This document shows positions 1 to 64,000 of a DNA stretch of 64,000 bases, in pieces. A program made the position numbers and the translations under genes. This stretch comes from Candidatus Campbellbacteria bacterium. GTDB taxonomy: Bacteria; Patescibacteriota; Minisyncoccia; Phycocordibacterales; UBA1006. The stretch lies in assembly GCA_002698305.1 (NCBI GenBank), contig NZWR01000005.1, positions 2,047 to 66,046 of the forward strand, read 5' to 3'. Below the pieces are notes generated by a model that worked only from the letters and a program-made list of their open reading frames with translations, ran no database searches and was not told the origin of the DNA. Numbering within the stretch: position 1 is the stretch's first letter; each line of letters opens with the position of its first letter.

Positions 1-1
1 A

Positions 2-751
2 AAGATGGGAGAAGTTGTTGTAACTGAATCAACAAAGGAATCTCAATTATCATCGTTTAACAATATGAGAAACAGTGACGGTGATTATCAAACTGTTATC
101 GACAATCTCGACTCATTCCTTGCTCAGGAGCCAGATAAGAAACTACGTATAGATATCGAGATGAAAGGAATGATGGCAGATATGATGGCTATGGGAGTTG
201 AAGAGATAGAAAGAGATGGCGAGACAGTTTACAAAATGATGGGTCTTGAGTTAAATCTTGAGCAAGCTCTTGAGCATTGTGGTCTTATGGAAATGGTAGG
301 TTGCGAAGAACTTATTGAAGAAAATGGTGAAGGAGAACCAGAAGAAGATGATGGTATTGAGTGGGAAGATGACATGGCAATGATGAATGCGATGTCTAAT
401 ACTGAAAATATCTCATGGAAACTGATTGATGAAGCTACGAATGAAAAACCAACAATGGATGACTGGAATTTCAATCAAGGAGATTTTGTAAAAGTACGAA
501 TCTACAATGACCCAAGTTCAATGCACCCCATGCAACATCCAGTCCACTTTCATGGACAACGATTTGTTGTATTAACTCGTGATGGTGAGGTGAATGATAA
601 TTTCCAATGGAAAGATTCAGTATTGGTACCAACAGGACAGACTGTTGATATTCTTATTGAAATGACTAATGATGGAGATTGGATGGCACATTGCCATATT
701 GCAGAACATAACGCTGCAGGAATGATGTTTAACTTTAAGGTTAATAACTAG
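2..751 (+). CDS. multicopper oxidase, C-terminal part (5' end cut by window edge)
   Basis: Frame open to window start; Met-rich MKGMMADMMAMG segment; copper-ligand motifs HPVHFHG and HCHIAEHNAAGMM near C-terminus; hairpin terminator follows. Confidence 0.8.
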   Translation, partial: KMGEVVVTESTKESQLSSFNNMRNSDGDYQTVIDNLDSFLAQEPDKKLRIDIEMKGMMADMMAMGVEEIERDGETVYKMMGLELNLEQALEHCGLMEMVGCEELIEENGEGEPEEDDGIEWEDDMAMMNAMSNTENISWKLIDEATNEKPTMDDWNFNQGDFVKVRIYNDPSSMHPMQHPVHFHGQRFVVLTRDGEVNDNFQWKDSVLVPTGQTVDILIEMTNDGDWMAHCHIAEHNAAGMMFNFKVNN

Positions 752-760
752 CCGACAAAA

Positions 761-786
761 AAACACTCAATAGGGTGTTTTTTGTT
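761..786 (+). terminator. rho-independent terminator after multicopper oxidase
   Basis: AAACACTC/aata/GGGTGTTT stem-loop followed by T-run. Confidence 0.7.
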
Positions 787-817
787 TTACAACTATCTAT
801 ATAATTAAGAGTTTTTT

Positions 818-850
818 TACAACCCTTCTCGTGCTAGCTGTCAATGGTGA
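818..850. repeat. copy A of 33-nt att-like direct repeat
   Basis: TACAACCCTTCTCGTGCTAGCTGTCAATGGTGA; 31/33 identical to 14429..14461, which overlaps the 3' end of tRNA-Glu. Confidence 0.85.
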
Positions 851-924
851 GCCTTCAGCAGGTGCGACCAGGTAGATTCCTTGCCCCACAATGCTTTTTG
901 AAGTAATTTTAGTTTAACATAAAT

Positions 925-938
925 AACCCTTCTCGTGC
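925..938. repeat. partial third copy of the att-like repeat (left junction of element 1)
   Basis: AACCCTTCTCGTGC, 14/14 identical to 821..834; diverges afterwards into sequence colinear with the left end of element 2. Confidence 0.7.
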
Positions 939-952
939 GATGTTGTTTTTTC

Positions 953-975
953 AAAAAGTTACAAAAGTGACACAG
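953..975. repeat. element left-end motif AAAAAGTTACAAAAGTGACACAG
   Basis: 20/23 identical to 15545..15567 at the left end of element 2; word AAAAAGTTACA recurs in both arms of the palindrome at 985..1012. Confidence 0.6.
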
Positions 976-984
976 AAAAGGGAT

Positions 985-1012
985 AAAAAGTTACACGTGT
1001 GTGTAACTTTTT
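985..1012 (-). terminator. palindromic terminator after the SLATT-like gene
   Basis: AAAAAGTTACAC gtgt GTGTAACTTTTT, perfect 12-nt arms with A/T runs, 12 nt beyond the stop at 1024. Confidence 0.7.
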
Positions 1013-1023
1013 ATATCATAAAT

Positions 1024-1524
1024 TTACAGTAAGTTACCTGCATCGTCTCGATCAGGTTCATGTATTCCATCTTGAATAATTTTCCGTGCATTATTGAAAC
1101 TTTTTTTGTTTGTCGGTGGCGACGCTTTCAAGAGCTCAGAATACCTACTATGTAGATTTTCTACAGCAACAACAAAAGCATCATCATTCAGTTTTTCAGA
1201 TAATGAGTCTTTTAAAAAACGAGCATCATGCTTTAATGCTGTAAAACTTTTTGCAGCTGATAGATGTTCTTGATGTGATTTATTTGGATTAAGAATAGAA
1301 GCTACTGCAGCTATAGATGAGGCTAGTACTGTAATTGGAAGTAAATAGTTTATTGCTATTCCTGTAGCAGCAAGGGTACCTGAGATTGCAGCACCAACAG
1401 CAGGAACAACCTCAAATAAGATAGCCTTATTTTTTGATGCTGACGCCATATGATGATGAGCTTCCGCTGTATAGGTGCAATTCTGTTGTATTATTGAGCA
1501 TTCATTTATAAATTTTTCTTTCAT
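1024..1524 (-). CDS. SLATT-like two-TM effector protein
   Basis: 166 aa; N-terminal helix (YTAEAHHHM), two adjacent hydrophobic helices (AILFEVVPAVGAAISGTLAATGIAINYLLPITVLASSIAAVASIL), helical C-tail; 3-nt gap to upstream nucleotidyltransferase gene. Confidence 0.6.
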   Translation of the reverse strand: MKEKFINECSIIQQNCTYTAEAHHHMASASKNKAILFEVVPAVGAAISGTLAATGIAINYLLPITVLASSIAAVASILNPNKSHQEHLSAAKSFTALKHDARFLKDSLSEKLNDDAFVVAVENLHSRYSELLKASPPTNKKSFNNARKIIQDGIHEPDRDDAGNLL

Positions 1525-1527
1525 AAT

Positions 1528-2445
1528 TTAAGATATGGTTAGTGGAAAATGATCTCCGCACAATTTTCGCCATGCTTTAATCTGCTCTCCTTTTGATAAA
1601 TTTGAGTTTAACTGAATGTAATTAACTATTGTTTCGAAAGTGTTTAATATAGATTCTTTATCTTTCTGAGATATAAAAATTGGTGAAGATTTACTACCTG
1701 GTATTTTTAATGGATGTATTATTTTTTCTCTAGCATCAATAAAGAAATCTAAAAGTAAATCAGGATATGAAATCCCATACCCTCTAGTTTTTCGGATAAT
1801 AACTGAGGTTGGAATAATGTCAGCTGCAAGGATTTCAAGTGCAAAAGATGATAACTCAGGAAAATAAATATTTTTTATTGCTTTTAGTATTTTAATGACA
1901 GGAATTAGATTTCCCGAGCTCTGTTCATTTTTCTGTGTAATATATTCAGCCTCATAGTCATAATCTGCCATCTCCCATGCACCATTTTTTGGTACCCAAT
2001 ATCCACGACCTCTGTCTCCTAAGTGATTCCCCGAAGGGTCTGATCCTATCATATCTATATATGCCGGCACTAACTCCACGTTAATCCTGTCGTTATAGTT
2101 CAAAGTTATCGCTGGTTGATCTTGTTCTGGGTTTAAACTACCGTAACGTGAACTATCATTTACTGTGCTATGAAGGGATTCCATTGCATTATGAGCACTA
2201 ATTCCTTCATTAGTCCAAGCATGGAATTCTCCAACTATTACAAGAATATCAACATCGATATCACCTTCTTTTTTAGGATGTATTCTTGTTCTTCTTTGTA
2301 GGGATCCAATTAGCTTTGAATCTTTAAAACTGGGGTGTTTTGATTCTAGGTAATTTCTAAGTGCTTTATGTCTCGTACTAATAGATGAAGACAAGCTATC
2401 TCCTAATTCTAAATTGTTTTTTAATTTTTGAAAATAATGATGCAT
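1528..2445 (-). CDS. SMODS/CD-NTase-like nucleotidyltransferase
   Basis: 305 aa; Pol-beta NTase signature G47-S48 ... D62-I-D64-V-D66 and later VELVPA strand; operonic with 2TM protein. Confidence 0.65.
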   Translation of the reverse strand: MHHYFQKLKNNLELGDSLSSSISTRHKALRNYLESKHPSFKDSKLIGSLQRRTRIHPKKEGDIDVDILVIVGEFHAWTNEGISAHNAMESLHSTVNDSSRYGSLNPEQDQPAITLNYNDRINVELVPAYIDMIGSDPSGNHLGDRGRGYWVPKNGAWEMADYDYEAEYITQKNEQSSGNLIPVIKILKAIKNIYFPELSSFALEILAADIIPTSVIIRKTRGYGISYPDLLLDFFIDAREKIIHPLKIPGSKSSPIFISQKDKESILNTFETIVNYIQLNSNLSKGEQIKAWRKLCGDHFPLTIS

Positions 2446-2448
2446 GAT

Positions 2449-3096
2449 TTAACCTTTAATAACTCCAACAACTTTTCCGCTTATTTCAAAGTCGTCTCCC
2501 TCATGAATAAATATTGGTAAGTAGTCTTGTTTGTCTGACTGTGCTCGCAATACAATACGATTGTTTATCTTGTCATTCTCATATTGCTTGATTGTTGCCA
2601 TGCCATCAATGACAGCCACCACCACGTCGCCATTCTTATAACTCTTCACACTACTATCAACTAATACAAAGTCTCTATTTTCAATAGCTTGTTTCTTTGA
2701 TCCTATTTGCGCAATGTTCATACTCTCACCATCAGCGATTAATCCATAGAGATCTTTTTTGGTATATGGAAGAAGCGATGATGACACTTTAAGGTATTGT
2801 TGAATATTCTGTTCCGCGAAGATATTTGCAGGTCCACAGTTCGCTGAGCCAACAATCGGTAGCGAAAATACTGTATTAACTGTTGATTTAACATATCCTT
2901 TTTTAACAGGCTTAATAATATTTTCTTTTAAGTTGAGCGTGATAAGTCCTGCCTCTGCGAGTTTCTGTAAGTGATATTTTGCAAGTTGTGGCTTATTCTC
3001 AGCACCCATCTTTTCAGCTATGGTTCTAAGACTATATGACCCAATACCTTTGTCTTCGTTGATAAGATTTAAGAGTAGTTTTTGTTTCTCATGCAT
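2449..3096 (-). CDS. LexA/CI-type repressor (wHTH + S24 autopeptidase)
   Basis: Start moved to ATG 3096 (MHEKQKLL), which sits 6 nt after an extended -10; wHTH SLRTIAEKMG...LAKYHLQKLAEAGLI; scissile-site-like VGSANCGPANIFAEQ, Ser in DGESM, Lys in GMATIKQY. Confidence 0.8.
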   Translation of the reverse strand: MHEKQKLLLNLINEDKGIGSYSLRTIAEKMGAENKPQLAKYHLQKLAEAGLITLNLKENIIKPVKKGYVKSTVNTVFSLPIVGSANCGPANIFAEQNIQQYLKVSSSLLPYTKKDLYGLIADGESMNIAQIGSKKQAIENRDFVLVDSSVKSYKNGDVVVAVIDGMATIKQYENDKINNRIVLRAQSDKQDYLPIFIHEGDDFEISGKVVGVIKG

Positions 3097-3102
3097 ACTG
3101 AT

Positions 3103-3111
3103 ATGATAGCA
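3103..3111 (-). promoter_or_regulatory. extended -10 (TGcTATCAT) for the repressor operon, leaderless spacing
   Basis: Reverse complement of 3103..3111; 6 nt to ATG at 3096. Confidence 0.55.
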
Positions 3112-3148
3112 TAAAATAATGCACTTTACCACCTTTGTGACTATTTAT

Positions 3149-3177
3149 TTGACAGTTTTTACACACTAGAATATAAT
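3149..3177 (+). promoter_or_regulatory. consensus sigma70-type promoter TTGACA-17-TATAAT, divergent from repressor
   Basis: TTGACA 3149..3154, TATAAT 3172..3177, 6 nt to ATG 3184. Confidence 0.75.
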
Positions 3178-3183
3178 AGAGCT

Positions 3184-3582
3184 ATGGAAGAGAAACTTAT
3201 ACTCCACAAACCAATACATCAACCTCGAAGTAACGATGTTGTTCTGCAATTAACTGATATTCAGCTTCATCGAGATAGAGATGAAACCAAAAATCCTGTT
3301 AAGCGTGTAGAACGTGCTGTTGAAACGAATAAAGAAGGTCGTATATATAGTTCACTCCCTGATCCCTCAGGTCCAATGCATATTCAAACACCATTCTTCA
3401 ACGCTGATGATCCAGAATTGCAAAAACTTGTTAAGAAATACAATGAACAAGGAAAACGAGTATTTATTGCATATCCAAAGAAAGGATTACCTATCAAGCT
3501 AGGCAAAGATGCTCAAGAGTTTGTAAAGAGTAAAAAAGGTAAACGTATTATACGACAATTAAATAAAGACAAGGATAAATAA
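3184..3582 (+). CDS. hypothetical protein, first gene of element 1 rightward unit
   Basis: 132-aa ORF directly behind consensus promoter; basic C-terminus; no motif I recognise. Confidence 0.6.
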   Translation: MEEKLILHKPIHQPRSNDVVLQLTDIQLHRDRDETKNPVKRVERAVETNKEGRIYSSLPDPSGPMHIQTPFFNADDPELQKLVKKYNEQGKRVFIAYPKKGLPIKLGKDAQEFVKSKKGKRIIRQLNKDKDK

Positions 3583-3762
3583 TCCTGTCTTGCGTAGTAA
3601 AAAGCGATTAGTTTACGACCGACCAAGTTGTGCCTATTCCGCGCAAGAAATGAATGAATTCATATTTGTATGTTCATTTATTTCGTGTGTGGAATGGGCT
3701 TTTTGTATTGCCCAACATCCATATATCGAAACTTATTATAAACATTAATTAGTTTTAGTATT

Positions 3763-5043
3763 ATGCAAAAACTCAAATGGACGACGGTCAAAAAACGTAT
3801 ATCGGACTTAATCCCGCAAAAGATTAACCCGAGACAAATTTCAGACAAACAAATGTCTGACTTAAAGAAGTCACTCAAGAAATATAACTTAGTAGAAATA
3901 CCTGTTATAGACTTAGATGACAAAATATTAGCTGGTCACCAGAGGCTCATCGCTCTTAAGGTTCTCGGTCGCGGCGACGAACAAATAGATGTTCGTGTTC
4001 CGAACAGAAAATTAACAGATAAAGAAGCCAAACAATACCTCATCGCCAGCAATAAGCTCGGCGGAGACTGGGATTATGACCTTCTGAAACACTTTAATTT
4101 AGAAATTCTCTCAGATGCAGGATTTGATGATATGGAACTCGTATCATTCTGGGATAAAGAAAATGAATCGATTGATGATGATTTTGACGTAGAAAAGGAA
4201 GTTAAAAAGATTCACAATCCGACAACAGAGCGTGGCGATCTCATTATCATGGGTGACCACCGATTACTCTGTGCTAGTGCAACCGATAGTAATGCAGTAC
4301 TCAAGCTATTCAGTGGAGATAATGCATCAATGTATTATTCAGATCCGCCTTTTAATATAGGTCTTTCGTACGACAAGGGTGTCGGCAATAATTCTAATTA
4401 TGGAGGAAATGTAGATGATTCGAAAACTCCAGAAGCCTACAAAGAATTTATCAATCAAACATTACAGAGTGCACTTCCTGTACTCACTAATGATACTCAC
4501 GTCTTCATGTGGTGTGACGAAGCATGGGTCTGGGTATTTCAGACCCTATACAACGAGCTGAATATCAAGAATCGAAGGTTGAATATTTGGTTAAAAAATA
4601 ATTCGTCACCGACGCCGCAAGTAGCATTTAACAAAGCTACAGAGTTCTGTGTGTACGGAACGATCGGTAAACCATTTCTTTCTTCAAATGTTAAAAACCT
4701 CAATGAGATACAAAATAAAGAAGCAGGAACGGGAAATGATCTCTTTGAGTACGTAACGAATGTCTGGGCGACAAAGCGATTGGCTGGGAATAAATACAAT
4801 CATCCTACTGAAAAGAATCCAGAGCTTCATGAAAAAGCAATTCTTCGATGCACCAAGCCTGGTGATATTATTTTTGACTCATTCTCAGGATCAGCAAGTA
4901 CGATGGTTTGTGCAGAACAACTAGGTCGCAAGGTGTATTCAACGGAACTATCAGAAGTATTCTGTGATTTAGCAATCCGCCGTTATGAAAAGCTCACAGG
5001 AAAGAAAGCTAAAGTAATCAAAAACTACTATGAAGAAGTCTAA
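3763..5043 (+). CDS. ParB-like nuclease domain / N6- or N4-DNA methyltransferase fusion
   Basis: N-terminal ParBc-like EIPVIDLDDKILAGHQRLIALKVLG; motif IV SDPPFNIG; AdoMet motif FDSFSGSAST near C-terminus; paralog at 15807..17078. Confidence 0.85.
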   Translation: MQKLKWTTVKKRISDLIPQKINPRQISDKQMSDLKKSLKKYNLVEIPVIDLDDKILAGHQRLIALKVLGRGDEQIDVRVPNRKLTDKEAKQYLIASNKLGGDWDYDLLKHFNLEILSDAGFDDMELVSFWDKENESIDDDFDVEKEVKKIHNPTTERGDLIIMGDHRLLCASATDSNAVLKLFSGDNASMYYSDPPFNIGLSYDKGVGNNSNYGGNVDDSKTPEAYKEFINQTLQSALPVLTNDTHVFMWCDEAWVWVFQTLYNELNIKNRRLNIWLKNNSSPTPQVAFNKATEFCVYGTIGKPFLSSNVKNLNEIQNKEAGTGNDLFEYVTNVWATKRLAGNKYNHPTEKNPELHEKAILRCTKPGDIIFDSFSGSASTMVCAEQLGRKVYSTELSEVFCDLAIRRYEKLTGKKAKVIKNYYEEV

Positions 5044-5437
5044 GGTTACCAAACAGTTCCTGGAAGAGCTGAAGAAAGTTCCCATCGTTCAGGTGGCTTG
5101 TGAAAAAACAGGTATCTCACGAAATAGTGTATATCGCTGGCGACGAGAGGATACCAAGTTCGCTGAAGCAATGGATGTCGCTATGACTGAGGGTGTGGCT
5201 TTTGTGAACGATATGTCAGAGTCTCAGCTTCTCACCATGATTAAAGAAAAGAACTGGTCAGCGATTAGTTTTTGGTTACGTCATCGAAATGATAACTACA
5301 AGAACAAGATTGAAGTTACAACTAGAGAAAAAGTCGATGAACTCACTCCTGAACAACAAAAGGTTGTTAAACAGGCACTCAAGCTCGCTTCACTTACGAA
5401 GCAAAAATCTATTAGAAGAATTAAACGTAAACAATAA
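5030..5437 (+). CDS. terminase small subunit-like HTH protein
   Basis: 135 aa; HTH VACEKTGISRNSVYRWRRED; start overlaps methyltransferase stop by 14 nt, same arrangement as 17065..17493; sits immediately before TerL. Confidence 0.6.
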   Translation: MKKSKVTKQFLEELKKVPIVQVACEKTGISRNSVYRWRREDTKFAEAMDVAMTEGVAFVNDMSESQLLTMIKEKNWSAISFWLRHRNDNYKNKIEVTTREKVDELTPEQQKVVKQALKLASLTKQKSIRRIKRKQ

Positions 5438-5438
5438 T

Positions 5439-6953
5439 ATGAAAAAGCCTAAAGCAAATTCTGTCATCGGTACAACATTAATTAACCAAATGATGAAAGA
5501 CCGATCTATACGAACAAGTATCACGAAAGATAGTTTTCTCTACTTCTTTCACTTTTACTATGCTCACTATGTACAGTACGCAACCGCAGACTTTCAGAAA
5601 GAAATTATTCACCATCTCGAAAAAAGTCATAAAGAAAATTTCTATGTCTGTGCCTTTCGTGGATCAGGTAAATCCACGATGGTCACCACCGCGTATCCTA
5701 TCTGGTCAATCCTTGGGAAACAAAAGAAAAAGTTTGTGATGATTTTTACACAAACTCGTGTTCAAGCAAAACAACATATGATGAATATCAGACATGAGCT
5801 TGAGGGAAATAGAATGTTAAAAAACGATCTTGGTCCTTTTCAAGAAGAAAGTGATGAATGGGGCTCATATTCACTTGTCTTTAAAAAACACGGCGCGAGA
5901 ATTACCGTTGCATCAAGTGAGCAAAGTATTCGAGGATCACGACATAATCAGCACCGACCCGATCTCTTTATTTGTGATGACGTTGAAGACGTACAATCTA
6001 CCAAAACTCGTGAAGGTCGGAACAAAACCTACAACTGGTTACGAAGTGAGGTTGTTCCTGCAGGTGACAAAAATACACGACTGATCATCGTTGGGAACTT
6101 ACTGCATGAAGATTCACTCTTAATGCGTATTAAGGGTGAAGTAGAGTCTGAAAAGACAGGAGGAGTATTCAAGATGTATCCACTCATTGATCACAACGAT
6201 CAATGTATCTGGACAGGAAAATATCCTGATGAAAAAGCTCTTGAAAACGAGAAGAAAAAAGTTGCCAATGAAAATGCATGGCAACGTGAATATCTGCTCC
6301 GTATTATTCCAAGTGATGATCAAGTTATTTATCCTGAATGGATTCAGTATTACGACGAACTACCAGGAGAAAAACACAAAGGATATCGTGGAACCTATGC
6401 AGGTGTTGACCTTGCTATCTCGTCAAAAGATTCTGCTGATGATACGGCGGTTGTATTTGCTCATGTATATTCACGAGCAGAGAAAATGCGTATCTATATC
6501 TTGCCAAACCCTATCGCCAAGAAAATTAACTTTCCAGCACAGGTTGATCTCATGAAAGATATTCGTAATACCCAGATGAAGAAAAGCAGTGATGAACTCT
6601 TTGTTGAAAGTGTCGCCTATCAAGAAGCACTTCCACAAATGCTCGAACACCATGGTGTAAAAGCAACATCAATCAAACCCAAGGGTGACAAGCGAACACG
6701 ACTTGCTCTAACCTCAACAGCAATCAAGTCTGGAAAGATCAAATTCCCACGTAAAGGTTGTGAACAGTTAATTGAGCAACTTGTAGGGTTTGGTGTTGAA
6801 AAACATGATGACCTTGCCGATGCTTTTTCTTTACTGATTAACTCGACGATGGATAAGCATGCAAAAGAAGGAACTATTCTTATGTTCTTTGTCGGAGGAA
6901 ATAGCAGTAGTGATGATACGGTTTATTATAGTAGTTATGTTGATGTGGATTAA
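5439..6953 (+). CDS. terminase large subunit-like ATPase/nuclease
   Basis: Start set to ATG 5439 (MKKPKANS), 2 nt after TerS-like stop; Walker A FRGSGKST, Walker B DLFICDDVED, C-terminal RNaseH-like GVDLAISSKDSADDTAVV and HDDLADAF. Confidence 0.8.
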   Translation: MKKPKANSVIGTTLINQMMKDRSIRTSITKDSFLYFFHFYYAHYVQYATADFQKEIIHHLEKSHKENFYVCAFRGSGKSTMVTTAYPIWSILGKQKKKFVMIFTQTRVQAKQHMMNIRHELEGNRMLKNDLGPFQEESDEWGSYSLVFKKHGARITVASSEQSIRGSRHNQHRPDLFICDDVEDVQSTKTREGRNKTYNWLRSEVVPAGDKNTRLIIVGNLLHEDSLLMRIKGEVESEKTGGVFKMYPLIDHNDQCIWTGKYPDEKALENEKKKVANENAWQREYLLRIIPSDDQVIYPEWIQYYDELPGEKHKGYRGTYAGVDLAISSKDSADDTAVVFAHVYSRAEKMRIYILPNPIAKKINFPAQVDLMKDIRNTQMKKSSDELFVESVAYQEALPQMLEHHGVKATSIKPKGDKRTRLALTSTAIKSGKIKFPRKGCEQLIEQLVGFGVEKHDDLADAFSLLINSTMDKHAKEGTILMFFVGGNSSSDDTVYYSSYVDVD

Positions 6954-6970
6954 AAGTTGCCAACATTTTT

Positions 6971-7007
6971 TGCTTAGCAAAAATCTATATTGCGACATAA
7001 TGTATAC
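6971..7007 (+). promoter_or_regulatory. conserved recombinase promoter block with CATAAT -10, leaderless spacing
   Basis: 6971..7013 matches 21959..22001 at 37/43 positions ungapped while flanks are unrelated; CATAAT 6996..7001, 6 nt to ATG 7008. Confidence 0.6.
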
Positions 7008-8327
7008 ATGGAACGAACAAACGTAACACAACAAATATCTTCAAACATAACGCACTCGGCAACCCGAGTGCGTTATTGCTTATACGCCAGAAAATCAACT
7101 GAGAGTGATGAAAAACAAGCACTCTCAATCGATTCACAAATCAATGAAATGAAACAAATCGCAGAACGATTACATCTCAACATTGTTTGTGTTAAGCAGG
7201 AATCACACAGTGCCAAGACATCAGGTAAACGTCCAGTATTTGCAGAAATTATTAAAGAAATCACTGATGAGAAATATGATGGCATTCTAACATGGGCACC
7301 AGACAGATTATCTCGTAATGCAGGTGATCTTGGTTCACTCGTTGATCTTATGGATCAAGGAAAGCTCATTCATATTCAAACCTACGGACAAACTTTCAGT
7401 AATTCACCAAATGAGAAATTTTTGCTCATGATTCTTTGTTCCCAAGCAAAGCTAGAAAACGACAACAAAAGTATTAATGTTAAACGAGGAATGCGAGCGA
7501 GATGTGAAATGGGATTATGGCCGTGCCGACCACCAACAGGATATACCAAGTCAAAACTTAAGGAACAAAAATGTGTTTCAGTCATTGATCAAGAACGTGC
7601 AGAAATCATCAAGCAAATGTTTGAGAAAATAGGATTAGATGGTTGGAGTGGAAACAAACTTCATAGATGGCTTAAGGAAATAGATTTCAAGACAGAACAT
7701 GGGAAACATCTGAGTCTTGGGAATCTTTACCGCATACTCAAAAATCATTTTTATTACGGACGATTTGAATATCCAAAAAACTCCGGAAATTGGTATAACG
7801 GAATACATGAACCGATTATTGATAAGAAATTATTTGATATTGTTCAAGAACAAATACAAAGTCAGATACTGGAACCCAGATCAGCTCAAAAAGAATTCGC
7901 TTTTACTAAGATTATGAAATGCGGAGCCTGTGGCTCAGGTATTACCGCCGACGAGAAATTTAAGAAATTGAAAGATGGAAGTGTAAATAGGCATATTTAC
8001 TACCGTTGTTGTAAGTCACGTGATCAAAATTGCAAGAATCCAGCGATTAATGAAACTGATTTGATATTGCAACTCAAGAAACTTATCGACGATCTTTCAA
8101 TTACTTCATTACCAATGAAAGAAAAGATTACTCATGAGGTACAGAGGATTAAAAAGTTCTACTCTATGATGCTCGACGAGAAAGCACAGATTTATATCAA
8201 AAATATTGATGTGCGAGATTACGTCAAGTTTATCTTGCAAGAGGGGTCCATTGAGGAGAAACGTGAGTTTCTGAGATGTTTAAAAAGTAAAATAACGCTA
8301 AAAGACAAAAAGGTTTGCTTAGGTTAA
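7008..8327 (+). CDS. large serine recombinase
   Basis: Resolvase catalytic region YCLYARKSTESDEKQALSIDSQ; recombinase domain; Cys-rich zinc ribbon CGACGSG...YYRCC; start moved from TTG 6990 to ATG 7008. Confidence 0.9.
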   Translation: MERTNVTQQISSNITHSATRVRYCLYARKSTESDEKQALSIDSQINEMKQIAERLHLNIVCVKQESHSAKTSGKRPVFAEIIKEITDEKYDGILTWAPDRLSRNAGDLGSLVDLMDQGKLIHIQTYGQTFSNSPNEKFLLMILCSQAKLENDNKSINVKRGMRARCEMGLWPCRPPTGYTKSKLKEQKCVSVIDQERAEIIKQMFEKIGLDGWSGNKLHRWLKEIDFKTEHGKHLSLGNLYRILKNHFYYGRFEYPKNSGNWYNGIHEPIIDKKLFDIVQEQIQSQILEPRSAQKEFAFTKIMKCGACGSGITADEKFKKLKDGSVNRHIYYRCCKSRDQNCKNPAINETDLILQLKKLIDDLSITSLPMKEKITHEVQRIKKFYSMMLDEKAQIYIKNIDVRDYVKFILQEGSIEEKREFLRCLKSKITLKDKKVCLG

Positions 8328-8369
8328 AAAACCACACAAGCGGTTTTTTAACTATGTTTACAATTTCGA

Positions 8370-8558
8370 CTATTTCTTAAAGAAATGCATTACAGGACGA
8401 ATCACGAGAAGAAGAATAATTCCTACATACCACGCCCAATGGAGAGTAGTAACAATAGGAAAGAGTTTTGCGATCAATATACCAAACAAGGCTGATACCC
8501 ACTTAATCTCTCCGAGATCAAGCACGTCAAGATTTTTCATTGATGATTTAAGGCTCAT
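8370..8558 (-). CDS. small membrane protein, possible integration target
   Basis: 62 aa with two hydrophobic helices; the inverted 9-mer CACGAGAAG (8403..8411) lies in its 3' end, so the last ~11 codons may be element-derived. Confidence 0.4.
   Translation of the reverse strand: MSLKSSMKNLDVLDLGEIKWVSALFGILIAKLFPIVTTLHWAWYVGIILLLVIRPVMHFFKK
8403..8411. repeat. inverted copy of CTTCTCGTG (candidate attB B' arm)
   Basis: CACGAGAAG is the reverse complement of 929..937; lies 76 nt after the recombinase stop. Confidence 0.45.
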
Positions 8559-8653
8559 ATAAATACATATTAATTATTTCGAATAATAACCGCTTGCGTA
8601 AGAAACTTGACTCGTGTATAGTTTACCTACCGAACGTTAGTTAATTATTACAT

Positions 8654-9178
8654 ATGTCAAAAGATAACACAACAAAAGAAAGTATTTTATCAAACGCTAA
8701 ACAGTTATTTGGACAGTATGGTTTCGCGAGCACCAGTACTCAAATGATCGCTGAAGCGGTGGGCATTAAAAAACCATCTCTCTACTACTTTTTCAAGAAC
8801 AAGGAAGCTATATATATCCATCTGCTTGAAAAAGCTATTGCAGAAGTACAAGAACTCTTCGAGGGAGAACAATATTCAAAACTCTCATTTGAAGAACGAC
8901 TCGTTATTCTTTTTAAATTCAGTAAAGACAATGGTTCGTTTATCTTTTCAGTACATACTCTGACCCCAAAGAACCTCAAACATGTTATGGAGATATCAGA
9001 GAGCATGGCTTCGGTAATGTTGAAATATCTCAAGACCCAGAAAACAAAATGTTCATCAAAAGATGCACTTACGATTATCTTTGATATTACTCAAAACTAT
9101 GCACGCCGTGCGGCTCAACAAGAAAAAATCATGAGTCCAAAACGATACGCTCAATTACTTATCCAACTACTCAGCTAA
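8654..9178 (+). CDS. TetR family transcriptional regulator
   Basis: N-terminal TetR HTH FASTSTQMIAEAVGIKKPSLYYFFKNKEAIY; precedes efflux genes. Confidence 0.85.
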   Translation: MSKDNTTKESILSNAKQLFGQYGFASTSTQMIAEAVGIKKPSLYYFFKNKEAIYIHLLEKAIAEVQELFEGEQYSKLSFEERLVILFKFSKDNGSFIFSVHTLTPKNLKHVMEISESMASVMLKYLKTQKTKCSSKDALTIIFDITQNYARRAAQQEKIMSPKRYAQLLIQLLS

Positions 9179-9182
9179 CTGT

Positions 9183-10688
9183 ATGAAAAAACTACTTACA
9201 AAAAAGAATATTCTTATCATCCTCGTTATTATTGCTGTCACTATTCTTCTTATTCAGCTTGGTGGAAAGAAAACAACATCTGCAGGAATAGAGCCTGAGG
9301 AGGTTATTACTGAAACCACTGACGTTGAAGTTATTTCTCTTGGGCTTCCTGTTGAGGAGGGTGAAAGTCTAAGCTTCCTAGCTACCGTCAGTGCCCAAGA
9401 TGAAACATCAGTTACTGCTGAGATGTCTGGAAAGGTCACCAATGTGTATGTCGAGGAAGGAGATAGTGTTCAAAAAGGACAAAAGTTATTTTCATTAAGA
9501 AATAGTGACCAAGGTATTGCCTACCAACAAGCTCAAGCGCAACTAGAAAATCAACGCATTACACTTCGTAATCTTGAAAAAGAATTTGCAGGTGAGGATT
9601 CATCAGTACAAGCTACTCTTACTGATCAACAAACCCAAGCCGTAGCCCAAGCCTACCAAAACTTCTTGAACAATGACCTTCAAGCATATCCAGAAGACGA
9701 TGCAGATCGAGAGGATGCCGTAGCACCCGTAGTATCAGGAACCTATCGAGGACTTGAAGAAGGACGATACATCATTGAAACCTATGGTTCAGCAGCTGAC
9801 TCAGGAGTATCAATTCGTCTCTCAGGACTAGAAGATGGTACGTACAGTGCATCAACAAACTTTCCAACAGAGATAGGTACACAAGGCCTCTATCTACAAT
9901 TTCCAGACAAACCAAAGAAGAACAAGACATGGGTAATTGATATTCCCAATACTCGTAGTTCAAGCTATTTGAGTGCGAAGAATGCGTATGAGGGGGCGAA
10001 AAAAGGAAAAGATCTCACATTGACTCAGTCACAAGTAACCCAAGAACAAATTGATCGACAGCGCAATGTAGTACACCAGCAAGAACTTACCGTACAACAA
10101 GCAGGTGTTGCTCTTGAAAAGACGATTATAAGAGCCCCATTTGATGGAGATCTTGTAGCTTTTGATGTAGAAATTGGATCTATTGTTTCAGGATTTTCGC
10201 CAGTTGGGACCATCAAAAGTCTTGGTGAGCTTGAACTTGAATTTTCAATTTCAGATCAAGAACGTATCTACATTCGAGAAGGTGCTGATGTATACGTAGG
10301 TGATGAAGCAATTGGTGTCGTTACCTATGTTGCTCAGTCACTTGATGGAACAACATATAAAAACAAAGTGCGTGCGTCATTGAGTAATGCAGATGATTTC
10401 ACCGAGGGAGAAACACTCACCATTATGATTACACCTGAAGTTGATGAAAATACTCACACACCAACAAGCGTAAATGGTGTCTTTTCACTTCCTATTACCG
10501 CCGTACAAATTGTAGGAAACACGCCACATATTGCTGTGATTAATGATGACGGCATCGTTACCTTGCAACCTGTTGCAACAGGCTTGTTGCTTGGCTCAAT
10601 GATTGAAGTGGTAGAGGGCCTTAGTGGAGACGAGGTTGTTATTCGTGATGCCCGCGGTATTACAAACGGACGGCAAGTGAACTATTAG
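9183..10688 (+). CDS. efflux adaptor (HlyD/MFP family) with extra central insertion
   Basis: N-terminal TM, lipoyl-like VTNVYVEEGDSVQKGQKLF, coiled coil, barrel IRAPFDGDLVAFDVEIGS; paralog at 62834. Confidence 0.8.
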   Translation: MKKLLTKKNILIILVIIAVTILLIQLGGKKTTSAGIEPEEVITETTDVEVISLGLPVEEGESLSFLATVSAQDETSVTAEMSGKVTNVYVEEGDSVQKGQKLFSLRNSDQGIAYQQAQAQLENQRITLRNLEKEFAGEDSSVQATLTDQQTQAVAQAYQNFLNNDLQAYPEDDADREDAVAPVVSGTYRGLEEGRYIIETYGSAADSGVSIRLSGLEDGTYSASTNFPTEIGTQGLYLQFPDKPKKNKTWVIDIPNTRSSSYLSAKNAYEGAKKGKDLTLTQSQVTQEQIDRQRNVVHQQELTVQQAGVALEKTIIRAPFDGDLVAFDVEIGSIVSGFSPVGTIKSLGELELEFSISDQERIYIREGADVYVGDEAIGVVTYVAQSLDGTTYKNKVRASLSNADDFTEGETLTIMITPEVDENTHTPTSVNGVFSLPITAVQIVGNTPHIAVINDDGIVTLQPVATGLLLGSMIEVVEGLSGDEVVIRDARGITNGRQVNY

Positions 10689-10690
10689 TT

Positions 10691-13600
10691 ATGTTAGATA
10701 TTTTTATTACAAAAAAGCGATTCACATGGTTTACGCTTATCTTTCTCGTTATTGTCGGACTATTTGTGATGGTAAACATCCCCAAGGAATCAATGCCAGA
10801 AATTCAAATACCTATTATTGGTGTAACCACTGCATACCCAGGTGCGTCGTCGCTAGATGTTGAGGAGCTGGTTACCAATCCTATTGAGAAACAGCTATTA
10901 CGAGGGCTTCAAGATGTAAAGGATATTAGTTCTAATTCAAATGAAGGAATCTCAAGTATTACGATAGAATTTGAAGCGTCAGTTGATATTGACCAAGCTT
11001 TGCGTGAAGTGAATGATGAGGTGGATAAAGTAAAAAATGATCTCCCGAGTGATGCACTTGATCCAACAGCTCAAGAATTTTCATTCGATGATCAGCCTGT
11101 TTTTGTAGTCTCAATCTCATCACAAGAAGCGTTTACTCAATTGAGTGACACTGCTGAATCTGTTGAAGATATTTTTCTTGATATTAATGGAGTCTCTCGC
11201 GTAGAAATTGCAGGTATTCCTGATCGTCAAATGACAATTATCGTTGATAAGAAAAATTTGAGTGCTCATAATTTAAATATCAGTGATCTCGCACGAACGA
11301 TTGGGCAAACCGATGTATCTTTTCCACTTGGCTCTATTGTGCAAGATGGTGTTGAATATAATGTGAGTGTTGATAATACCGTTGGCTCGATTGAGGATCT
11401 TGAAAATATTATTGTAACCTCAAGTTCGTCAGGTTCACCTGTCTATGTACGAGATATTGCTCGTATTGAAGACGGACTTGCTCCCTATACCTCATGGTCA
11501 CGATTGAGCACCAATGGATCACAGCCACAGCAAGCCATTACGTTTTCAATTTTCAAGCAAGTTGGTTTTGATATCACCAAGGTAACTAAAGATGCACGAG
11601 AAGCAGTTGTTGATCTACAATCAGATTTCTCTGAAATGGAATTTATTACACTCATTGATTCGGGGAATGATGTTGCAAGTGATATCACAAGCCTCACCAA
11701 CTCAGCACTTCTCACTATTCTTTTGGTAGTCATTGTGCTTTCGCTTGGTCTTGGGGTTCGAGAGTCAATTATTGCGGGAATCTCTGTGCCATTATCATTC
11801 CTGCTTTCATTTATTGGTCTTTATCTTTCAGGAAATACGATTAATTTCATCAGTCTTTTTGCTTTGATTCTCGCCATAGGATTGTTGGTGGATGCTTCGG
11901 TGGTTATTATCGAAGGGATTACCCTTGCTCGATCAAAAGGTCTTTCGCCCGACGAAGCTATTCGGGCAACACTTAAAGAATTCGCAGCTCCTGTTATTGC
12001 TGGAACCCTCACAACGCTTGTGGTATTCATTCCACTTGCAACTCTTTCAGGAGTGACAGGTCAATTCATTAAATCAATCCCAATGACTATTATTTTTGTT
12101 CTCCTTGGCTCATTGATTGTGGCCTTGATCTTTGTTCCGTTACTGAGCACTATTCGTCTTCCAAAAACAAAAGAAAGTAAATTATCTCAATGGCTTGATA
12201 GGATTGACTCAAAACGAGATGCAACCATTGAAAAGCTCAATATTTGGTATGCGAATAAATTGGAAACGTTATTGAGTACTAAAAAATATGGAAAACGACT
12301 TATTAGTGGTCTCATTGCTCTGTTTGTCATTTCCATCACACTGGTTGGAGCAGGATTAGTAAAGTCTGAATTTTTCCCAGCAGATGAATTTGATCAACTC
12401 ACTATCACAGCCGAACTACCGCAAGGTTCGCAATTGATTGATATGAGCGAAGCTCTTATTCCTGTTGAAGAGTTCTTACAAAAGTATGATTCTGTTAAGT
12501 CTTTTGTTTCTCGTATACGTCCCGCGAGTGCTGACGTGACAGTTATCTTAAAAGATACTAGTGTTGGCGATCAATCGATCGCAGACTTTCGAGCATTTTT
12601 TGCGAGCAATACAAGTCGGGCTGACTTTATCGTGACACCACCTGCAAGTGGGCCATCAGCAGGAGCTCCTTTCAGTCTTGATATCACAGGAGCTGATTAC
12701 GATACAGTAACGACAATCGCTGAAGATATTAAAGATCTTGTTGAAGGTCTTGAAGGAACGACCGATGTACAAAGTAGTTCAGCAAGCACTGCTTTGGGTA
12801 TTATTCTTGATCTTGATGTAAAGAAAGTAAAAGATGTCGGACTTGATGTAGCAACCGTATCAAGCATGGTACGAAGCTCGCTCTATGGATCTGAAGTAGC
12901 AACACTAAGCCGTAATGGTGAAGATGTTGATGTAGTGCTCGTTTCAGCTTTAAATGAAAACTACACTCAATCAGACACAACCAATCATGTATCACTTGAC
13001 GTATTACGTGCCCTACCGCTACAAACACCACAAGGAGAAATTCCACTCGGTGTCTTGATGCAAGAAGAAATCAGAGGAACGAACCCTTCTATTAAACACA
13101 CTGATGGTGATCGAGTAGTAACTATCTCAAGCTATCTTGAAGACGGTGTTATTCTTACTGATGTGATTACAGAGTTTTCATCTCAGGTTGAAACTATTGA
13201 AGGGGTTGATCAAGTGGAATGGAGTTTTGGCGGAGATGCCGAAGCGAGTGCTGAATCTGGGAAAGAGCTCATGATTGCTCTATTAGTTGGAATCTTCTTA
13301 GTCTTCGGGGTTTTGATCTTTCAGTTCAATTCAGTGCGTAATACCTTCTTTATTATCTCAGTAGTACCACTTGGTTTGATTGGTGTGATATTTGGGCTCT
13401 TTGTTTTCGGTCAAACACTTTCGTTTACGGCGATGCTCGGATTTGTTGCCTTGGTGGGAATTGTGGTAAACAACTCGATTATTTTGATTGATGTGATTAC
13501 AGGATTACAAAAAGAAGGAACACGGTCTCATAAAGAAAATGTTATTCAGGGTTCAGCTTCACGATTGCGTCCCATTCTTCTTACCACGCTCACCACAGTG

Positions 13601-13741
13601 ACTGGAATGGTGCCTCTTCTCTTTACCTCGCCCGTATGGCGACCACTGGCTCTTGCCATTATCTCAGGGCTCCTCTTTGCCGTAGTACTCACCTTATTCC
13701 TTATCCCGCTTCTGTTTTACAAGTGGGGTCGGAAAGAATAA
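10691..13741 (+). CDS. RND (AcrB/AcrD/AcrF family) efflux permease
   Basis: 1016 aa, two 6-TM bundles with large loops, typical RND N-terminus FITKKRFTWFTLIFLV and GLLVDASVVIIEG motif. Confidence 0.9.
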   Translation: MLDIFITKKRFTWFTLIFLVIVGLFVMVNIPKESMPEIQIPIIGVTTAYPGASSLDVEELVTNPIEKQLLRGLQDVKDISSNSNEGISSITIEFEASVDIDQALREVNDEVDKVKNDLPSDALDPTAQEFSFDDQPVFVVSISSQEAFTQLSDTAESVEDIFLDINGVSRVEIAGIPDRQMTIIVDKKNLSAHNLNISDLARTIGQTDVSFPLGSIVQDGVEYNVSVDNTVGSIEDLENIIVTSSSSGSPVYVRDIARIEDGLAPYTSWSRLSTNGSQPQQAITFSIFKQVGFDITKVTKDAREAVVDLQSDFSEMEFITLIDSGNDVASDITSLTNSALLTILLVVIVLSLGLGVRESIIAGISVPLSFLLSFIGLYLSGNTINFISLFALILAIGLLVDASVVIIEGITLARSKGLSPDEAIRATLKEFAAPVIAGTLTTLVVFIPLATLSGVTGQFIKSIPMTIIFVLLGSLIVALIFVPLLSTIRLPKTKESKLSQWLDRIDSKRDATIEKLNIWYANKLETLLSTKKYGKRLISGLIALFVISITLVGAGLVKSEFFPADEFDQLTITAELPQGSQLIDMSEALIPVEEFLQKYDSVKSFVSRIRPASADVTVILKDTSVGDQSIADFRAFFASNTSRADFIVTPPASGPSAGAPFSLDITGADYDTVTTIAEDIKDLVEGLEGTTDVQSSSASTALGIILDLDVKKVKDVGLDVATVSSMVRSSLYGSEVATLSRNGEDVDVVLVSALNENYTQSDTTNHVSLDVLRALPLQTPQGEIPLGVLMQEEIRGTNPSIKHTDGDRVVTISSYLEDGVILTDVITEFSSQVETIEGVDQVEWSFGGDAEASAESGKELMIALLVGIFLVFGVLIFQFNSVRNTFFIISVVPLGLIGVIFGLFVFGQTLSFTAMLGFVALVGIVVNNSIILIDVITGLQKEGTRSHKENVIQGSASRLRPILLTTLTTVTGMVPLLFTSPVWRPLALAIISGLLFAVVLTLFLIPLLFYKWGRKE

Positions 13742-13795
13742 TATAATTACTGGTAGTTTTAAAAAGAACATATATTAATTAATCTATACACTATT

Positions 13796-14383
13796 ATGAA
13801 TACATACACGATAAAAGTTATCACAGGCTCAGTGCGAGAAGGTCGTTTTGCTCATAAAGCTGCACAATGGATCACTCATGAATTAAATAAAAATGAATCA
13901 GTAACAGCTGAAGTTATTGATCTTTTGGAATATGAAATGCCATTCTTTAATGCGCCAATAAGCCCTATGATGAAATCAGAACCATATACCAATGAAAATG
14001 TGGAACGATTTACGGAAAAAATAGGTGAAGCTGATGCTTTTGTTATGATTTCTCCTGAATATAATGCTAGTACTTCTGCTGTCTTGAAAAATGCTATCGA
14101 TTGGGTTGGTAAAGAGTGGAATAACAAACCAGTTGCATTTGTAAGTTATGGTGCTGTAGGGGGTGCTCGTGCTATTTCACACTTGCGACATATTACTAAT
14201 AATTTACAAATGACCCCTGTATCAAAAGCAGTAACTATTCCAGGAGCTCAATTTTTCCCGGTACTTTTTGGTCAAGCAGATATCAATGAATTGTTTGTGG
14301 ACATACAAAAACCCGCTGATGAAATGATCCAACAGCTGTTATGGTACACAAAAGTTTTGAAAACTGCGCGCGATACAATATAA
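13796..14383 (+). CDS. NADPH-dependent FMN reductase family protein
   Basis: IKVITGSVREGRF start and SPEYNASTSAVLKNAIDW motif. Confidence 0.75.
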   Translation: MNTYTIKVITGSVREGRFAHKAAQWITHELNKNESVTAEVIDLLEYEMPFFNAPISPMMKSEPYTNENVERFTEKIGEADAFVMISPEYNASTSAVLKNAIDWVGKEWNNKPVAFVSYGAVGGARAISHLRHITNNLQMTPVSKAVTIPGAQFFPVLFGQADINELFVDIQKPADEMIQQLLWYTKVLKTARDTI

Positions 14384-14428
14384 ATAAGATATTTTTTGCT
14401 ATTAAGTAGCTAATGCCAGATTGTTTAT

Positions 14429-14461
14429 TACAACCCTTTTAGTGCTAGCTGTCAATGGTGA
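14429..14461. repeat. copy B of 33-nt att-like direct repeat, overlapping tRNA-Glu 3' end
   Basis: TACAACCCTTTTAGTGCTAGCTGTCAATGGTGA; last 6 nt are the TCACCA end of tRNA-Glu on the minus strand. Confidence 0.85.
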
Positions 14462-14530
14462 CCCTACGGAGAATCGAACTCCGATTTTATCCGTGAGAGG
14501 GATACGTCCTAGCCGTTAGACGATAGGGCC
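14456..14530 (-). tRNA. tRNA-Glu (anticodon CTC), CCA encoded
   Basis: Manual cloverleaf: acceptor GGCCCTA/TAGGGTC, anticodon arm TATCC-CTCTCAC-GGATA, T arm CGGAG-TTCGATT-CTCCG, 3' ACCA. Confidence 0.9.
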
Positions 14531-14681
14531 AGTATAAAAAACTTTTTATACACCCATTGGATTACCAGCAAAAAGCAGTACCATACTAATAGAAACAAGA
14601 ATTCCAATTACCACCATAAAACTTTTTACTCGCTTGCGTCCTTTTTTGCTAAATAAATTCATAGTATATTAATACTATACC

Positions 14682-14990
14682 ATGAACCGAAAGCCATCAA
14701 GAAAAAGAAAGAGGGGAGGAGATAGTGTCATTCACTGGATTGTTTTTATTATCCTTTTAAGTATTTTTGCTTTGGTAATGAGAAGCGTATTCTCTTCTTT
14801 TAATAAAAAGGTAGTAGCTCAGACTGAAGAAAGAAAATACTCTGAAACCCTAAAAGAACTCGAAGCAAAAAAAAATCTTCTTGAGTCGCGCATCGAGTAT
14901 CTAACTACAGACAGGGGAAGGGAAGCTGAACTGAGGAATAAGTATGATTTAGCAGGTGAGGGTGAAACAGTGATACGGATTATAGACTAG
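14682..14990 (+). CDS. FtsB/DivIC-like septum formation initiator
   Basis: Basic N-terminus, single TM, coiled coil, C-terminal RNKYDLAGEGETVIRI typical of the family. Confidence 0.6.
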   Translation: MNRKPSRKRKRGGDSVIHWIVFIILLSIFALVMRSVFSSFNKKVVAQTEERKYSETLKELEAKKNLLESRIEYLTTDRGREAELRNKYDLAGEGETVIRIID

Positions 14991-15053
14991 CTGTGAATCT
15001 TTCAATTATATATTATACTGAATATATAATTATTAGATTAATAGAATAATATT

Positions 15054-15287
15054 ATGAAAACAGTAGAAATTTACTCAACACCTACCTGCCACTTTTGTCA
15101 CATGGCCAAAGATTACTTTCAGGAAAAAAATATTGAATACACTGAACATAATGTAGCTGAAGACCAGGAAAAAAGAGCAGAAATGATGGAGGCTACAGGG
15201 CAAATGGGGGTACCACAAATTAAAATCGGAGATCAAATGATTGTTGGTTTTAATGAGTCAGAAATAGAAAAACTCTTAGAAAAATAG
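15054..15287 (+). CDS. glutaredoxin-like protein
   Basis: 77 aa, CHFC redox motif after first strand, GVPQIKIGDQMIVGF. Confidence 0.8.
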   Translation: MKTVEIYSTPTCHFCHMAKDYFQEKNIEYTEHNVAEDQEKRAEMMEATGQMGVPQIKIGDQMIVGFNESEIEKLLEK

Positions 15288-15351
15288 CGTATCTGCTATT
15301 TTATTTTGTATCATTTTAATTTCAGAATATACTATGTATAGTAGAGCCGAT

Positions 15352-15427
15352 GTCCCTATAGTTCAATCGGATAGAACGGAAACCTCCTAAGTTTCAAATC
15401 CAGGTTCGATTCCTGGTGGGGACACCA
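15352..15427 (+). tRNA. tRNA-Arg (anticodon CCT), CCA encoded
   Basis: Manual cloverleaf: acceptor GTCCCTA/TGGGGAC, anticodon arm GAAAC-CTCCTAA-GTTTC, T arm CCAGG-TTCGATT-CCTGG, 3' ACCA. Confidence 0.9.
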
Positions 15428-15492
15428 ACTCGTGAGTGCGATTTAGCGCTCGAGAAGCCTTATTTTTCAACAAAAAAATTCTCAGAAATTCA

Positions 15493-15514
15493 CGACCCAC
15501 CGAGGAGTCGAACT
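15493..15514. repeat. inverted fragment resembling the tRNA-Arg 3' end
   Basis: Reverse complement AGTTCGACTCCTCGGTGGGTCG aligns to GGTTCGATTCCT-GGTGGGGAC (15403..15423); 16 matches in the 18-column core. Confidence 0.5.
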
Positions 15515-15544
15515 TTTGTATAAAAGATTGATTGATTTCTATTT

Positions 15545-15567
15545 AAAAAGTGACAAATGTGACACTG
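15545..15567. repeat. element left-end motif AAAAAGTGACAAATGTGACACTG
   Basis: 20/23 identical to 953..975. Confidence 0.6.
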
Positions 15568-15639
15568 GTTAGATTTTAAAATTATTTTCAAAAATTACCT
15601 TAAAATCAAAACTCAATAATATATTATGCATGTCAAGCA

Positions 15640-15672
15640 TTATACTATAAGACAAACTCGCTTATAGTATAA
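15640..15672. promoter_or_regulatory. perfect 12-nt inverted repeat upstream of element 2 ParB-MTase
   Basis: TTATACTATAAG acaaactcg CTTATAGTATAA. Confidence 0.4.
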
Positions 15673-15806
15673 GAGAAACACTGGAAGCCTTTAAAAATCG
15701 GCTTGCAGAGAAATTCTAAAAAGTATATGTTCAGAATATGAAGTCAAAACGTGGCTGCTAGAACGGCTGGATACCTTCGATTTATCCAACTAATCTATAT
15801 ACCACC

Positions 15807-17078
15807 ATGAAAACTATTTTCTGGACTACGGTACAAAAAACAGTTAACGAACTTGTACCACAAACTATCAACCCAAGAACCATCTCTAAATTTCAACTAG
15901 AGAAACTGAAAGCATCACTTGAGAAATTTAATCTCGTAGAGATACCCGCCATAGATTATGACGGAACTATCTTAGCAGGACATCAGCGTATCAAGGCACT
16001 TAAGCTGCTCGGACGAGGAGATGAACTTATTGATGTTCGCATTCCTAACAGAAAACTTACCAAGGAAGAATCAGACGAATATCTTATTGGAAGTAACAAA
16101 CTTGGCGGAGACTGGGATTTCGAGCTACTTAAGGATTTTGATTTCGATATGCTTGTTGATTCGGGCTTTGAGGAGATGAAACTCACAGAGTTTTGGGATA
16201 CAAAAAAAGAAGTCGAAGATGATGACTTTGACGAGCAAAAAGAACTTAAGAAAATTAAAACCCCAACAGCACAGCCTGGAGATATTATTCACCTTGGGAA
16301 ACACAAAGTATTATGCGGAGATTCAACCAATCCAGAGAATTTGAAACGATTACTCGGAGATGAAAAAGCCAGCATGATTTACTCTGATCCTGTCTACAAC
16401 ATTAACGTTGATTACGATGGAGGTATTGGTGGAAAGCAAAACTATGGTGGTGACGTATATGACACAAGAAGTGAACAAGAATACTATGATTTTCTCACTA
16501 AAGCTTTAGAAGCTTCTTTGTCTGTATCTGAAGAGAATACTCACATCTTCTATTGGTGTGATCAAGTCTACATTGGCTATCTGCAAGATATCTACCGAAA
16601 GCATGGAATAGTCAATAAACGAGTGACACTATGGTTGAAGAATAATCAGAATCCTGTTCCTTCTGTGGCTTTTAACAAGGTCTACGAACCATGTGTGTAT
16701 GGGGTCAGAGGTAAACCATATCTCAATTCAGTACTCACCGCGAACAATGAAGTTATGAATCAGGAGCTTGGTACTGGTAACGAACTCTTTGAACAGGTAA
16801 ATGACATTTGGACTGCAAAAAGATTAAGTGGGAAAGACTACGAACATGCAACGAGTAAACCAATTACATTGCATACCAAAGCTATCAAGCGATGTACTAA
16901 ACCAAATGATATTATTATTGATTCATTTCTTGGTTCTGGAAGTACCTTATTGTGTGCTGAGCAACTGGATAGGCGGGTCTATGGTTGTGAACTTGAACCT
17001 ACTTTTTGTGATTTGATTATCAAACGCTATGAGAAGATGACGGGGAAGAAGGCGATAGTGGAACATGAAGAAGTCTAA
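15807..17078 (+). CDS. ParB-like nuclease domain / DNA methyltransferase fusion (paralog)
   Basis: Colinear with 3763..5043 (motif IV at the same codon 194 in both); ParBc EIPAIDYDGTILAGHQRIKALKLLG; motif IV is SDPVYNIN; AdoMet motif IDSFLGSGST. Confidence 0.85.
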   Translation: MKTIFWTTVQKTVNELVPQTINPRTISKFQLEKLKASLEKFNLVEIPAIDYDGTILAGHQRIKALKLLGRGDELIDVRIPNRKLTKEESDEYLIGSNKLGGDWDFELLKDFDFDMLVDSGFEEMKLTEFWDTKKEVEDDDFDEQKELKKIKTPTAQPGDIIHLGKHKVLCGDSTNPENLKRLLGDEKASMIYSDPVYNINVDYDGGIGGKQNYGGDVYDTRSEQEYYDFLTKALEASLSVSEENTHIFYWCDQVYIGYLQDIYRKHGIVNKRVTLWLKNNQNPVPSVAFNKVYEPCVYGVRGKPYLNSVLTANNEVMNQELGTGNELFEQVNDIWTAKRLSGKDYEHATSKPITLHTKAIKRCTKPNDIIIDSFLGSGSTLLCAEQLDRRVYGCELEPTFCDLIIKRYEKMTGKKAIVEHEEV

Positions 17079-17493
17079 GAAATTACTTGAACAAATAGTA
17101 GAAGAACTTAGAAAGACTCCTGTTGTCTCTGTAGTATGTCAAAAATTCGGTATTGCTCGTCATACTTTTTATAGATGGAGACAAATAGACCCCGATTTTG
17201 ATCGAGAGGTTAGTGAAGCTCTTGATATCGGAAGTTTGGTTGTAAACGATATTTGTATGAGTCAGCTTATTGCATCAATTCAAAATGGGAATATGGGCTC
17301 AGTAAAATACTGGATGAGCAATAAGCACTCTGATTTTATTCGTCCGCGTAAAAAGCACCCTGAAGACACAAGCAGCAAGCTCCCGTTTAGTGGTATCAGC
17401 ATCCAAGTCGTGACAGAAAAACAAGTGTCAGATGATCCAGATGAGGTGATGTTTCCAAAAGAAAACACTATCAACGATAGTGACAACACCTAG
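17065..17493 (+). CDS. terminase small subunit-like HTH protein (paralog)
   Basis: HTH VCQKFGIARHTFYRWRQID; same 14-nt overlap with methyltransferase stop as in element 1; no TerL follows. Confidence 0.55.
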   Translation: MKKSKKLLEQIVEELRKTPVVSVVCQKFGIARHTFYRWRQIDPDFDREVSEALDIGSLVVNDICMSQLIASIQNGNMGSVKYWMSNKHSDFIRPRKKHPEDTSSKLPFSGISIQVVTEKQVSDDPDEVMFPKENTINDSDNT

Positions 17494-17735
17494 CTATTAA
17501 ATTCTGCGAGTTTCTTCTTACCCATCGGAGAATCTACAGGAATCATGTTTTTGTTCTTACATACACGGCATGCCTTATGCGTCGTTGTATGCCGCCATAT
17601 AGAATAGATAAGCCCGGGAATGATAAAGAGTAACCAAAGAATGAGTTCGAATCCTATATTTCCTTTAGTAATACTTTTTGGGTACCCAACGTTACCACAT
17701 TGAGTACATACTTGTTTTGTTCGTTTTTTAAACAT
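17490..17735 (-). CDS. split zinc-ribbon membrane protein (LITAF-like layout)
   Basis: Start moved to ATG 17735 (MFKKRTKQV); CTQC ... hydrophobic LILWLLFIIPGLIYSIW ... CRVC. Confidence 0.5.
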   Translation of the reverse strand: MFKKRTKQVCTQCGNVGYPKSITKGNIGFELILWLLFIIPGLIYSIWRHTTTHKACRVCKNKNMIPVDSPMGKKKLAEFNS

Positions 17736-17835
17736 GTTTTTGATCGGTTTTAATTTTATAAAAGTGGCGAGTCTTACAAAAGGCTCCCCACCATCGCGAT
17801 TCTCCAAAGAGAACCCATAAATGTTTCCATTTATG

Positions 17836-17881
17836 ACCGATCAAGATGACTCTGGTGAGGAGTCTTTTATACTTGATCGGT
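17836..17881. other. nested hairpin in divergent intergenic region
   Basis: ACCGATCAAG at GACTC tggtgag GAGTC ttttata CTTGATCGGT. Confidence 0.5.
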
Positions 17882-18036
17882 ATTTGGTAACCATACCTTA
17901 AATTAAGGGTTAGGTTTATTTTTTAATAGTACCGAATCGTACTGATTCAGTCTAGATAGTATATCGCTAATCATTATGTTTGCTAAGTTTAAAATTATAA
18001 ATTTATCAGATTCATTTATCTTGTTACAATCTAGTT

Positions 18037-18513
18037 ATGAAAAAAGCTAAAAGAGTAATTCTAATCATCATAATCCCACTAGTTTCAGTTATATTGATTG
18101 AATACTTATATTCTCAAAGATGGAGGCTACAAGGGTCTGAAGAAATAGATAATTATGGAGAAATAATAATTGGTAAATGGGGTACAGAATTACTCAGCAA
18201 TTCAAATAATATCTACTTATACAAATTTCAAATTGAAGAGGATGGGTCATATCGCGATATTTCCAAGCAATTTCCCACTCTTAGTTTAAGAAATGGTGGT
18301 AAAATATCAGGATATAAATCATGGTCATTAGATAACTCAAATCTTACGATAACCACTGACTTTTCTGCCGTAGGTCTTACGTCAAAAGAAACTATTTCAG
18401 TGCAAAAAGAGATTGTTTTTGCTAATAATAATTTTCTTGTTTTTAAAGAAAAAAGTAATTCTATTTTTTCTAGAATAATTCCTAGAAAACAAATATATAT
18501 TAGAGTTAATTAA
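18037..18513 (+). CDS. hypothetical N-terminally anchored protein
   Basis: 158 aa, N-terminal TM/signal helix; tandem with similar 141-aa ORF; very AT-rich. Confidence 0.5.
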   Translation: MKKAKRVILIIIIPLVSVILIEYLYSQRWRLQGSEEIDNYGEIIIGKWGTELLSNSNNIYLYKFQIEEDGSYRDISKQFPTLSLRNGGKISGYKSWSLDNSNLTITTDFSAVGLTSKETISVQKEIVFANNNFLVFKEKSNSIFSRIIPRKQIYIRVN

Positions 18514-18544
18514 GATAAAATTAGTATATGTTATACTTTCAATT

Positions 18545-18970
18545 ATGAAAATCATCAAAAAAATCATAATTTTTACTGTTTTATTGTTTTTGATAGTAAG
18601 CATCTATTCATTTAGATGGATGTTCGAACCTTCTTCTAAAGTAGAAAATTATGATGAAATATTAGTTTCTCAAAAAGGTTGGAAAAAAATTCATCCGATT
18701 TTAGGAAAAAGAAGAATTAATTGTGAGAATTTTTCTTTTGATGAAAAAAATAACCTTGAATTGTCAACTTGTTTTCCTTTACGTGGGGAGGCCAAAGGAG
18801 ATGGTATTTCTTGGTCTATTCAAGAAGATATTATCTCATTAAGTTATAAAAAACAAAATTTATTTAAAGAACCTATTTATTTCAATAGAAGTGAAAAAGT
18901 AGAAAAAATTAATTCAAACACTTTAGTATTACGAGATGGAATTCGTTTTTCTGTTTACAAAAGTTATTAA
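18545..18970 (+). CDS. hypothetical N-terminally anchored protein (tandem paralog-like)
   Basis: 141 aa, same layout as 18037..18513 (TM helix; SWS.. and L.IT / L.LS strands); terminator follows. Confidence 0.5.
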   Translation: MKIIKKIIIFTVLLFLIVSIYSFRWMFEPSSKVENYDEILVSQKGWKKIHPILGKRRINCENFSFDEKNNLELSTCFPLRGEAKGDGISWSIQEDIISLSYKKQNLFKEPIYFNRSEKVEKINSNTLVLRDGIRFSVYKSY

Positions 18971-18991
18971 AACAAGCAAAACTTGTTTTTT
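18971..18991 (+). terminator. rho-independent terminator
   Basis: AACAAG caaaa CTTGTT plus T-run. Confidence 0.6.
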
Positions 18992-19133
18992 ATTTTTGAT
19001 TTAGTAGGGTACGAAGAAATAACTTTCAAAATCAAATATATGAAATAGTAAAATATGACAAAAGTTTCAAATGGTACAAGGTACTTGGAAACGCAGAACC
19101 TTAAATTAAATTTCAAAAACTAAATACTTTAAA

Positions 19134-21911
19134 ATGAGAAAATTATTTCTTTTTATTGGGCTTTGCCTAATTTCAAATTTACTTTTTGCACAGACAGTGC
19201 ATCAAAATGACAACAATCAGATTTTAAGAATCCCTCTGGTTTTCCACATATATCACGATGGAAGTGAAGGTAATTTTACTGAATCGGAAATCAGAGGAAA
19301 TATCCCACATTTAAATGAAAATTTTAATAATGTTGACCTTTCTGAAATTGAATTACCGTATAGAAATGATGTAGCTAGTAATAATATAGAATTTTATATT
19401 CCAAATGGGATGATTTATTGGTATAACTCATCAGCTCAATATGCTCCAGGTTCAAATCAACCTTTTGATGATGCTGCTAATTATGCAGATTCGAACAACT
19501 ACTTGAATGTAGTTGTCGCAAATATTAGTGGATCTAATTGGTATGATTTTTTTACCGGTGTTAATGGTGCTGAAGGCTATTCAACAAGTATGGGAGTAGT
19601 TGTAGGCTACCAACATTTTTATTACAACGGTGATCACCCTTGGGCGGTTAATAGTAGCAATCCTACAGTACCAAGTTTTAGCACTGCACCCTTTTTATTA
19701 GCTCACGAAATAGGGCATCATTTAAGCCTCGAACATTTATGGGGTGATTTGATTGGTTGCAGTGGAGACGATGGGGTCTCTGATACGCCAAAACAAGCTG
19801 AGCCTAATGATCTAGATGATTATAATCAAACTAGTCAAAGCTGGAATAACATCGTAGATATATGTGGTCAATCTGGAGTAGATGGAAACTATGAAAATTT
19901 TATGGATTATAGCTATGCTCTTCCTTCTGGAAAAGGAATGTTTACAAATGGGCAGAAGACCAAAATGAGACATTACCTATTAGATAATGAAACTGACTTA
20001 ATTGAACAGATACAGGAAAATGATAACTGTTCTGATGCAATTAATTTAAATACAAGCTCATCAATCAATTCACCTTATTTAAAAGGTAGCGTTTATAATG
20101 CAACCTCTGAAAATTTCCCAGGAGATCCAATTTCTTGTGATAATGGTCAAGGAAGCAGTTTTTCTGGAAAAGGGGTTTGGTACAGTTTTGTAGCAGATGA
20201 AAATGTTAACTTGGTGACAGTAAAACGTGATCCAGCAAGTCAAATATTGCCAGTAATGGCTATTTATTCGGGATCAAATTGTAATAATCTTACAACTTTA
20301 ATTGATTGCGATGTAATGAATACTGGGGCTACTTTTGTAGATGCTGGTGCTAATAATTTTTTAATTGGTGAACGCTATTACGTTAGGGTTTATCATAATG
20401 ATGGATCTCCATTATCAGTAACAGATTCTCAATTTGAAATCAGAGTTATTTCTGGTGGTAACACGACTGCCAATATTATTTTTAATGATTCTGTTATTAA
20501 AGACGGCACAGGTGGTGGAGATGGCGACAGTGACGGAATAGCAGAAAATGGAGAAGAAATTGATCTTGATATTGAGTTAAAAAATACTGGACAACAAACA
20601 CTAACCAATATTTCTGCTGTACTAACTACCACAACATCTGGAATAGTTATTGATGACGATAGTGAGAGTTTTGCAAGTATATCTCCTAATCAGGAGGTGT
20701 GGAGCAATGGTGATTATGACTTTGATATTCCTTCTAGTTTTTCTGGAAGTGATATAGATTTTGAACTCGACGTTGCAACTGACCAAGGAAATTTTACGGT
20801 TACGTTTTCTTTACCAGTTCAAACAACATTTGAACCTAATCTCATTATTGATGAGGTCATCGTACATGATGGAAGATTTGAAGAAGATGGGCGAGGTGAT
20901 GGAGATAATATCCCAGAATCAGGAGAAGAGATTGATTTAAATATCAATATTAAGAACGTGGGAAACATAACTGCAGATAATGTAGAAGCATACCTTTCAA
21001 CAAATGATTCTGATATTACTATCACTGCCAATAATGTTGGCTATGCTGATATTGATGCCAATGAAATTAAAATTAGATCATCTGATTTTGATTTCGATAT
21101 TGATAACAATATGAGTAGTCATACAGTTACCTTTACGTTAAGCATGGTCGCAGATAACGGCTCTTGGTCTGAAGACTTTGATTTGTATATAGAGCGATCT
21201 AGTACCTTGGATGGTGGCGTTGATTTAAAAGTCGAAGACTACCGTGTTAAAGATGGTACTGGCGGAGGTTCTGGAAATGATGATGAACAAATAAATCCAG
21301 GAGAGTCTATTGATTTAGACGTAAAGTTGAGAAATTTTGGTTATAACGACGCAAGATATGTTAAAGGATATCTTTCTACCATTGTTTCTCCGGGTATAAG
21401 TATCACTGATGATTATGAATATTTTAGTCATATTGATTCAGGGGATGCAGAATGGGAAGACGACTTTGACTTTGATGTTCCTTCTAATTATTCAGAAAAT
21501 TTTGTAATTTTCCAACTCGATATTGAATCAGACGAAGGAGACTGGATAGATTATTTTGCAATTCCAGTTGTGTATGGATCTAACAGATCTTCTACTCAAT
21601 CAGAAGCGAAGATTAATCAAGAGGAAATAGTGAGTATCGGGAGTACAGAACTAGGTAGTAAACCTATAGTCTACCCAAACCCTTTACTTGATCGTTCTAA
21701 CCTACATCTTTTAATTAACTCAACATCTATGATTGAGATCAATCTTGTTGATATACAAGGAAGAGTGGTAAGAAAAGTTTTTTCTGGAACAAAAGAATCT
21801 GGGAAATATACCTTTCCAATTCTTGATGGTCAGACTCTTGCCGCTGGAACATATCTTTTACAAATTTCACAAAACGGAAATACGAGTACCATTAAATTGG
21901 TAAAAAATTAA
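19134..21911 (+). CDS. secreted M43/pappalysin-like zinc metalloprotease with three CARDB-like repeats and T9SS C-terminal sorting domain
   Basis: Signal peptide MRKLFLFIGLCLISNLLFAQ; HEIGHHLSLEH (19704..19736) and NFMDYS...FTNGQKTKMRHYL; three repeats around DG.GGGDGD.DGI.E.GEEIDL.I..KN.G; last 81 aa (21666..21908) IVYPNP...GTYLLQISQNGNTSTIKLVKN match the Por/T9SS CTD pattern. Confidence 0.85.
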   Translation: MRKLFLFIGLCLISNLLFAQTVHQNDNNQILRIPLVFHIYHDGSEGNFTESEIRGNIPHLNENFNNVDLSEIELPYRNDVASNNIEFYIPNGMIYWYNSSAQYAPGSNQPFDDAANYADSNNYLNVVVANISGSNWYDFFTGVNGAEGYSTSMGVVVGYQHFYYNGDHPWAVNSSNPTVPSFSTAPFLLAHEIGHHLSLEHLWGDLIGCSGDDGVSDTPKQAEPNDLDDYNQTSQSWNNIVDICGQSGVDGNYENFMDYSYALPSGKGMFTNGQKTKMRHYLLDNETDLIEQIQENDNCSDAINLNTSSSINSPYLKGSVYNATSENFPGDPISCDNGQGSSFSGKGVWYSFVADENVNLVTVKRDPASQILPVMAIYSGSNCNNLTTLIDCDVMNTGATFVDAGANNFLIGERYYVRVYHNDGSPLSVTDSQFEIRVISGGNTTANIIFNDSVIKDGTGGGDGDSDGIAENGEEIDLDIELKNTGQQTLTNISAVLTTTTSGIVIDDDSESFASISPNQEVWSNGDYDFDIPSSFSGSDIDFELDVATDQGNFTVTFSLPVQTTFEPNLIIDEVIVHDGRFEEDGRGDGDNIPESGEEIDLNINIKNVGNITADNVEAYLSTNDSDITITANNVGYADIDANEIKIRSSDFDFDIDNNMSSHTVTFTLSMVADNGSWSEDFDLYIERSSTLDGGVDLKVEDYRVKDGTGGGSGNDDEQINPGESIDLDVKLRNFGYNDARYVKGYLSTIVSPGISITDDYEYFSHIDSGDAEWEDDFDFDVPSNYSENFVIFQLDIESDEGDWIDYFAIPVVYGSNRSSTQSEAKINQEEIVSIGSTELGSKPIVYPNPLLDRSNLHLLINSTSMIEINLVDIQGRVVRKVFSGTKESGKYTFPILDGQTLAAGTYLLQISQNGNTSTIKLVKN

Positions 21912-21934
21912 ATATTAACTTAATACATAAACAT

Positions 21935-21959
21935 AACCACCTCAAATGAGGTGGTTTTT
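21935..21959 (+). terminator. rho-independent terminator after protease gene
   Basis: AACCACCTC aaat GAGGTGGTT plus T-run. Confidence 0.8.
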
Positions 21960-21995
21960 ACTTAGCAATAAATCATATTGCGACATAATATATAC
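21959..21995 (+). promoter_or_regulatory. conserved recombinase promoter block with CATAAT -10, leaderless spacing
   Basis: 37/43 match to 6971..7013; CATAAT 21984..21989, 6 nt to ATG 21996. Confidence 0.6.
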
Positions 21996-23267
21996 ATGGA
22001 AGAAATACCATTAAAATATTGTCTATACGCCAGAAAATCAACCGAAGGAGATGAAAAGCAAGCACTCTCGATTGATTCACAAATCAAAGAAATGCTCCAA
22101 ATAGCAGAGCGAGAACATTTGAACATCACAGAAATAAGAAAGGAGTCTCATTCAGCCAAAGCATCTGGAACTCGTCCTGTATTTAATGAGATATTGGAAG
22201 ATATAGATAAGGGACTTTTCAATGCTATTATCACTTGGGCACCCGATAGACTCTCTCGTAACGCAGGAGACCTTGGTCAGTTGGTAGACCGAATAGATCA
22301 AAAGAAGCTTTTAGGAATTAAAACTTTCGGACAAACCTTTACGGATTCACCAAGTGATAAATTCCTTCTGATGATTCTCTGTTCTCAGGCAAAGCTCGAA
22401 AATGATAACAAGAGCATTAATGTTAAAAGAGGGTTACGAACACGATGTGAAATGGGATTACGGCCAGCGGTACCGCCAACAGGATACATCAGTAAGGATA
22501 GTAAGACGGCTAAATGTGAAGTAGAACCAGATCCAAAGCGAGCACCTGTCATCAAACAAATATTTGAGAACATAGCGTATAAAGGATGGTCAGTAAGAAA
22601 AACTCACTCATGGCTCAAATACAGTATTGATTTTAAGACCAAGAACGATAAACACTTAAGCATAGGTAACATGTTCACTCTCGTAAGAAATACCTTCTAT
22701 TATGGACGTTTTGAGTATCCAAGAGGCTCTGGGAACTGGTATGACGGTATACATACACCAATTATCACTAAAGAACTCTTTGACCTAGTAAGTGACTCAA
22801 TTAAGAAGCACACCATGAAGACGTATGGAAAAGAATTTGCTTTTACCAAATTTATTAAATGTGCATATTGTGACTCTGGAGTTGTTGCAGATGAGAAGTT
22901 CAAAAAATTAAAATCAGGGGGCGTAAACCGACATGTATACTATCGATGCTGTAGATCTAAGGATACCAAATGTATGAATAAGGCGATTAATGAAAAAGAT
23001 CTTATTCATGAATTTTGTATGCTTGCTGATACTCTCGATATTACCAAGTTAAACTTAAATGAGAGGGTAACTAATGAGATTAAAAAATTCAAACAATTAC
23101 AGAGTATGTTTCTTGGAATTAAAAAGACATCAAACATAGATGATATTGATATCCGTAACTATATTAAATTTATACTAGAGCAGGGGAGTATGAGTGATAA
23201 AAGGTCTTTACTAAATTGTTTTACCAATGAAATTTTTTTAAGAAATAAAAAAATAATTATATTTTAA
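21996..23267 (+). CDS. large serine recombinase (paralog)
   Basis: YCLYARKSTEGDEKQALSIDSQ catalytic region, zinc ribbon CAYCDSG...YYRCC; colinear with 7008..8327. Confidence 0.9.
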   Translation: MEEIPLKYCLYARKSTEGDEKQALSIDSQIKEMLQIAEREHLNITEIRKESHSAKASGTRPVFNEILEDIDKGLFNAIITWAPDRLSRNAGDLGQLVDRIDQKKLLGIKTFGQTFTDSPSDKFLLMILCSQAKLENDNKSINVKRGLRTRCEMGLRPAVPPTGYISKDSKTAKCEVEPDPKRAPVIKQIFENIAYKGWSVRKTHSWLKYSIDFKTKNDKHLSIGNMFTLVRNTFYYGRFEYPRGSGNWYDGIHTPIITKELFDLVSDSIKKHTMKTYGKEFAFTKFIKCAYCDSGVVADEKFKKLKSGGVNRHVYYRCCRSKDTKCMNKAINEKDLIHEFCMLADTLDITKLNLNERVTNEIKKFKQLQSMFLGIKKTSNIDDIDIRNYIKFILEQGSMSDKRSLLNCFTNEIFLRNKKIIIF

Positions 23268-23343
23268 ATACAAACAATTTTTTACTTATTATTATTATTT
23301 CTATAATTCGTAAGCCTTCCATAGGAATTTATTAAAAGTTTTT

Positions 23344-23457
23344 TTGTTCCTTTATTATAACTATTATTTGTAATCATATGATAAGTTGATAATCTCTTTA
23401 TATTTATTGATTTATAATGAAGTACAAAATATTTGATTATAAAATATAAAGGAACAA
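23344..23457. repeat. 12-nt perfect inverted repeat pair in AT-rich spacer
   Basis: TTGTTCCTTTAT (23344..23355) and ATAAAGGAACAA (23446..23457), 90 nt apart. Confidence 0.5.
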
Positions 23458-23532
23458 TAACTAAAATATATCTTTATTATGATTAGTATATTAAATTTTT
23501 ATGATATTTATAATTTTATTTATAAATATTAC

Positions 23533-23562
23533 TTGCAAATAATCTATGTTCTATGATATAAT
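23533..23562 (+). promoter_or_regulatory. promoter of the four-gene cassette
   Basis: TTGCAA 23533..23538, 18 nt, TGaTATAAT with hexamer 23557..23562; 40-nt leader to ATG 23603. Confidence 0.55.
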
Positions 23563-23580
23563 CTTATTTAATTAGATTAT
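23558..23580. promoter_or_regulatory. candidate operator: inverted ATAATCT repeat overlapping the -10
   Basis: ATAATCT tatttaatt AGATTAT; further direct ATAATCT copies at 23389..23395 and 23539..23545. Confidence 0.45.
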
Positions 23581-23602
23581 TAACTATTCATTACAATGCT
23601 AC

Positions 23603-23992
23603 ATGAAAAAAGAAAACAACATTTTAGAACAACTACTAACTGACGATAACGATATTAATGAAAAGGAATTGCTAGACATTCTTTCTCCTTTTATAAAGAT
23701 CAACAACAGTAATCAAGATATAATTTTCTTAGATTCAACATTAGACTTTAATTTGAAAAGCAAATTACTTCTTTTTCTACTTGGGAAAAAGGTAAGTTTT
23801 CTACTTGGAAAGGCTGAGACTGATCATATAAAAGCAAAAGATATCATTGAAGAAACAGGTATACCTAAGGGAAGTGTACTTCCAAACCTGAAACTATTAA
23901 AAGATGAAAAATTAGTTACTTCAGATTCACAGGGTTACTTTATTACTAGTTATCAAATTTCTAAAATAAAAAATAGAAATATTTTAAATTAA
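23603..23992 (+). CDS. small wHTH-like protein (cassette gene 1)
   Basis: 129 aa; C-terminal IKAKDIIEETGIPKGSVLPNLKLLKDEKLVTSDSQGYFIT has the helix-turn-helix-wing pattern. Confidence 0.5.
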   Translation: MKKENNILEQLLTDDNDINEKELLDILSPFIKINNSNQDIIFLDSTLDFNLKSKLLLFLLGKKVSFLLGKAETDHIKAKDIIEETGIPKGSVLPNLKLLKDEKLVTSDSQGYFITSYQISKIKNRNILN

Positions 23993-23994
23993 TT

Positions 23995-24321
23995 ATGGAT
24001 AAAAAAGAAATTATTAATAAGATAAGAGATTTACTTAATGAACTCGAAGGTTTAGGCTTAGATACTAAAAAATCAAAAAAGCAGAAAATAGAAGATAAAA
24101 CCCCTACCGGATGTATCGGATCAATTGAGGTGTTAATAAATGAAGGTTTTTTTGAAAAGTTAAGAACTGTTTCTGAGGTGGTAGATAAACTAAAAGAAGA
24201 AGGTCAGCCTTACAGTAGATCTTTGGTTTCAATGAACCTCTTAAATCTAGTTAAACCACCCAAAAGAACACTTCGTAGAATTAAAGAGGAGAAACAATGG
24301 AATTATATAGTAAGATCCTAA
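23995..24321 (+). CDS. small wHTH-like protein (cassette gene 2)
   Basis: 108 aa; N-terminal helix EIINKIRDLLNELEGL; RTVSEVVDKLKEEGQPYSRSLVSMNLLNLVK...WNYI; 2-nt gap to gene 1. Confidence 0.45.
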   Translation: MDKKEIINKIRDLLNELEGLGLDTKKSKKQKIEDKTPTGCIGSIEVLINEGFFEKLRTVSEVVDKLKEEGQPYSRSLVSMNLLNLVKPPKRTLRRIKEEKQWNYIVRS

Positions 24322-24328
24322 TAAATAT

Positions 24329-24730
24329 ATGATTAATGAAATTAGCAAGATAAAAGAAAGATTAGATAAACTTGAAAGTGTAGTTTTTTCTAAAAAAGAA
24401 AATAGCCTACATTCTTTTTCTCAATCAACAAATATAGATTTTTCATTAAATGAAAGAGCTTTTATTAAAAGGTACTCAAGTAATTTAGGTAACGGTCAGG
24501 AATTTACTACATTAATAGTAGCGTATTTATCTGAAGGGAAAGAAGCTACTCAGATCTCGTCGCAAGAAATAAAAAAGGTATGGGAAAGGTGTTCTGGACT
24601 GATCGGCATTCCTTTTCAATCAATTTTCACGACTAGGGCAAAAGGTAATGGATGGATTAATCCATTAGAAAAAAGAGGTTTTTATGAGTTAGGTAACTCT
24701 TGGTTACAGATTTTAGATTCCAATGAGTAG
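24329..24730 (+). CDS. small wHTH-like protein (cassette gene 3)
   Basis: 133 aa; N-terminal helix EISKIKERLDKLESV similar to gene 2; ISSQEIKKVWERC...GNGWINPLEKRGFYEL. Confidence 0.4.
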   Translation: MINEISKIKERLDKLESVVFSKKENSLHSFSQSTNIDFSLNERAFIKRYSSNLGNGQEFTTLIVAYLSEGKEATQISSQEIKKVWERCSGLIGIPFQSIFTTRAKGNGWINPLEKRGFYELGNSWLQILDSNE

Positions 24731-25460
24731 GATACTGGGTACAATTCCAGAATTTCTTGAAAATAAACTAACTGACGAATTCCTTGAAATTAAAAGACTC
24801 TTTCAAATGAATGAATTTCAACCATCTCAACTTAATGCTGGGAGATTAGCAGAGGTGGTATTGCGTATTTTTCAAGATTTACTGTCTGAAACTATTACCC
24901 CCTTAGGGAATCAAATTAGTGCAAGAGATAAAACACGTATACTAAATAGTGTTGAAAATCATCCAACGCTTGACCCCCATATTCGCCAAAAATCTACTTC
25001 TATAGTAAGACTACTCTTAGACTTCAGAAATAATAGGGACATAGCACATCTAGGAGGGTTAAATGCAAATAAGATTGATGCTTATTTTATAATGATTTCA
25101 TCTAATTGGATCTACGCAGAATTCATTCGTGTGTATGGTAATTATCCAATTGAAGATGCACAAATAATGATTGATAAATTAGGGGTGCCTAATTACCCAG
25201 TCATTTTTGATATCGACGGTGATGAATTTATAGCAAGAGATAATCTTAAATCCTGGGAAGAAGTTCTTGTTTTTTGTTCTGTTCGTGAGAGAGGTTTTGA
25301 TTTTCTGTATTCGAAAACTAAAGATAGTAATAAAAAACGTTTTTCTGATACTATAAGTCGTATGATCAAAGATAGGTTGATCCTTATTAAAGACGGTAAA
25401 TACTATATAATGCCCAAAGGAATAGAAAAAGTTAAAGAGAGAAAACTTTTAGAATATTAA
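24723..25460 (+). CDS. HEPN-like (Rx6H) protein with C-terminal wHTH (cassette gene 4)
   Basis: 245 aa; overlaps gene 3 by 8 nt; helical N-domain with LLLDFRNNRDIAHLGG (R102..H109, 25026..25049); C-terminal FSDTISRMIKDRLILIKDGKYYIMPKG. Confidence 0.45.
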   Translation: MSRILGTIPEFLENKLTDEFLEIKRLFQMNEFQPSQLNAGRLAEVVLRIFQDLLSETITPLGNQISARDKTRILNSVENHPTLDPHIRQKSTSIVRLLLDFRNNRDIAHLGGLNANKIDAYFIMISSNWIYAEFIRVYGNYPIEDAQIMIDKLGVPNYPVIFDIDGDEFIARDNLKSWEEVLVFCSVRERGFDFLYSKTKDSNKKRFSDTISRMIKDRLILIKDGKYYIMPKGIEKVKERKLLEY

Positions 25461-25556
25461 TTCAAAACAGAATGTTGCTTGCAATATTTTTTTGTTCCAG
25501 CACGAGGTCGCACACCAATAAACATATTTAATTTCCGAGAATTATAGCACTTCACG

Positions 25557-25565
25557 TGGTACAAT
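25557..25565 (+). promoter_or_regulatory. extended -10 TGgTACAAT, leaderless spacing
   Basis: 6 nt to ATG 25572. Confidence 0.55.
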
Positions 25566-25571
25566 CATTAT

Positions 25572-27719
25572 ATGTCCTCATCTTATTTTGGATCATATAA
25601 ATTAAGTCTCATACTGTTTCTAACGATGCTTTTTTTGACTGGATATTTGTCACTTTATTCTTACGATAGAACCAAAGATGAATCTTATCAAAATTTTGCT
25701 GAGCATTCAGAAAGTCTGGTTGAAGAAATTCTAGAGCGAGAGCAATCATATCTTACTATTTTGCGTGGAACTAAAGGTTTTTTTGGTGCTAGTGAGGTTG
25801 TTACTCAGGATGAATGGAATAGTTATGTTGCAGAGTATGATATTGAAAATAGATTTAAAGGTATTCAAGGTTTAGTTTTTGCTCCAGTAGTACCTAAAGA
25901 GAACTTGACGTCTCATGAAAATACTTATCGCCAATTGCTGAGTAGAAAAGATTACTCTGTTCTATCAGAGGGATCGAAAGACTATTATATACCGATGGTC
26001 TATATTGAACCATTCACTGGAACAAACCCTGATGCAGTGGGGCTTGATATGGCTCAAAAAGGCCAGCGTGAAGATGCTATTATTACAGCGATTAAAAGTG
26101 GGGAGGTAAGTAATTCTGGAAAATTATACCTCCGTCAGAAAAGTGCTGTTGACGAAGACCCAGGTTTTATTTTATACGCACCATTGTATAGAAATGAAAA
26201 TGGTACAAATACACTATCAAATACAGAAGCAATAATACTTCTTGGTTTTAAGATGGAGAAATTTTTAGACGGTATTTTCCCGTTTAACGATAAGCTGACA
26301 AGGATTGCCATTTATGATGGTCAGATTGACGCAAATTCATTATTGTATATAAACCATCAAGGTAATCCAGGGGAGATGGTATATGAACGTAGTATTCAAA
26401 TAGCTAATAAAAATTGGATACTTAAATTTGAAGGGGATTACGGTTACGGACTTAATGCCCTTGAGAGATATTCTCCTTATTTAATAGCAGTTATCGGACT
26501 TCTTATATCTGGTTTTGTTGGACTTTTATTATATTTTGCAAATACTAGAGAGCAGAGAGCTAAAAAAATGGCAAACAGAATGCTACAAAGTTTTACTAAA
26601 GAGAAAAAGGTAGCTGAGGAAGAGCGTAATAAAATTAAGACTATTATTGATAGCCTCAGTGATGGCCTCATCGTTACTGACGCACACGGTATAGTCATAA
26701 GAATTAATCCGATTGTTACACAAATTCTTGGGTTTACCGAAAAAGAATTATTAGGTAAGGACTATAAAAAAATCTTTCCTGTGTATGATTCATTTGGAAA
26801 AACCCTCGATAGTGAGTTATTTCCTATTCAATATGTTCTTCAAAATGGTAAAAAATTTACTCATATTGAAAAAACATTTTATTACAAAAATACATCAGGG
26901 CTTCTGGTGCCTGTTTCAATTTCAGCTTCTCCTATTAAATTGGAGGGTGAGATTATTGGAGTAGCACAAGTATTTCGTGATATTACAGAATTAGAGAGGA
27001 TTGACCGTGCCAAGACTGAATTTGTTTCGTTAGCAAGTCACCAACTGCGGACACCACTCACAGCTATTGGTTGGTACACCGAAATGCTTCTTGATGATAG
27101 GAAAAGTATCCCAGAAAAATATCAAACTTTTCTTGATGAAATTCAAGAGGGGAGTCGACGCATGGTCGAGTTAGTTGATGCATTATTGAATGTTTCTCGT
27201 ATCGAGCTAGGAAGCTTTGCAGTTGATCCCGTTGATGTTTCTGTAAACGAATTAATAAAGGAAATACAAGAAGAGGTCTCAGTTTTAATAAAAGAAAAGA
27301 AAATCAACATTGTGACTAATTGTAATCCTGATAAGATTATTTACCGAGCTGACAAAAGTTTATTAAAAATTATTGTTTCAAACCTTGTGGTAAATGCTAT
27401 TAAATATTCAGACCATGGTTCAGTTGTAGAGGCGTCATTTGATTATGAAAAGGAATTTATTCTGCAAGTTAAGGATAAAGGTCGAGGTATTCCAGAGCAG
27501 GATCAAAAACATATTTTTGAAAAAATGTTTAGGGCGACAAATGCATTAACAACGGATACAACTGGGACAGGCCTAGGTCTTTACATTATTAAAGCGATAG
27601 TTGAGCAGGCCAACGGAAGCATTAGTTTCGTTTCTGAGGAAAATAAAGGAACTACTTTTACTGTTGTATTGCCAAAAGGCGGTATGCTTGAGAAGGAAGG
27701 TTCAAAACCTTTGATTTAA
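25572..27719 (+). CDS. sensor histidine kinase (CHASE-like extracytoplasmic domain, PAS, HisKA, HATPase_c)
   Basis: Two TM helices flanking a ~280-aa sensor domain, PAS region, H-box FVSLASHQLRTPLTAI, G-boxes DKGRGIP and GTGLGLYI. Confidence 0.9.
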   Translation: MSSSYFGSYKLSLILFLTMLFLTGYLSLYSYDRTKDESYQNFAEHSESLVEEILEREQSYLTILRGTKGFFGASEVVTQDEWNSYVAEYDIENRFKGIQGLVFAPVVPKENLTSHENTYRQLLSRKDYSVLSEGSKDYYIPMVYIEPFTGTNPDAVGLDMAQKGQREDAIITAIKSGEVSNSGKLYLRQKSAVDEDPGFILYAPLYRNENGTNTLSNTEAIILLGFKMEKFLDGIFPFNDKLTRIAIYDGQIDANSLLYINHQGNPGEMVYERSIQIANKNWILKFEGDYGYGLNALERYSPYLIAVIGLLISGFVGLLLYFANTREQRAKKMANRMLQSFTKEKKVAEEERNKIKTIIDSLSDGLIVTDAHGIVIRINPIVTQILGFTEKELLGKDYKKIFPVYDSFGKTLDSELFPIQYVLQNGKKFTHIEKTFYYKNTSGLLVPVSISASPIKLEGEIIGVAQVFRDITELERIDRAKTEFVSLASHQLRTPLTAIGWYTEMLLDDRKSIPEKYQTFLDEIQEGSRRMVELVDALLNVSRIELGSFAVDPVDVSVNELIKEIQEEVSVLIKEKKINIVTNCNPDKIIYRADKSLLKIIVSNLVVNAIKYSDHGSVVEASFDYEKEFILQVKDKGRGIPEQDQKHIFEKMFRATNALTTDTTGTGLGLYIIKAIVEQANGSISFVSEENKGTTFTVVLPKGGMLEKEGSKPLI

Positions 27720-27722
27720 ATT

Positions 27723-28043
27723 ATGGAAGAAAAAGATATACAACTTATTCGTGAAAATAACAAGCTATTAAAGGAATCCCTTGCTTTGTCTAAGGAGAAT
27801 GCAAAAAAGATAAAAAAGATTCATTCCAGTATCCGCAGGACTATGATTTTAAAAACAATCTATTGGTTTGTAATTATTATGGTTACTGTTTCTGCGCTTT
27901 ACTATTCAAAACCATACATTGAAGAAGCGATTGACACGTATGAAAATGTTAAAGAACAGACTGGTAAAGCCTCTGAATTAATCAACGAACCTGGCGGCAT
28001 GTTTAAGAATATTAATCTTATTGAAAAATTCTTCAGCTCATGA
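27723..28043 (+). CDS. hypothetical single-TM protein
   Basis: 106 aa, coiled N-terminus, one TM (ILKTIYWFVIIMVTVSALYY); 3 nt after kinase stop. Confidence 0.5.
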   Translation: MEEKDIQLIRENNKLLKESLALSKENAKKIKKIHSSIRRTMILKTIYWFVIIMVTVSALYYSKPYIEEAIDTYENVKEQTGKASELINEPGGMFKNINLIEKFFSS

Positions 28044-28058
28044 TAGCATGGGTCCGTT

Positions 28059-28132
28059 GCTCAGGTAGCTCAGTTGGTTAGAGCACTTGTTTGAAGCACA
28101 AGGGGTCGGCAGTTCGAATCTGCCCCTGAGCA
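28059..28132 (+). tRNA. tRNA-Phe (anticodon GAA), no encoded CCA
   Basis: Acceptor GCTCAGG/CCTGAGC, anticodon arm CTTGT-TTGAAGC-ACAAG, T arm GGCAG-TTCGAAT-CTGCC. Confidence 0.9.
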
Positions 28133-28143
28133 CATATTAAAAA

Positions 28144-28173
28144 ATCACCCAGAATTAATTCTGGGTGATTTTG
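28144..28173. terminator. bidirectional terminator
   Basis: Perfect 13+13 palindrome ATCACCCAGAATT/AATTCTGGGTGAT flanked by A and T runs. Confidence 0.8.
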
Positions 28174-28179
28174 TGTTAT

Positions 28180-28581
28180 TTAGATATTTACTGCAATCAA
28201 TATGCCAGCAGATACTATACCAGCAATTATATGAAACCATGGGTGCAGTTTTTCATAATCCCCGCGTTTCCATCCATAAAAGAAAAATAATATAACTAAC
28301 GTAAGTAAAATAATAAACATTATTTTAACGACAGATGACATGTATAGATAAGAATATAAATACATATAAGTAAATGAACCTATTGCGAACAACCAATCAA
28401 ACATACGAAATAATTTAAATAAACCATGATGTCTTTTTCTAGAATATAAATGGTAAAGAGTTGAGAATACAGCAATTCCAATTGAAAAGAATAAATATAG
28501 ATATTCTTTATATATTAATGAAAAAAATACTGGAAAAAGAAGAAAGGTGTTCGACCAGATCATAAATAAATAATTTTTCAT
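28180..28581 (-). CDS. hypothetical polytopic membrane protein
   Basis: 133 aa, four hydrophobic helices; TGaTATAAT (reverse complement of 28588..28596) 6 nt before the ATG. Confidence 0.55.
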   Translation of the reverse strand: MKNYLFMIWSNTFLLFPVFFSLIYKEYLYLFFSIGIAVFSTLYHLYSRKRHHGLFKLFRMFDWLFAIGSFTYMYLYSYLYMSSVVKIMFIILLTLVILFFFYGWKRGDYEKLHPWFHIIAGIVSAGILIAVNI

Positions 28582-28624
28582 TTTTAAATTATATCAAATA
28601 TATTTTTTGATAAAACGTATAAAT

Positions 28625-28652
28625 AAAAAACACGCTGTACAGCGTGTTTTTT
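28625..28652 (-). terminator. terminator after hsp20
   Basis: AAAAAACACGCTGTACAGCGTGTTTTTT palindrome. Confidence 0.8.
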
Positions 28653-28653
28653 A

Positions 28654-29133
28654 TTATCTAATCTTAATTCTTGCTTGACGGTCTTTATCTACAAGAGGAA
28701 GAACAAGTGTTAAGAGTCCGTGTGACTCGTGTGCTTCAGCAAGTTCAATATCAACTTCTTCGGGAAGTTCAATGGTTCGCTCAAAAGCACCCCAATACAG
28801 TTCTTCGTAATAATGAGTTTCGATACGTCCTTCTGGATCATTGGCTCGTGAACCTTCGATTTTTACTTGATCACGGGTAAGTGAGATATCAATTTCTGAT
28901 TTTTTGATTCCAGCAACCATAGTTTTAATAATGATTGCATTATTAACACGATACATGTCGACAGATAACTCGCCGACCTCTTCAGTATCAAAATCGTCAT
29001 CCTCATCATATAAATCATCTGATTCTAAGACCTCTTCTTCTACATATTCTTCATTGTCATCTTTGATATATTCCTCGTCAGATGAAAATTTAATGCTTCC
29101 TGTTAATTTTTCAAAAAAGTTTCGTTTATTCAT
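28654..29133 (-). CDS. Hsp20/alpha-crystallin family small heat-shock protein
   Basis: Acidic N-terminus, alpha-crystallin core; FERTIELPEEVD and GLLTLVLP motifs. Confidence 0.8.
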   Translation of the reverse strand: MNKRNFFEKLTGSIKFSSDEEYIKDDNEEYVEEEVLESDDLYDEDDDFDTEEVGELSVDMYRVNNAIIIKTMVAGIKKSEIDISLTRDQVKIEGSRANDPEGRIETHYYEELYWGAFERTIELPEEVDIELAEAHESHGLLTLVLPLVDKDRQARIKIR

Positions 29134-29137
29134 AGTG

Positions 29138-29830
29138 TTAGTGATTTACTCTTCGAACACGCTCAAACATGGCAATAATAACTAAGGTAACTATCCATAA
29201 AATACCAAGTGTGAGAAATCCGTTAAGCTCTACATATTTAATTATAAAGTAGTTAAAAAATGTGTGCAATATTGTAACAATTCCAAGCCCAAGAACAGTA
29301 AAAATAAACTTTGTTTTCTTCGATTTATAGAATACAAACCCTATAATAATTCCTAAAATTGCAGCAAGAACACTGTGAAGAATACTCGCCCCTAAAAATC
29401 GCAGTGTTCCTGTCTCTATAACGAAAGATATATCTTGCTGCAAGCTTGGCTCAAGGACAAATAGAATATTTTCCATGGTTGCAAAACCAAGAGCCCCAGT
29501 AATAAGATATATCGCATAATCAATTGGCTCGTCAAGATATGAGGAATTAAAATCAATAAAGAACACGACGCTGAACTTAGCGATTTCTTCAACAGCAGCA
29601 AAAAATAAAATTCTGTGATTATCTATAAATCCAGCCGCTTTAGCGAACTGCTCGAGAGGGGTAATGAGAAAGACAACAAGAGCCCCAGCAAAAAAGGTTA
29701 ATATAATAAGCCCTCGTGGCTCCGGCTGAAAACGATCTTCTCGTAACCAAAAAAACAACCATAAAAGAGTAGGAAGTACGGCTGACAGCACAATCGTTAC
29801 TACGATGTCGGTTGTTATAATTGGGGCCAT
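29138..29830 (-). CDS. PrsW-family intramembrane protease
   Basis: Multi-TM; FFAAVEEIAKF (EExxK) and ASILHSVLAAILG His motif. Confidence 0.7.
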   Translation of the reverse strand: MAPIITTDIVVTIVLSAVLPTLLWLFFWLREDRFQPEPRGLIILTFFAGALVVFLITPLEQFAKAAGFIDNHRILFFAAVEEIAKFSVVFFIDFNSSYLDEPIDYAIYLITGALGFATMENILFVLEPSLQQDISFVIETGTLRFLGASILHSVLAAILGIIIGFVFYKSKKTKFIFTVLGLGIVTILHTFFNYFIIKYVELNGFLTLGILWIVTLVIIAMFERVRRVNH

Positions 29831-32013
29831 GATACTGTCATCAGTATATCACGGTCATTATTGTTTTTTAGATCCTGCCAAATTTCTTCAGTGATGAACG
29901 GCATAAATGGATGAAGCATAATACAGATATTTTTAAGAATGTGCCGTAACAGTTTTTTTCGAGAGAGTATCTCACTATCATTTCCATTTTCAAAAATAGC
30001 TTTTGATTCTTCAAGAATCTCATCAGCAAAAGTATGCCACGTATAGTGATAGAGTTTTTCTGCTACGAGATAGAGTTTGTTCTCGTCCATTTCTTTTGTA
30101 AGTTCTTTTGTACGTTCGCTGAAATGATTAAGAATTTCCACATCACGTTTTGAAAAAGAGCCCTCGTATACTTCGTGTTGCTTGTCTGTTTCAGTTAAAA
30201 CAAAACGGGTAATATTCCAAAGCTTATTTGCAAATTTTCGGTATGCTTTTACTTTTTGCAGATCAAAGCTCATATCCTGCCCAGGTGTTACCCCAATGGT
30301 CAGTGCCATGCGTAATGCATCAGTTCCATACTGCTCGATAACTTCAAGAGGATCAATTCCATTATTCAGTGACTTACTAAATTTGCGACCCTGTTTGTCG
30401 CGCAGCATGCCATGAATATGCACTTCTTTAAAAGGAATGTCACCAACCAAGAAAGTAGACATAAGAATCATGCGTGATACCCACAGCGGTAGGATTTCAT
30501 ACCCAGGGTTCAAAAGATTTGTCGGGTGATAGGTTTTAAAATCCTCAGCTTCAGTGTTTGGCCAACCGAGAGTGCTGAATGACCACAGGCCAGATGAAAA
30601 CCATGTATCAAGGGTATCAGTGTCTTGAACCCATCCATAACCAGGTGATGTTTCTGACACCTTCATGTCTTCACCGTCTTTGTACCATACAGGTATTTGA
30701 TGGCCGAAAATTATTTGACGACTAATATTCCAATCACGTAGATTGGTAATCCAGTGTCGGTACGTTTTCTCAAATCGCTCAGGAACAATACTTACCTCTT
30801 CGTTCTCTACTACGTGTAGCATTAATTCTTTTAAAGTAACTGATTGTCCTTTTTCAATTCCTGTGAGGCTATCATGAGGATAATCAAATGATTTATTTAC
30901 ATTAATCCACCATTGCAATTTTGGTAGCGGTTCAATAACACCTCCTGTACGCTCGGCAATACCAACATTCTGAATAATCTTTTCCTCTGAAACCATAAGG
31001 TTATTATCGCGAAGCCATTGTGCTACAGTTTCGCGTGCTACTGCAGCTTTGGTATTTTTAATATCGTCATTTCCGATAATCATCTTACCGTATTCATTGA
31101 TAACCTGAACTGAAGGTAGATCGTGCCGTTCTGCTATTTCAGAGTCAATCATTGAGTGCGCTGGGGTAACGCCAAGGGCACCAACACCAAATTCAGAGTC
31201 GACATGTTCATCTGCAATTATTTTTACGGTAACGTCTGCACCAGCAAAGGTAAATGAGTATTCATTTCCTATATATTGTTGATACCGCGTATCATCAGGG
31301 TGAACAGCTACTGCCGTGTCACCAAGTTTTGTTTCAGGACGTGTTGAAGCAATCGGGAAAGGGAAGTCATCTGAATACTTAAAGGTATACATCGTTGCTT
31401 CACGTTCTTCGCGCAAAACCTCGTCATCAGATACGGTTGTCTGACCTTTAACATCCCAATTAACAATTCGGTCCTTTTGGTAAATAAGTTCCGCATCATA
31501 CATTTTTTTAAATGCTGTATAGACTGCGTGTTGACGTGCCTCATCTAGAGTAAAAGCAAGGCGACTCCAATCAAGGGAGGCTCCCATTTTTTTAAGCTGT
31601 CCTAGAATGGTTGATTGGTGAGCACGACCAAAATCAAGGGTCATATCAAAAAAATCATTTCGATCATAATCATGACGAGATTTTTTTTCCTTTTTATAAT
31701 GTTCTTTTTCAAATTTTGCCTGTGTTGCAATAGCTGCGTGATCAGTTCCTGGAACCCACAGCGTTCTGAATCCTTTCATTCTACGATAGCGAATGATTGC
31801 ATCTTGTGTAGCATCCTCAAAAGCATGTCCCAGGTGCAGTTGACCTGTAACATTAGGAGGGGGAAGTACGATAGAGAAGGGGGCCGCATCTTCCTTAGTT
31901 AGGCCGTCTCTAATCATGGCATCAGGATTAAAATACCCTGATTGTTCCCACATATCGTAAATAGTGGATTCGCTTGCTGAAGCGTCGTACGGTGATAAAT
32001 ATTTATCGTTCAT
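29815..32013 (-). CDS. valS: valine--tRNA ligase (short form, 732 aa)
   Basis: HIGH-type PPPNVTGQLHLGHA and KMSKS-type KFSKSLNN; TGcTAGGAT (reverse complement of 32021..32029) 7 nt before the ATG. Confidence 0.9.
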   Translation of the reverse strand: MNDKYLSPYDASASESTIYDMWEQSGYFNPDAMIRDGLTKEDAAPFSIVLPPPNVTGQLHLGHAFEDATQDAIIRYRRMKGFRTLWVPGTDHAAIATQAKFEKEHYKKEKKSRHDYDRNDFFDMTLDFGRAHQSTILGQLKKMGASLDWSRLAFTLDEARQHAVYTAFKKMYDAELIYQKDRIVNWDVKGQTTVSDDEVLREEREATMYTFKYSDDFPFPIASTRPETKLGDTAVAVHPDDTRYQQYIGNEYSFTFAGADVTVKIIADEHVDSEFGVGALGVTPAHSMIDSEIAERHDLPSVQVINEYGKMIIGNDDIKNTKAAVARETVAQWLRDNNLMVSEEKIIQNVGIAERTGGVIEPLPKLQWWINVNKSFDYPHDSLTGIEKGQSVTLKELMLHVVENEEVSIVPERFEKTYRHWITNLRDWNISRQIIFGHQIPVWYKDGEDMKVSETSPGYGWVQDTDTLDTWFSSGLWSFSTLGWPNTEAEDFKTYHPTNLLNPGYEILPLWVSRMILMSTFLVGDIPFKEVHIHGMLRDKQGRKFSKSLNNGIDPLEVIEQYGTDALRMALTIGVTPGQDMSFDLQKVKAYRKFANKLWNITRFVLTETDKQHEVYEGSFSKRDVEILNHFSERTKELTKEMDENKLYLVAEKLYHYTWHTFADEILEESKAIFENGNDSEILSRKKLLRHILKNICIMLHPFMPFITEEIWQDLKNNNDRDILMTVSWPQL

Positions 32014-32105
32014 AATTAATATCCTAGCACAGCATTTGTAAATGAGAATTTATTGTATTTTTAAATATTTATGATTTAATAAATACAAATATTAAAAAAA
32101 CAATA

Positions 32106-32972
32106 ATGAGTTTTATTAAAAGAGTAAAAGCAGTTTGGAATCAAGAAAATGATTTTCCTATTTTTAAAGGTGATTTAGAAGATGATCTAACAGAAAGAAG
32201 TAATTTTTATGAAAAAGAAATTGAAAGAATATCGGAGTCTGAAAATCAAAGGCAGGATTTACTAAATGAGTTTAAACGACAACATCAAGAGGATTTATTG
32301 GAATTCAAAGATGATGCTAAGGAATTTTATAAAAATGCAGAAAGTGATAAAAAAGACCAATTTAAAGATTGGAAGTCTAATTTGTTAAAGGTTTTTGTTG
32401 CCTGGTTTATATTAATGTCAGCGGATAAGATTACAGGCACTAATTTATTTGCAAAGTATATTGTACTCATAGGAGGTATTTATATGACCTGGAAATCATT
32501 AATAGATATTTCTCTATTAGGGCAAAGAGCTTCGTTTGCAAGGAATTGTATTAGAAATGCTAATATCTTACTGGATCGTAAGTTCTGCTATCTGAATGTT
32601 GGCGATGAAAATTTTAAAAATAATAATGGTTTGACGAAATTCTATGTCTCTATTACTAAGTCACAAATTTCACAGCACAAAGGTACATTAAAATTTTTAG
32701 CAATAGGAATCTTAATAACTATTTTTTTGATGTTTTACCTTTTCTTTTTTAAGCAACTACAATTTAAGATTCGCAATAGCGGCCACCTCAGATTTTGGGG
32801 TGGTTGTTTTATTTTTCTGATAATGAAGAAAACCTGCAGATGCAATCATAAGACTATTATCACCACACAAGCTAAGATCAGGAATAAACAGAGGGATATC
32901 GTAATCACTGCATACATTTTTAAATGCTTTCCTGATAGACGTATTTGCAGAAACACCACCGGCGATGATTAG
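32106..32972 (+). CDS. hypothetical membrane protein; 3' end uncertain
   Basis: 288-aa ORF, charged N-half and TM helices; last 216 nt overlap the tsaD 3' end on the other strand and encode a Cys/Arg-rich tail that looks non-genuine. Confidence 0.4.
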   Translation: MSFIKRVKAVWNQENDFPIFKGDLEDDLTERSNFYEKEIERISESENQRQDLLNEFKRQHQEDLLEFKDDAKEFYKNAESDKKDQFKDWKSNLLKVFVAWFILMSADKITGTNLFAKYIVLIGGIYMTWKSLIDISLLGQRASFARNCIRNANILLDRKFCYLNVGDENFKNNNGLTKFYVSITKSQISQHKGTLKFLAIGILITIFLMFYLFFFKQLQFKIRNSGHLRFWGGCFIFLIMKKTCRCNHKTIITTQAKIRNKQRDIVITAYIFKCFPDRRICRNTTGDD

Positions 32973-33929
32973 TCCTTGAATAGCATATTCTTCAATAGCT
33001 GATGATGTTTTTGTAACAAGAACATCGGTAACTGCAGATTCAAATTCACGCGCAATATCTGCTTTTGCTTGTTGATCAAGAGTATTGTTTGTATCCATAT
33101 CTTGAATAAGATATCTTGCTGCAGTTTTTAATCCAGAAAAGGAAAAGCGATAATCTTTGGAATGAATCATGGGGCGCGGAAGATTGATACTTTCATCCTC
33201 TTTCCCTTTTTCAGCCATTTTTGAAAGTTTTGGTCCACCCGGGTACTCTAATCCCAATAGGCGTGCAACCTTATCAAAAGCTTCACCAACAGCGTCATCT
33301 ATAGTCTCACCAATTATTGTGTAGTCACCCCAGTCATTGACAAGTACTAATTGGGTGTGACCTCCTGAAACAAGGAGGGAGAGCATTGGGAACTGAATAT
33401 TAGGTGCAGGTGCAATATCAGAACCTCTATCTGCGGCATGAGGAATAATAATTGATGTGATGTGACCTTCCATGTGGTTCACCGGAACAATGCCTGCACC
33501 AGTAATAATAGACAAAGCTCGCGCAAAATTTACCCCAACCCATAATGCTGGCGCAAGACCGGGCCCGTGAGTTACAAAAATAAGATCAATGACTGGTACT
33601 CCATTTGTCTTAATAAAATTAGCTATATGCTCAAAAAGTTCAGGTTCTCTATCTAGAATTTCTTCTACCTGAGAATATTTATGCTCAGGTATATCTTTGT
33701 CGTTGTAATTAATAGCTGCTTCTTGTATTGCGGCCTCAAGAAGTGGAACAAGATTTTTCGCATGTTCACGCTTTGCAAGAGCAGGGAAGACACCACCATG
33801 TTCTTTGTGAATATCAATTTGTGAAATTAAAACATTTGAGAGAATGGTAAAAGAACGAGACTCTTGTTCAAAAGAGATAATGCTCAGAGCTGTTTCATCG
33901 CAGCTGGTTTCAATGGCGAGTGCAATCAT
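32757..33929 (-). CDS. tsaD: tRNA N6-adenosine threonylcarbamoyltransferase TsaD
   Basis: IETSCDETA, HMEGH, GGVSAN motifs; start moved from TTG 33944 to ATG 33929 (MIALAIE). Confidence 0.85.
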   Translation of the reverse strand: MIALAIETSCDETALSIISFEQESRSFTILSNVLISQIDIHKEHGGVFPALAKREHAKNLVPLLEAAIQEAAINYNDKDIPEHKYSQVEEILDREPELFEHIANFIKTNGVPVIDLIFVTHGPGLAPALWVGVNFARALSIITGAGIVPVNHMEGHITSIIIPHAADRGSDIAPAPNIQFPMLSLLVSGGHTQLVLVNDWGDYTIIGETIDDAVGEAFDKVARLLGLEYPGGPKLSKMAEKGKEDESINLPRPMIHSKDYRFSFSGLKTAARYLIQDMDTNNTLDQQAKADIAREFESAVTDVLVTKTSSAIEEYAIQGLIIAGGVSANTSIRKAFKNVCSDYDIPLFIPDLSLCGDNSLMIASAGFLHYQKNKTTTPKSEVAAIANLKL

Positions 33930-34018
33930 GTCTTTATCGTACAAAAATCAACCTAAGAATCAATATCCAAGCAGTAAATACTTGTAATTATAATAAAAAA
34001 TGCTTTAATATAGATATT

Positions 34019-35125
34019 ATGAAACTTTCAAAAATAACAACACTGGTATTACTTTTTGTTGTAGGAATCTTTGCATTACCTGCGCTTACCAATGCACAAA
34101 GCTACCAATATGATTATTACGGAGCTCCGTACAATTATAACTACCAATATCAATTTCCATACACCCAATCTCAACCTGGTTTTGGGAATGATTTCTTGAT
34201 TGTGTCTGAACCTGAGCCAGATTACAACGCACTTATTAATCAGTTGCAGGTATTAATTGCTCAGCTGATTGAACGACAACCACAGTATTACTCACAATAT
34301 AGTCAGTATCTAACATATCCATACCCTGAATATGATTTTTATGACTATGACTACGGTGATCCTTATAATAATAATCGTAGACCTGATGTAGATACTATGT
34401 CAGCCCGAGATGTAGAGGATGATGAGGCTGAATTACGTGGAGAAGTTGATATGAATGATTTCCGCAATGGAATTGTATTCTTTGTATATGGTCAAGACGA
34501 AGACATGATTGAAGATGTCGAAGATGATTATGATGAATATGATGAGGTTGAGGATGATGAAGAAAATGATGATTTTGAAGTAGTTCGTGTTGACAGCAAT
34601 CTCGACGGACAGGAAGACTACGAAGAGGAAGTTGATGGTCTTGAAGAAGATGAAGATTACTATTTTGTGTTGTGTGTAGAATACGATGACGAAGATAATG
34701 ATGAAACGCTGGAGTGTGGAGATGTAGAAGATTTTGAAACTGACGATGATAATTCAAATGATGATGAGCCAGAAGTAGAAACATTGTCAGCTCAAAACGT
34801 TACTGATGATTCAGCACGTCTTCGCGGAGACGTTGATATGAATGACTTTGAAGACGGGCTTGTATTCTTCCTGTATGGAGAAGATGAGGATGATGTTGAA
34901 GATGCTACTGATGAAGATGAATATGACGATATTGATGAGCAAGGCGACGATCTTCAAAAGGTTATTGAGGAAAATAACTTTGATGGGTCAGATGATTTTG
35001 AATTAAATGTATTCGGATTAGACGATAATCAGGAGTACTATTTTGCTATCTGTGTTGAGTATGAGGATGACGATAATGATGAAACGCTTGAGTGTGGAGA
35101 TGTTGAAGAATTTGAAACAGACTAA
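34019..35125 (+). CDS. secreted hyper-acidic protein with two ~115-aa internal repeats
   Basis: Start at ATG 34019 (signal peptide MKLSKITTLVLLFVVGIFALPALTNAQ); repeats 34397..34750 and 34784..35122 share LRG.VDMNDF..G.VFF.YG.DED ... YYF..CVEY.D.DNDETLECGDVE.FETD. Confidence 0.7.
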   Translation: MKLSKITTLVLLFVVGIFALPALTNAQSYQYDYYGAPYNYNYQYQFPYTQSQPGFGNDFLIVSEPEPDYNALINQLQVLIAQLIERQPQYYSQYSQYLTYPYPEYDFYDYDYGDPYNNNRRPDVDTMSARDVEDDEAELRGEVDMNDFRNGIVFFVYGQDEDMIEDVEDDYDEYDEVEDDEENDDFEVVRVDSNLDGQEDYEEEVDGLEEDEDYYFVLCVEYDDEDNDETLECGDVEDFETDDDNSNDDEPEVETLSAQNVTDDSARLRGDVDMNDFEDGLVFFLYGEDEDDVEDATDEDEYDDIDEQGDDLQKVIEENNFDGSDDFELNVFGLDDNQEYYFAICVEYEDDDNDETLECGDVEEFETD

Positions 35126-35127
35126 AT

Positions 35128-35150
35128 AAAAAGCCCAAGCGGGCTTTTTA
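35128..35150 (+). terminator. rho-independent terminator
   Basis: AAAAGCCC aagc GGGCTTTTT. Confidence 0.75.
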
Positions 35151-35169
35151 TTGTTACTATAGAAGAGGT

Positions 35170-35424
35170 ATGTACTATACGTATATTTTGAAATGTAATG
35201 ATGGCACCTTGTACACAGGAATAACGACTGAAATAGAACGCCGAGTAAAAGAACATAATGGCGAATTTTCAGGTGGTGCAAAATATACCAGGGCACGCAA
35301 ACCTGTCGTAGTAGTATATTATAAAGAGTTCCCATCACGAGCTGAAGCTTCAAAAGAAGAATATAGAATTAAACAACTCACCAAAAAAGAGAAGCAAAAG
35401 CTTATTAGTGCTAAAACTTGTTAA
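35170..35424 (+). CDS. GIY-YIG nuclease family protein
   Basis: YYTYILKCNDGTLYTGITTEIERRVKEHN. Confidence 0.8.
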   Translation: MYYTYILKCNDGTLYTGITTEIERRVKEHNGEFSGGAKYTRARKPVVVVYYKEFPSRAEASKEEYRIKQLTKKEKQKLISAKTC

Positions 35425-35477
35425 GCATCTCGCTATTTGCGATAATAAGCTTATTACTAAAGATTATTATAATACCT

Positions 35478-36698
35478 ATGAATGTTATGAGAAAAAAACA
35501 CTATATCGGAGGAATATTTGCAATTATTTTTTCGCTAGGATTATTTGCATTTCAGGCTGATGCGGCAACATGTTCCTTTAGTCGAACCCTGAAAATTGGC
35601 ACTGAGGGAGAAGATGTCCGATGTTTACAAGAATATCTTAATACTACTGAGTTTAAGGTTTCAATAACTGGGGCCGGTTCACCAGGAAGTGAAACAGATG
35701 AATTTAGAGCAAAAACAGAAGCTGCTGTGATGAAATGGCAGGATGCTAATGGATTACTTCCTGATGGATACTTTGGGCCAAGTTCACAGGCTAAATACAC
35801 GACACTAAGCTCTGGAACGCAAACTGAAGTAACCACAACGACTTCGATTGAAACAAATGATCCAAACCAATCTATTATTCAAAGTATTCTTGATCAAATC
35901 GAAGAATTAAAAGAGGTACAAGTATCAGCTTCAACCTCAACAAGTCAAGATGCTCAAGATGCCCAGGCAGCAATGCAAATAGCTTTGGATGATTTAGAAG
36001 AAGTTGATGAGCTTATTGACGAAGCTGATGACAATGGTAAAAATACCAATGACGCAGAAGAAGCGTATATTGAAGCAATGGAAAATATGCTTGAGGCAAT
36101 GCGATATTACTTTGCAGAGCGATATGATAAAGCTATTTTTGAAGCAGAGGATGCACAAGATGAAGCAGAGGATGCCTTTGAAGAAACAGGGGGAGACGAT
36201 AGAGAAGAAACACGTGAAGCTCTTGAAGAACTAGAAGATGATCTAGAAGATGCTGAGGAAGAAATTGAAGATGCTGATGATGATGGTATTGATACTGATG
36301 ATGCAGAAGATTTCTTTGAAAAAGCAGAAGATGCTTTCGACGACGCAGAAGATGCTTATGATGATGGAGATTATGATCTAGCTATGGATCTGATTGATGA
36401 TACCGAGGATTATCTTGATGATGCACTAGATGAACTTGACGAAGGAAATGAAAAAGAGGATGCCGAGGATGAAATTGATGACGCAAAAGACGAGATTGAT
36501 GATGCCGAGGATGAAATTGACGAAGCTGATGATGAAGGATCGGATGTAGATGAAGCGGAAGACCTTTTAGATGATGCAGAGGATCTCCTTGAAGAAGCTG
36601 AAGAAGAATTTGAAGATGGTGATTATGATGACGCTTATGAACTAGCCAAAGAAGCTATTGAAAAAGCAAAAGATGCTGTTGATGCGATTGATGACTAG
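35478..36698 (+). CDS. secreted peptidoglycan-binding domain protein with long D/E/A-rich helical tail
   Basis: Signal/TM; PG_binding_1-like LKIGTEGEDVRCLQEYLN...WQDANGLLPDGYFGPSSQAKY; C-terminal ~270 aa of DDAEDxxDDA-type low complexity; start could be the second ATG at 35487. Confidence 0.7.
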   Translation: MNVMRKKHYIGGIFAIIFSLGLFAFQADAATCSFSRTLKIGTEGEDVRCLQEYLNTTEFKVSITGAGSPGSETDEFRAKTEAAVMKWQDANGLLPDGYFGPSSQAKYTTLSSGTQTEVTTTTSIETNDPNQSIIQSILDQIEELKEVQVSASTSTSQDAQDAQAAMQIALDDLEEVDELIDEADDNGKNTNDAEEAYIEAMENMLEAMRYYFAERYDKAIFEAEDAQDEAEDAFEETGGDDREETREALEELEDDLEDAEEEIEDADDDGIDTDDAEDFFEKAEDAFDDAEDAYDDGDYDLAMDLIDDTEDYLDDALDELDEGNEKEDAEDEIDDAKDEIDDAEDEIDEADDEGSDVDEAEDLLDDAEDLLEEAEEEFEDGDYDDAYELAKEAIEKAKDAVDAIDD

Positions 36699-36717
36699 TT
36701 AAAATTAATCTAAAAAG

Positions 36718-36746
36718 AAAGACCGTTATAAAAACGGTCTTTTTCT
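36718..36746. terminator. bidirectional terminator between convergent genes
   Basis: AAAGACCGTT ataaa AACGGTCTTT. Confidence 0.75.
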
Positions 36747-36765
36747 CTTTGTTTGTGCTTGTTTG

Positions 36766-36999
36766 CTATTCTTTTCCCTCATTTTCAAGAAATTCCTTCA
36801 GATCTGCCCAATTTAATTGAATTAAATAGCAGCCACCTAAAATAAAAATAATTGAGATAACTAATGTTTGCCAAAAGCTTGGGCTAAAGATATTTGCACT
36901 TAGACATACACCTATAGCCATGAATAGTAATCCAAATCCAGCACCTATAAGATAACTAATTTTTTTAATAGCAGACAAAACTAAAAGTAAATATTTCAT
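36766..36999 (-). CDS. small two-TM membrane protein
   Basis: 77 aa, two hydrophobic helices. Confidence 0.45.
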   Translation of the reverse strand: MKYLLLVLSAIKKISYLIGAGFGLLFMAIGVCLSANIFSPSFWQTLVISIIFILGGCYLIQLNWADLKEFLENEGKE

Positions 37000-37066
37000 A
37001 ATAAAAAGTTTTTATAACTATATACTAAATAATTGATTTTGTCAAAATTTATTATCACAATTATTT

Positions 37067-37075
37067 TGGTACACT
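37067..37075 (+). promoter_or_regulatory. extended -10 TGgTACACT, leaderless spacing
   Basis: 7 nt to pheS ATG 37083. Confidence 0.55.
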
Positions 37076-37082
37076 CATAGGT

Positions 37083-37817
37083 ATGAAAACTACTGGAAAA
37101 TTACACCCGCTTACTCAGACACGCAGAGATATCATACAGATTTTTACTGATATGGGTTTTTCAGTTGCCGATGGTCCACATATTGAAGATGAGTGGCATA
37201 ATTTTGACGCATTAAATGTTCCTAAAAATCATCCTGCACGAGATATGCAAGATACTTTTTTTGTACACGGCAAAGAAAAAAAAGTTCTCCGAACTCATAC
37301 TTCATCCGTGCAAATTAGATACATGGAAAACCATGTTAAAGAAAATAAGCCATTCCCTATTCAAATTATTGCGCCAGGAAAAGTTTTTAGACAGGAGGCA
37401 ACTGATAAAACTCACGAAGCGCAATTCTACCAAGTAGAGGGGCTTGTTGTTGGGGAGGGGATTAGTCTTGGACATCTAAAAGGAGTGCTCGAGGATTTTT
37501 TAAAGGCTTTTTATAAAAAAGACATTCCCTTCAGGTTTCGCCCTGGATATTTCCCCTTTGTTGAGCCGGGAGTCGAAGTTGATTTAGAATTTAATGGGTC
37601 GTGGCTTGAGGTGCTTGGGGCAGGTATGGTGCACCCTAATGTTCTTGAGAATGTCGGTATTGATTCGACAAAATATACTGGATTTGCTTTTGGTGTTGGT
37701 ATCGATCGATTAACCATGATGAAGTACGGTATTGATGATATTCGACTACTCTACAGAGGTGATTTAAAAATCCATGATGCAATTTACTCGGACACAAAAG
37801 AACAAGAAGAATTATGA
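37083..37817 (+). CDS. pheS: phenylalanine--tRNA ligase alpha subunit (catalytic core only, 244 aa)
   Basis: [25 protein letters not shown], class II motif 3 [13 protein letters not shown]; lacks the N-terminal coiled-coil extension. Confidence 0.9.
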
Positions 37818-39724
37818 TTATTTCACGAAATTGGTTACAAACATATTTTGACGCAGCGCTTCCAGATGCACAAAAAATTGCTGATGATTTACTATCACAT
37901 TCTTTTGAGATTGAAGGAGTTATTGAAAAAGAGGCTGATGCAGTGATTGACATTGATGTCTTGCCAAACAGGGCACACGATTGTCTGTGTCACAGAGGTA
38001 TCGCCCAAGAATATGCAGCTATCAATAAGCTTGGGTTAATTACTGATCGCTATCATTACCATGAAAATTTTACCCAAGAGAGTGACATGGTGCATACTGA
38101 TATTCAATCACCAGATCAGTGTTTCCGATATACGGCACGCAAAATTAGTTATATCACGGTAGGGAAAAGCCCGGCATGGTTGACTCAGCGACTAGAAGTC
38201 CTTGGTGAACGCTCAATTAATAATATTGTTGATGCGACAAACTACGTTATGTTTGATATAGGAAATCCTCTTCATGCCTTTGACGCTGATAAGGTGGTAG
38301 GGACCATCACGGTAAGAAATGCACAACAGGGTGAAGTATTTCATGCGCTTGGGGGAGAGGAATATGAACTTGAAAGCTCAGATTTAGTTATTGCCGATGA
38401 AGAGGGAATCCTTGCCTTAGCAGGAATAAAAGGAGGAACAAAAGCGGAAGTTAATGAGACGACAAAATCTATCATCATTGAATCAGCTAATTTTAACCCA
38501 GTTACTACTCGGGCAACAGCACGTAGACTTAAGCTTTTTACTCATGCAAGTAAACGTTACGAAAATGGCATAACTTCTGAGATTACACCTATTGCTTTGG
38601 AATCAGCATCACGCCTTATATCTGATTGTGCTCATGCTGACGACATTACACTCCACGCTGTTTCAGACATCTATCCAAATCCTGAACGACAGTGTTCTGT
38701 TGAGGTAGCTCATACCCATATAGAAAAAGTACTTGGTATTTCGCTTACAAAAAATGAAGTAGAAGACATTTTGGAGCGACTTGAGATGAATGTTCATGAA
38801 GCTGATGGGGTGTACACCATTAATATTCCTTTCCTACGACAGGACATACGTATTGCAGAAGACATTATAGAAGAACTGGGACGAATGTACGGATATGAAA
38901 ATATACCTGTTCAAAAATTGGAAGATCACGCTCATCAATCAGTTAATCCCGAGGTCTACGTGGAACACCGCATTATTAATTTTTTAATTAAACGAGGATT
39001 TTCAGAACTTGAAAATTATAGCTTTGTAAAAAAAGGAGATCAATCCGTTATTAATCCTATTGCAAGTGATAAGTCAGCGCTAAGAAAAAATCTTACCAAA
39101 GAGATGCAAGCAGCCCTTGCATTAAATACAAAACAGGCAGATTTTTTAAATATTAATACGCTTAAGGTCTTTGAAATTGGAACCGTCTATTTAAAAGATA
39201 GCGAGCAACAAGTGTGTACGATAGCTATTGAACCATTAACCAAGTCAGCACGAAAAAGAGACGGAACATCACAAGATCAATTAGAGTCCCTACTTACCGA
39301 GATGAAAGAGTCTCTTGATATTTCTATTGAGCCGGAGTTTGAGCAAAACATGATAAGTTTTGTGCTTCCTAATATTAATACTATTGATGCTCACGCCTTT
39401 ACAGAGCTGTTCAAGGTACGATCATATGATGATACTGATAGCTACCACTCACTGTCAGTCTATCCGTATAGTAAACGAGACATCTCGCTGTGGGCCCCTG
39501 AAGAGTATGCTGAACAGCAAATCAAACATATTATACAGAGTGCCGCAGGACATATTCTGAAAAAAATATATCTTTTTGATACCTTTACGAAAGAAGGAAG
39601 AACTTCATACGCGTATAATCTTATCTTCCAACTCGACGATGATACTCTAACTGACCAGCAGATTGAAAATGTTATGAATGCTATCACTAAAACTCTTGAG
39701 AAAGAAGGAGCTGAGATACGATAA
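37814..39724 (+). CDS. pheT: phenylalanine--tRNA ligase beta subunit (636 aa, no OB tRNA-binding insertion)
   Basis: B1 start [13 protein letters not shown]3/4 [23 protein letters not shown]5 and C-terminal ferredoxin-like domain; 4-nt overlap with pheS. Confidence 0.9.
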
Positions 39725-39750
39725 AAGCCGAACATGATATGCTCGGCTTT
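39724..39750. terminator. bidirectional terminator between pheT and rplY
   Basis: AAAGCCGAACAT gat ATGCTCGGCTTT. Confidence 0.75.
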
Positions 39751-39767
39751 TATTATGATAAAAACGC

Positions 39768-40433
39768 TTATTCAGCGTCTTTTTCTTGTGAATCTCCTTC
39801 TGATCCTTCTTCTTCACCTTTACCTTTTTGGTCAACCAATTCTGGTTCCATAGCGATATCAGTCATTTCTTCATCTTCTGGTTCCTCTTCATCAAATTCA
39901 GTGATACTCACGATGGTTGTTGTATCTTCATCAAGAATTGTTACGTCATCTCCAAGATTAAGATCAGAAATTTTAATGGCATCTCCAAGATTTTCTAGTC
40001 CTGAAATATCAACTTCGATTGATTCTGGAATTTTACTTGGAATTGTTTCAAGAACAATTTCTTTATGACTAAAGTTAAGAAGTCCGATGCGATTTTCTTT
40101 TGCTGGTGATGTACCTACAAGCTCAATAGACACCGTAACCTCAGTTGTTTCCCCTTTAGTAAGGATCTTAAAATCAACATGCTGAAGTTCACCGGTTACT
40201 ACATGAGCTTGCATATCTTGAACAAGACATTGTTCGTCGACATCTCCCGTGATTTGAATAACTCCTGAAGTACCTGCTTCACGGTATACTTTTCGAAACT
40301 CTACATCATCAATAATAACTGGAGTACTTTCAAAGTGAGGGCCGTAACATACAGCTGGAACTTTTCCTTCTGCTTTTAGTGCTGCGTTTGATTGTTTTGA
40401 CGCATCACGTTTTTTCATTTCTAGTTGTAACAT
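39768..40433 (-). CDS. rplY: 50S ribosomal protein L25/Ctc with acidic C-terminal tail
   Basis: ALKAEGKVPAVCYG and the two Ctc domains; start moved to ATG 40433 (MLQLEMKKR) downstream of a TATAAT box. Confidence 0.8.
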   Translation of the reverse strand: MLQLEMKKRDASKQSNAALKAEGKVPAVCYGPHFESTPVIIDDVEFRKVYREAGTSGVIQITGDVDEQCLVQDMQAHVVTGELQHVDFKILTKGETTEVTVSIELVGTSPAKENRIGLLNFSHKEIVLETIPSKIPESIEVDISGLENLGDAIKISDLNLGDDVTILDEDTTTIVSITEFDEEEPEDEEMTDIAMEPELVDQKGKGEEEGSEGDSQEKDAE

Positions 40434-40496
40434 AATACCAATGATTATAGTCATGCTTCCTCTTTATGCAAGTATGTATGCGTGTTTTTCGTGCTT

Positions 40497-40505
40497 TGAT
40501 ATACT
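40497..40505 (+). promoter_or_regulatory. extended -10 TGaTATACT, leaderless spacing
   Basis: 6 nt to ATG 40512. Confidence 0.55.
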
Positions 40506-40511
40506 AGAACC

Positions 40512-41882
40512 ATGAAAAAAATTATTTACATACTCAGTGGTGTCCTTGTGGTCGCTGGATTTGCTTACTTTGCGGACACAGGAAATGCGCAATTTGACAT
40601 AAGTCAGTGTAATCAAAGGGAAAAAGAGGCTGATTGCCGTAGGCGCCTTAACCAATTATCGACCGAAATTAATTTTCTTAATTCAGGTATTGAAATAGAA
40701 GATCAAACCCAAGCAACTATTGGTTCTGAAATTCAAAAACTTTCAGGTGAAATTAATCAAAAATCTAATGAAATCAAACAAAAGAATTCACTGATTTCAA
40801 ATATTAGAAATGATATTACCTCAAAAGAGAAAAGCCTTGAAGATTTGAATGCGAAACTCAAGCGAGAAAAAGATTCATTAAAAAAAATATTACGTAAGAG
40901 AAATGAAGTTGATAAGGAAACTCTTTTAGAGCTTATTATTTCAAACGAAACAATCTCTGATTTTTATCGTGACGAACCATCATTTTCCTTTATTCAACAG
41001 TCACTATCTGACTCTTTTGATATTATTGATCAATTAAAAGTTCAAATCTATGGCCAAAAATCTGCACTTGAAGAACGGCAAGAAGCAGAAGATAGAGCTA
41101 AATATGAACTGCAAGTTGCTCAAAAGGAGATTGAAGTAAAAAAACAAGAACGTGATCAAGCACTAGAATTCAGTGAACAAAAAGAAGCAACTCTTGCTGA
41201 GTTTAAAGCAGCTCGTGAAAAAGAAGCAGCAGCGATTAGAAATAAACTCTTTGAACTGCGAGACCTTGCTGGGGGCGGAATTGCTTTTGGTGATGCCTAT
41301 AAGTATGCTGCTGAAGCAGCAGGAAAAACAGGAGTCAGACCTGCCTTTATTCTTGCGATTCTTGAGCAAGAATCGAATCTTGGTAAAAACGTTGGAACCT
41401 GTAACAGAAATACAAATGAGCCAATATGGTCAGAGATTATGCCAGGACCAACATCAGGGTCATGGCGAGATGACCAAACTATCTATAAAGGACTGATGGA
41501 GAAGCTTGGGCGACCATTAGTTGGAACGCCATTGTCGTGCCCAATTAAGATAAATGGCTCCTATTCAGGATGGGGAGGTGCAATGGGACCATCACAGTTT
41601 ATTCCTGCAACTTGGCAAAGTTATGAAAATAGAATTGCAAATGCTGTAGGGACATCGCTAGCAGATCCTTGGAACGCGAGACACGCTATTCATGCAACAG
41701 CACTATATGTAGCTGATCTTGGTGCAGGGGCGCAGACGTATACAGCTGAACGTGAAGCTGCATGTAAATATTACTCAGGACGAGGGTGTTCTGACCCGTC
41801 AGTGCGTAACGCATTCTATGGTAACGGGGTAATGGATAGAACGGTCCGTATTCAATCAAACATTGATTTGATTACAGAATAA
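40512..41882 (+). CDS. coiled-coil protein with C-terminal lytic transglycosylase (MltB/SLT_2-like) domain
   Basis: Signal/TM, ~230-aa coiled coil, catalytic RPAFILAILEQESNLG and GAMGPSQFIPATW. Confidence 0.75.
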   Translation: MKKIIYILSGVLVVAGFAYFADTGNAQFDISQCNQREKEADCRRRLNQLSTEINFLNSGIEIEDQTQATIGSEIQKLSGEINQKSNEIKQKNSLISNIRNDITSKEKSLEDLNAKLKREKDSLKKILRKRNEVDKETLLELIISNETISDFYRDEPSFSFIQQSLSDSFDIIDQLKVQIYGQKSALEERQEAEDRAKYELQVAQKEIEVKKQERDQALEFSEQKEATLAEFKAAREKEAAAIRNKLFELRDLAGGGIAFGDAYKYAAEAAGKTGVRPAFILAILEQESNLGKNVGTCNRNTNEPIWSEIMPGPTSGSWRDDQTIYKGLMEKLGRPLVGTPLSCPIKINGSYSGWGGAMGPSQFIPATWQSYENRIANAVGTSLADPWNARHAIHATALYVADLGAGAQTYTAEREAACKYYSGRGCSDPSVRNAFYGNGVMDRTVRIQSNIDLITE

Positions 41883-42014
41883 ATATTTTTTTAATAGTTG
41901 TTGTTACAAGGTCCTTATATAGATATTTTAAACGTTTTAACTAATTTTTTGATACTTTAAGGAGCTCAATAAACTCTTGTAATTATAGTCCGATATGATA
42001 GTATCGTTAACATT

Positions 42015-42269
42015 ATGAAAAAAGACATTCATCCACAAGATTATAGAAAAGTTATCTTTCATGATAACGCAAGCGGTGAACGATTTCTTATCTCCTCAAC
42101 GATTAACTCTGAGGAAACAGCACAATGGGAAGACGGTAACGAATACCCACTTGTAAAAGTAGAAATTTCTTCAGCATCGCATCCATTCTACACTGGGACA
42201 GAAAAACGTTTGGATACAGCAGGACGTGCAGAAAAATTCCGAAAACGAATGGAAGCAGCAAAAAAATAA
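42015..42269 (+). CDS. rpmE: 50S ribosomal protein L31 (type B, no CxxC)
   Basis: [15 protein letters not shown] ... HPFYTG. Confidence 0.85.
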
Positions 42270-42352
42270 CACGCTTGTGTTATTTTTTATTTATTGTTAT
42301 TTATTATCAAATTTTTGTCATAGCTGATAAATTTGGTATACTTTATAACAAT

Positions 42353-42682
42353 ATGGGGGATAATATTACAAAGAGTAAAGGCTCAGAGCATCATTTTACC
42401 GACAGAGAAAAAGAAGAGGCGCTAGAAGCATATCGTGAACTTGTCGTGAGTGAAGTACAACGAATGTATGAATTTTATGATAAATATCTGGAACAGGTAA
42501 AGCATAAAAATTTTAAAAGTGATAAATATGATTTTGAACTCCATAATCAATTTTCATTTGATGTGGAACAATGCAAAAGACGCATGCTGCATGCGGCTGA
42601 GTCAGTACGCAAGAACTATAATGCTCATATCGAAGTCCCGAATTTTGATGTTCTTTTAGAAAACTACCAAAACAACAAATAG
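42353..42682 (+). CDS. hypothetical protein
   Basis: Start moved to ATG 42353 (MGDNITKS); helical, charged; TGgTATACT box upstream. Confidence 0.45.
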   Translation: MGDNITKSKGSEHHFTDREKEEALEAYRELVVSEVQRMYEFYDKYLEQVKHKNFKSDKYDFELHNQFSFDVEQCKRRMLHAAESVRKNYNAHIEVPNFDVLLENYQNNK

Positions 42683-42765
42683 CTTCTATAAAAAACCGTA
42701 ATGGTTTTTTGTTTTGGTAATATATTTATTTATGTTTTAATTAAGAAAAGAAACATATTATAAAA

Positions 42766-43359
42766 ATGAAAAATTGTATATCTGCCTGTATCCTAATAAT
42801 GATGAGCTACACTTCCTTTTCTCAAAATGATTCACTGAGTGCTCAATATCGTGCACTTTTAAAGGCTGAAAAGGTTATGTACATAGAAGGTGAGCGAAGA
42901 ATTAGCGAGCTTGATTTTCGCATTAAAAGCTTTCTAGGTGACTACTCATATGCTGTCGTACATAAGATACCTAGTACTGTGTGCGCCAAAAGAGAAGGTT
43001 GTAGTTTCTGTCAATCGGTTGAGAGTTCTCTTTTTCTATTGAGAAAAATATCAGATCAGCCAAAAACATACGCATTAATTTACCATCCAGAAGGAGAGGA
43101 AAAAGATGTTATGATTTCGGTTGAAATCCAGAAGCGTGAGCCCTATGTTTGGTATTCACGTATTCAATACTTTTATCGATCACCTCAAGTGGGGCTTGTT
43201 CCAGATTTTCAAAAAATGAACAATTCTGAAAAAGGCTCACAAGGTTTACTAGATTACACCCAAATATATACACAAATGAGATTTGATTGGGTATATGATG
43301 TATTTGATTCGTACTTAAAGAAATCATACAACACTGATTATATGGTCACTAAAATGTAA
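42766..43359 (+). CDS. hypothetical secreted protein
   Basis: 197 aa, signal peptide MKNCISACILIMMSYTSFSQ; strong terminator follows. Confidence 0.5.
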   Translation: MKNCISACILIMMSYTSFSQNDSLSAQYRALLKAEKVMYIEGERRISELDFRIKSFLGDYSYAVVHKIPSTVCAKREGCSFCQSVESSLFLLRKISDQPKTYALIYHPEGEEKDVMISVEIQKREPYVWYSRIQYFYRSPQVGLVPDFQKMNNSEKGSQGLLDYTQIYTQMRFDWVYDVFDSYLKKSYNTDYMVTKM

Positions 43360-43361
43360 AC

Positions 43362-43395
43362 AATGCCGCAAGTAATACTTGCGGCATTTATTTTT
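43362..43395 (+). terminator. rho-independent terminator
   Basis: AATGCCGCAAGT aat ACTTGCGGCATT plus T-run. Confidence 0.85.
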
Positions 43396-43409
43396 CACTA
43401 GTAGTGATG

Positions 43410-43418
43410 TGGTATACT
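43410..43418 (+). promoter_or_regulatory. extended -10 TGgTATACT, leaderless spacing
   Basis: 7 nt to ATG 43426. Confidence 0.55.
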
Positions 43419-43425
43419 TTTGAGT

Positions 43426-44406
43426 ATGGAAATTCTAGAACACGATATAGATGCTATTCGAGATAATCATAGTACCCAGTTTTTTGCTACACAGATTCAA
43501 GATCTCATGCAAAAACTTATAGAAACTGAGGAAATGGCCTCTGATCCAGAGATGGCTGAATTAGCCAAGGGAGAGATAAAGAATTTAAAAATTCAGATTA
43601 ATGCCTACATTGAACAGGCGCAGGATATCATTAAAAAAGAAGAAGAAGCAGATAAAGAATCACCGCGCGAAATTATTTTGGAAATTAGAGCAGGTGCAGG
43701 TGGTGATGAAGCGTCATTGTTTGCAAAAGAGATGGCCGAAATGTATCAGCGCTATGCTGAAACACAGCCATGGAGCTGGTCAGTTGTTGACGTCTCTTCA
43801 AATGATTTAGGGGGATATAAAGAAGCTTCATTTGAACTAAAAGGAGAGGGAGTTTATGAGCAACTGCAATGGGAAACCGGGGTGCATAGGGTGCAGCGGG
43901 TTCCTGAGACCGAGAAACAAGGACGTATTCATACATCAACAATTTCAGTGGCCGTTATGCCTTTGTTTAAACGTACAACGATTGAATTGAATCCAGGTGA
44001 CCTCGAATTTGAAACATCACGATCAGGTGGAGCAGGGGGGCAAAACGTAAACAAGGTTGAAACAGCTGTTCGCGTTATTCATAAACCGTCTGGACTTGAT
44101 GTGCGCTCGACCGCACACAGAACGCAATTAAAAAACAAGGAAGCTGCACTTTCTATTTTGAAGTCAAAACTTCAATCAATTAAGGATGAAGAAGAGCGTT
44201 CAAAACATGACACTTTGCGTAAGAAACAAATTGGTACTGGAGATAGAAGTGAGAAAATCAGGACATATAATTTCCCTCAGGACCGTATCACTGATCATCG
44301 AATAAAAGAATCATGGTCAAACATTCCTGGAATTCTCAGTGGAGACTTTGGAAGAATTCTTAAGGAGCTGCGAAAAAAACAAGATGAACTAGATCAAGAG
44401 GAATAA
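43426..44406 (+). CDS. prfA: peptide chain release factor 1 (short N-terminus)
   Basis: PxT-type tripeptide in [20 protein letters not shown] in [17 protein letters not shown]; start moved from TTG 43420 to ATG 43426. Confidence 0.85.
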
Positions 44407-44422
44407 AAACCTCTTTTTTCTT

Positions 44423-44431
44423 TGTTATAAT
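44423..44431 (+). promoter_or_regulatory. extended -10 TGtTATAAT, leaderless spacing
   Basis: 6 nt to ATG 44438. Confidence 0.55.
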
Positions 44432-44437
44432 TCGTAT

Positions 44438-45064
44438 ATGAATCACAAACAACAGATTGTACATATTGGAGGAGGGGAGGCATTTAATTCGTATGATCAA
44501 TACATTAACTATCTACAAAGTGTTCCATTATGGCACATGGAAAAAAGCCAGGAATCTTTGCCTTGGTATAAAAAGTATGGTGAATATTTGAATGAAAAAA
44601 AATATGAGTGTATTAAAATCCCTATGCCAAATGATAGCAACGCAAGGTATAATGAATGGAAAATATGGTTTGAACGACATATTCCATTTTTGCGTGATGG
44701 AGTAATTCTCGTCGGGCACTCATTAGGTGGAATTTTTCTAGCCAAGTACCTAAGTCACAATACGCTCCTGGTAGATATTGAGCAACTGCATCTTGTTGCA
44801 GCTCCTTATGATAATGAAAATAAAAAAGAGCAATTAGCTGATTTTAAGATAACAGAATTTCCTAATGATTTTTACGAAAACACAATTAGTAGAATTCACA
44901 TCTATCATTCAAAAGATGATACGGTGGTGCCAATCTCAGAATCAGAAAAATATCACAAAGCACTGCCTGAATCCCAATTGCGTATTTTTGATGACCGTTT
45001 TCATTTTCTTGACGAGACATTTCCTGAACTATTTGAAAACATTAGGTCAATTTCTGACGAGTAG
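44438..45064 (+). CDS. alpha/beta hydrolase (YdeN/RBBP9-like serine hydrolase)
   Basis: Nucleophile elbow VGHSLGG; late D and H (SKDDTVV, DRFHFLD). Confidence 0.6.
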   Translation: MNHKQQIVHIGGGEAFNSYDQYINYLQSVPLWHMEKSQESLPWYKKYGEYLNEKKYECIKIPMPNDSNARYNEWKIWFERHIPFLRDGVILVGHSLGGIFLAKYLSHNTLLVDIEQLHLVAAPYDNENKKEQLADFKITEFPNDFYENTISRIHIYHSKDDTVVPISESEKYHKALPESQLRIFDDRFHFLDETFPELFENIRSISDE

Positions 45065-45121
45065 TAGAAAACAATACATAATTTATAGACATTTTAATGG
45101 AGTAACCTATACTATTTATAT

Positions 45122-45901
45122 ATGGAAACAACATATTTAGACAAAAAAAATTACATAGAACTATACCGAGAGCAGGCTGGTAAAGACAGAACACAACTCG
45201 GAAAAAAACTCGTATATCTATTCCTTGCAACGCTTCTTGCAATGTTTGGTGTTGGTATTGTCGTATCAATAGTATTTGGTGACAATGCTTTCTCAGAGCT
45301 ACTTATTCAACTTGTTTCATTTTTCGTTACCCTATATTCAATGAAATACCTTCTTAATCTGGTGGATGGTAAGGAAACAAGCTTCCAGGGGGTGTGGGAA
45401 AGCTTTACCTGGAAACAGTTTGGGTATGGCCTGCTTGCGTACGTGCTTATGAGCATTGCTATTCTAGCAGGATATCTGTTGTTAATTGTTCCTGGAATTA
45501 TTTTAACGTATATGTTTGCAATGGTAGTGCCAACTATTGCTGACAACACGACCAAACCACTTGAGGCACTGAAAGAAAGTCGTCGATTAACGCAAGGATA
45601 TAAGATGAAGATTTTCCTTACCACCTTATCAGTAGCTATTCATTATTACGCACTGCCAATCTTTGCTGTATTGCTTGGTGTTATTGCAGGTATGATGGGA
45701 ATTATCTGGCTTGCCGGAATATTATTTGCCGTTGCTGTAGGGTTTGGTATTTATGCAAGTTTTGCCCTTATGACATTGGTACCACGAATCTATCGTGATC
45801 TAGAACTAATTAAGGGAGCAAAAGAATCTGAACCAGCGGTTGTTGTGGCTGAGGAAAGTGTGGAGACTGAAGACCAAACAGAATACACAGAAGAAAAATA
45901 A
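45122..45901 (+). CDS. polytopic membrane protein (DUF975-like layout)
   Basis: 259 aa, ~5 TM helices, acidic C-tail. Confidence 0.5.
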   Translation: METTYLDKKNYIELYREQAGKDRTQLGKKLVYLFLATLLAMFGVGIVVSIVFGDNAFSELLIQLVSFFVTLYSMKYLLNLVDGKETSFQGVWESFTWKQFGYGLLAYVLMSIAILAGYLLLIVPGIILTYMFAMVVPTIADNTTKPLEALKESRRLTQGYKMKIFLTTLSVAIHYYALPIFAVLLGVIAGMMGIIWLAGILFAVAVGFGIYASFALMTLVPRIYRDLELIKGAKESEPAVVVAEESVETEDQTEYTEEK

Positions 45902-45923
45902 AAACACATTGCAATGTGTTTTT
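45901..45923 (+). terminator. rho-independent terminator
   Basis: AAAACACATTG/CAATGTGTTTT palindrome plus T-run. Confidence 0.8.
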
Positions 45924-45992
45924 ATTTGCAGAAATTATTATTTTGATATACTATTTCAATCGGCTGGACATATAAATAGCCATATAATTAAT

Positions 45993-46069
45993 GCGCGTGT
46001 AGCTCAGGTGGTTAGAGCGCGTCACTGATAATGACGAGGTCCTAGGTTCAAGTCCTAGCATGCGCACCA
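45993..46069 (+). tRNA. tRNA-Ile (anticodon GAT), CCA encoded
   Basis: Acceptor GCGCGTG/CATGCGC, anticodon arm CGTCA-CTGATAA-TGACG, T arm CTAGG-TTCAAGT-CCTAG; TGaTATACT promoter about 45 nt upstream. Confidence 0.9.
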
Positions 46070-46160
46070 ATATTTATATTTATCAAAATAAGAATCTTTC
46101 CTTCCAGAAAGTTTTTTATTTTGATATACTCTCTAAAATAACAATTAATATTTCAAGCAA

Positions 46161-46574
46161 ATGATACGTTTTGGTGTAATATATGAGACACTAAAACAGT
46201 GGCTCATACCGACGAAAATTATTCGTCATAATATACTTCATGTGTATGTAACACTTGAAGATACGATTCTTGTAAAATCTGGAAAAAAAATTGACAGCAA
46301 TCACTATGACTTCAAGGTGTTAAGGAAACTACGTAAAGAGATTATCTTAGTCAAAAAACTTCGCTTTTTTAAGAAAGTTTGTTTTGAAAAAAAGGGTTTT
46401 CTAACCTACAAAGAGATTCCTCGCTACAAAGTCTTAGCTCTATACAAGGAGTCTCTGAAAAAAAATAATGTTTACCCCACTTTTGAAGGATGTCTTGTGA
46501 AATTTACCTTACAAGGTCGTTCTTTCGGTGAAGGTATGTGTTATGAAAATGAAGACGAATGTCGGGCTGCGTAA
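46161..46574 (+). CDS. hypothetical basic protein
   Basis: 137-aa Lys/Arg-rich ORF; hairpin GGCTGCG taaaaa CGCAGCC overlaps the stop. Confidence 0.45.
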   Translation: MIRFGVIYETLKQWLIPTKIIRHNILHVYVTLEDTILVKSGKKIDSNHYDFKVLRKLRKEIILVKKLRFFKKVCFEKKGFLTYKEIPRYKVLALYKESLKKNNVYPTFEGCLVKFTLQGRSFGEGMCYENEDECRAA

Positions 46575-46651
46575 AAACGCAGCCTTTTTCTTGCTCAAAT
46601 AGCTTTGGATGTTATACTACGCGCGACATTCTTTGTAATGTCACACTTATT

Positions 46652-46963
46652 ATGGAGCTCAAGAAGTTGGAACAACAGCGCGATGCATACGCAAGTAAAA
46701 TATTACCACTGGGAATAAAAATCGCAGTGATTTTTTTAATACCTGCAGCTATCGCCGTTCTTCTTAATAAATTTTTGAATGTGCCTATTCGGTACACACT
46801 TCCTGTTGCTTTTCTTCTATCGTGGTATGGAGTTATTATGATCTACCGCAAAACTTCACGCGAAGTTCGCGCATTAGATCAAAAAATAAAGGAGCTCCGT
46901 AATCAGGATGTGCGTATGAAGACTGAAGAGGATGTGTCCTCATCGGGGACAGACGCTAATTAG
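46652..46963 (+). CDS. AtpZ/AtpI-like two-TM protein preceding the atp operon
   Basis: Start moved to ATG 46652 (MELKKLEQ); two TM helices; position immediately upstream of atpB. Confidence 0.45.
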   Translation: MELKKLEQQRDAYASKILPLGIKIAVIFLIPAAIAVLLNKFLNVPIRYTLPVAFLLSWYGVIMIYRKTSREVRALDQKIKELRNQDVRMKTEEDVSSSGTDAN

Positions 46964-46971
46964 TTATTATT

Positions 46972-47766
46972 ATGAAATTTGGACTAGAGAGGGCATTAAC
47001 GCCTATACAACCTGACGTCGTATTTACGATTGGAAATTTCAAAGTCGCAAATTCAACCTTAATGATACTCTTTCTTGCAATCGTATTTTTAATTTTTGGG
47101 CTAACGTATGTCCGCAAATTTAAACTACGACCAGGAAAACTACAATCAATTGTCGAAATGATCTATGAATCAATTGTTGGTTTAGTAGAACAGATTACCA
47201 ATAATCGTGAACATGCAAAAAAGATTTTTCCGATTATTGCTTCAATCCTTGTCTATTTTGCGATAGCAAACGTTATTGCAATAATTCCGGGACTAACTGA
47301 TATTACCTATAACGGTGTCGCTATCATGCGTACACCAACCTCTGATTTCAATACTGCCCTTGGGGTATCATTGGCATCAGTTGTTGCGCTTAATATCATA
47401 TCATTTCGTTCATATGGATTTATTGGATACCTTGGAACCTTTTTTAATCTAAAAGGAGTGTACCGAGGGTTCAAAAAGAGTGTTATGGATGGGTTTATGG
47501 GTCTGATTGATTTGTTCGTTGGACTTCTTAACATCATCGGTGAAGTTGCAAAAGTAGTTTCATTATCATTCCGTTTATTTGGAAACGTATATGCGGGACA
47601 AGTGCTCGCCATTATTATTATGGGGGCTTTCGCATATGGATTACCAGTGGTATGGACAGTGATGAGTAGTTTTACTGGTATTTTACAGGGAATGGTATTT
47701 GCATCGCTGGTTGCGGTGTACTACACCCTGGCATTAAAACCAGTTGAGGAAACAACAAAAGAATAA
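46972..47766 (+). CDS. atpB: F0F1 ATP synthase subunit a
   Basis: Multi-TM; essential Arg region SLSFRLFGNVYAGQV. Confidence 0.9.
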   Translation: MKFGLERALTPIQPDVVFTIGNFKVANSTLMILFLAIVFLIFGLTYVRKFKLRPGKLQSIVEMIYESIVGLVEQITNNREHAKKIFPIIASILVYFAIANVIAIIPGLTDITYNGVAIMRTPTSDFNTALGVSLASVVALNIISFRSYGFIGYLGTFFNLKGVYRGFKKSVMDGFMGLIDLFVGLLNIIGEVAKVVSLSFRLFGNVYAGQVLAIIIMGAFAYGLPVVWTVMSSFTGILQGMVFASLVAVYYTLALKPVEETTKE

Positions 47767-48027
<261 letters not shown>

Positions 48028-48056
48028 GGAAGGCTTAACATCAAACCTATACTATT

Positions 48057-48563
48057 ATGATGGACGTACTTAACAATATTGGGTTTGATTGGCAGGTTGC
48101 TCTGGCAAACTTTATTAACTTTCTGATTATTTTTTGGATTTTGAAAACATGGGTATTTGGCCCAGTTGAAAAAATTATCAACGAACGAAAGGCGAAAATC
48201 GCCGAAGGACTTGAGCAAGCTCAAGAATCAGAAAAGGAATTGCTTCACGCAAAAGAAGCAGCAACCAATGAAATTAAAAGAGCTAAAAGCCAAGCAAACC
48301 AAATCATGGCTGAGGCAAAAGACACTGCTGATAATCAAGTAGCACACGCTAAAGATAAAGCCTCACAAGAAGCATCAGCAATTATTGAAAAAGCACATTC
48401 TCAAATTGAGAAAGATCGTGTGCATATGGAAAAAGATTTGTATGAAAAAACAGCAGGACTTGTTGCTTTGGGTGTACAAAAAATTCTTCATGAAGAAGTG
48501 GATGAATCAAAGAATTCAGAAATTTCAAAACGTGCATTAGAAGTGCTTGCTCAAAAACAATAG
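48057..48563 (+). CDS. atpF: F0F1 ATP synthase subunit b
   Basis: N-terminal TM then long charged helix; operon position. Confidence 0.8.
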   Translation: MMDVLNNIGFDWQVALANFINFLIIFWILKTWVFGPVEKIINERKAKIAEGLEQAQESEKELLHAKEAATNEIKRAKSQANQIMAEAKDTADNQVAHAKDKASQEASAIIEKAHSQIEKDRVHMEKDLYEKTAGLVALGVQKILHEEVDESKNSEISKRALEVLAQKQ

Positions 48564-48567
48564 GTCT

Positions 48568-48948
48568 ATGGTTAATTCACAAACACTTGCACGGACAGTG
48601 CTTGAACTGCAGACAAAACCAGAGCCTGAAAAACATATAGAAGCATTCATTAACTATTTGAAAGAAAATAATTTGATTGGACTTCTACCACAAGTAATTG
48701 ACCATATTGGTCGTATTACTGAACGTCAGGAGGAAACACAAACGCTTCATATAGCATCGAAGCACGAATTGTCTTCTCATGACATACAAACTATTCAATC
48801 GATAACTGGAGCATCTGATGCACCAGTAGAGACGCATATTAATAAAGACATTATTGGTGGCTTTAGCGCAAGCTATGAGGGCTACCTTTATGATGGCAGC
48901 CTTGAACACCAAGTGTCACGCCTAAAAGATATGCTCTTGCGATCATAA
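48568..48948 (+). CDS. atpH: F0F1 ATP synthase subunit delta (short)
   Basis: Start moved to ATG 48568, after the atpF stop at 48561..48563; C-terminal [18 protein letters not shown] typical of delta/OSCP. Confidence 0.75.
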
Positions 48949-48965
48949 TCGTTACAACATTATTT

Positions 48966-50462
48966 ATGAACACAGAAGCACTAGTTAAAAAATTAGAGAC
49001 AGAAATTCAAAACTTTCAATCTGATGTAGATGTTACTGAATACGGAATCGTGCAATCTATCGGAGACGGTATTGCGCGCGTTTCAGGACTTCGGGAATGT
49101 AAAGCCTCAGAAATGATTGAGTTTGAAAATGGAACCGTTGGTGTTGCTTTAAACTTAGAGGAAGATACCGTCGGTATCATTGTTCTAGGTGATTATCTTT
49201 CTATTAAAGAAGGAGATAAGGCAAAACGAACTGGAAAAATTCTTTCAATTCCTGTTGGTGATGCAATTATGGGGCGCGTAGTGAACCCGCTTGCACAGCC
49301 GCTTGATGGGAAAGGAGATATTTCAAATACACAGCAGCAACTGATTGAGCGTGTCGCACCAGGAGTGATGACCCGTGAACCAGTTTCAATTCCGATGCAA
49401 ACAGGTATCAAGGTGATCGATGCCCTAGTTCCAATTGGACGAGGACAACGAGAGTTAATTATTGGTGATCGGCAAACAGGTAAAACTGCACTTGCGATTG
49501 ATACGATTATCAATCAAAAAGGGCAGAACATGAAATGTGTATATGTTGCTATTGGACAAAAAAAATCCAAGGTAATGCGTCTTGTGCAAAAGCTTGAAGA
49601 AGCTGGAGCCATGGACTATACAACTGTTGTACTTGCTGGGGCATCAGACCCATCATCATTGCAGTATATTGCGCCGTATGCCGGAGTAGCTATCGCAGAA
49701 TACTTTCTTGATAAAGGAGAAGATGTATTGGTGGTGTATGATGACTTAACAAAACATGCTGCAGCATATCGTGAAATTTCACTTCTTCTTCGACGTCCAC
49801 CAGGACGTGAAGCGTATCCTGGAGATGTATTTTATCTTCACTCACGACTTCTTGAACGAGCATGTCGTTTGAACGATGACAACGGAGGAGGGTCAATTAC
49901 CGCATTGCCAGTTATTGAAACACAAGGAGGGGATGTATCAGCATACATTCCAACCAACGTAATTTCTATTACTGACGGACAAATCTTCCTTGAAGCAGGA
50001 CTCTTTAACAAAGGTATCAGACCAGCAATTAATGTTGGACTATCGGTATCACGTGTAGGAGGAGCAGCACAAACAAAAGCAATGAAGAAAACAGCTGGAC
50101 CAATGAAGCTTGCACTTGCGCAATATCGTGAGCTTGAATCATTTGCCCAGTTTGGATCAGATCTTGATCCTCAAACAAAGAAAACGCTTGATCATGGAGC
50201 AAAATCAGTGGAACTTCTTAAACAGAAACAATACAGCCCAATCACCATGCCAAAACAGGTTGCATCAATTTATGCCCTGAATAATGGTCTTCTTGAAGAT
50301 ATTGATATGGCTGATATTCAAAAATGGGAAGAAGGATTTTACTCATTCCTTGAAGCATCTAAAGCATCACTCCTTGAGGGTATCCAAAAAGGGTGGAGCG
50401 ATGATGTTCAAAAGGAATTGAAAGAAGCAATTTCTGAATACAATCAACTGTTTAACGGTTAA
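48966..50462 (+). CDS. atpA: F0F1 ATP synthase subunit alpha
   Basis: Walker [29 protein letters not shown]. Confidence 0.95.
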
Positions 50463-50485
50463 GTTACGGCTTTACCACTAAGGTT

Positions 50486-52803
<2,318 letters not shown>

Positions 52804-52817
52804 CGTTACTTTGTATT

Positions 52818-53246
52818 ATGTCAGATAAACAATTACAACTGACTGTGGCAACACCACTTGCCGAAGTGTACAAAGAAATGGTTGATCAAATTACGGTGAC
52901 AACCGCAAACGGTGAAATTACTATTTTACCTGACCACGTACCTTTGGTGGTACCGCTTGACCTTGGTCAAGTAATGGTCAAAAAAGGAAATCACGAAGAG
53001 TTTCTTTCTATCGAAGGAGGGATTCTCGAAGTGCGTCATACCCATGATGTGGTGATTCTTTCAAATCGCGCAGATAATGTATCTAAACTAGATATTCAAA
53101 CTGCTGAAGATGCATATCAACGAGCCAAGGATTTGATGCAAGAAAAACTTGATCCAAATGAAACAGAGTATGCTGCTTTGGAAAAGAAGATGGCGTATGA
53201 GTTGAATAAGGTGAAAATTGCGTCACGCCGCGGTCAACGACGTTAA
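52818..53246 (+). CDS. atpC: F0F1 ATP synthase subunit epsilon
   Basis: Beta-sandwich start LQLTVATPL..., ILPDHVPL; helical C-terminus; operon position. Confidence 0.85.
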   Translation: MSDKQLQLTVATPLAEVYKEMVDQITVTTANGEITILPDHVPLVVPLDLGQVMVKKGNHEEFLSIEGGILEVRHTHDVVILSNRADNVSKLDIQTAEDAYQRAKDLMQEKLDPNETEYAALEKKMAYELNKVKIASRRGQRR

Positions 53247-53282
53247 AAAACTATAAAATAAGCAGATAGCTTTGTTGCTTTC

Positions 53283-53332
53283 GGTGCTCGCACATTCATC
53301 GTACAGATTCGTACGTCTCATGTGCTCGCACC
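53283..53332. other. GC-rich nested hairpin downstream of atpC
   Basis: GGTGCTCGCACAT ... ATGTGCTCGCACC (11 of 13 positions pair) enclosing CGTAC agattc GTACG; no T-run. Confidence 0.5.
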
Positions 53333-53542
53333 TTAGCGCCTCGCTCTCTACCTCATTTTATGGTTTTTAGTTTGCAAGATTTTTGTTTATTTTTGAAAAT
53401 ACGTTCTCGTTCTTACATTATAATAAATAGCGCTTGGACGCTCGCGTGCTTTTTTCCTGCAAATATATTCTATTTTTCAAATTCTGAAACCAGATTACTT
53501 TTTTTCGATCCTTAAAACATAGAATTTGAAACTTACTACTAT

Positions 53543-53570
53543 AAAAAATACCACCTACAATTGTAGGTGG
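53543..53570 (-). terminator. terminator of the 53605..54198 gene
   Basis: Perfect 20-nt palindrome CCACCTACAATTGTAGGTGG with T-run on the minus strand. Confidence 0.8.
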
Positions 53571-53604
53571 CTTATATTGCCAAGCTGTTTTACAGCTCCG
53601 AATC

Positions 53605-54198
53605 TTATTCAATTTTTGTTTTAGTTCCAACTAAATCAATTAGATTAACTAAGTGATTATATACTTCCTCCCAAGTCCCTGTATAAGTATCGTCAAGATA
53701 AGTAAAATTAGTTCTCCTCTCGTGTTTCTCAGGTTGATACCTAATTCTTTTCAACTTACCCATTAACTCATCTTCACTCCAGATACAATTACCAGCACTT
53801 CCATATACTTTAATTACAGCTTCATTACCAAGGCAAAAATTTACTATTAGATTAAAAGGTATTTCTCCATTTGGGATTGATTCAGGCCACCAATTAAATA
53901 TAGGGTCTCGTAACCATTGTTCAGTACAAGCCATTGTATGAAATGCAATTACTGTATTAAGTTCAAAAAATTGCTCATTGTCATACGAATAACTCACGTA
54001 CTCAAAATCACTTAAACTAGGATTAGTATCACACACATTATAATCAGCATCCTTAAGTGGATCTGGAAACATCACAGAGCAATATGGTGTTAAGGCTCTT
54101 AGTTTTTCTTCCCACTGATTAATTAAATCTGGAAAATTCTTTAGAGCTTTTGTTAACTCTGGATTAATTTCTTTCAAATTATCAGTTGTTGGTATCAT
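53605..54198 (-). CDS. hypothetical protein (orphan islet)
   Basis: 197-aa ORF, Trp/Cys-rich, no TM, no motif I recognise. Confidence 0.5.
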   Translation of the reverse strand: MIPTTDNLKEINPELTKALKNFPDLINQWEEKLRALTPYCSVMFPDPLKDADYNVCDTNPSLSDFEYVSYSYDNEQFFELNTVIAFHTMACTEQWLRDPIFNWWPESIPNGEIPFNLIVNFCLGNEAVIKVYGSAGNCIWSEDELMGKLKRIRYQPEKHERRTNFTYLDDTYTGTWEEVYNHLVNLIDLVGTKTKIE

Positions 54199-54331
54199 AT
54201 ATTTAGTTTTATTTTGTTATTTAATTGTTTCTGTTTCGATTCTTTTGAATCATCATCAGCACAAATACACATTTGTGGACAGAAAGGGCTTTCATTTCTG
54301 ATTGCCCTGCGGTTTCTAAAACCTGCTGAGT

Positions 54332-54676
54332 TTAATAATCACAACCCATATCTTCGAGAGTTTCTTTTTCGTCGAGTAATTTCTTTTCATATTCTTCACG
54401 AATATCTAGAAAAGTTCGATTTTTGAATTCTCTTTCATGGACGTTACAATATAACATCCAATCTTGATATTTTTTATCATCTAGTCTCATGGTAATCTTT
54501 TTTCCACAAAGAGATGCAACAAATAAGGTGCAACCTTGCGCGGTGAAAAATTTAATTTTTTCACCTTGATACTTAAGACTAAATCCACACCCCCATGATG
54601 CAATTGCGATTAATTTGATAGTTTCACTATTCATTATGTTGTATTTCTCATTGTTAATATCTTTTAGGTTAAACAA
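54332..54676 (-). CDS. hypothetical protein (orphan islet)
   Basis: 114-aa ORF, several Cys; TTGACA-type box upstream on the minus strand. Confidence 0.45.
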   Translation of the reverse strand: MFNLKDINNEKYNIMNSETIKLIAIASWGCGFSLKYQGEKIKFFTAQGCTLFVASLCGKKITMRLDDKKYQDWMLYCNVHEREFKNRTFLDIREEYEKKLLDEKETLEDMGCDY

Positions 54677-54741
54677 TAAATTTATATGTACTTGACTTAA
54701 TATATAATATACACATTTATATTTTTATGTCAAGTAATATA

Positions 54742-54769
54742 TTGATAGCTTTTATTGTGTTGGTATAAT
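54742..54769 (+). promoter_or_regulatory. promoter TTGATA-16-TGgTATAAT, leaderless spacing
   Basis: TTGATA 54742..54747, TATAAT 54764..54769, 6 nt to ATG 54776. Confidence 0.65.
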
Positions 54770-54775
54770 TTCCAT

Positions 54776-55450
54776 ATGAACAAAAATACAAAAATTATAA
54801 CAGGAATCATTGCAACAGCAGTATTGCTTGCTGGGTTGATGGTGGTGCTTTCAGCGCAATCATTTTCAAGCCAAGGGAAATATGTTGAGGTAAAGGGGTT
54901 ATCAGAGCGTATCATTAAGGCTGATCGAGCCATTTGGACCATGAGCTTTGAGGTCAAATCAAATGACAGCACGGACCTGTATCGACAAATTGCTAATCAG
55001 GTAGATGGTGTAACGTCATTCCTAAAGGATGCAGGATTTACTGATGCTGAAATTAGCAGCTCACCAGCCAGCACCTACCAAGATACCTATAATCAGGCAC
55101 AATACCGCTATAACGCACGCATGTCAGTGTCAGTCTATACAGATAAGATTGATTTGGTAAAAGAAGCATCAGAAGAAACGTTGTCATTAATTGAAAAAGG
55201 AATTGTCATTAATGATAGCTACGTGAATTATGAAATTGCTGACATTAATCAGTACAAACCAGACATGCTTGAAGAAGCTATTGGTAATGCCCGTGATTCA
55301 GCACAACAATTTGCTGATGATTCAGGTGCATCTATAGGAGATATTGCCAGAGCAAACCAAGGAGTCTTCGCTATTACAGAAAAAGATCCCGCATCACCAG
55401 AAATGAAAAAAGTTCGCCTTGTCTCGACGTTACGATATCTTATCGACTAA
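54776..55450 (+). CDS. SIMPL (DUF541) domain protein
   Basis: Start moved to ATG 54776; N-terminal TM then VEVKGLSERIIKADRAIWTMSFEV pattern typical of the family. Confidence 0.65.
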   Translation: MNKNTKIITGIIATAVLLAGLMVVLSAQSFSSQGKYVEVKGLSERIIKADRAIWTMSFEVKSNDSTDLYRQIANQVDGVTSFLKDAGFTDAEISSSPASTYQDTYNQAQYRYNARMSVSVYTDKIDLVKEASEETLSLIEKGIVINDSYVNYEIADINQYKPDMLEEAIGNARDSAQQFADDSGASIGDIARANQGVFAITEKDPASPEMKKVRLVSTLRYLID

Positions 55451-55472
55451 AACACCAACTAGGTGTTTTTTT
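55449..55472 (+). terminator. rho-independent terminator
   Basis: AAACACC aacta GGTGTTT plus T-run. Confidence 0.75.
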
Positions 55473-55540
55473 AAATATCGTGAAATGCGGTGATAGTTAT
55501 TCGATTCTTTTCTCTCTGTGGTATAGGGTATACTGTGTTC

Positions 55541-56104
55541 ATGAATATACCGAATGATGTACTTGAAAATTTTAAAAAAGAAGCCGGTGAAGAGCCAATA
55601 GCAATGACAACGGTGGGTAAACAAATAAGTAAAAGAAGTTTAAATATTGTCTTAGCTATTCTTATTGGAGCATCTTTGTTAATGATGGTGACCATCTTTT
55701 ATACCGTTTCAAAAAATGGCGCGGACGTACCTTTATTATTAAACCAACTGCTTTCTGGAAATATCAATAGTAAGAACAATTTCCTCTTATTCATTCCCTT
55801 TATTATACTTGCAGATATTTTTTGGATTTTTGTTATTAAACAGAAATCAAAGGTGCCAGAGTATTTTGCAATAATTGATACTGGAATCCTAAGGCAACGC
55901 AAAGATGAACTTAAAAAATTCCCCTGGACTCAATTCACTGGAAAAGTACAGCATTATGATGATACTGTTTATGGTTCACTCATCTATGAACTAAATACTT
56001 TTCGCATTACCGCAAAAGGAAAGAAACGACAAGAAAAACTTTCACTAAGCGATATATACTCTTCACGTTCAGTAAAAAATATTATTGATAGTCATCTAAA
56101 ATAA
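55541..56104 (+). CDS. hypothetical two-TM membrane protein
   Basis: Start moved to ATG 55541, 6 nt after TATACT (55529..55534). Confidence 0.5.
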   Translation: MNIPNDVLENFKKEAGEEPIAMTTVGKQISKRSLNIVLAILIGASLLMMVTIFYTVSKNGADVPLLLNQLLSGNINSKNNFLLFIPFIILADIFWIFVIKQKSKVPEYFAIIDTGILRQRKDELKKFPWTQFTGKVQHYDDTVYGSLIYELNTFRITAKGKKRQEKLSLSDIYSSRSVKNIIDSHLK

Positions 56105-56122
56105 AACATCGTACGATGTTTT
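56103..56122 (+). terminator. rho-independent terminator
   Basis: AAAACATCGTACGATGTTTT palindrome plus T-run. Confidence 0.75.
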
Positions 56123-56195
56123 ATTTTAGATACAATAATATTTGCATTAAATATTATTAATGTCATAATTATGAAAACTTTAAATAAATTTTAAT

Positions 56196-56864
56196 ATGAA
56201 AAGAGCACTTAATACTGGAATTTATGAACGAACGGGGTCTGATTATTTATCACCTCAATCATTTTATGTGGCCTTAGCGCTATCTGTTATATGGGGCCTC
56301 GTTGCGACAGCTGTTGCTGGCTACTATTCTTTGAAAAGTGGCTATAACCCAACTTCATGGGTTGAAGTTCTATTAATTGGATTAGGTATTCCTCTTTTTG
56401 GAATATTTATCTCTTTGAAGAATAGCAATCCAATTATCTCATTCCTTGGATACCAGTTGGTATGTATTCCGTTTGGAATCATTCTTGCACCAACACTGCA
56501 ACAATATAGTCCTGACGTTGTAGTAAATGCATTAAGTATCACTGCCGGAATAACTTTTGTAATGGGTATGGCCGGATCTATTTTCCCAAATATTTTCAGT
56601 AAATTAGGCGCACCATTGTTTCTTGCACTTGCATGTCTTGTGTTAATAAGAATTCTTCAGATATTCATTCCTGAATTAGATTTTACATGGATTGATTATA
56701 TTAGTGCAGGAATTTTCAGTTTATATATAGGTTATGATATGTACCGAGCTAGTGAAGTACCAAAGACACTGGATAATGCTATTGATTTAAGTGTACAACT
56801 ATATTTAGATATCATTAATCTTTTTCTTTCTGTTTTAAGAATACTAGGAAGAAGCAATGATTAA
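56196..56864 (+). CDS. Bax inhibitor-1/YccA family membrane protein
   Basis: 7-TM layout and C-terminal QLYLDIINLFLSVLRILG signature. Confidence 0.6.
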   Translation: MKRALNTGIYERTGSDYLSPQSFYVALALSVIWGLVATAVAGYYSLKSGYNPTSWVEVLLIGLGIPLFGIFISLKNSNPIISFLGYQLVCIPFGIILAPTLQQYSPDVVVNALSITAGITFVMGMAGSIFPNIFSKLGAPLFLALACLVLIRILQIFIPELDFTWIDYISAGIFSLYIGYDMYRASEVPKTLDNAIDLSVQLYLDIINLFLSVLRILGRSND

Positions 56865-56931
56865 ATATGAATACCCGATCTTTTTTAGGTTGGGTATTTT
56901 ATTTTTATTAAATACGATATAGTTAATAGGT

Positions 56932-57345
56932 ATGGAACATGAAGAAAAAAAGATTGAAGAAAATTTTGAAGTAGAAAAAGTAGTTGAAGTAGAACCAGCA
57001 GTTGCGCCAGTTATGACAACTAAGGACTGGTTGTGGACTCTGATTCTCATTTCTCTACCGATTGTTAATGTTATAGCAGTTATCGTGTGGCTTACCAGCG
57101 ACACGACAAATAAGAATAAAAAGAATTTTGCTCTTGCCTCAATTATTTTGATGGTGATTGGGTTTATCCTTTCAATTATTTTTAGTGCGGTACTAATGAA
57201 CTTTGTTCAAAATCAAATGACATATAATCTTGAGTCATATCAAGAATTTGAACAGATTGATTTTGATAATATGCAGGAATTTGAATCATCAACAAACACA
57301 ACGTTAGAAATGGATTATGATAACATCAGAGTAATTGGTGAATAA
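56932..57345 (+). CDS. hypothetical two-TM membrane protein
   Basis: 137 aa; acidic N- and C-termini; a fragment copy lies at 57968..58015. Confidence 0.5.
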   Translation: MEHEEKKIEENFEVEKVVEVEPAVAPVMTTKDWLWTLILISLPIVNVIAVIVWLTSDTTNKNKKNFALASIILMVIGFILSIIFSAVLMNFVQNQMTYNLESYQEFEQIDFDNMQEFESSTNTTLEMDYDNIRVIGE

Positions 57346-57359
57346 TATTTAAACCAATA

Positions 57360-57389
57360 AAAAAGCCTGTTCAGAACGAACAGGCTTTT
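57360..57389 (+). terminator. rho-independent terminator
   Basis: AGCCTGTTC agaac GAACAGGCT plus T-run. Confidence 0.8.
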
Positions 57390-57556
57390 GTCATGCACAC
57401 GATGGATGTACATGCTGAGAACCCTTTCTATACATATTAACTAACTTAAATTTCAATTATGAAAATGAAGGGGAGTCTCAGATAAAAAGAAGAGCTTTAT
57501 TTCTATCATATACTAATTTTATTTAAAATAAATAGTCGTGTTATTATAGAACAGCA

Positions 57557-57949
57557 ATGTTTATTCACGAAAAAGAAATTAGAAACCTTGATTTACCATT
57601 AGGTGAGTATGCAGTATTTGGAAGTGGGCCAATGGCAGTACGTGATATACGTGACGCTACTGATGCTGATATTCTTGTGAGTCAAAAGTTGTGGAACCAT
57701 CTTGTAAATATGTATTCTGAAAACCTCACCAGCAATCCGCAATCTATTAGAATAGGCAATATTGAGATCTTTAAACAGTGGATTATTGGTGGGGTTATGT
57801 ACCCAGCAGATGAAATAATTAAAACAGCAGAAATAATTGATGGTATTGCCTTTGCAAATTTAAATTGGGTACGTAAATGGAAGTCTCAGGGATTTAGAGA
57901 AAAAGATCTAGAGGATGTGAAATTGATAGATTCTTATCTAAAAAAATAA
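57557..57949 (+). CDS. nucleotidyltransferase-fold protein (MNT-like)
   Basis: FGSGPMAVRDIRDATDADILV carries the GS...DxD signature. Confidence 0.5.
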   Translation: MFIHEKEIRNLDLPLGEYAVFGSGPMAVRDIRDATDADILVSQKLWNHLVNMYSENLTSNPQSIRIGNIEIFKQWIIGGVMYPADEIIKTAEIIDGIAFANLNWVRKWKSQGFREKDLEDVKLIDSYLKK

Positions 57950-57967
57950 TCAGCAGAAATAAAATGA

Positions 57968-58015
57968 AAAAACTATGCTCTTGCTTCAACTATTTTGAGT
58001 ATAGTTATGGTGTAA
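57968..58015 (+). pseudogene. fragment related to the 56932..57345 gene
   Basis: 57976..57998 matches 57129..57151 at 21/23; translates KNYALASTILSIVMV versus KNFALASIILMVIG; preceded by an in-frame TGA. Confidence 0.5.
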
Positions 58016-58026
58016 TTTACAGAATT

Positions 58027-58052
58027 AAAAAACAACTACATAGTTGTTTTAT
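58027..58052 (+). terminator. rho-independent terminator
   Basis: AACAACTA ca TAGTTGTT with A and T runs. Confidence 0.65.
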
Positions 58053-58109
58053 TTAATTTTTACATAGGTTTTTTACAGTACTGTGCTACTCTTGGGCAAG
58101 CAACAATCT

Positions 58110-59663
58110 ATGAACAATACTATTACAACATTTGAAGAGCTTGGATTATCTCAGCACTTACTCACAGCTTTGGAAAAAAAGGGTTACGAAAAACCGAGCC
58201 CAATCCAGGCTGGAGTTATTCCGCTCCTCCTCAGCGGTAATAAAGATATCATTGGGCAAGCTAAAACAGGTACTGGTAAAACGGCTGCTTTTGCATTACC
58301 GCTTCTTGAGATGATTGATTCTCAGAAAAATGAGATCCAGGCCATTGTTATGGCACCAACCAGAGAACTTGCGATTCAGGTCGCAGAGGAGATTCAGTCG
58401 TTTGTTGTTGAAACGCCAGTAACCGTTCAAACAATTTACGGAGGAAATCCTATGCGAACAGAAATTCAAGGTATTAAACGAAAACCAGCCATTGTAGTAG
58501 GTACACCGGGGCGAATACAGCATCACATCCGAACTAATGTTTTAAAATTGGGAACTGTAAAATACTTTATTCTTGATGAGGCTGATGAAATGCTTAATTT
58601 CGGATTTAGAAAAGAAATTGAATCAATTCTTGCTCTGACATCTGAAAATAGACGCGTATTATTATTTTCGGCAACCATGCCGAAAAGTATTCTTGAGATT
58701 GCAAAAAATCACATGGGTGAATATGATACGGTGAAAATTGAGTCAAAGGAAATGACCAATAATGATATTACTCAGAAATATTTTTGTATTCAAAATTCAG
58801 ATCGAATCGAAGCATTAGCTCGTATTATGGCTGCTGAATCTCATTTCTACGCCATTGTGTTTTGTCGTACCAAACGAGAAACTGACAAGGTAGCAGCAGA
58901 GTTACGCGGGAAGCAACTGCGTGTCGAAGCCATTCATGGAGATATTGATCAAAAAGCCAGACAAAATATTTTGCAAAGATTTAAATCTGGGATGACCAAA
59001 ATATTAGTTGCGACTGATGTTGCAGCGCGCGGTATTGATATCGCAGAACTCAACTATGTGGTCAATTTCTCACTTCCTGAAGGTTATGAAATTTATACCC
59101 ACCGCATCGGACGCACCGGAAGAGCTGGGAATAAGGGAACAGCAGTAACCTTCCTGCAAGGAAATGAGCTAGGTCGTCTAAGGTATTTCGAAAAGAATCT
59201 TGGTACTAAACTAGAAAAAGGAATATTGCCTGATGCTATGACTATTGTAGAGCATAAAAAAGGACAATTAATTGAAAATATTGAGCACACTTTGAATAAT
59301 GAAAGCTTAATATCAATCAAGCCTATAGCTGAATCATTACTAGAAGAAGGAGATCCTGTGGAGGTGATATCTGCACTTTTGCACAGTATCTATGGTGATG
59401 AATTTAATCCGCACACCTATACGACCATTCATGAAGATAAGGCTTCATCTGGTAGGTCAAGATCTGGGGGTAACAATAGTCGTGGTGGGTCAGCTAGAGG
59501 AAGGGCCAGATCAAACGGTGGACGTAAGAAGGTTGGTAGCAAGAGCTATGGATCTCGGCCTCGAACTAATATTGGTTCACAACACAGAACTGCTAAAAAG
59601 GGTTCAGGAAATAGCAAAGGATTAAAATTAGGAAAGCGCGGAAAAAACGCGTATAAAAAATAA
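58110..59663 (+). CDS. DEAD-box ATP-dependent RNA helicase with RG/K-rich tail
   Basis: Q motif, AKTGTGKT, DEAD in ILDEADEML, SAT, HRIGRTGRAG; start moved to ATG 58110. Confidence 0.9.
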   Translation: MNNTITTFEELGLSQHLLTALEKKGYEKPSPIQAGVIPLLLSGNKDIIGQAKTGTGKTAAFALPLLEMIDSQKNEIQAIVMAPTRELAIQVAEEIQSFVVETPVTVQTIYGGNPMRTEIQGIKRKPAIVVGTPGRIQHHIRTNVLKLGTVKYFILDEADEMLNFGFRKEIESILALTSENRRVLLFSATMPKSILEIAKNHMGEYDTVKIESKEMTNNDITQKYFCIQNSDRIEALARIMAAESHFYAIVFCRTKRETDKVAAELRGKQLRVEAIHGDIDQKARQNILQRFKSGMTKILVATDVAARGIDIAELNYVVNFSLPEGYEIYTHRIGRTGRAGNKGTAVTFLQGNELGRLRYFEKNLGTKLEKGILPDAMTIVEHKKGQLIENIEHTLNNESLISIKPIAESLLEEGDPVEVISALLHSIYGDEFNPHTYTTIHEDKASSGRSRSGGNNSRGGSARGRARSNGGRKKVGSKSYGSRPRTNIGSQHRTAKKGSGNSKGLKLGKRGKNAYKK

Positions 59664-59668
59664 CGATG

Positions 59669-59696
59669 TGCTTGAGATCGGACCTCAAGCATTTTT
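59669..59696 (+). terminator. rho-independent terminator
   Basis: TGCTTGAG atcggac CTCAAGCA plus T-run. Confidence 0.8.
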
Positions 59697-59755
59697 ATAT
59701 ATACACCTTTGTTATACTCTAAGAATAGTAAAACATTAGCTACGAAAAGAATAAT

Positions 59756-60292
59756 ATGAAATTCATCACCGGAAACAAAAACAAATATAAAGAAATGCTC
59801 TCTGTTTTACCTGAACTAGAGCAAGTTGATATAGATATTCCCGAGATACAAGAGCTTGATGGTAAAAAGGTAATCGAAGCAAAAATCCATGAAACCAAGA
59901 AATACTTGAAAGATAATGAAGAGTTTATTGTTGAAGATACATCGTTAGTAATTAATGAGATGAATGGAATGCCAGGGCCTCTTATTAAATGGTTTTTAAA
60001 ATCATTAGGGCTTGAAGGTATATGGAACCTTGCAAAAAATCTCAACGACAAATCAGCAGTAGCTACAGTAATTATTGGATATTATTCTGTCGATGGCCTA
60101 ATTAGTTTTTTTGAAGCTCAGATAGAAGGTCATATCTGTGAGCCGCGCGGTGAAGGCTTCGGTTGGGATTCATTATTTATCCCTAAGGGCTCAGATAAAA
60201 GTTTTGGGGAAATGACTTATAAAGAAAAATCTGAATTTAATGCACGCATACGGGCTGCGAAAGAGTTACAAAAATATAGAGATAAAAAATAA
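59756..60292 (+). CDS. rdgB: non-canonical purine NTP pyrophosphatase (RdgB/HAM1 family)
   Basis: KFITGNKNKYKE start, VEDTSL, GFGWDSLF. Confidence 0.8.
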   Translation: MKFITGNKNKYKEMLSVLPELEQVDIDIPEIQELDGKKVIEAKIHETKKYLKDNEEFIVEDTSLVINEMNGMPGPLIKWFLKSLGLEGIWNLAKNLNDKSAVATVIIGYYSVDGLISFFEAQIEGHICEPRGEGFGWDSLFIPKGSDKSFGEMTYKEKSEFNARIRAAKELQKYRDKK

Positions 60293-60511
60293 CCCCCAGG
60301 AATAGCCTAGGGGTTTTAGTGAGCAACCAAATTAACCATCACAAGGATACTCACTAGTGCAGCTTAAGTTCAACCAACAAACAAAAAACTACTATTGAAT
60401 TAAAAGCTACTGATAACATATTTTAGATTTATTAACACTTTAAATCGAAGGTGAAACCAGTAGCTTTGTTTATCTCAATAATATCTATTTTATGCTAATG
60501 AGCAAGGTTTT

Positions 60512-60520
60512 TGCTATACT
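60512..60520 (+). promoter_or_regulatory. extended -10 TGcTATACT, leaderless spacing
   Basis: 6 nt to ATG 60527. Confidence 0.55.
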
Positions 60521-60526
60521 ACAAAC

Positions 60527-61243
60527 ATGGAAGAATTTAAAAAAGACTATTCTCATTTATCAGCACTGTATATAAACACCACCCTGAAAAAGAGCCCTAG
60601 ACAAAGCCATACTGATGGATTAATGGGGTTATCAAAATCTATTATGGATGCCAACGGTGTTTCAACTGAAATTATCCGGCTAGTTGATCATAATGTTGCG
60701 CCTGGAGTATATCCTGATATGACTAAACATGGAGTCGAATCAGATGAGTGGCCAGAACTATTCAATAAAATAGCAGCAGCTGATATTTTGGTTATTGGAA
60801 CACCGATCTGGCTAGGTGAAAAAAGTAGTGAATGTACTAAACTAATCGAGCGATTGTATGCACACAGCAGTGAGAAGAACGACAAAGATCAATACTTTTA
60901 TTATGGCAAAGTTGGGGGAGCTCTCATTACCGGAAATGAAGATGGGGTGAAGCATTGTGCAATGAGCATCTTGTATGCTCTTCAGCACATTGGCTACACG
61001 ATTCCCCCGCAGGCTGACGCTGGGTGGATAGGCGCTATTGGGCCAGGACCAAGCTACTGCGACGAAGAGAGTGGGGGACCAGAAAATGATTTCACTAACA
61101 GGAACACTACTTTTATGACATGGAATTTGATGCATATGGCAGCACTACTAAAAGATAATGGCGGAATACCAGCTCATGGTAATCAGAAATCAGCATGGGA
61201 AAATGGTGAGTCAATGGATTTTCCAAATCCTGAATATAGATAA
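60527..61243 (+). CDS. flavodoxin-fold NAD(P)H-dependent FMN reductase family protein
   Basis: ALYINTTLKKSP... and ADILVIGTPIWLGEKSS pattern. Confidence 0.65.
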   Translation: MEEFKKDYSHLSALYINTTLKKSPRQSHTDGLMGLSKSIMDANGVSTEIIRLVDHNVAPGVYPDMTKHGVESDEWPELFNKIAAADILVIGTPIWLGEKSSECTKLIERLYAHSSEKNDKDQYFYYGKVGGALITGNEDGVKHCAMSILYALQHIGYTIPPQADAGWIGAIGPGPSYCDEESGGPENDFTNRNTTFMTWNLMHMAALLKDNGGIPAHGNQKSAWENGESMDFPNPEYR

Positions 61244-61245
61244 TT

Positions 61246-61527
61246 ATGAATAAAGAAAATAAAACAACAACAGAAGAAGTTAGCGATGCAGACATTCAGG
61301 ACGAGCTTGTACATGAGATTGAAGAATTAAAAGAGGAAGTTCATAAACAAAATTCTTTCATGAGAGGGTTTTGGGGGGGTATTATCAGAGGGGTAGGATA
61401 TGCAATTGGTGCCACATTATTGTTTGGACTCTTGATAACTATTTTGGCGTATATTGTGCGAACATCTGATGCAAGCTGGGTTCAAAGCTTGGCAGACTGG
61501 GTTCAATTAGATGAGGTTATTGATTAG
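61246..61527 (+). CDS. small membrane protein
   Basis: 93 aa, acidic coiled N-terminus; Gly-rich TM FWGGIIRGVGYAIGATLLFGLLITILAYI. Confidence 0.5.
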   Translation: MNKENKTTTEEVSDADIQDELVHEIEELKEEVHKQNSFMRGFWGGIIRGVGYAIGATLLFGLLITILAYIVRTSDASWVQSLADWVQLDEVID

Positions 61528-61531
61528 CTAT

Positions 61532-62311
61532 ATGAAAAAATTACTGAGTATATTAAATGTAATAGTAGTTCTTGGAACTATTTACTGGAATTATTTCATC
61601 GCACAAAATGGCATTAATGGAAATACTATTACAGAAATTAGCAGTATGTATAGTTCAGCATTAACACCAGCAAGCTACGCATTTTCGATATGGGGACTTA
61701 TCTTTGCTGGATTATTATTGTACGCAGCATACTACGTCTATAGAGCATTTGTTAAAAAAAATGTAACAAATATTGAGGCAAAAGAAATAGTCCTGGTTAC
61801 GCTTGTGAATATTGGTAATATTTTTTGGTCATACGTAAATCTTAGTGAATGGATTGGCTGGTCAGTTTTGATTTTAGCAGGTATGACGTATTTGCTATAC
61901 AAAGCTATTCAAAATTCTAATATAGGTCGCTATGATGCTTCTACACAAATAATTACTTGTGTCTGGTGGCCAATTGGATTATATGGAGGGTGGACACTGG
62001 CTGCTACATTTGCAAACCTTGGACAATATTTAGATTTCGTAGGATGTGACAATCTTTGTATAAATTCACTCGCATATGCTTATATAGCATTGATTATTCT
62101 TGCTGTCGTATATATGTATGTTCTCATAAAGCATAATTTACGTATCACTGTTATGGTTGGGGTGTGGGCAACAACAGCAGTAGGTTTTGCAAATTACCCT
62201 GATAACTTTTTACTAAGCTTGTTTGCATGGATTTGTGCACTTGCTCTTTGCATTCTCGCTGCTTTGCATGCGTATAAAAATAGAAAAACTCTACCTTTTC
62301 TAAGGAAATAA
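61532..62311 (+). CDS. polytopic membrane protein (possibly TspO/MBR-related)
   Basis: Start moved to ATG 61532, after the previous stop; LTPASYAFSIWGLIF and Trp-rich TM helices. Confidence 0.4.
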   Translation: MKKLLSILNVIVVLGTIYWNYFIAQNGINGNTITEISSMYSSALTPASYAFSIWGLIFAGLLLYAAYYVYRAFVKKNVTNIEAKEIVLVTLVNIGNIFWSYVNLSEWIGWSVLILAGMTYLLYKAIQNSNIGRYDASTQIITCVWWPIGLYGGWTLAATFANLGQYLDFVGCDNLCINSLAYAYIALIILAVVYMYVLIKHNLRITVMVGVWATTAVGFANYPDNFLLSLFAWICALALCILAALHAYKNRKTLPFLRK

Positions 62312-62337
62312 AGGAATCGCCATAAGTGTTATTGCAT

Positions 62338-62376
62338 AAATACTTAACATGTTTATAATAAACATGTTAAGTATTT
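62338..62376. promoter_or_regulatory. 39-bp perfect palindrome, candidate MarR operator overlapping a TATAAT
   Basis: AAATACTTAACATGTTTAT a ATAAACATGTTAAGTATTT; TATAAT at 62354..62359; 10 nt before marR ATG. Confidence 0.6.
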
Positions 62377-62386
62377 TAATTATTCT

Positions 62387-62830
62387 ATGAAATCGAAAAC
62401 AGGGAGCGAATTTAATATTATAAAAAAGATGTCTTTTCTTATTAATTCTTTCGAGCGAGAAGTGTTAAATAGATTAGATGAAAAGAGTATACCCATAACT
62501 CGTATACGATTTGGTATTTTATATCAGCTATCACAAGAAGGGTCGGTTGAACAAAAAGCACTAGCTGAGTGGAATAGTGTAACACCCCAAGCTGTCCACA
62601 GACACATACACTGGCTTGTGTCACATAACTATCTTAAAAAACAGATACACAAAAAAGATGGGCGCAAGTATGATCTTATTATTACTACAAAAGGGTTTCG
62701 TTTAATGAGTGAGTGTCATACAATAATAACAACAGTTACTCAAGATTTTTTCTCTAATCTGGATAAGAAAGAGAGAGCGCAATTGGACACATTGCTTGAT
62801 AAAACAAAATTTTATCCTTTTAACATTTAA
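62387..62830 (+). CDS. MarR family transcriptional regulator
   Basis: wHTH ILYQLSQEGSVEQKALAEWNSVTPQAVHRHIHWLVSHNYLKK...DGRKY. Confidence 0.8.
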   Translation: MKSKTGSEFNIIKKMSFLINSFEREVLNRLDEKSIPITRIRFGILYQLSQEGSVEQKALAEWNSVTPQAVHRHIHWLVSHNYLKKQIHKKDGRKYDLIITTKGFRLMSECHTIITTVTQDFFSNLDKKERAQLDTLLDKTKFYPFNI

Positions 62831-62833
62831 ATT

Positions 62834-64000
62834 ATGAAATTCAATAAAAAAATTAAAAAAAGATATCTTATAGGTGCATTGCTAGTGATTGTTGCCATTA
62901 TTGCTGGGGTAGTTTTTGCAAAGAAAAGCAATGAGCTTTCTCGTTACGTTGTCGGTAGCGCTGATGTTTCTGATGAGCTTATTTTGGCTGGTATTATTAA
63001 CGCAGAAGACCGAGTTGATCTTGGTTTTGCGAGCTCTGGAAGGGTGAAGTCAGTGAATGTAAAAGAAGGAGAACGTGTTCAAAAAGGACAAATTATTGCT
63101 GAAATCGAACAAAATAGACTGGCTGCAGATTTAAATCAAGCTCAGGCAAATTTAAATTTTGTTCAAGCTGATGTTCAAGCAGAACAAGAGCAATCACGAG
63201 TGGAAACTTCATTATTAACCAAAGCAGCACGCCTTCAAGAACAAAATAAAGTAGTAGAAACAGCCTACCAAAATTTATTGAATAATGATTTGCAGGCATA
63301 TCCAACAGGAACTGAAAATAGAAATGTTGAGGCACCAGATATTTCAGGATCATATCAGGCAGATGAACAGGGTGAGTATATGCTTGAAATGTATAATTCT
63401 GGATCACGCTCAGGGTATTCCTTTAGGTTGTCTGGGTTAGAATCAGGTACCTATACTGCAGAAAACTATGCCCCTGGAAAACTTGGTGAACGAGGTTTAT
63501 TCGTAACCTTTGGTGAAGAGAGTAATTATGGAAATACTGATTGGGTGGTACCTATTCCAAATACACGATCAACAACATACCGTGCAGTAAAAAATGCATA
63601 TGATACAGCTGTTGCCACACGAGCTCGAATTGAAGCAGAATCAGAAACCTCGATTGTTGAAAATGCAGTAGCTGCAAATGCAAGTGACGAGCGAGAAGCG
63701 GCTCGAAGAGCCCAAGCTCGTGCTCAAGTAAATGCTGTCGCTGCACAGCTCGGTGATGGGAAGATTAGAGCACCATATTCTGGTATCGTAGGAAGAAATG
63801 ACCTTGTGGTAGGAGATATTGTTTCTGGATTTACACCATACGTTACAATGTTTAAGGATGAAGAAAAAATTCTTGAATTAAGTGTCCCTGAAATTTATAT
63901 CAATCGAGTTGAAGAGAATAATGAGGTGGCAATAAGCCTTGATGCCTATCCTGATGAAGAGTTTACAGGGACGGTTACTTCTATTGCTATCGTCGATACA
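62834..64000 (+). CDS. efflux adaptor (HlyD/MFP family), 3' end beyond window
   Basis: Not in the ORF track because it has no stop; my translation from ATG 62834 is open for 389 codons to the window end: MKFNKKIKKRYLIGALLVIV..., VKSVNVKEGERVQKGQIIA, IRAPYSGIVGRNDLVVGD; paralog of 9183..10688. Confidence 0.8.
   Translation, partial: MKFNKKIKKRYLIGALLVIVAIIAGVVFAKKSNELSRYVVGSADVSDELILAGIINAEDRVDLGFASSGRVKSVNVKEGERVQKGQIIAEIEQNRLAADLNQAQANLNFVQADVQAEQEQSRVETSLLTKAARLQEQNKVVETAYQNLLNNDLQAYPTGTENRNVEAPDISGSYQADEQGEYMLEMYNSGSRSGYSFRLSGLESGTYTAENYAPGKLGERGLFVTFGEESNYGNTDWVVPIPNTRSTTYRAVKNAYDTAVATRARIEAESETSIVENAVAANASDEREAARRAQARAQVNAVAAQLGDGKIRAPYSGIVGRNDLVVGDIVSGFTPYVTMFKDEEKILELSVPEIYINRVEENNEVAISLDAYPDEEFTGTVTSIAIVDT

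Follow-up and report, generated by a model that had tools for sequence, protein, structure and literature searches.

A Terminase-Less Member of a Large Family of tRNA-Linked Islands in Patescibacteria

The Second Element and Its Landmarks

The window analysed here is a stretch of 64,000 nucleotides on contig NZWR01000005.1 of a Candidatus Campbellbacteria bacterium, and it carries two related elements. Element 2, the subject of this work, starts at the 3' end of a tRNA-Arg gene and combines a methyltransferase, a protein resembling the small terminase subunit (TerS), a structured RNA, a protease cassette and a large serine recombinase. Its features are as follows.

15352–15427, plus strand: tRNA-Arg(CCT) (ARAGORN; Rfam tRNA model, 66 bits), its 3' end adjoining element 2
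15428–15463, minus strand: putative right-end box of the family, GGCTTCTCGAGCGCTAAATCGCACTCACGAGTT and then the tRNA end, assigned by eye against the right-end boxes of loci L010, L011 and L030
15491–15513, plus strand: box A' (CACGACCCACC..), a conserved half-site immediately to the left of the terminal motif, unique in the window and matching box A' of L057 and L170
15547–15565, plus strand: terminal motif AAAGTGACAAATGTGACAC, two copies of AAAGTGACA, the left-end marker of the family; one of two matches in the window (the other at 955–973), against about 0.01 expected
15640–15672, no strand: inverted repeat of 12 nt, TTATACTATAAG-N9-CTTATAGTATAA, perfect in the sequence, a candidate operator
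15807–17078, plus strand: fusion of a ParB N-terminal domain and an N6-N4 DNA methyltransferase (PF01555, 1e-29; phrog_498, 2e-84)
17065–17493, plus strand: TerS-like helix-turn-helix (HTH) protein of the TerL-less type, with weak small-terminase matches
17490–17735, minus strand: 81-aa zinc-ribbon protein, CxxC...TM...CxxC in translation, a family accessory gene
17798–17916, minus strand: LOOT RNA (RF03000), 75.8 bits against a gathering score of 46.4, model positions 1–121
18037–18970, plus strand: two small N-terminally anchored proteins by translation (18037–18513 and 18545–18970), the first part of the inserted cargo
19134–21911, plus strand: 925-aa M43 zinc metallopeptidase (PF05572, 4.5e-9) with a T9SS-type C-terminal sorting domain (PF18962, 3e-8), the main cargo gene
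21955–22001, plus strand: conserved recombinase promoter, TTAGCA-N17-ATAATA and then ATG, 87% identical to 6967–7013 and kept in the family consensus
21996–23267, plus strand: large serine recombinase (PF00239, PF07508, PF13408), whose paralog is an integrase of phrog_95
23603–25460, plus strand: four genes of unknown function (ORFs of 129, 108, 133 and 245 aa), probable right-slot cargo from their place between the recombinase and the mirrored end
25473–25523, minus strand: putative pseudo-tRNA, box A and hairpin of the left-end type (TGGTGTGCGACCTCGTGCTGGAAC...TTGCAAGCAA), from a pattern match and comparison by eye

All genes of element 2 are intact and its left slot is almost nil. The initial annotation had closed the element at 23300, a limit for which we found no support. 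The canonical right-end box is absent downstream of the recombinase, the one match being at chance level and inside the protease gene, and a looser scan that followed this search led to the mirrored box A at about 25500. The first six bases of the pseudo-tRNA match the 3' end of tRNA-Arg, just as pseudo-tRNA and partner tRNA match elsewhere in the family. From these sequence landmarks, the structure at 25473–25523 is probably the outer limit, and the element would span 15428 to about 25523. The four genes that this extension brings in had no match in Pfam and none of conviction in PADLOC.

It is worth pointing out that the ends of element 2 are laid out in an unusual way. The box at 15428–15463 is of the type that, in about 20 related loci, adjoins a tRNA downstream of the recombinase. 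The interior of element 2 is probably inverted relative to the family norm and to its own tRNA-side landmarks, an orientation unique among the 67 loci with a terminal motif; because the interior runs backwards relative to these landmarks, the element may be trapped in place, and it may no longer be mobile. Neither an excised circle nor an empty site was seen, and the contigs with the exact flanking glutaredoxin gene all carry element 2 where they are long enough. Two candidate attachment sites were tried and discarded: the tRNA-Arg gene as a classical site, as no other copy of its 3' end exists in the window, and a conserved 47-nt stretch upstream of the recombinase, which the family consensus explains better as a promoter.

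Two Diverged Copies of One Backbone

Element 1, the other copy in the window, has the layout below.

813–14455, plus strand: element 1 in full (direct repeat, Pfam, PADLOC, right-box consensus)
813–1013: end structures
1024–2445: CBASS
2449–3132: LexA-like repressor, followed by orf132
3763–5043: methyltransferase
5030–5437: TerS-like HTH protein, directly upstream of the large terminase gene (TerL)
6990/7008–8327: recombinase
8654–14383: right-slot cargo, TetR/HlyD/RND/FMN reductase (Pfam and PADLOC matches)
14424–14455: right box (right-box consensus), adjoining tRNA-Glu at 14456–14530

Like element 2, element 1 most likely extends beyond its recombinase, in this case to the tRNA-Glu at 14456; a direct repeat at 817–850 and 14428–14461 is 94% identical.

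The three backbone genes of element 2 had been described as colinear paralogs of those in element 1, and the alignments bear this out. The methyltransferases share 54% amino acid identity over 418 aa without a gap (E 5e-179), the TerS-like proteins 38% across the first 91 aa (E 2e-24), and the recombinases (6990/7008–8327 and 21978/21996–23267) 58% (E 0). The coordinates give the same 14-nt overlap of the methyltransferase and TerS-like genes in both copies, and methyltransferase motif IV falls at codon 194 in each, as D194-P-P-F in copy 1 and D194-P-V-Y in copy 2. The duplication is not recent, as had been proposed, because the DNA can be aligned only at short recombinase stretches and at the recombinase promoter, with 74–87% identity, and because synonymous sites between the copies are saturated. 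Element 2 is in fact closer to islands of freshwater CPR bacteria (about 70% identity) than to the paralog in its own genome (54%).

In the methyltransferase of element 2, PF01555 scores 104 bits against a cut-off of 26.7. Residue 194 opens the motif DPVY, the sequence DSFLGSGST follows close to the C-terminus, and the ParB-type N-terminal domain matches phrog_620 (4e-20) over residues 8–148 and carries an ILAGHQR motif. In the recombinase, the catalytic domain PF00239 (2.6e-20) covers residues 16–160, with a YARKST motif in the alignment, and PF07508 reaches 2e-11; PF13408 (8e-5) lies below its curated cut-off in element 2 and above it in copy 1.

The TerS-like assignment draws on weak profile matches. 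Copy 2 has sub-threshold matches only (Sf6_terminase, 7e-4; phrog_4102 and phrog_4044, 7e-5 to 9e-4), copy 1 does somewhat better with phrog_4044 at 6e-10, and profile searches of both against the PDB returned only noise. Profile comparison of the two copies gives 99.9% probability over residues 1–95 only; their C-terminal tails are unrelated, and the tail likewise differs between the TerL-bearing and TerL-less types of the family. In known small terminases, the C-terminal tail is the part that contacts TerL. Element 2 itself has no TerL.

As noted in the initial annotation, element 2 also lacks a LexA-like gene, with no S24/LexA-like ORF within 15428–23300, and carries an exact 12-nt inverted repeat (15640–15651 and 15661–15672). 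The AGTATAA core of this repeat recurs near the repressor genes of a second LexA-like subgroup only, a subgroup other than that of element 1; at least two copies are present in 9 of 20 loci of the second subgroup and in 0 of 17 of the other. The suggestion that copy 2 depends on copy 1 for TerL and regulation is thus left without support: the TerS-like tails are unrelated, the operator motif is typical of the other repressor subgroup, and only 1 of 13 TerL-less loci (among 80 of the 311 family loci described below) has a TerL-bearing partner in the same assembly.

The LOOT RNA and the Protease Cassette

The content of the slot occupied by TerL in element 1 was correctly listed as the zinc-ribbon membrane protein, the two anchored proteins and the 925-aa protease, except that the first of these is not cargo. 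A LOOT RNA, missed by the initial annotation, sits just upstream of the zinc-ribbon gene in a leader-like 5' placement. A covariance model built for this analysis found the RNA in 47 of 80 related loci, and zinc-ribbon homologs occupy the same position in L030, L049, L065, L070 and L170; the zinc-ribbon gene of element 2 has a dN/dS of 0.19. The LOOT RNA and the zinc-ribbon membrane protein are a family accessory unit. Literature searches for the genomic context of the LOOT RNA found none.

The closest relative of element 2 is L170, with 88% methyltransferase identity and the same backbone without the protease cassette. Measured against L170, the genes of element 2 are under purifying selection, with a dN/dS of 0.05 for the methyltransferase. 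The same comparison bounds the insertion at about 17988–22023, some 4 kb in the middle slot; by this alignment, the true insertion is about 18000–21950 and consists of the two anchored proteins and the M43 protease. The anchored proteins have no family match and are absent from L170. The stretch 18340–20338, which starts inside the first anchored-protein gene, is 94% identical to L174, where the protease cassette is linked through an att-like box to a TetR-HlyD-RND operon, without intervening backbone genes.

The sorting domain of the protease (PF18962) scores 34.2 bits against a cut-off of 27 over residues 846–922, and homologs of the protease are from Bacteroidota or unnamed organisms, apart from three nearer relatives. 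No T9SS is known from CPR. A Bacteroidota origin of the whole contig, suggested by this sorting domain and by the RND pump, was rejected in view of the shortened ValRS, PheT and RF1 and of the CPR-wide backbone. PADLOC and Pfam revealed no known defence system in the cargo of element 2.

A Family of Islands in Patescibacteria

A search of the GTDB species-representative genomes returned 311 loci of this family, nearly all of them labelled Patescibacteria (CPR), and the same gene order was present in the 80 in which it was inspected. Homologs of the methyltransferase number more than 3,800, and those with names are from CPR. The order runs from the 19-nt terminal motif through cargo, the LexA-like repressor with orf132, the ParB-methyltransferase, the TerS-like protein and TerL to the LOOT RNA with its small membrane protein; then come cargo, the large serine recombinase, more cargo, and the palindromic box adjoining the 3' end of a tRNA. 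The terminal motif lies upstream of the methyltransferase, once and on the plus strand, in 67 of the 80 loci. The earlier proposal of a backbone with a swappable cargo slot holds for the backbone, and needs correction as to the slot: there are three, of 0.14–8.2 kb (left), about 80 nt to 7.6 kb (middle) and 0.66–6.1 kb (right). Several genomes carry two copies, and tandem copies occur at L025.

Most of the slot content is anti-phage defence, with restriction-modification systems and components of CBASS, Thoeris, Lamassu, DRT, caspase, Shedu and Pycsar among it. Virion families did not occur in the lists of the 25 commonest families per set (275 cargo proteins in total), and replication genes such as a primase or replicase were not recognised in the backbone or in the frequent cargo families. 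The LexA-like repressor, whose S24 catalytic motifs GESM and ATIK are preserved, turned up in 38 of the 80 loci as well as in element 1. The TerL matches phrog_38 at 4e-79 and is 75–80% identical across CPR classes; by its sequence, it is a bona fide large terminase. It is absent from roughly 22 of about 77 informative loci, a recurrent loss, and most of these TerL-less loci cluster by methyltransferase similarity. Element 2, with neither TerL nor repressor, belongs to this large family of 6–15 kb integrative islands in Patescibacteria. The family is apparently undescribed, and literature searches on CPR, terminases, serine recombinases, satellites and defence islands turned up nothing relevant.

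About 20 loci have the right-end box directly against a tRNA on the minus strand (Glu, Gln, Ser, Trp, Leu or Lys), and the other tRNAs of these loci lack it. Direct repeats of 11–42 nt flank the island in seven loci. Recombinases of the same tRNA type are closer (76% identity for same-type pairs and 59% for different-type pairs), and the nearest recombinase neighbour has the same tRNA type in 17 of 21 cases; methyltransferase similarity has no such link. These sequence comparisons show a correspondence between recombinase lineage and the type of tRNA at the right end, and we infer that the recombinase integrates the island at the att-like box by the tRNA 3' end. The left ends, which have two or three box copies, are a poor fit to a simple serine-integrase attL.

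Proposed Packaging by a Helper Phage and Other Explanations

On balance, we lean towards the reading that element 2 and its family are satellite-like islands packaged by a helper phage. The palindromic box next to the tRNA would be where the large serine recombinase integrates and excises the island, and the LexA-like self-cleaving repressor would silence it until DNA damage. The TerS-like protein, together with the island's own TerL where one is present, would then package the excised DNA into helper-phage capsids in the fashion of phage satellites; we infer helper capsids because the island is without capsid, portal, tail or recognisable replication genes. The doubled AAAGTGACA motif would likely be the recognition site of the TerS-like or the ParB-methyltransferase protein. 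An island of the TerL-less type, such as element 2, would redirect a foreign TerL by its TerS-like protein only, in the style of the SaPIs. Element 2 itself acquired its 4-kb secreted-protease cassette in the middle slot.

Several features of known satellites such as PICIs are indeed found at the level of the family: an integrase at one end, a location at a specific site with flanking repeats (the ends of element 2 being atypical), and a packaging-redirection gene, here the TerS-like protein with or without TerL, in islands that have no capsid, portal or tail families. A master repressor, another such feature, has no gene in element 2, and a replication module of their own, a further one, was not found in the backbone or in the frequent cargo families. 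Searches for a helper in IMG/VR identified none. About six contigs there hold close relatives, and those examined are islands without structural genes; of five contigs close to the methyltransferase, four of those examined are islands or fragments of them. Other methyltransferase matches, at 40% identity or less, are phage-sized contigs, a minority of them examined, with a ParB-methyltransferase near a terminase. The terminal motif matched 19 viral contigs, 17 of them unrelated GTGACA repeats or iterons and two of them islands, and none of the matches lay beside phage terminase genes. The best 120 TerL homologs are 75–98% identical and apparently the family's own; any distant phage relatives would lie beyond these 120.

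These searches give some room to the idea that the islands move without phage particles, by serine recombinase excision and then natural transformation, vesicles or contact between cells, with the methyltransferase, TerS and TerL doing other DNA handling such as concatemer processing, self-protection or competing with the packaging of incoming phages. Apart from the lack of a helper or a shared pac-like site, TerL at 75–80% identity across classes is unusually conserved for a phage gene, and about a quarter of the elements manage without it. However, TerL has the ATPase and nuclease regions of a standard large terminase, a protein whose known biochemical role is packaging into a procapsid through the portal, and the order methyltransferase–TerS–TerL is that of phage packaging modules, with phage-sized contigs of IMG/VR having a ParB-methyltransferase beside TerL; we consider particle-free spread rather unlikely. 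Similarly unlikely, in our judgement, is a domesticated and essentially immobile scaffold which anchors a defence island kept by the host, with a recombinase that acts only locally in inversion or cassette exchange and with element 2 as a second fixed copy. The context of element 2, identical on 13 contigs with no empty site, its inverted interior and the box junction of L174, suggestive of cassette shuffling, would all suit such a scaffold; the occupation of six or more tRNA types by matching recombinase lineages, the greater similarity to freshwater CPR islands than to the paralog in the same genome, the flanking direct repeats and the tandem copies at L025 would not.

The phage-like character of the genes (terminase, methyltransferase, integrase and CI/LexA-like repressor) also brings to mind decayed ordinary prophages in which the same few genes were left. 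That both elements are such remnants is quite improbable: the minimal gene set, its order and the end sequences are the same in the 80 loci inspected, the ORFs are intact and under strong purifying selection, and remnants of structural genes are absent from the frequent cargo families. Decay at random would not lead to a single layout each time. Least credible of all, and highly improbable, is that the second copy arose in assembly or binning, for instance through a chimeric contig, a possibility raised in the initial annotation. It is true that the record is a metagenome-assembled genome and that the protease cargo is Bacteroidota-like, but 13 contigs from marine metagenomes that were assembled independently of one another have the same arrangement, and both junctions recur in separately assembled contigs of ENA, JGI, Logan and NCBI that stem from different samples; the divergence between the copies is too great for collapse, and the surrounding housekeeping genes show the shortened forms typical of CPR.

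A broader version of the helper-phage reading is possible, if doubtful. Anti-phage defence (CBASS, Thoeris, Lamassu, restriction-modification) would then pass mainly by way of CPR-wide phage satellites between bacteria largely without CRISPR, the LOOT RNA would be the satellites' own regulatory RNA for a surface or membrane effector, and the TerL-less members, element 2 included, would exploit the terminase of a TerL-bearing sibling island or of a helper phage. CPR bacteria make up a large share of bacterial diversity; most are uncultured, their genomes are tiny, and they are considered poor in mobile elements and CRISPR. A conserved, tRNA-linked island family in hundreds of CPR species, its three slots filled with defence systems, would show how these bacteria acquire and exchange immunity, and if packaging by a helper phage were confirmed it would be, as far as we know, the first satellite system in CPR. 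Surveys of metagenomes can use the 19-nt motif, the tRNA-side box and the LOOT RNA as markers. The LOOT RNA, so far an orphan, gains a genomic context and a testable role, and serine recombinases with a lineage-specific apparent target tRNA are of interest for genome engineering.

Comparison with Known Systems

The islands are closest in outline to the PICIs, including the SaPIs, and to PICMI, which are also small integrated islands with an integrase, a repressor and a small-terminase-like protein of their own, and without virion genes; the would-be redirection of a foreign TerL by the TerL-less type likewise recalls the SaPIs. Those satellites, however, use a tyrosine integrase, whereas the islands here have a large serine recombinase and, mostly, a TerL and a ParB-methyltransferase. 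No primase or replicase and no AlpA-type activator was found in the islands, which differ further in their LOOT RNA unit, their CPR host and a helper dependence that is as yet putative. The cf-PICIs share the possession of both TerS and TerL, but they also encode capsid, portal and head-completion proteins, none of which was found here.

P4-like satellites and PICIs are known as carriers of defence hotspots, and the likeness lies in defined variable slots within a conserved backbone that hold diverse anti-phage systems. They have one slot, whereas the islands have three, in another backbone and another host phylum, and the cargo of element 2 is a secreted protease. The tycheposons of Prochlorococcus are similarly small cargo elements at tRNA genes of streamlined marine genomes, sometimes in tandem; they have different recombinases and replication modules, and are not known to carry the methyltransferase–TerS–TerL module or the LOOT RNA. 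With phages of the phiC31, Bxb1 and SPbeta type, the islands share a three-domain serine integrase, a palindromic att-like box and a promoter directly upstream of the integrase. Those are complete phages, however, while the islands have longer end repeats (11–42 nt) and several box copies at the left end. Finally, the RNA of element 2 is a full-length match to the LOOT motif RF03000, well above the gathering score; Rfam classes the motif as an sRNA, whereas in these islands it consistently forms the leader of a gene for a membrane protein.

Two Diverged Copies of One Backbone

The islands described here form a conserved, multi-copy family; they are linked to tRNA genes, mosaic in composition and equipped with defence cargo, and the lineages of their recombinases correspond to the type of tRNA. 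There is little doubt that element 2 belongs to this family. The initial annotation had called its backbone genes paralogs of those of element 1, and pairwise protein alignment bears this out: the methyltransferases are 54% identical over 418 residues without a gap, the small HTH proteins 38% over their first 91 residues, and the recombinases 58%. The gene coordinates likewise confirm the 14-nt overlap of the methyltransferase and HTH genes in both copies, and motif IV lies, as claimed, at residue 194 of both methyltransferases (DPPF and DPVY, respectively). The copies were also rightly described as diverged at the DNA level. What can still be aligned (74-87%) is confined to portions of the recombinase genes and to a 47-nt stretch in front of them, and synonymous sites are saturated, which points to either an old duplication or a separate arrival of the two copies.

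Backbone proteins of the two copies and the profiles that identify them
3763-5043 and 15807-17078, both copies: methyltransferase, a ParB-N-domain / N6-N4 methyltransferase fusion (Pfam, PHROG)
5030-5437 and 17065-17493, both copies: small HTH protein, weakly TerS-like (Pfam, PHROG)
Copy 1 only: large terminase (TerL), bona fide (PHROG, phrog_38, 4e-79)
Ending at 8327, and 21996-23267, both copies: three-domain large serine recombinase (Pfam, PHROG)

Neither a TerL nor an S24/LexA-like gene was found in copy 2 with the Pfam and PHROG profiles, as had been claimed. That copy 2 is an assembly artefact is very unlikely, since the identical arrangement was assembled independently on 13 contigs from independent marine metagenomes.

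The TerL ORF of element 1, listed as 5289-6953, runs about 150 nt into the TerS-like gene. Its homologs are 498-504 aa long and span 90% of the listed ORF, which puts the probable true start near 5440, straight after the TerS stop. Several housekeeping proteins of the window are shortened (ValRS 732 aa, PheT 636 aa, RF1 328 aa), which we take to be consistent with a CPR organism. In NCBI, the exact methyltransferase belongs to a "Candidatus Campbellbacteria" genome of marine metagenomic origin.

Extent of the Island Family

At E<1e-10, over 3,800 homologs of the methyltransferase were found; the top 120 share 68-88% identity with it, and the named sources among them are Parcubacteria, Paceibacteria or similar groups. 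The best 120 homologs of TerL are all 75-98% identical and come from CPR where a source is named, so the nearest TerL homologs appear to belong to this same family. With each GTDB species represented by one genome, 311 loci were found, 80 of which were inspected; nearly all of the 80 carry the label Patescibacteria. ORFs were called in these loci and compared with the window proteins, and a recurring order emerged: a LexA-like gene on the minus strand, orf132, methyltransferase, TerS-like gene, TerL and recombinase. The proposal of a common backbone with exchangeable cargo thus stands as far as the fixed order is concerned; the single cargo slot that it assumed does not, as three variable slots were found. 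Several assemblies hold two island copies (for example, the loci L011 and L039, or L021 and L027).

TerL is present in 54 of the 80 loci and, once truncated contigs are set aside, genuinely absent from about 22. By methyltransferase similarity, the nearest neighbours of most TerL-less loci are other TerL-less loci, and the TerS-like proteins of the TerL-less and TerL-linked types have only their N-terminal 95 residues in common (hhalign 99.9%). On these comparisons, element 2 is a member of an established TerL-less type rather than a one-off deletion.

Element Ends and the tRNA Link

The left end of the islands is marked by a 19-nt terminal motif made of two AAAGTGACA units. It occurs exactly twice in the window (955-973 and 15547-15565) and in 67 of the 80 loci, where it is single, on the same strand as the methyltransferase and 0.2-8.8 kb upstream of it. 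In most loci, the roughly 100 nt to its left share a conserved architecture.

Features around the terminal motif
Left end: box A, a pseudo-tRNA-like stretch containing TCTCGnGCTAGAACC
Left end, within the ~100-nt architecture: small hairpin
Directly before the terminal motif: box A', the second half-site
Right of the terminal motif: GTTACA...TGTAAC palindrome

The initial 6-9 bases of box A duplicate the 3' end of the tRNA at the opposite end of the element. At the right end, a conserved palindromic box (...TCTCGTGCTAGCACGAyT) adjoins the 3' side of a tRNA gene in about 20 loci. This tRNA is the first on the minus strand downstream of the recombinase (Glu, Gln, Ser, Trp, Leu or Lys), and the box was absent from the other tRNAs of these loci. 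In five loci, box A' and the right-end box are connected by direct repeats of 11-17 nt, and one locus, L068, has a longer outer direct repeat of 29 nt. With two or three box copies, the left end is unlike the attL of a simple serine integrase.

Recombinase identity is 76% in pairs of the same tRNA type and 59% in pairs of different types, and the nearest neighbour of the recombinase is of the same tRNA type in 17 of 21 cases; methyltransferase identity, on the other hand, does not track tRNA type (70% versus 68.5%). This difference is the strongest evidence that the recombinase selects the integration site, and that recombinase and packaging modules reassort. The terminal motif, AAAGTGACAAAAGTGACAC, is almost invariant across CPR classes although the recombinases diverge, so it is probably bound by a highly conserved protein, the ParB-methyltransferase or the TerS-like protein, and not by the recombinase.

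Over the 47-nt stretch before the recombinase gene (6967-7013 and 21955-22001), the two copies share 87% identity, and the stretch is conserved across the family. It reads as a promoter-like element, TTAGCA-N17-ATAAT(G/A); the recombinase start codon lies only about 8 nt past its -10 box, a spacing that points to a transcript with no leader or almost none.

Some variations are worth recording. Unrelated viral contigs (L183, L186, L190, L194 and L196) also contain iteron-like arrays of GTGACA. Five loci (L015, L018, L023, L037 and L045) have no pseudo-tRNA architecture left of the motif; in its place is a small conserved gene of about 57 aa (MNTEDKKNPKNWTTEETDRVV...), which starts 2 nt from the motif, is directed away from it, and might encode a directionality factor or be part of an adjacent element. 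In four others, a second recombinase lies directly left of the motif (L025, at 2618-5506, L022, L024 and L051), with a LOOT RNA and the gene of a membrane protein after it in L025. Islands thus appear to stand in tandem at one site, and tandem insertion could account for the box-plus-pseudo-tRNA structure of the left ends.

Cargo Slots and Element 1

The three variable slots differ in position and length.

Cargo slots of the family
Left slot: terminal motif to repressor/methyltransferase, 0.14-8.2 kb
Middle slot: TerS/TerL to recombinase, about 80 nt, about 1 kb, or 5-7.6 kb
Right slot: recombinase to tRNA, 0.66-6.1 kb

Cargo was identified in batch scans. The 148 left-slot proteins include CBASS cyclases, effectors of the SAVED and Cap15 types, Thoeris ThsB and ThsA, Lamassu LmuA, Shedu, defence reverse transcriptases, caspase-like peptidases and Pycsar-type membrane effectors. 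Among the 127 middle- and right-slot proteins are restriction-modification systems of types I, II, IIG and III, staphylococcal-nuclease-like proteins, T5orf172 proteins and ABC ATPases. The frequent families in these scans included none for capsid, portal, tail or replication.

The left slot of element 1 holds a type I CBASS (cyclase and 2TM effector). An outer direct repeat of 34-42 nt (817-850 versus 14428-14461, 94%), together with the family right-end box, places the right end of element 1 apparently at the tRNA-Glu (14456-14530). With this end, the TetR/HlyD/RND/FMN-reductase block at 8654-14383 would be right-slot cargo. Element 1 would then be about 13.6 kb long and reach past its recombinase; a decayed copy of tRNA-Glu lies at about 846-900. 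Directly left of element 1 (5-751) is a C-terminal fragment of a multicopper oxidase. DUF305 and DUF411 proteins, possibly copper-related, are repeated cargo in related islands (L049 at 16265-16738, and other loci); this is a weak hint of copper-related cargo.

The LOOT RNA Unit and the Insertion in Element 2

On the minus strand at 17798-17916, Rfam finds a full-length LOOT RNA (RF03000; 75.8 bits, gathering score 46.4), overlooked in the initial annotation and located directly upstream of the gene for an 81-aa zinc-ribbon/hydrophobic protein (17490-17735). Of seven TerL-less loci searched with Rfam, six contain LOOT. With a covariance model trained on seven copies, 47 of the 80 loci proved to hold 49 copies in total; the model also found that of the window and one in L170, the closest relative of element 2; the LOOT-bearing related loci lie within L007-L086, plus L094 and L170. 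The RNA takes one of two positions: on the minus strand in the interval from TerS/TerL to the recombinase gene, where it precedes that gene and points away from it, or on the plus strand directly downstream of the recombinase. A same-strand ORF follows after about 50-80 nt in 48 of 49 cases. Of the encoded proteins, 41 have a membrane-type segment, 16 a double CxxC zinc ribbon, and some a nuclease ectodomain. The islands thereby provide a genomic context for an orphan RNA motif.

These results divide what had been read as the contents of the TerL slot in element 2. As the LOOT-membrane-protein unit recurs across the family, the zinc-ribbon protein is not cargo but an accessory gene with an RNA leader; the two anchored proteins and the protease do form an insertion. 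L170, whose methyltransferase is 88% identical to that of element 2, has the same order of methyltransferase, TerS-like gene, zinc-ribbon gene, LOOT and recombinase, with a left slot of 8.4 kb and a type I restriction system in its right slot. Its DNA homology to the window covers 15806-17987 and 22024-22904, that is, only the two sides of the middle-slot insertion. The dN/dS values against L170 (methyltransferase 0.05, TerS-like 0.34, zinc-ribbon protein 0.19, recombinase 0.10) indicate that these genes are, or until recently were, under selection.

The protease (19134-21911) belongs to the M43 metalloproteases and has a T9SS-type sorting domain at its C-terminus. Three nearer relatives aside, the homologs of the protease are M43 proteins that share this domain, and their few named sources are all Bacteroidota. 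T9SS is regarded as a system of the Bacteroidota group; here the domain is found in an otherwise CPR-looking genome, and either the gene was acquired horizontally or the sorting domain is put to another use. In L174, a contig from another metagenome, 1145-3146 is 94% identical over 2 kb to 18340-20338, which takes in the tail of the first anchored-protein gene, the second one and protease codons 1-400; the flanks are about 68% identical. After the protease gene, L174 has a palindromic, att-like box (TTTAGTGCTAGCACGAGAAGG), behind which lies a TetR-HlyD-RND operon similar to the right slot of element 1; the observation also covers L174 4722-5077. Cargo blocks may thus have been joined through the box and have recombined recently, and they have evidently been swapped between these genomes.

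Boundaries of Element 2 and Its Suggested Dependence on Element 1

Element 2 had been delimited as 15428-23300. The left limit holds, as the 3' limit of a previously overlooked tRNA-Arg gene (15352-15427) lies exactly at its start; the right limit is more likely about 25523. Beside the tRNA-Arg, 15428-15463 is a complete right-end-type box that reads on the opposite strand, followed by box A' and the terminal motif in forward orientation. A left-end-type pseudo-tRNA/box A/hairpin, whose first bases agree with tRNA-Arg, lies on the minus strand at 25473-25523, and a search downstream of the recombinase found no canonical right box. On the simplest reading, held with moderate confidence from by-eye resemblance, element 2 would extend from 15428 to about 25523, with its interior inverted relative to the family norm through an in-place inversion or a backwards integration. 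No other of the 67 motif-bearing loci has such an arrangement of ends. This extent would make right-slot cargo of the following genes.

Genes downstream of the element 2 recombinase
23603-25460: four co-directional genes (129, 108, 133 and 245 aa), very AT-rich (22-32% GC)

Pfam gave no match for them and PADLOC no convincing one, and the 80 related loci contain no homolog; they could be a defence or accessory operon that has so far gone unrecognised.

It had also been proposed that copy 2 might depend on copy 1. The element 1 repressor keeps the S24 catalytic motifs GESM and ATIK, and family repressors fall into two subgroups, with >50% and <45% identity to it. AGTATA(A/C) repeats around the repressor gene start are confined to the second subgroup (at least two copies in 9 of 20 loci, versus 0 of 17 in the first), and the 12-nt inverted repeat of element 2 has this motif in each arm. 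If the repeat is an operator, its partner would more likely be a subgroup-2 repressor than that of element 1, which we consider a lead. Together with the unrelated tails of the TerS-like proteins, the repeat argues against a direct dependence of copy 2 on copy 1.

Proposed Mobility and Comparison with Known Systems

In the mechanism that we propose, the serine recombinase would excise and integrate the island, the repressor would allow SOS-type induction, and TerS/TerL would package island DNA into capsids supplied by a helper phage. The family probably is, or was, mobile through site-specific recombination at tRNA-adjacent sites. Transfer in helper-phage capsids is at best an even bet. We know of no role for a large terminase besides packaging through a portal, and this in an island without virion or recognisable replication genes is what suggests the helper. 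The searches for a helper phage yielded none: in IMG/VR, the close relatives examined were islands themselves; by the terminal motif, the occurrences elsewhere in viral contigs were part of unrelated repeats; and by TerL, the nearest homologs appear, as noted above, to be of this family.

The full-text literature searched, with most subscription journals outside its scope, held no earlier description of the island, so a prior account is possible. Among the features of satellites, a replication module was not found in the island, nor a repressor in element 2; we therefore regard the island as a new variant of the satellite or integrative-island kind and do not file it as a PICI. Its closest functional analogues are the phage satellites, namely SaPI/PICI, PICMI, cf-PICI and P4-like elements with their defence hotspots, and Tycheposons are likewise close. 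From all of these, the island is set apart by its large serine recombinase, by a ParB-methyltransferase/TerS/TerL trio without capsid genes, by having no replication module of its own, and by the LOOT unit.

What the first reader, a model, noticed from the sequence alone, without database searches (positions are those of the whole stretch)
19134..21911. Bacteroidota-style T9SS-sorted M43 metalloprotease as cargo in a genome that otherwise looks CPR-like
Seen in sequence:
- Signal peptide ending LLFAQ.
- Metzincin site HEIGHHLSLEH with NFMDYS and FTNGQKTKMRHYL (M43/pappalysin-like).
- Three internal repeats built around DG.GGGDGD.DGI.E.GEEIDL.I..KN.G.
- An 81-aa C-terminus (21666..21908) of the form IVYPNP...I.I.L.DI.GR.V......G.Y......L..G.YLL.I......KLVK.

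Established knowledge: that C-terminal pattern is the Por/T9SS sorting domain (TIGR04183 type). T9SS machinery is known essentially only from Bacteroidota/FCB diderms.

Inference: the core genes in this window point to a reduced, probably monoderm lineage in which a T9SS signal cannot function. Those features are short PheS and ValS, no SD sequences, and TGnTATAAT-type rather than Bacteroidota-type promoters. The gene is therefore most simply a recent horizontal acquisition on element 2. It may mark physical association with a Bacteroidota host or an element able to shuttle between the two.
Basis: partly seen in the sequence, partly recalled or inferred. Interest (0 to 1): 0.6.

Follow-up and report, generated by a model that had tools for sequence, protein, structure and literature searches.

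The report
Bacteroidota-type secreted protease resident in CPR bacteria
A marine ultra-small (CPR/Patescibacteria) bacterium carries a secreted zinc protease that still has the C-terminal "address tag" of the Bacteroidota type IX secretion system. The tag is old, conserved and always paired with small membrane-anchored proteins, so it probably does a different job here.

Summary
ORF 19134..21911 encodes a 925-aa protein with these parts:
- a Sec signal peptide;
- an M43B (mirolysin/ulilysin-like) metzincin domain;
- a Cys-containing middle domain;
- three ~125-aa repeats;
- a C-terminal 81-aa T9SS type-A sorting domain, above the curated cut-offs and with the predicted fold of solved T9SS CTDs.

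The host is CPR. The window is a TARA MAG contig labelled Candidatus Campbellbacteria. ValS relatives are all Patescibacteria. The junctions recur at 99.96-100% identity in independent assemblies, so chimerism is excluded.

The gene lies in a tRNA-flanked, recombinase-rich variable island. It is not a recent import from Bacteroidota.
- Bacteroidota relatives share at most 34% identity, and only in the M43 domain.
- The gene belongs to a tiny family of five clusters. One other member sits in a Saccharibacteria-labelled MAG.
- The CTD is under purifying selection (dN/dS about 0.17).
- Codon usage matches the host core genes.

Recent exchange did occur, but between CPR lineages. A 1.8-kb block is 97-100% identical to a sister lineage, while the rest of the gene has dS about 1.7.

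New here: in 5 of 5 loci the protease follows 1-3 genes of an unannotated family of small membrane-anchored proteins, an arrangement like potempin/KLIKK.

Absence of T9SS machinery could not be tested genome-wide.

The parts
19134..21911 (+). Gene for the 925-aa M43B metalloprotease with T9SS-type CTD (NCBI MAQ77340.1, annotated 'hypothetical protein')
   Evidence: ORF. Pfam and NCBIfam hits. Exact match to the NCBI record.
19134..19193 (+). Sec signal peptide MRKLFLFIGLCLISNLLFAQ, with Gln at the predicted +1 position
   Evidence: Read from the translation. The same ...A-Q ending is seen in most Bacteroidota M43 genes; for example L025 ends ...GNLLFAQN. No signal-peptide predictor was available.
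19206..20018 (+). M43B catalytic domain. Zinc site HEIGHHLSLEH at 19704-19736 and Met-turn NFMDYS at 19896-19913. Only about 10 residues separate the signal peptide from the first strand, so no propeptide is evident.
   Evidence: Pfam PF05572, 36.9 bits. Alignment to mirolysin and pro-mirolysin. Coordinates.
20019..20453 (+). Cys-containing middle domain, conserved in all five family members. P0003 carries a weak Pfam GBD_T9SS_assoc hit here.
   Evidence: Alignment A1. P0205 sequence. Pfam note for P0003.
20454..21581 (+). Three ~125-aa CARDB/DUF11-like beta-sandwich repeats: 20454-20831, 20832-21221 and 21222-21581
   Evidence: Self-BLASTP E 1e-12 to 1e-23. Sub-threshold CARDB/DUF11 hits and TIGR03900 region, E 5.8e-12.
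21582..21665 (+). Ser/Thr/Lys-rich linker before the CTD
   Evidence: Sequence read directly. It is the least conserved segment against the sister lineage, at 31% aa identity.
21666..21908 (+). T9SS type-A C-terminal sorting domain (81 aa), ending at the protein's C-terminus
   Evidence: PF18962 34.2 bits and TIGR04183 44.6 bits. AF2 pLDDT 93.9, best PDB folds are the mirolase CTD and the NucA CTD in the SprA-PorV complex. dN/dS 0.17.
21935..21956 (+). Terminator-like hairpin (9-bp stem, then a T run) directly after the protease stop codon. Homology to the sister lineage ends here.
18545..18970 (+). w141: small N-terminally membrane-anchored protein. It is a member of an unannotated family always found upstream of this protease family.
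   Evidence: 98.6% aa identity to the sister-lineage copy.
18037..18513 (+). w158: paralog of w141 (NCBI MAQ77338.1). It has a conserved TM helix plus a YSQRWRL juxtamembrane motif.
18355..20160 (+). Block 97-100% identical to the sister lineage (L012/L072). It covers the 3' end of w158, w141, the signal peptide and M43. The intergenic stretch 18962-19138 is only about 80% identical.
21978..23267 (+). Large serine recombinase Rec2, immediately downstream. Its conserved upstream region starts at 21955.
   Evidence: NCBIfam CcrB/XisF-like hits. Repeat D3. 81% aa ortholog at the same locus in L016.
15807..17493 (+). N6/N4 DNA methyltransferase (15807-17078) plus a 142-aa HTH / small-terminase-like protein (17065-17493). 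Together they form the left part of the island and parallel 3763-5437.
15352..15427 (+). tRNA-Arg(CCT), at the left edge of the variable region
28059..28133 (+). tRNA-Phe(GAA). Synteny with the sister lineage (ValS side) resumes at 27723-28133.

Best explanation
The gene encodes an exported M43B zinc metalloprotease related to mirolysin and ulilysin. It belongs to a small protease family that is resident in Patescibacteria (CPR).

Shown:
- The domain order is Sec signal peptide, catalytic domain, Cys-containing middle domain, three CARDB-like repeats, linker, and a T9SS type-A CTD at the extreme C-terminus.
- The host contig is CPR and is not chimeric.
- The family has five deeply diverged clusters.
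- In every locus the gene is preceded by 1-3 genes of a small protein family predicted to be N-in, membrane-anchored and extracytoplasmic.
- The CTD and repeats evolve under purifying selection.
- A 1.8-kb block was exchanged recently between two CPR lineages. The module sits in different tRNA-proximal variable regions in the two lineages.

Inferred:
- The ancestor was a Bacteroidota T9SS cargo protease (M43 + CTD + ...AQ signal peptide) acquired long ago. It then spread within CPR as island cargo.
- A cell with a single membrane needs only Sec export to place the enzyme outside. The CTD therefore no longer serves as a T9SS signal but has been kept for another role.
- The most likely role is docking, retention or regulation at the cell surface.
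- The co-encoded anchored proteins may act as tether and/or cognate inhibitor. This would parallel the potempins encoded directly upstream of the T9SS proteases of Tannerella forsythia.
- The lack of a propeptide fits the need for an external inhibitor.
- The enzyme would digest host, prey or environmental proteins for an auxotrophic epibiont.
For: Architecture.

CTD fold: AF2 pLDDT 93.9. The top PDB matches are 8qb1 (mirolase CTD) and 8glk_D, 8gl6_D and 8gl8_D (CTDs bound to the T9SS translocon).

CPR host:
- NCBI label Candidatus Campbellbacteria for the protease and for RND, PheT and AtpD on one 143-kb contig.
- ValS relatives are Patescibacteria only.

Not chimeric:
- L001 is 100% identical over 22.8 kb and includes ValS.
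- L002 and L003, from other assemblies, are 99.96-99.99% identical across the MTase-protease-recombinase stretch.
- The join at tRNA-Ile is confirmed by L062 and L063.

Old CPR family:
- P0002 is 70% identical, P0003 37%, P0004 31% full-length.
- P0004 is on a MAG labelled Candidatus Saccharibacteria. It was the only full-length hit among 185,579 species genomes; the other 36 hits were Bacteroidota and M43-only.
- P0205 is a fifth member, found through a family CTD profile among 1.84 billion representatives at 84 bits. Generic CTDs start at 66 bits.
- The five M43 domains are monophyletic in an NJ tree of 68.

CTD constraint:
- dN/dS is 0.17 at dS 1.6.
- The CTD is conserved in all members and ends at the C-terminus.

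Native composition: codon-usage distance to core genes is 0.118, within the core range of 0.096-0.165.

Linked small proteins:
- Present upstream in the window, L012/L072, L011, L069/L070 and L071.
- Absent from 36 Bacteroidota M43 loci.

Recent intra-CPR exchange:
- The signal-peptide + M43 segment has dS 0.06, against about 1.7 for the rest of the gene.
- RND on the same sister contig is only 69% nt identical.

Bacteroidota ancestry: M43 + CTD is common there. The signal peptide ends NLLFAQ, as in the Flavobacteriales locus L025.

Potempin precedent: PMC9890683. Bacteroidota are recurrent gene donors to Patescibacteria: PMC12455944.
Against: - Absence of T9SS and of an outer membrane was not verified for the whole MAG. 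Only the 64-kb window and about 40 kb of related flanks were inspected.
- The role of the CTD is inferred only from its conservation.
- The small proteins have no detectable similarity to potempins. The best PDB profile hit is BT_0869 at E 0.046.
- Their AF2 model failed, with pLDDT 40.
- A 163-bp spacer with an A/T-rich hairpin and T run separates w141 from the protease, so co-transcription is uncertain.
- dS is saturated, so dN/dS values are approximate.
- The CTD model used an alignment dominated by Bacteroidota CTDs, so the fold match is not independent of the sequence match.
- The taxonomy of loci L069 and L071 is unknown.
- Within-family M43 identity (25-37%) is no higher than identity to Bacteroidota M43s. 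Family monophyly therefore rests on the shared architecture, the CTD subtype, the gene neighbourhood and an unbootstrapped NJ tree.
Confidence: 0.55

Rival explanations
1. The CTD is a passive structural leftover. It is kept because the beta-sandwich helps folding or stability, or simply acts as one more Ig-like spacer. The upstream small membrane proteins are functionally unrelated neighbours. The protein is just a Sec-secreted soluble protease.
For: The CTD fold is a generic 7-strand beta-sandwich, also hit by FlgD Ig-like and other Ig-like domains. There is no evidence of interaction with the small proteins. A terminator-like hairpin lies between w141 and the protease.
Against: The CTD sits at the exact C-terminus in all five members and keeps all the T9SS motifs (PNP, G.Y, K-x-hydrophobic tail) after divergence to 25-37% identity. 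The linkage to the small-protein family holds in 5 of 5 loci across very different genomic contexts, and in 0 of 36 Bacteroidota loci.
Confidence: 0.2
2. The CTD is a working T9SS signal. Either this CPR lineage has an unrecognised T9SS-like apparatus, or the protein is handed to a Bacteroidota host whose T9SS exports and anchors it on the host surface. The second option is the reader's 'host association' idea taken further.
For: The CTD is under purifying selection and retains every T9SS motif. The signal peptide has the Bacteroidota-type A-Q cleavage context. Bacteroidota are frequent gene donors and co-occurring taxa for Patescibacteria (PMC12455944). The whole genome was not checked.
Against: No T9SS component and no outer-membrane gene was found among the ORFs that gave family hits. 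The protease is the only CTD-bearing ORF in 64 kb, whereas Bacteroidota loci of 20 kb hold up to 14. No route into a host periplasm is known for CPR proteins. No paper in the library links T9SS to CPR.
Confidence: 0.1
3. One reading: a recent horizontal acquisition from Bacteroidota on a mobile element, with a non-functional relic CTD.
For: The gene lies between MTase/TerS-like genes and a serine recombinase, in a tRNA-flanked variable region. M43 + CTD is typical of Bacteroidota.
Against: At most 34% identity to any Bacteroidota protein, and only in M43. There are deep family members in other CPR-labelled genomes. Codon usage is like the core genes. CTD dN/dS is 0.17. The recombinase is conserved at the same locus in the sister CPR lineage.
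Confidence: 0.07
4. Assembly chimera or bin contamination: a Bacteroidota fragment joined to a CPR contig.
For: None was found. In sample ERZ27286530 the ATP synthase region lies on another contig.
Against: Identical junctions occur in at least three independent assemblies. The split in ERZ27286530 is explained by an ICE inserted at tRNA-Ile in that strain, and two other assemblies confirm the window's join. The neighbouring small-protein genes are CPR-specific.
Confidence: 0.01

Closest known systems
Mirolysin (Tannerella forsythia KLIKK peptidase, MEROPS M43B) with its potempin PotD
   Same: - It is the best solved sequence relative of the catalytic domain: E 7e-17, with HExxHxxxxxH followed by H(I/L)WGD and the (F/Y)MDY Met-turn.
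- Both have a Sec signal and a C-terminal T9SS CTD.
- In both, the protease gene lies directly downstream of gene(s) for small (about 100-160 aa) membrane-anchored proteins whose N-terminal targeting region is far more conserved than the rest (PMC9890683).
   Different: - No propeptide or cysteine switch is evident here.
- This protein has an extra middle domain and three CARDB-like repeats.
- The host is a CPR bacterium.
- The upstream proteins carry a TM anchor rather than a lipoprotein signal. They show no detectable similarity to potempins and their fold is unknown.
- A 163-bp spacer replaces the overlapping or near-adjacent (5 bp or less) gene arrangement in T. forsythia.
Bacteroidota M43-PKD-CTD proteases (for example P0010, 'M43 family zinc metalloprotease [Bacteroidia bacterium]', about 700 aa)
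   Same: M43 domain (26-34% identity), a ...AQ signal peptide, and a type-A CTD at the C-terminus.
   Different: They have PKD domains instead of the middle domain plus CARDB-like repeats. They have no upstream small-TM gene. They reside in T9SS-bearing diderms.
T9SS type-A C-terminal sorting domain (TIGR04183 / PF18962)
   Same: The sequence scores above both curated cut-offs, the position is at the extreme C-terminus, the conserved motifs are present and the predicted fold matches.
   Different: The family subtype has extra invariant residues (S..LH, FSG) and separates from generic CTDs by more than 55 bits. The genomic background is not known to have a T9SS.
Ulilysin (Methanosarcina acetivorans, M43B prototype)
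   Same: Catalytic domain homology, E 5e-14 to 2e-12.
   Different: Ulilysin has a propeptide and no CTD or repeats.
CARDB/DUF11-type repeats of myxobacterial secreted peptidases (TIGR03900 MXAN_5808 family)
   Same: Repeats 1-2 match positions 570-763 of that model, E 5.8e-12.
   Different: The match covers the repeat region only and is far below the family cut-off. The catalytic class is different.

Membership tests
Peptidase family M43B (pappalysin/ulilysin-type metzincins) | Profile match to the M43 catalytic domain above the curated threshold | tested here: met
   PF05572 scores 36.9 bits against a cut-off of 23. Mirolysin E 7e-17 and ulilysin E 5e-14.
Peptidase family M43B (pappalysin/ulilysin-type metzincins) | Extended zinc-binding motif HExxHxxxxxH plus a downstream Met-turn | tested here: met
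   HEIGHHLSLEH at aa 191-201 and NFMDYS at aa 255-260. They align to mirolysin HEVGHWLDLRH and NYMDYT. They are invariant in the four-member alignment.
Peptidase family M43B (pappalysin/ulilysin-type metzincins) | Proteolytic activity | not testable with these tools
   Needs expression and assay.
T9SS type-A CTD cargo protein | C-terminal domain matching TIGR04183 / PF18962 above the cut-off, located at the extreme C-terminus | tested here: met
   44.6 bits against 23, and 34.2 bits against 27, over aa 846-925 of 925.
T9SS type-A CTD cargo protein | Beta-sandwich fold like solved CTDs | tested here: met
   AF2 pLDDT 93.9. Top PDB hits are 8qb1 and 8glk_D. Caveat: the alignment used was mostly Bacteroidota CTDs.
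T9SS type-A CTD cargo protein | N-terminal Sec signal peptide | tested here: met
   The n-h-c pattern MRK / LFLFIGLCLISNLLF / AQ was read from the sequence. No predictor was run.
T9SS type-A CTD cargo protein | T9SS machinery (SprA, PorV, PorU, GldKLMN) encoded in the same genome | tested here: inconclusive
   None was found among about 56 of the window's roughly 60 genes scanned with Pfam/NCBIfam, nor in the called genes of flanking loci. The rest of the MAG could not be read with these tools.
T9SS type-A CTD cargo protein | CTD removal by PorU and attachment to anionic LPS | not testable with these tools
   This is an experimental question.
KLIKK-peptidase/potempin system | Small membrane-anchored protein gene immediately upstream of the protease gene, conserved as a pair | tested here: met
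   5 of 5 family loci have it, and 0 of 36 Bacteroidota M43 loci do.
KLIKK-peptidase/potempin system | Bicistronic operon with stop/start overlap or a gap of 5 bp or less | tested here: not met
   The spacer is 163 bp and contains a hairpin plus T run. Transcription was not measured.
KLIKK-peptidase/potempin system | Lipoprotein signal and a potempin beta-barrel fold (OB or 8-stranded) | tested here: inconclusive
   The proteins have a TM anchor without a lipobox. The AF2 model was unusable, with pLDDT 40. The profile has no potempin hit in the PDB.
KLIKK-peptidase/potempin system | Specific inhibition of the linked peptidase | not testable with these tools
   This is a biochemical question.
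Patescibacteria (CPR) genome | Core genes group with Patescibacteria | tested here: met
   ValS: every one of the 120 listed relatives that carries an organism name is Patescibacteria, at 56-77% identity, most of them of the same ~730-aa length. The NCBI label is Candidatus Campbellbacteria. aaRS genes are short.
Large-serine-recombinase mobile island | Recombinase plus identifiable att repeats bounding the cargo | tested here: inconclusive
   The recombinase is present. No att-like repeat was found for the region from tRNA-Arg to tRNA-Phe. Variability against the sister lineage is shown.

The most novel reading that the evidence does not exclude
The conserved T9SS-type CTD is still a functional address signal in CPR biology. 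Two versions are possible.

(a) The epibiont delivers the protease to a Bacteroidota host, whose own T9SS then exports and anchors it. This would be effector hijacking of a host secretion system.

(b) The co-encoded small membrane-anchored proteins form a previously unknown CPR-specific receptor/tether system that recognises the CTD. This would be a minimal, T9SS-independent use of the CTD in a monoderm.
Probability: 0.1. Interest if true: 0.85.

Novelty: new variant of a known kind. Interest (0 to 1): 0.5.

Why it matters
T9SS sorting domains are treated as markers of Bacteroidota/FCB diderms and as meaningless elsewhere. Here one has been kept by selection in a lineage that, on current knowledge, has no outer membrane. 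It is also tied to a private family of small anchored proteins.

If that holds, it gives two things:
- a concrete, testable candidate for how ultra-small CPR bacteria display or control a secreted protease at their surface, or at a host's surface;
- a natural experiment on what a T9SS CTD can do without a T9SS.

It also shows that Bacteroidota-derived genes can become long-term, mobile, intra-CPR cargo. This matters when such genes are used to infer CPR hosts. In NCBI the protein is simply 'hypothetical protein'.

Tried and rejected
- CTD-only search in the word-indexed protein database returned nothing: 4 candidates, none significant. That search was wasted. The exhaustive HMMER search with a family CTD profile replaced it.
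The 2-sequence run gave pLDDT 40, so no fold search was run on it.
- The metagenome-contig scan found no further full-length family member. The viral-contig scan found none at all.
- Literature searches for T9SS or Por_Secre_tail in CPR/Patescibacteria found nothing relevant.
- The LOOT RNA is absent from the related protease loci, so it was dropped as a part of the module.
- No att-like repeats were found for the island holding the protease.
- Names for the best non-family CTD hits were uninformative.
- The Gln+1 signal-peptide rule was considered as proof of Bacteroidota origin and down-weighted. Several other exported proteins of this window also have A/S-Q.
- Compositional anomaly was rejected as an HGT signal. 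GC3 is 0.216, at the low end of the core range, and codon usage lies within that range.
- The absence of SD motifs does not discriminate. To my knowledge it is also typical of Bacteroidota.


Full report
**1. The observation**

ORF 19134..21911 (+) encodes 925 aa.
- Pfam reports Peptidase_M43 at aa 119-282 (36.9 bits, cut-off 23).
- Pfam reports Por_Secre_tail at aa 846-922 (34.2 bits, cut-off 27).
- NCBIfam TIGR04183 gives 44.6 bits against a cut-off of 23.
- Against solved structures, the catalytic domain is closest to mirolysin of Tannerella forsythia (E 7e-17) and to ulilysin.
- The three repeats span aa 441-566, 567-696 and 697-816. They are 34-41% identical to each other, with E 1e-12 to 1e-23. 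They are of the CARDB/DUF11 kind.
- An AlphaFold model of the last 88 residues is confident (pLDDT 93.9).
- Its best PDB matches are T9SS CTDs: the mirolase CTD 8qb1, and the NucA and RemA CTDs bound to the SprA-PorV translocon (8glk_D, 8gl6_D).
- The alignment used for that model was mostly Bacteroidota CTDs, so this fold result is not independent of the sequence match.

**2. The genome**

The exact protein is NCBI MAQ77340.1, 'hypothetical protein [Candidatus Campbellbacteria bacterium]', on a 143-kb contig. That contig also carries the window's w158, RND, PheT and AtpD. The taxon lies in the Parcubacteria group of Patescibacteria.

Independent support:
- ValS (732 aa) has only Patescibacteria among its named relatives, and nearly all listed relatives are of the same truncated length.
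- ValS, PheS and PheT are short relative to their profiles.
- Shine-Dalgarno motifs are essentially absent, 1 of 56 genes. To my knowledge this is also true of Bacteroidota, so it does not discriminate.
- No T9SS or outer-membrane component appears among the window's genes.
- The protease is the only CTD-bearing ORF in 64 kb. Bacteroidota loci of 20 kb contain up to 14.

**3. Chimerism**

- The identical protease is on at least 11 contigs.
- L001, from a 114-kb contig, is 100% identical to the window over 22.8 kb, from the RND pump to ValS.
- L002 and L003, from two other assemblies, are 99.96-99.99% identical across methylase, protease and recombinase.
- In one sample the ATP-synthase side lies on a different contig. 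In that strain an integrative conjugative element (tyrosine integrase, TrwB/TraG-like genes) is inserted at tRNA-Ile near 46.0 kb. Two other assemblies reproduce the window's join.
- Chimerism is therefore excluded.

**4. Relatives**

Among 5.8 billion clusters, only three other proteins share the full architecture: P0002 (70%), P0003 (37%) and P0004 (31%). Everything else matches the M43 domain alone at about 30% and is Bacteroidota wherever it is named.

In one genome per species (185,579 species), the only full-length hit is P0004, on a MAG labelled Candidatus Saccharibacteria. The other 36 hits are Bacteroidota and M43-only. JGI metagenome contigs and IMG/VR add nothing.

A profile of the four family CTDs was searched exhaustively against 1.84 billion representatives.
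- It recovers the family at 122-140 bits.
- It then finds one new member, P0205, at 84 bits.
- A continuum of 21,546 generic CTDs (E up to 0.001) begins at 66 bits.
- P0205 has the same signal peptide type, M43 domain, middle domain and CTD subtype, but carries a Big_9 domain instead of the three repeats.

The five M43 domains form one clade in an NJ tree of 68 sequences. They are only 25-37% identical to each other. The family is old.

**5. Selection and mosaicism**

The comparison is with the sister-lineage gene on L012.
- The signal peptide plus M43 segment is 98.6% nt identical, with dS 0.06.
- The repeats, linker and CTD have dS about 1.6-1.9.
- dN/dS is 0.15-0.33 across the repeats and 0.17 for the CTD.
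- The near-identical block runs from about 18355 to 20160, with sharp edges.
- Oddly, the intergenic stretch 18962-19138 is only about 80% identical.
- On the same sister contig the RND pump is only 69% nt identical.
- The closest ValS, from the same sequencing project, is 77% aa identical.

A 1.8-kb piece was therefore exchanged recently between two CPR lineages. The 3' half, including the CTD, has diverged for a long time under constraint. Codon usage of the protease (distance 0.118) lies inside the range of core genes (0.096-0.165). GC3 (0.216) is at the low end of that range.

**6. Genomic context**

- Upstream lie tRNA-Arg, a DNA methylase, a small-terminase-like HTH protein, an 81-aa membrane protein preceded by a LOOT RNA, and then w158 and w141.
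- Downstream lie a terminator-like hairpin and a large serine recombinase.
- The recombinase has an 81% aa ortholog at the same place, near tRNA-Phe and ValS, in the sister lineage. The cargo next to it differs there.
- In the sister lineage the protease module follows tRNA-His. It is followed either by TetR-MFP-RND (L012) or by Fic-CsoR-HMA genes (L072).
- P0205 lies next to two tyrosine recombinases.
- The module is therefore cargo of variable, tRNA-proximal islands, and its partners are CPR-resident.
- No att repeats could be defined for this island.

**7. The new element: a linked small-protein family**

w158 and w141 are paralogs. Each has a basic N-terminus, one TM helix and a conserved YSQRWRL-type juxtamembrane motif. 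The remaining 110-130 residues are predicted, by the positive-inside rule, to be extracytoplasmic.

- Members of this family lie immediately upstream of the protease in all five loci: two copies in the window, three in L012/L072, three in L011, and one each in L069/L070 and L071.
- No member was detected in the 36 Bacteroidota M43 loci fetched, and none of those loci shows a consistent small upstream gene.
- The family has no Pfam match.
- Its best PDB profile hit is marginal: BT_0869, E 0.046.
- Its AlphaFold model failed.

The closest known arrangement is the KLIKK-peptidase/potempin system of T. forsythia.
- There, each T9SS protease gene, including the M43 enzyme mirolysin, follows a gene for a 98-132-residue membrane-anchored inhibitor.
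- The targeting peptide of those inhibitors is much better conserved than the mature part (PMC9890683).
- The present protease has almost no sequence between the signal peptide and the catalytic core. It therefore lacks the propeptide that keeps mirolysin latent, which makes a separate inhibitor or tether plausible.
- This is inference, not a result.

**8. Mechanism proposed**

Sec export places the enzyme outside a single-membrane cell. The repeats act as a stalk or adhesive region. The CTD has been freed from T9SS and retained by selection. It serves in surface retention or regulation, possibly through the co-encoded anchored proteins. The enzyme provides peptides from host, prey or dissolved proteins.

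The ancestry is a Bacteroidota T9SS cargo. M43 + CTD is common there, and the signal peptide ending NLLFAQ is nearly the same as in a Flavobacteriales homolog. Other exported proteins of this window also show A/S-Q, so that last point is weak. Bacteroidota have been reported as relatively frequent gene donors to Patescibacteria (PMC12455944).

**9. Verdict**

- The CPR assignment is correct.
- 'Recent acquisition from Bacteroidota' is not supported. An ancient acquisition followed by residence and recent exchange within CPR fits the data.
- Whether any T9SS exists in the genome remains untested.
- I found no paper linking T9SS sorting domains to CPR.
- I rate it a new variant of a known kind, of moderate interest.

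Noticed in passing
window 17798-17916 (-): Full-length match to the Rfam LOOT RNA motif (RF03000): 75.8 bits against a gathering score of 46.4. It lies directly upstream of an 81-aa zinc-ribbon/TM protein gene (17490-17735, -). This places the orphan motif in a CPR-labelled genome. It is absent from the related protease loci.
   Followed up: partly
window 813-854 and 14424-14465: A 42-nt direct repeat (90% identical) overlaps the 3' end of tRNA-Glu(CTC) (14456-14530, -). It brackets a 13.6-kb island. The island carries a CBASS-like cyclase (1528-2445), a methylase, a TerS-like protein, a large terminase (5289-6953), a serine recombinase (6990-8327), TetR-MFP-RND efflux genes (8654-13741) and an FMN reductase.
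   Followed up: partly
window 3763-8327 versus 15807-23267: Two parallel modules of methylase, TerS-like HTH protein, cargo and serine recombinase. The recombinase genes are about 68% nt identical and their upstream 47 nt are 87% identical. In the first module the terminase occupies the cargo position; in the second the protease module does.
   Followed up: partly
L061 7076-12780 (strain variant of window near 46.0 kb, next to tRNA-Ile 45993-46069): In assembly ERZ27286530 an integrative element is inserted after tRNA-Ile. It carries a tyrosine integrase, two TrwB/TraG-like coupling proteins, DUF7222 and RadC. Other assemblies lack it.
   Followed up: partly
window 18962-19138: The intergenic/promoter region between w141 and the protease is only about 80% identical to the sister lineage. 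The coding sequence on both sides is 97-100% identical. Either there were two separate conversion tracts or this is a fast-evolving regulatory region. It is unexplained.
   Followed up: no
window 9183-13741: An RND efflux permease (1016 aa) with a membrane-fusion adaptor and a TetR regulator, but no outer-membrane factor gene nearby. This is unusual cargo for a CPR genome. An ortholog in the sister lineage is 69% nt identical.
   Followed up: no
window 24008 and 15175/16141: Contigs from two independent assemblies (L002, L003) both end exactly at window 24008. This suggests a strain-variable junction inside the island, just after the recombinase.
   Followed up: no
window-wide gene starts, for example 18037, 18545, 21996, 48966: Genes lack Shine-Dalgarno motifs (1 of 56). 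Several have TAnnnT-like boxes within about 6-12 nt of the start codon, for example TACAAT before 18037 and TATACT before 18545. This hints at leaderless or very short-leader mRNAs. It was not quantified.
   Followed up: no
window 5-751: A 248-aa ORF near the left edge of the window matches only the C-terminal part of multicopper oxidases (CueO-like, E 4e-15). It is oxidative-stress or copper-related cargo next to island 1.
   Followed up: no
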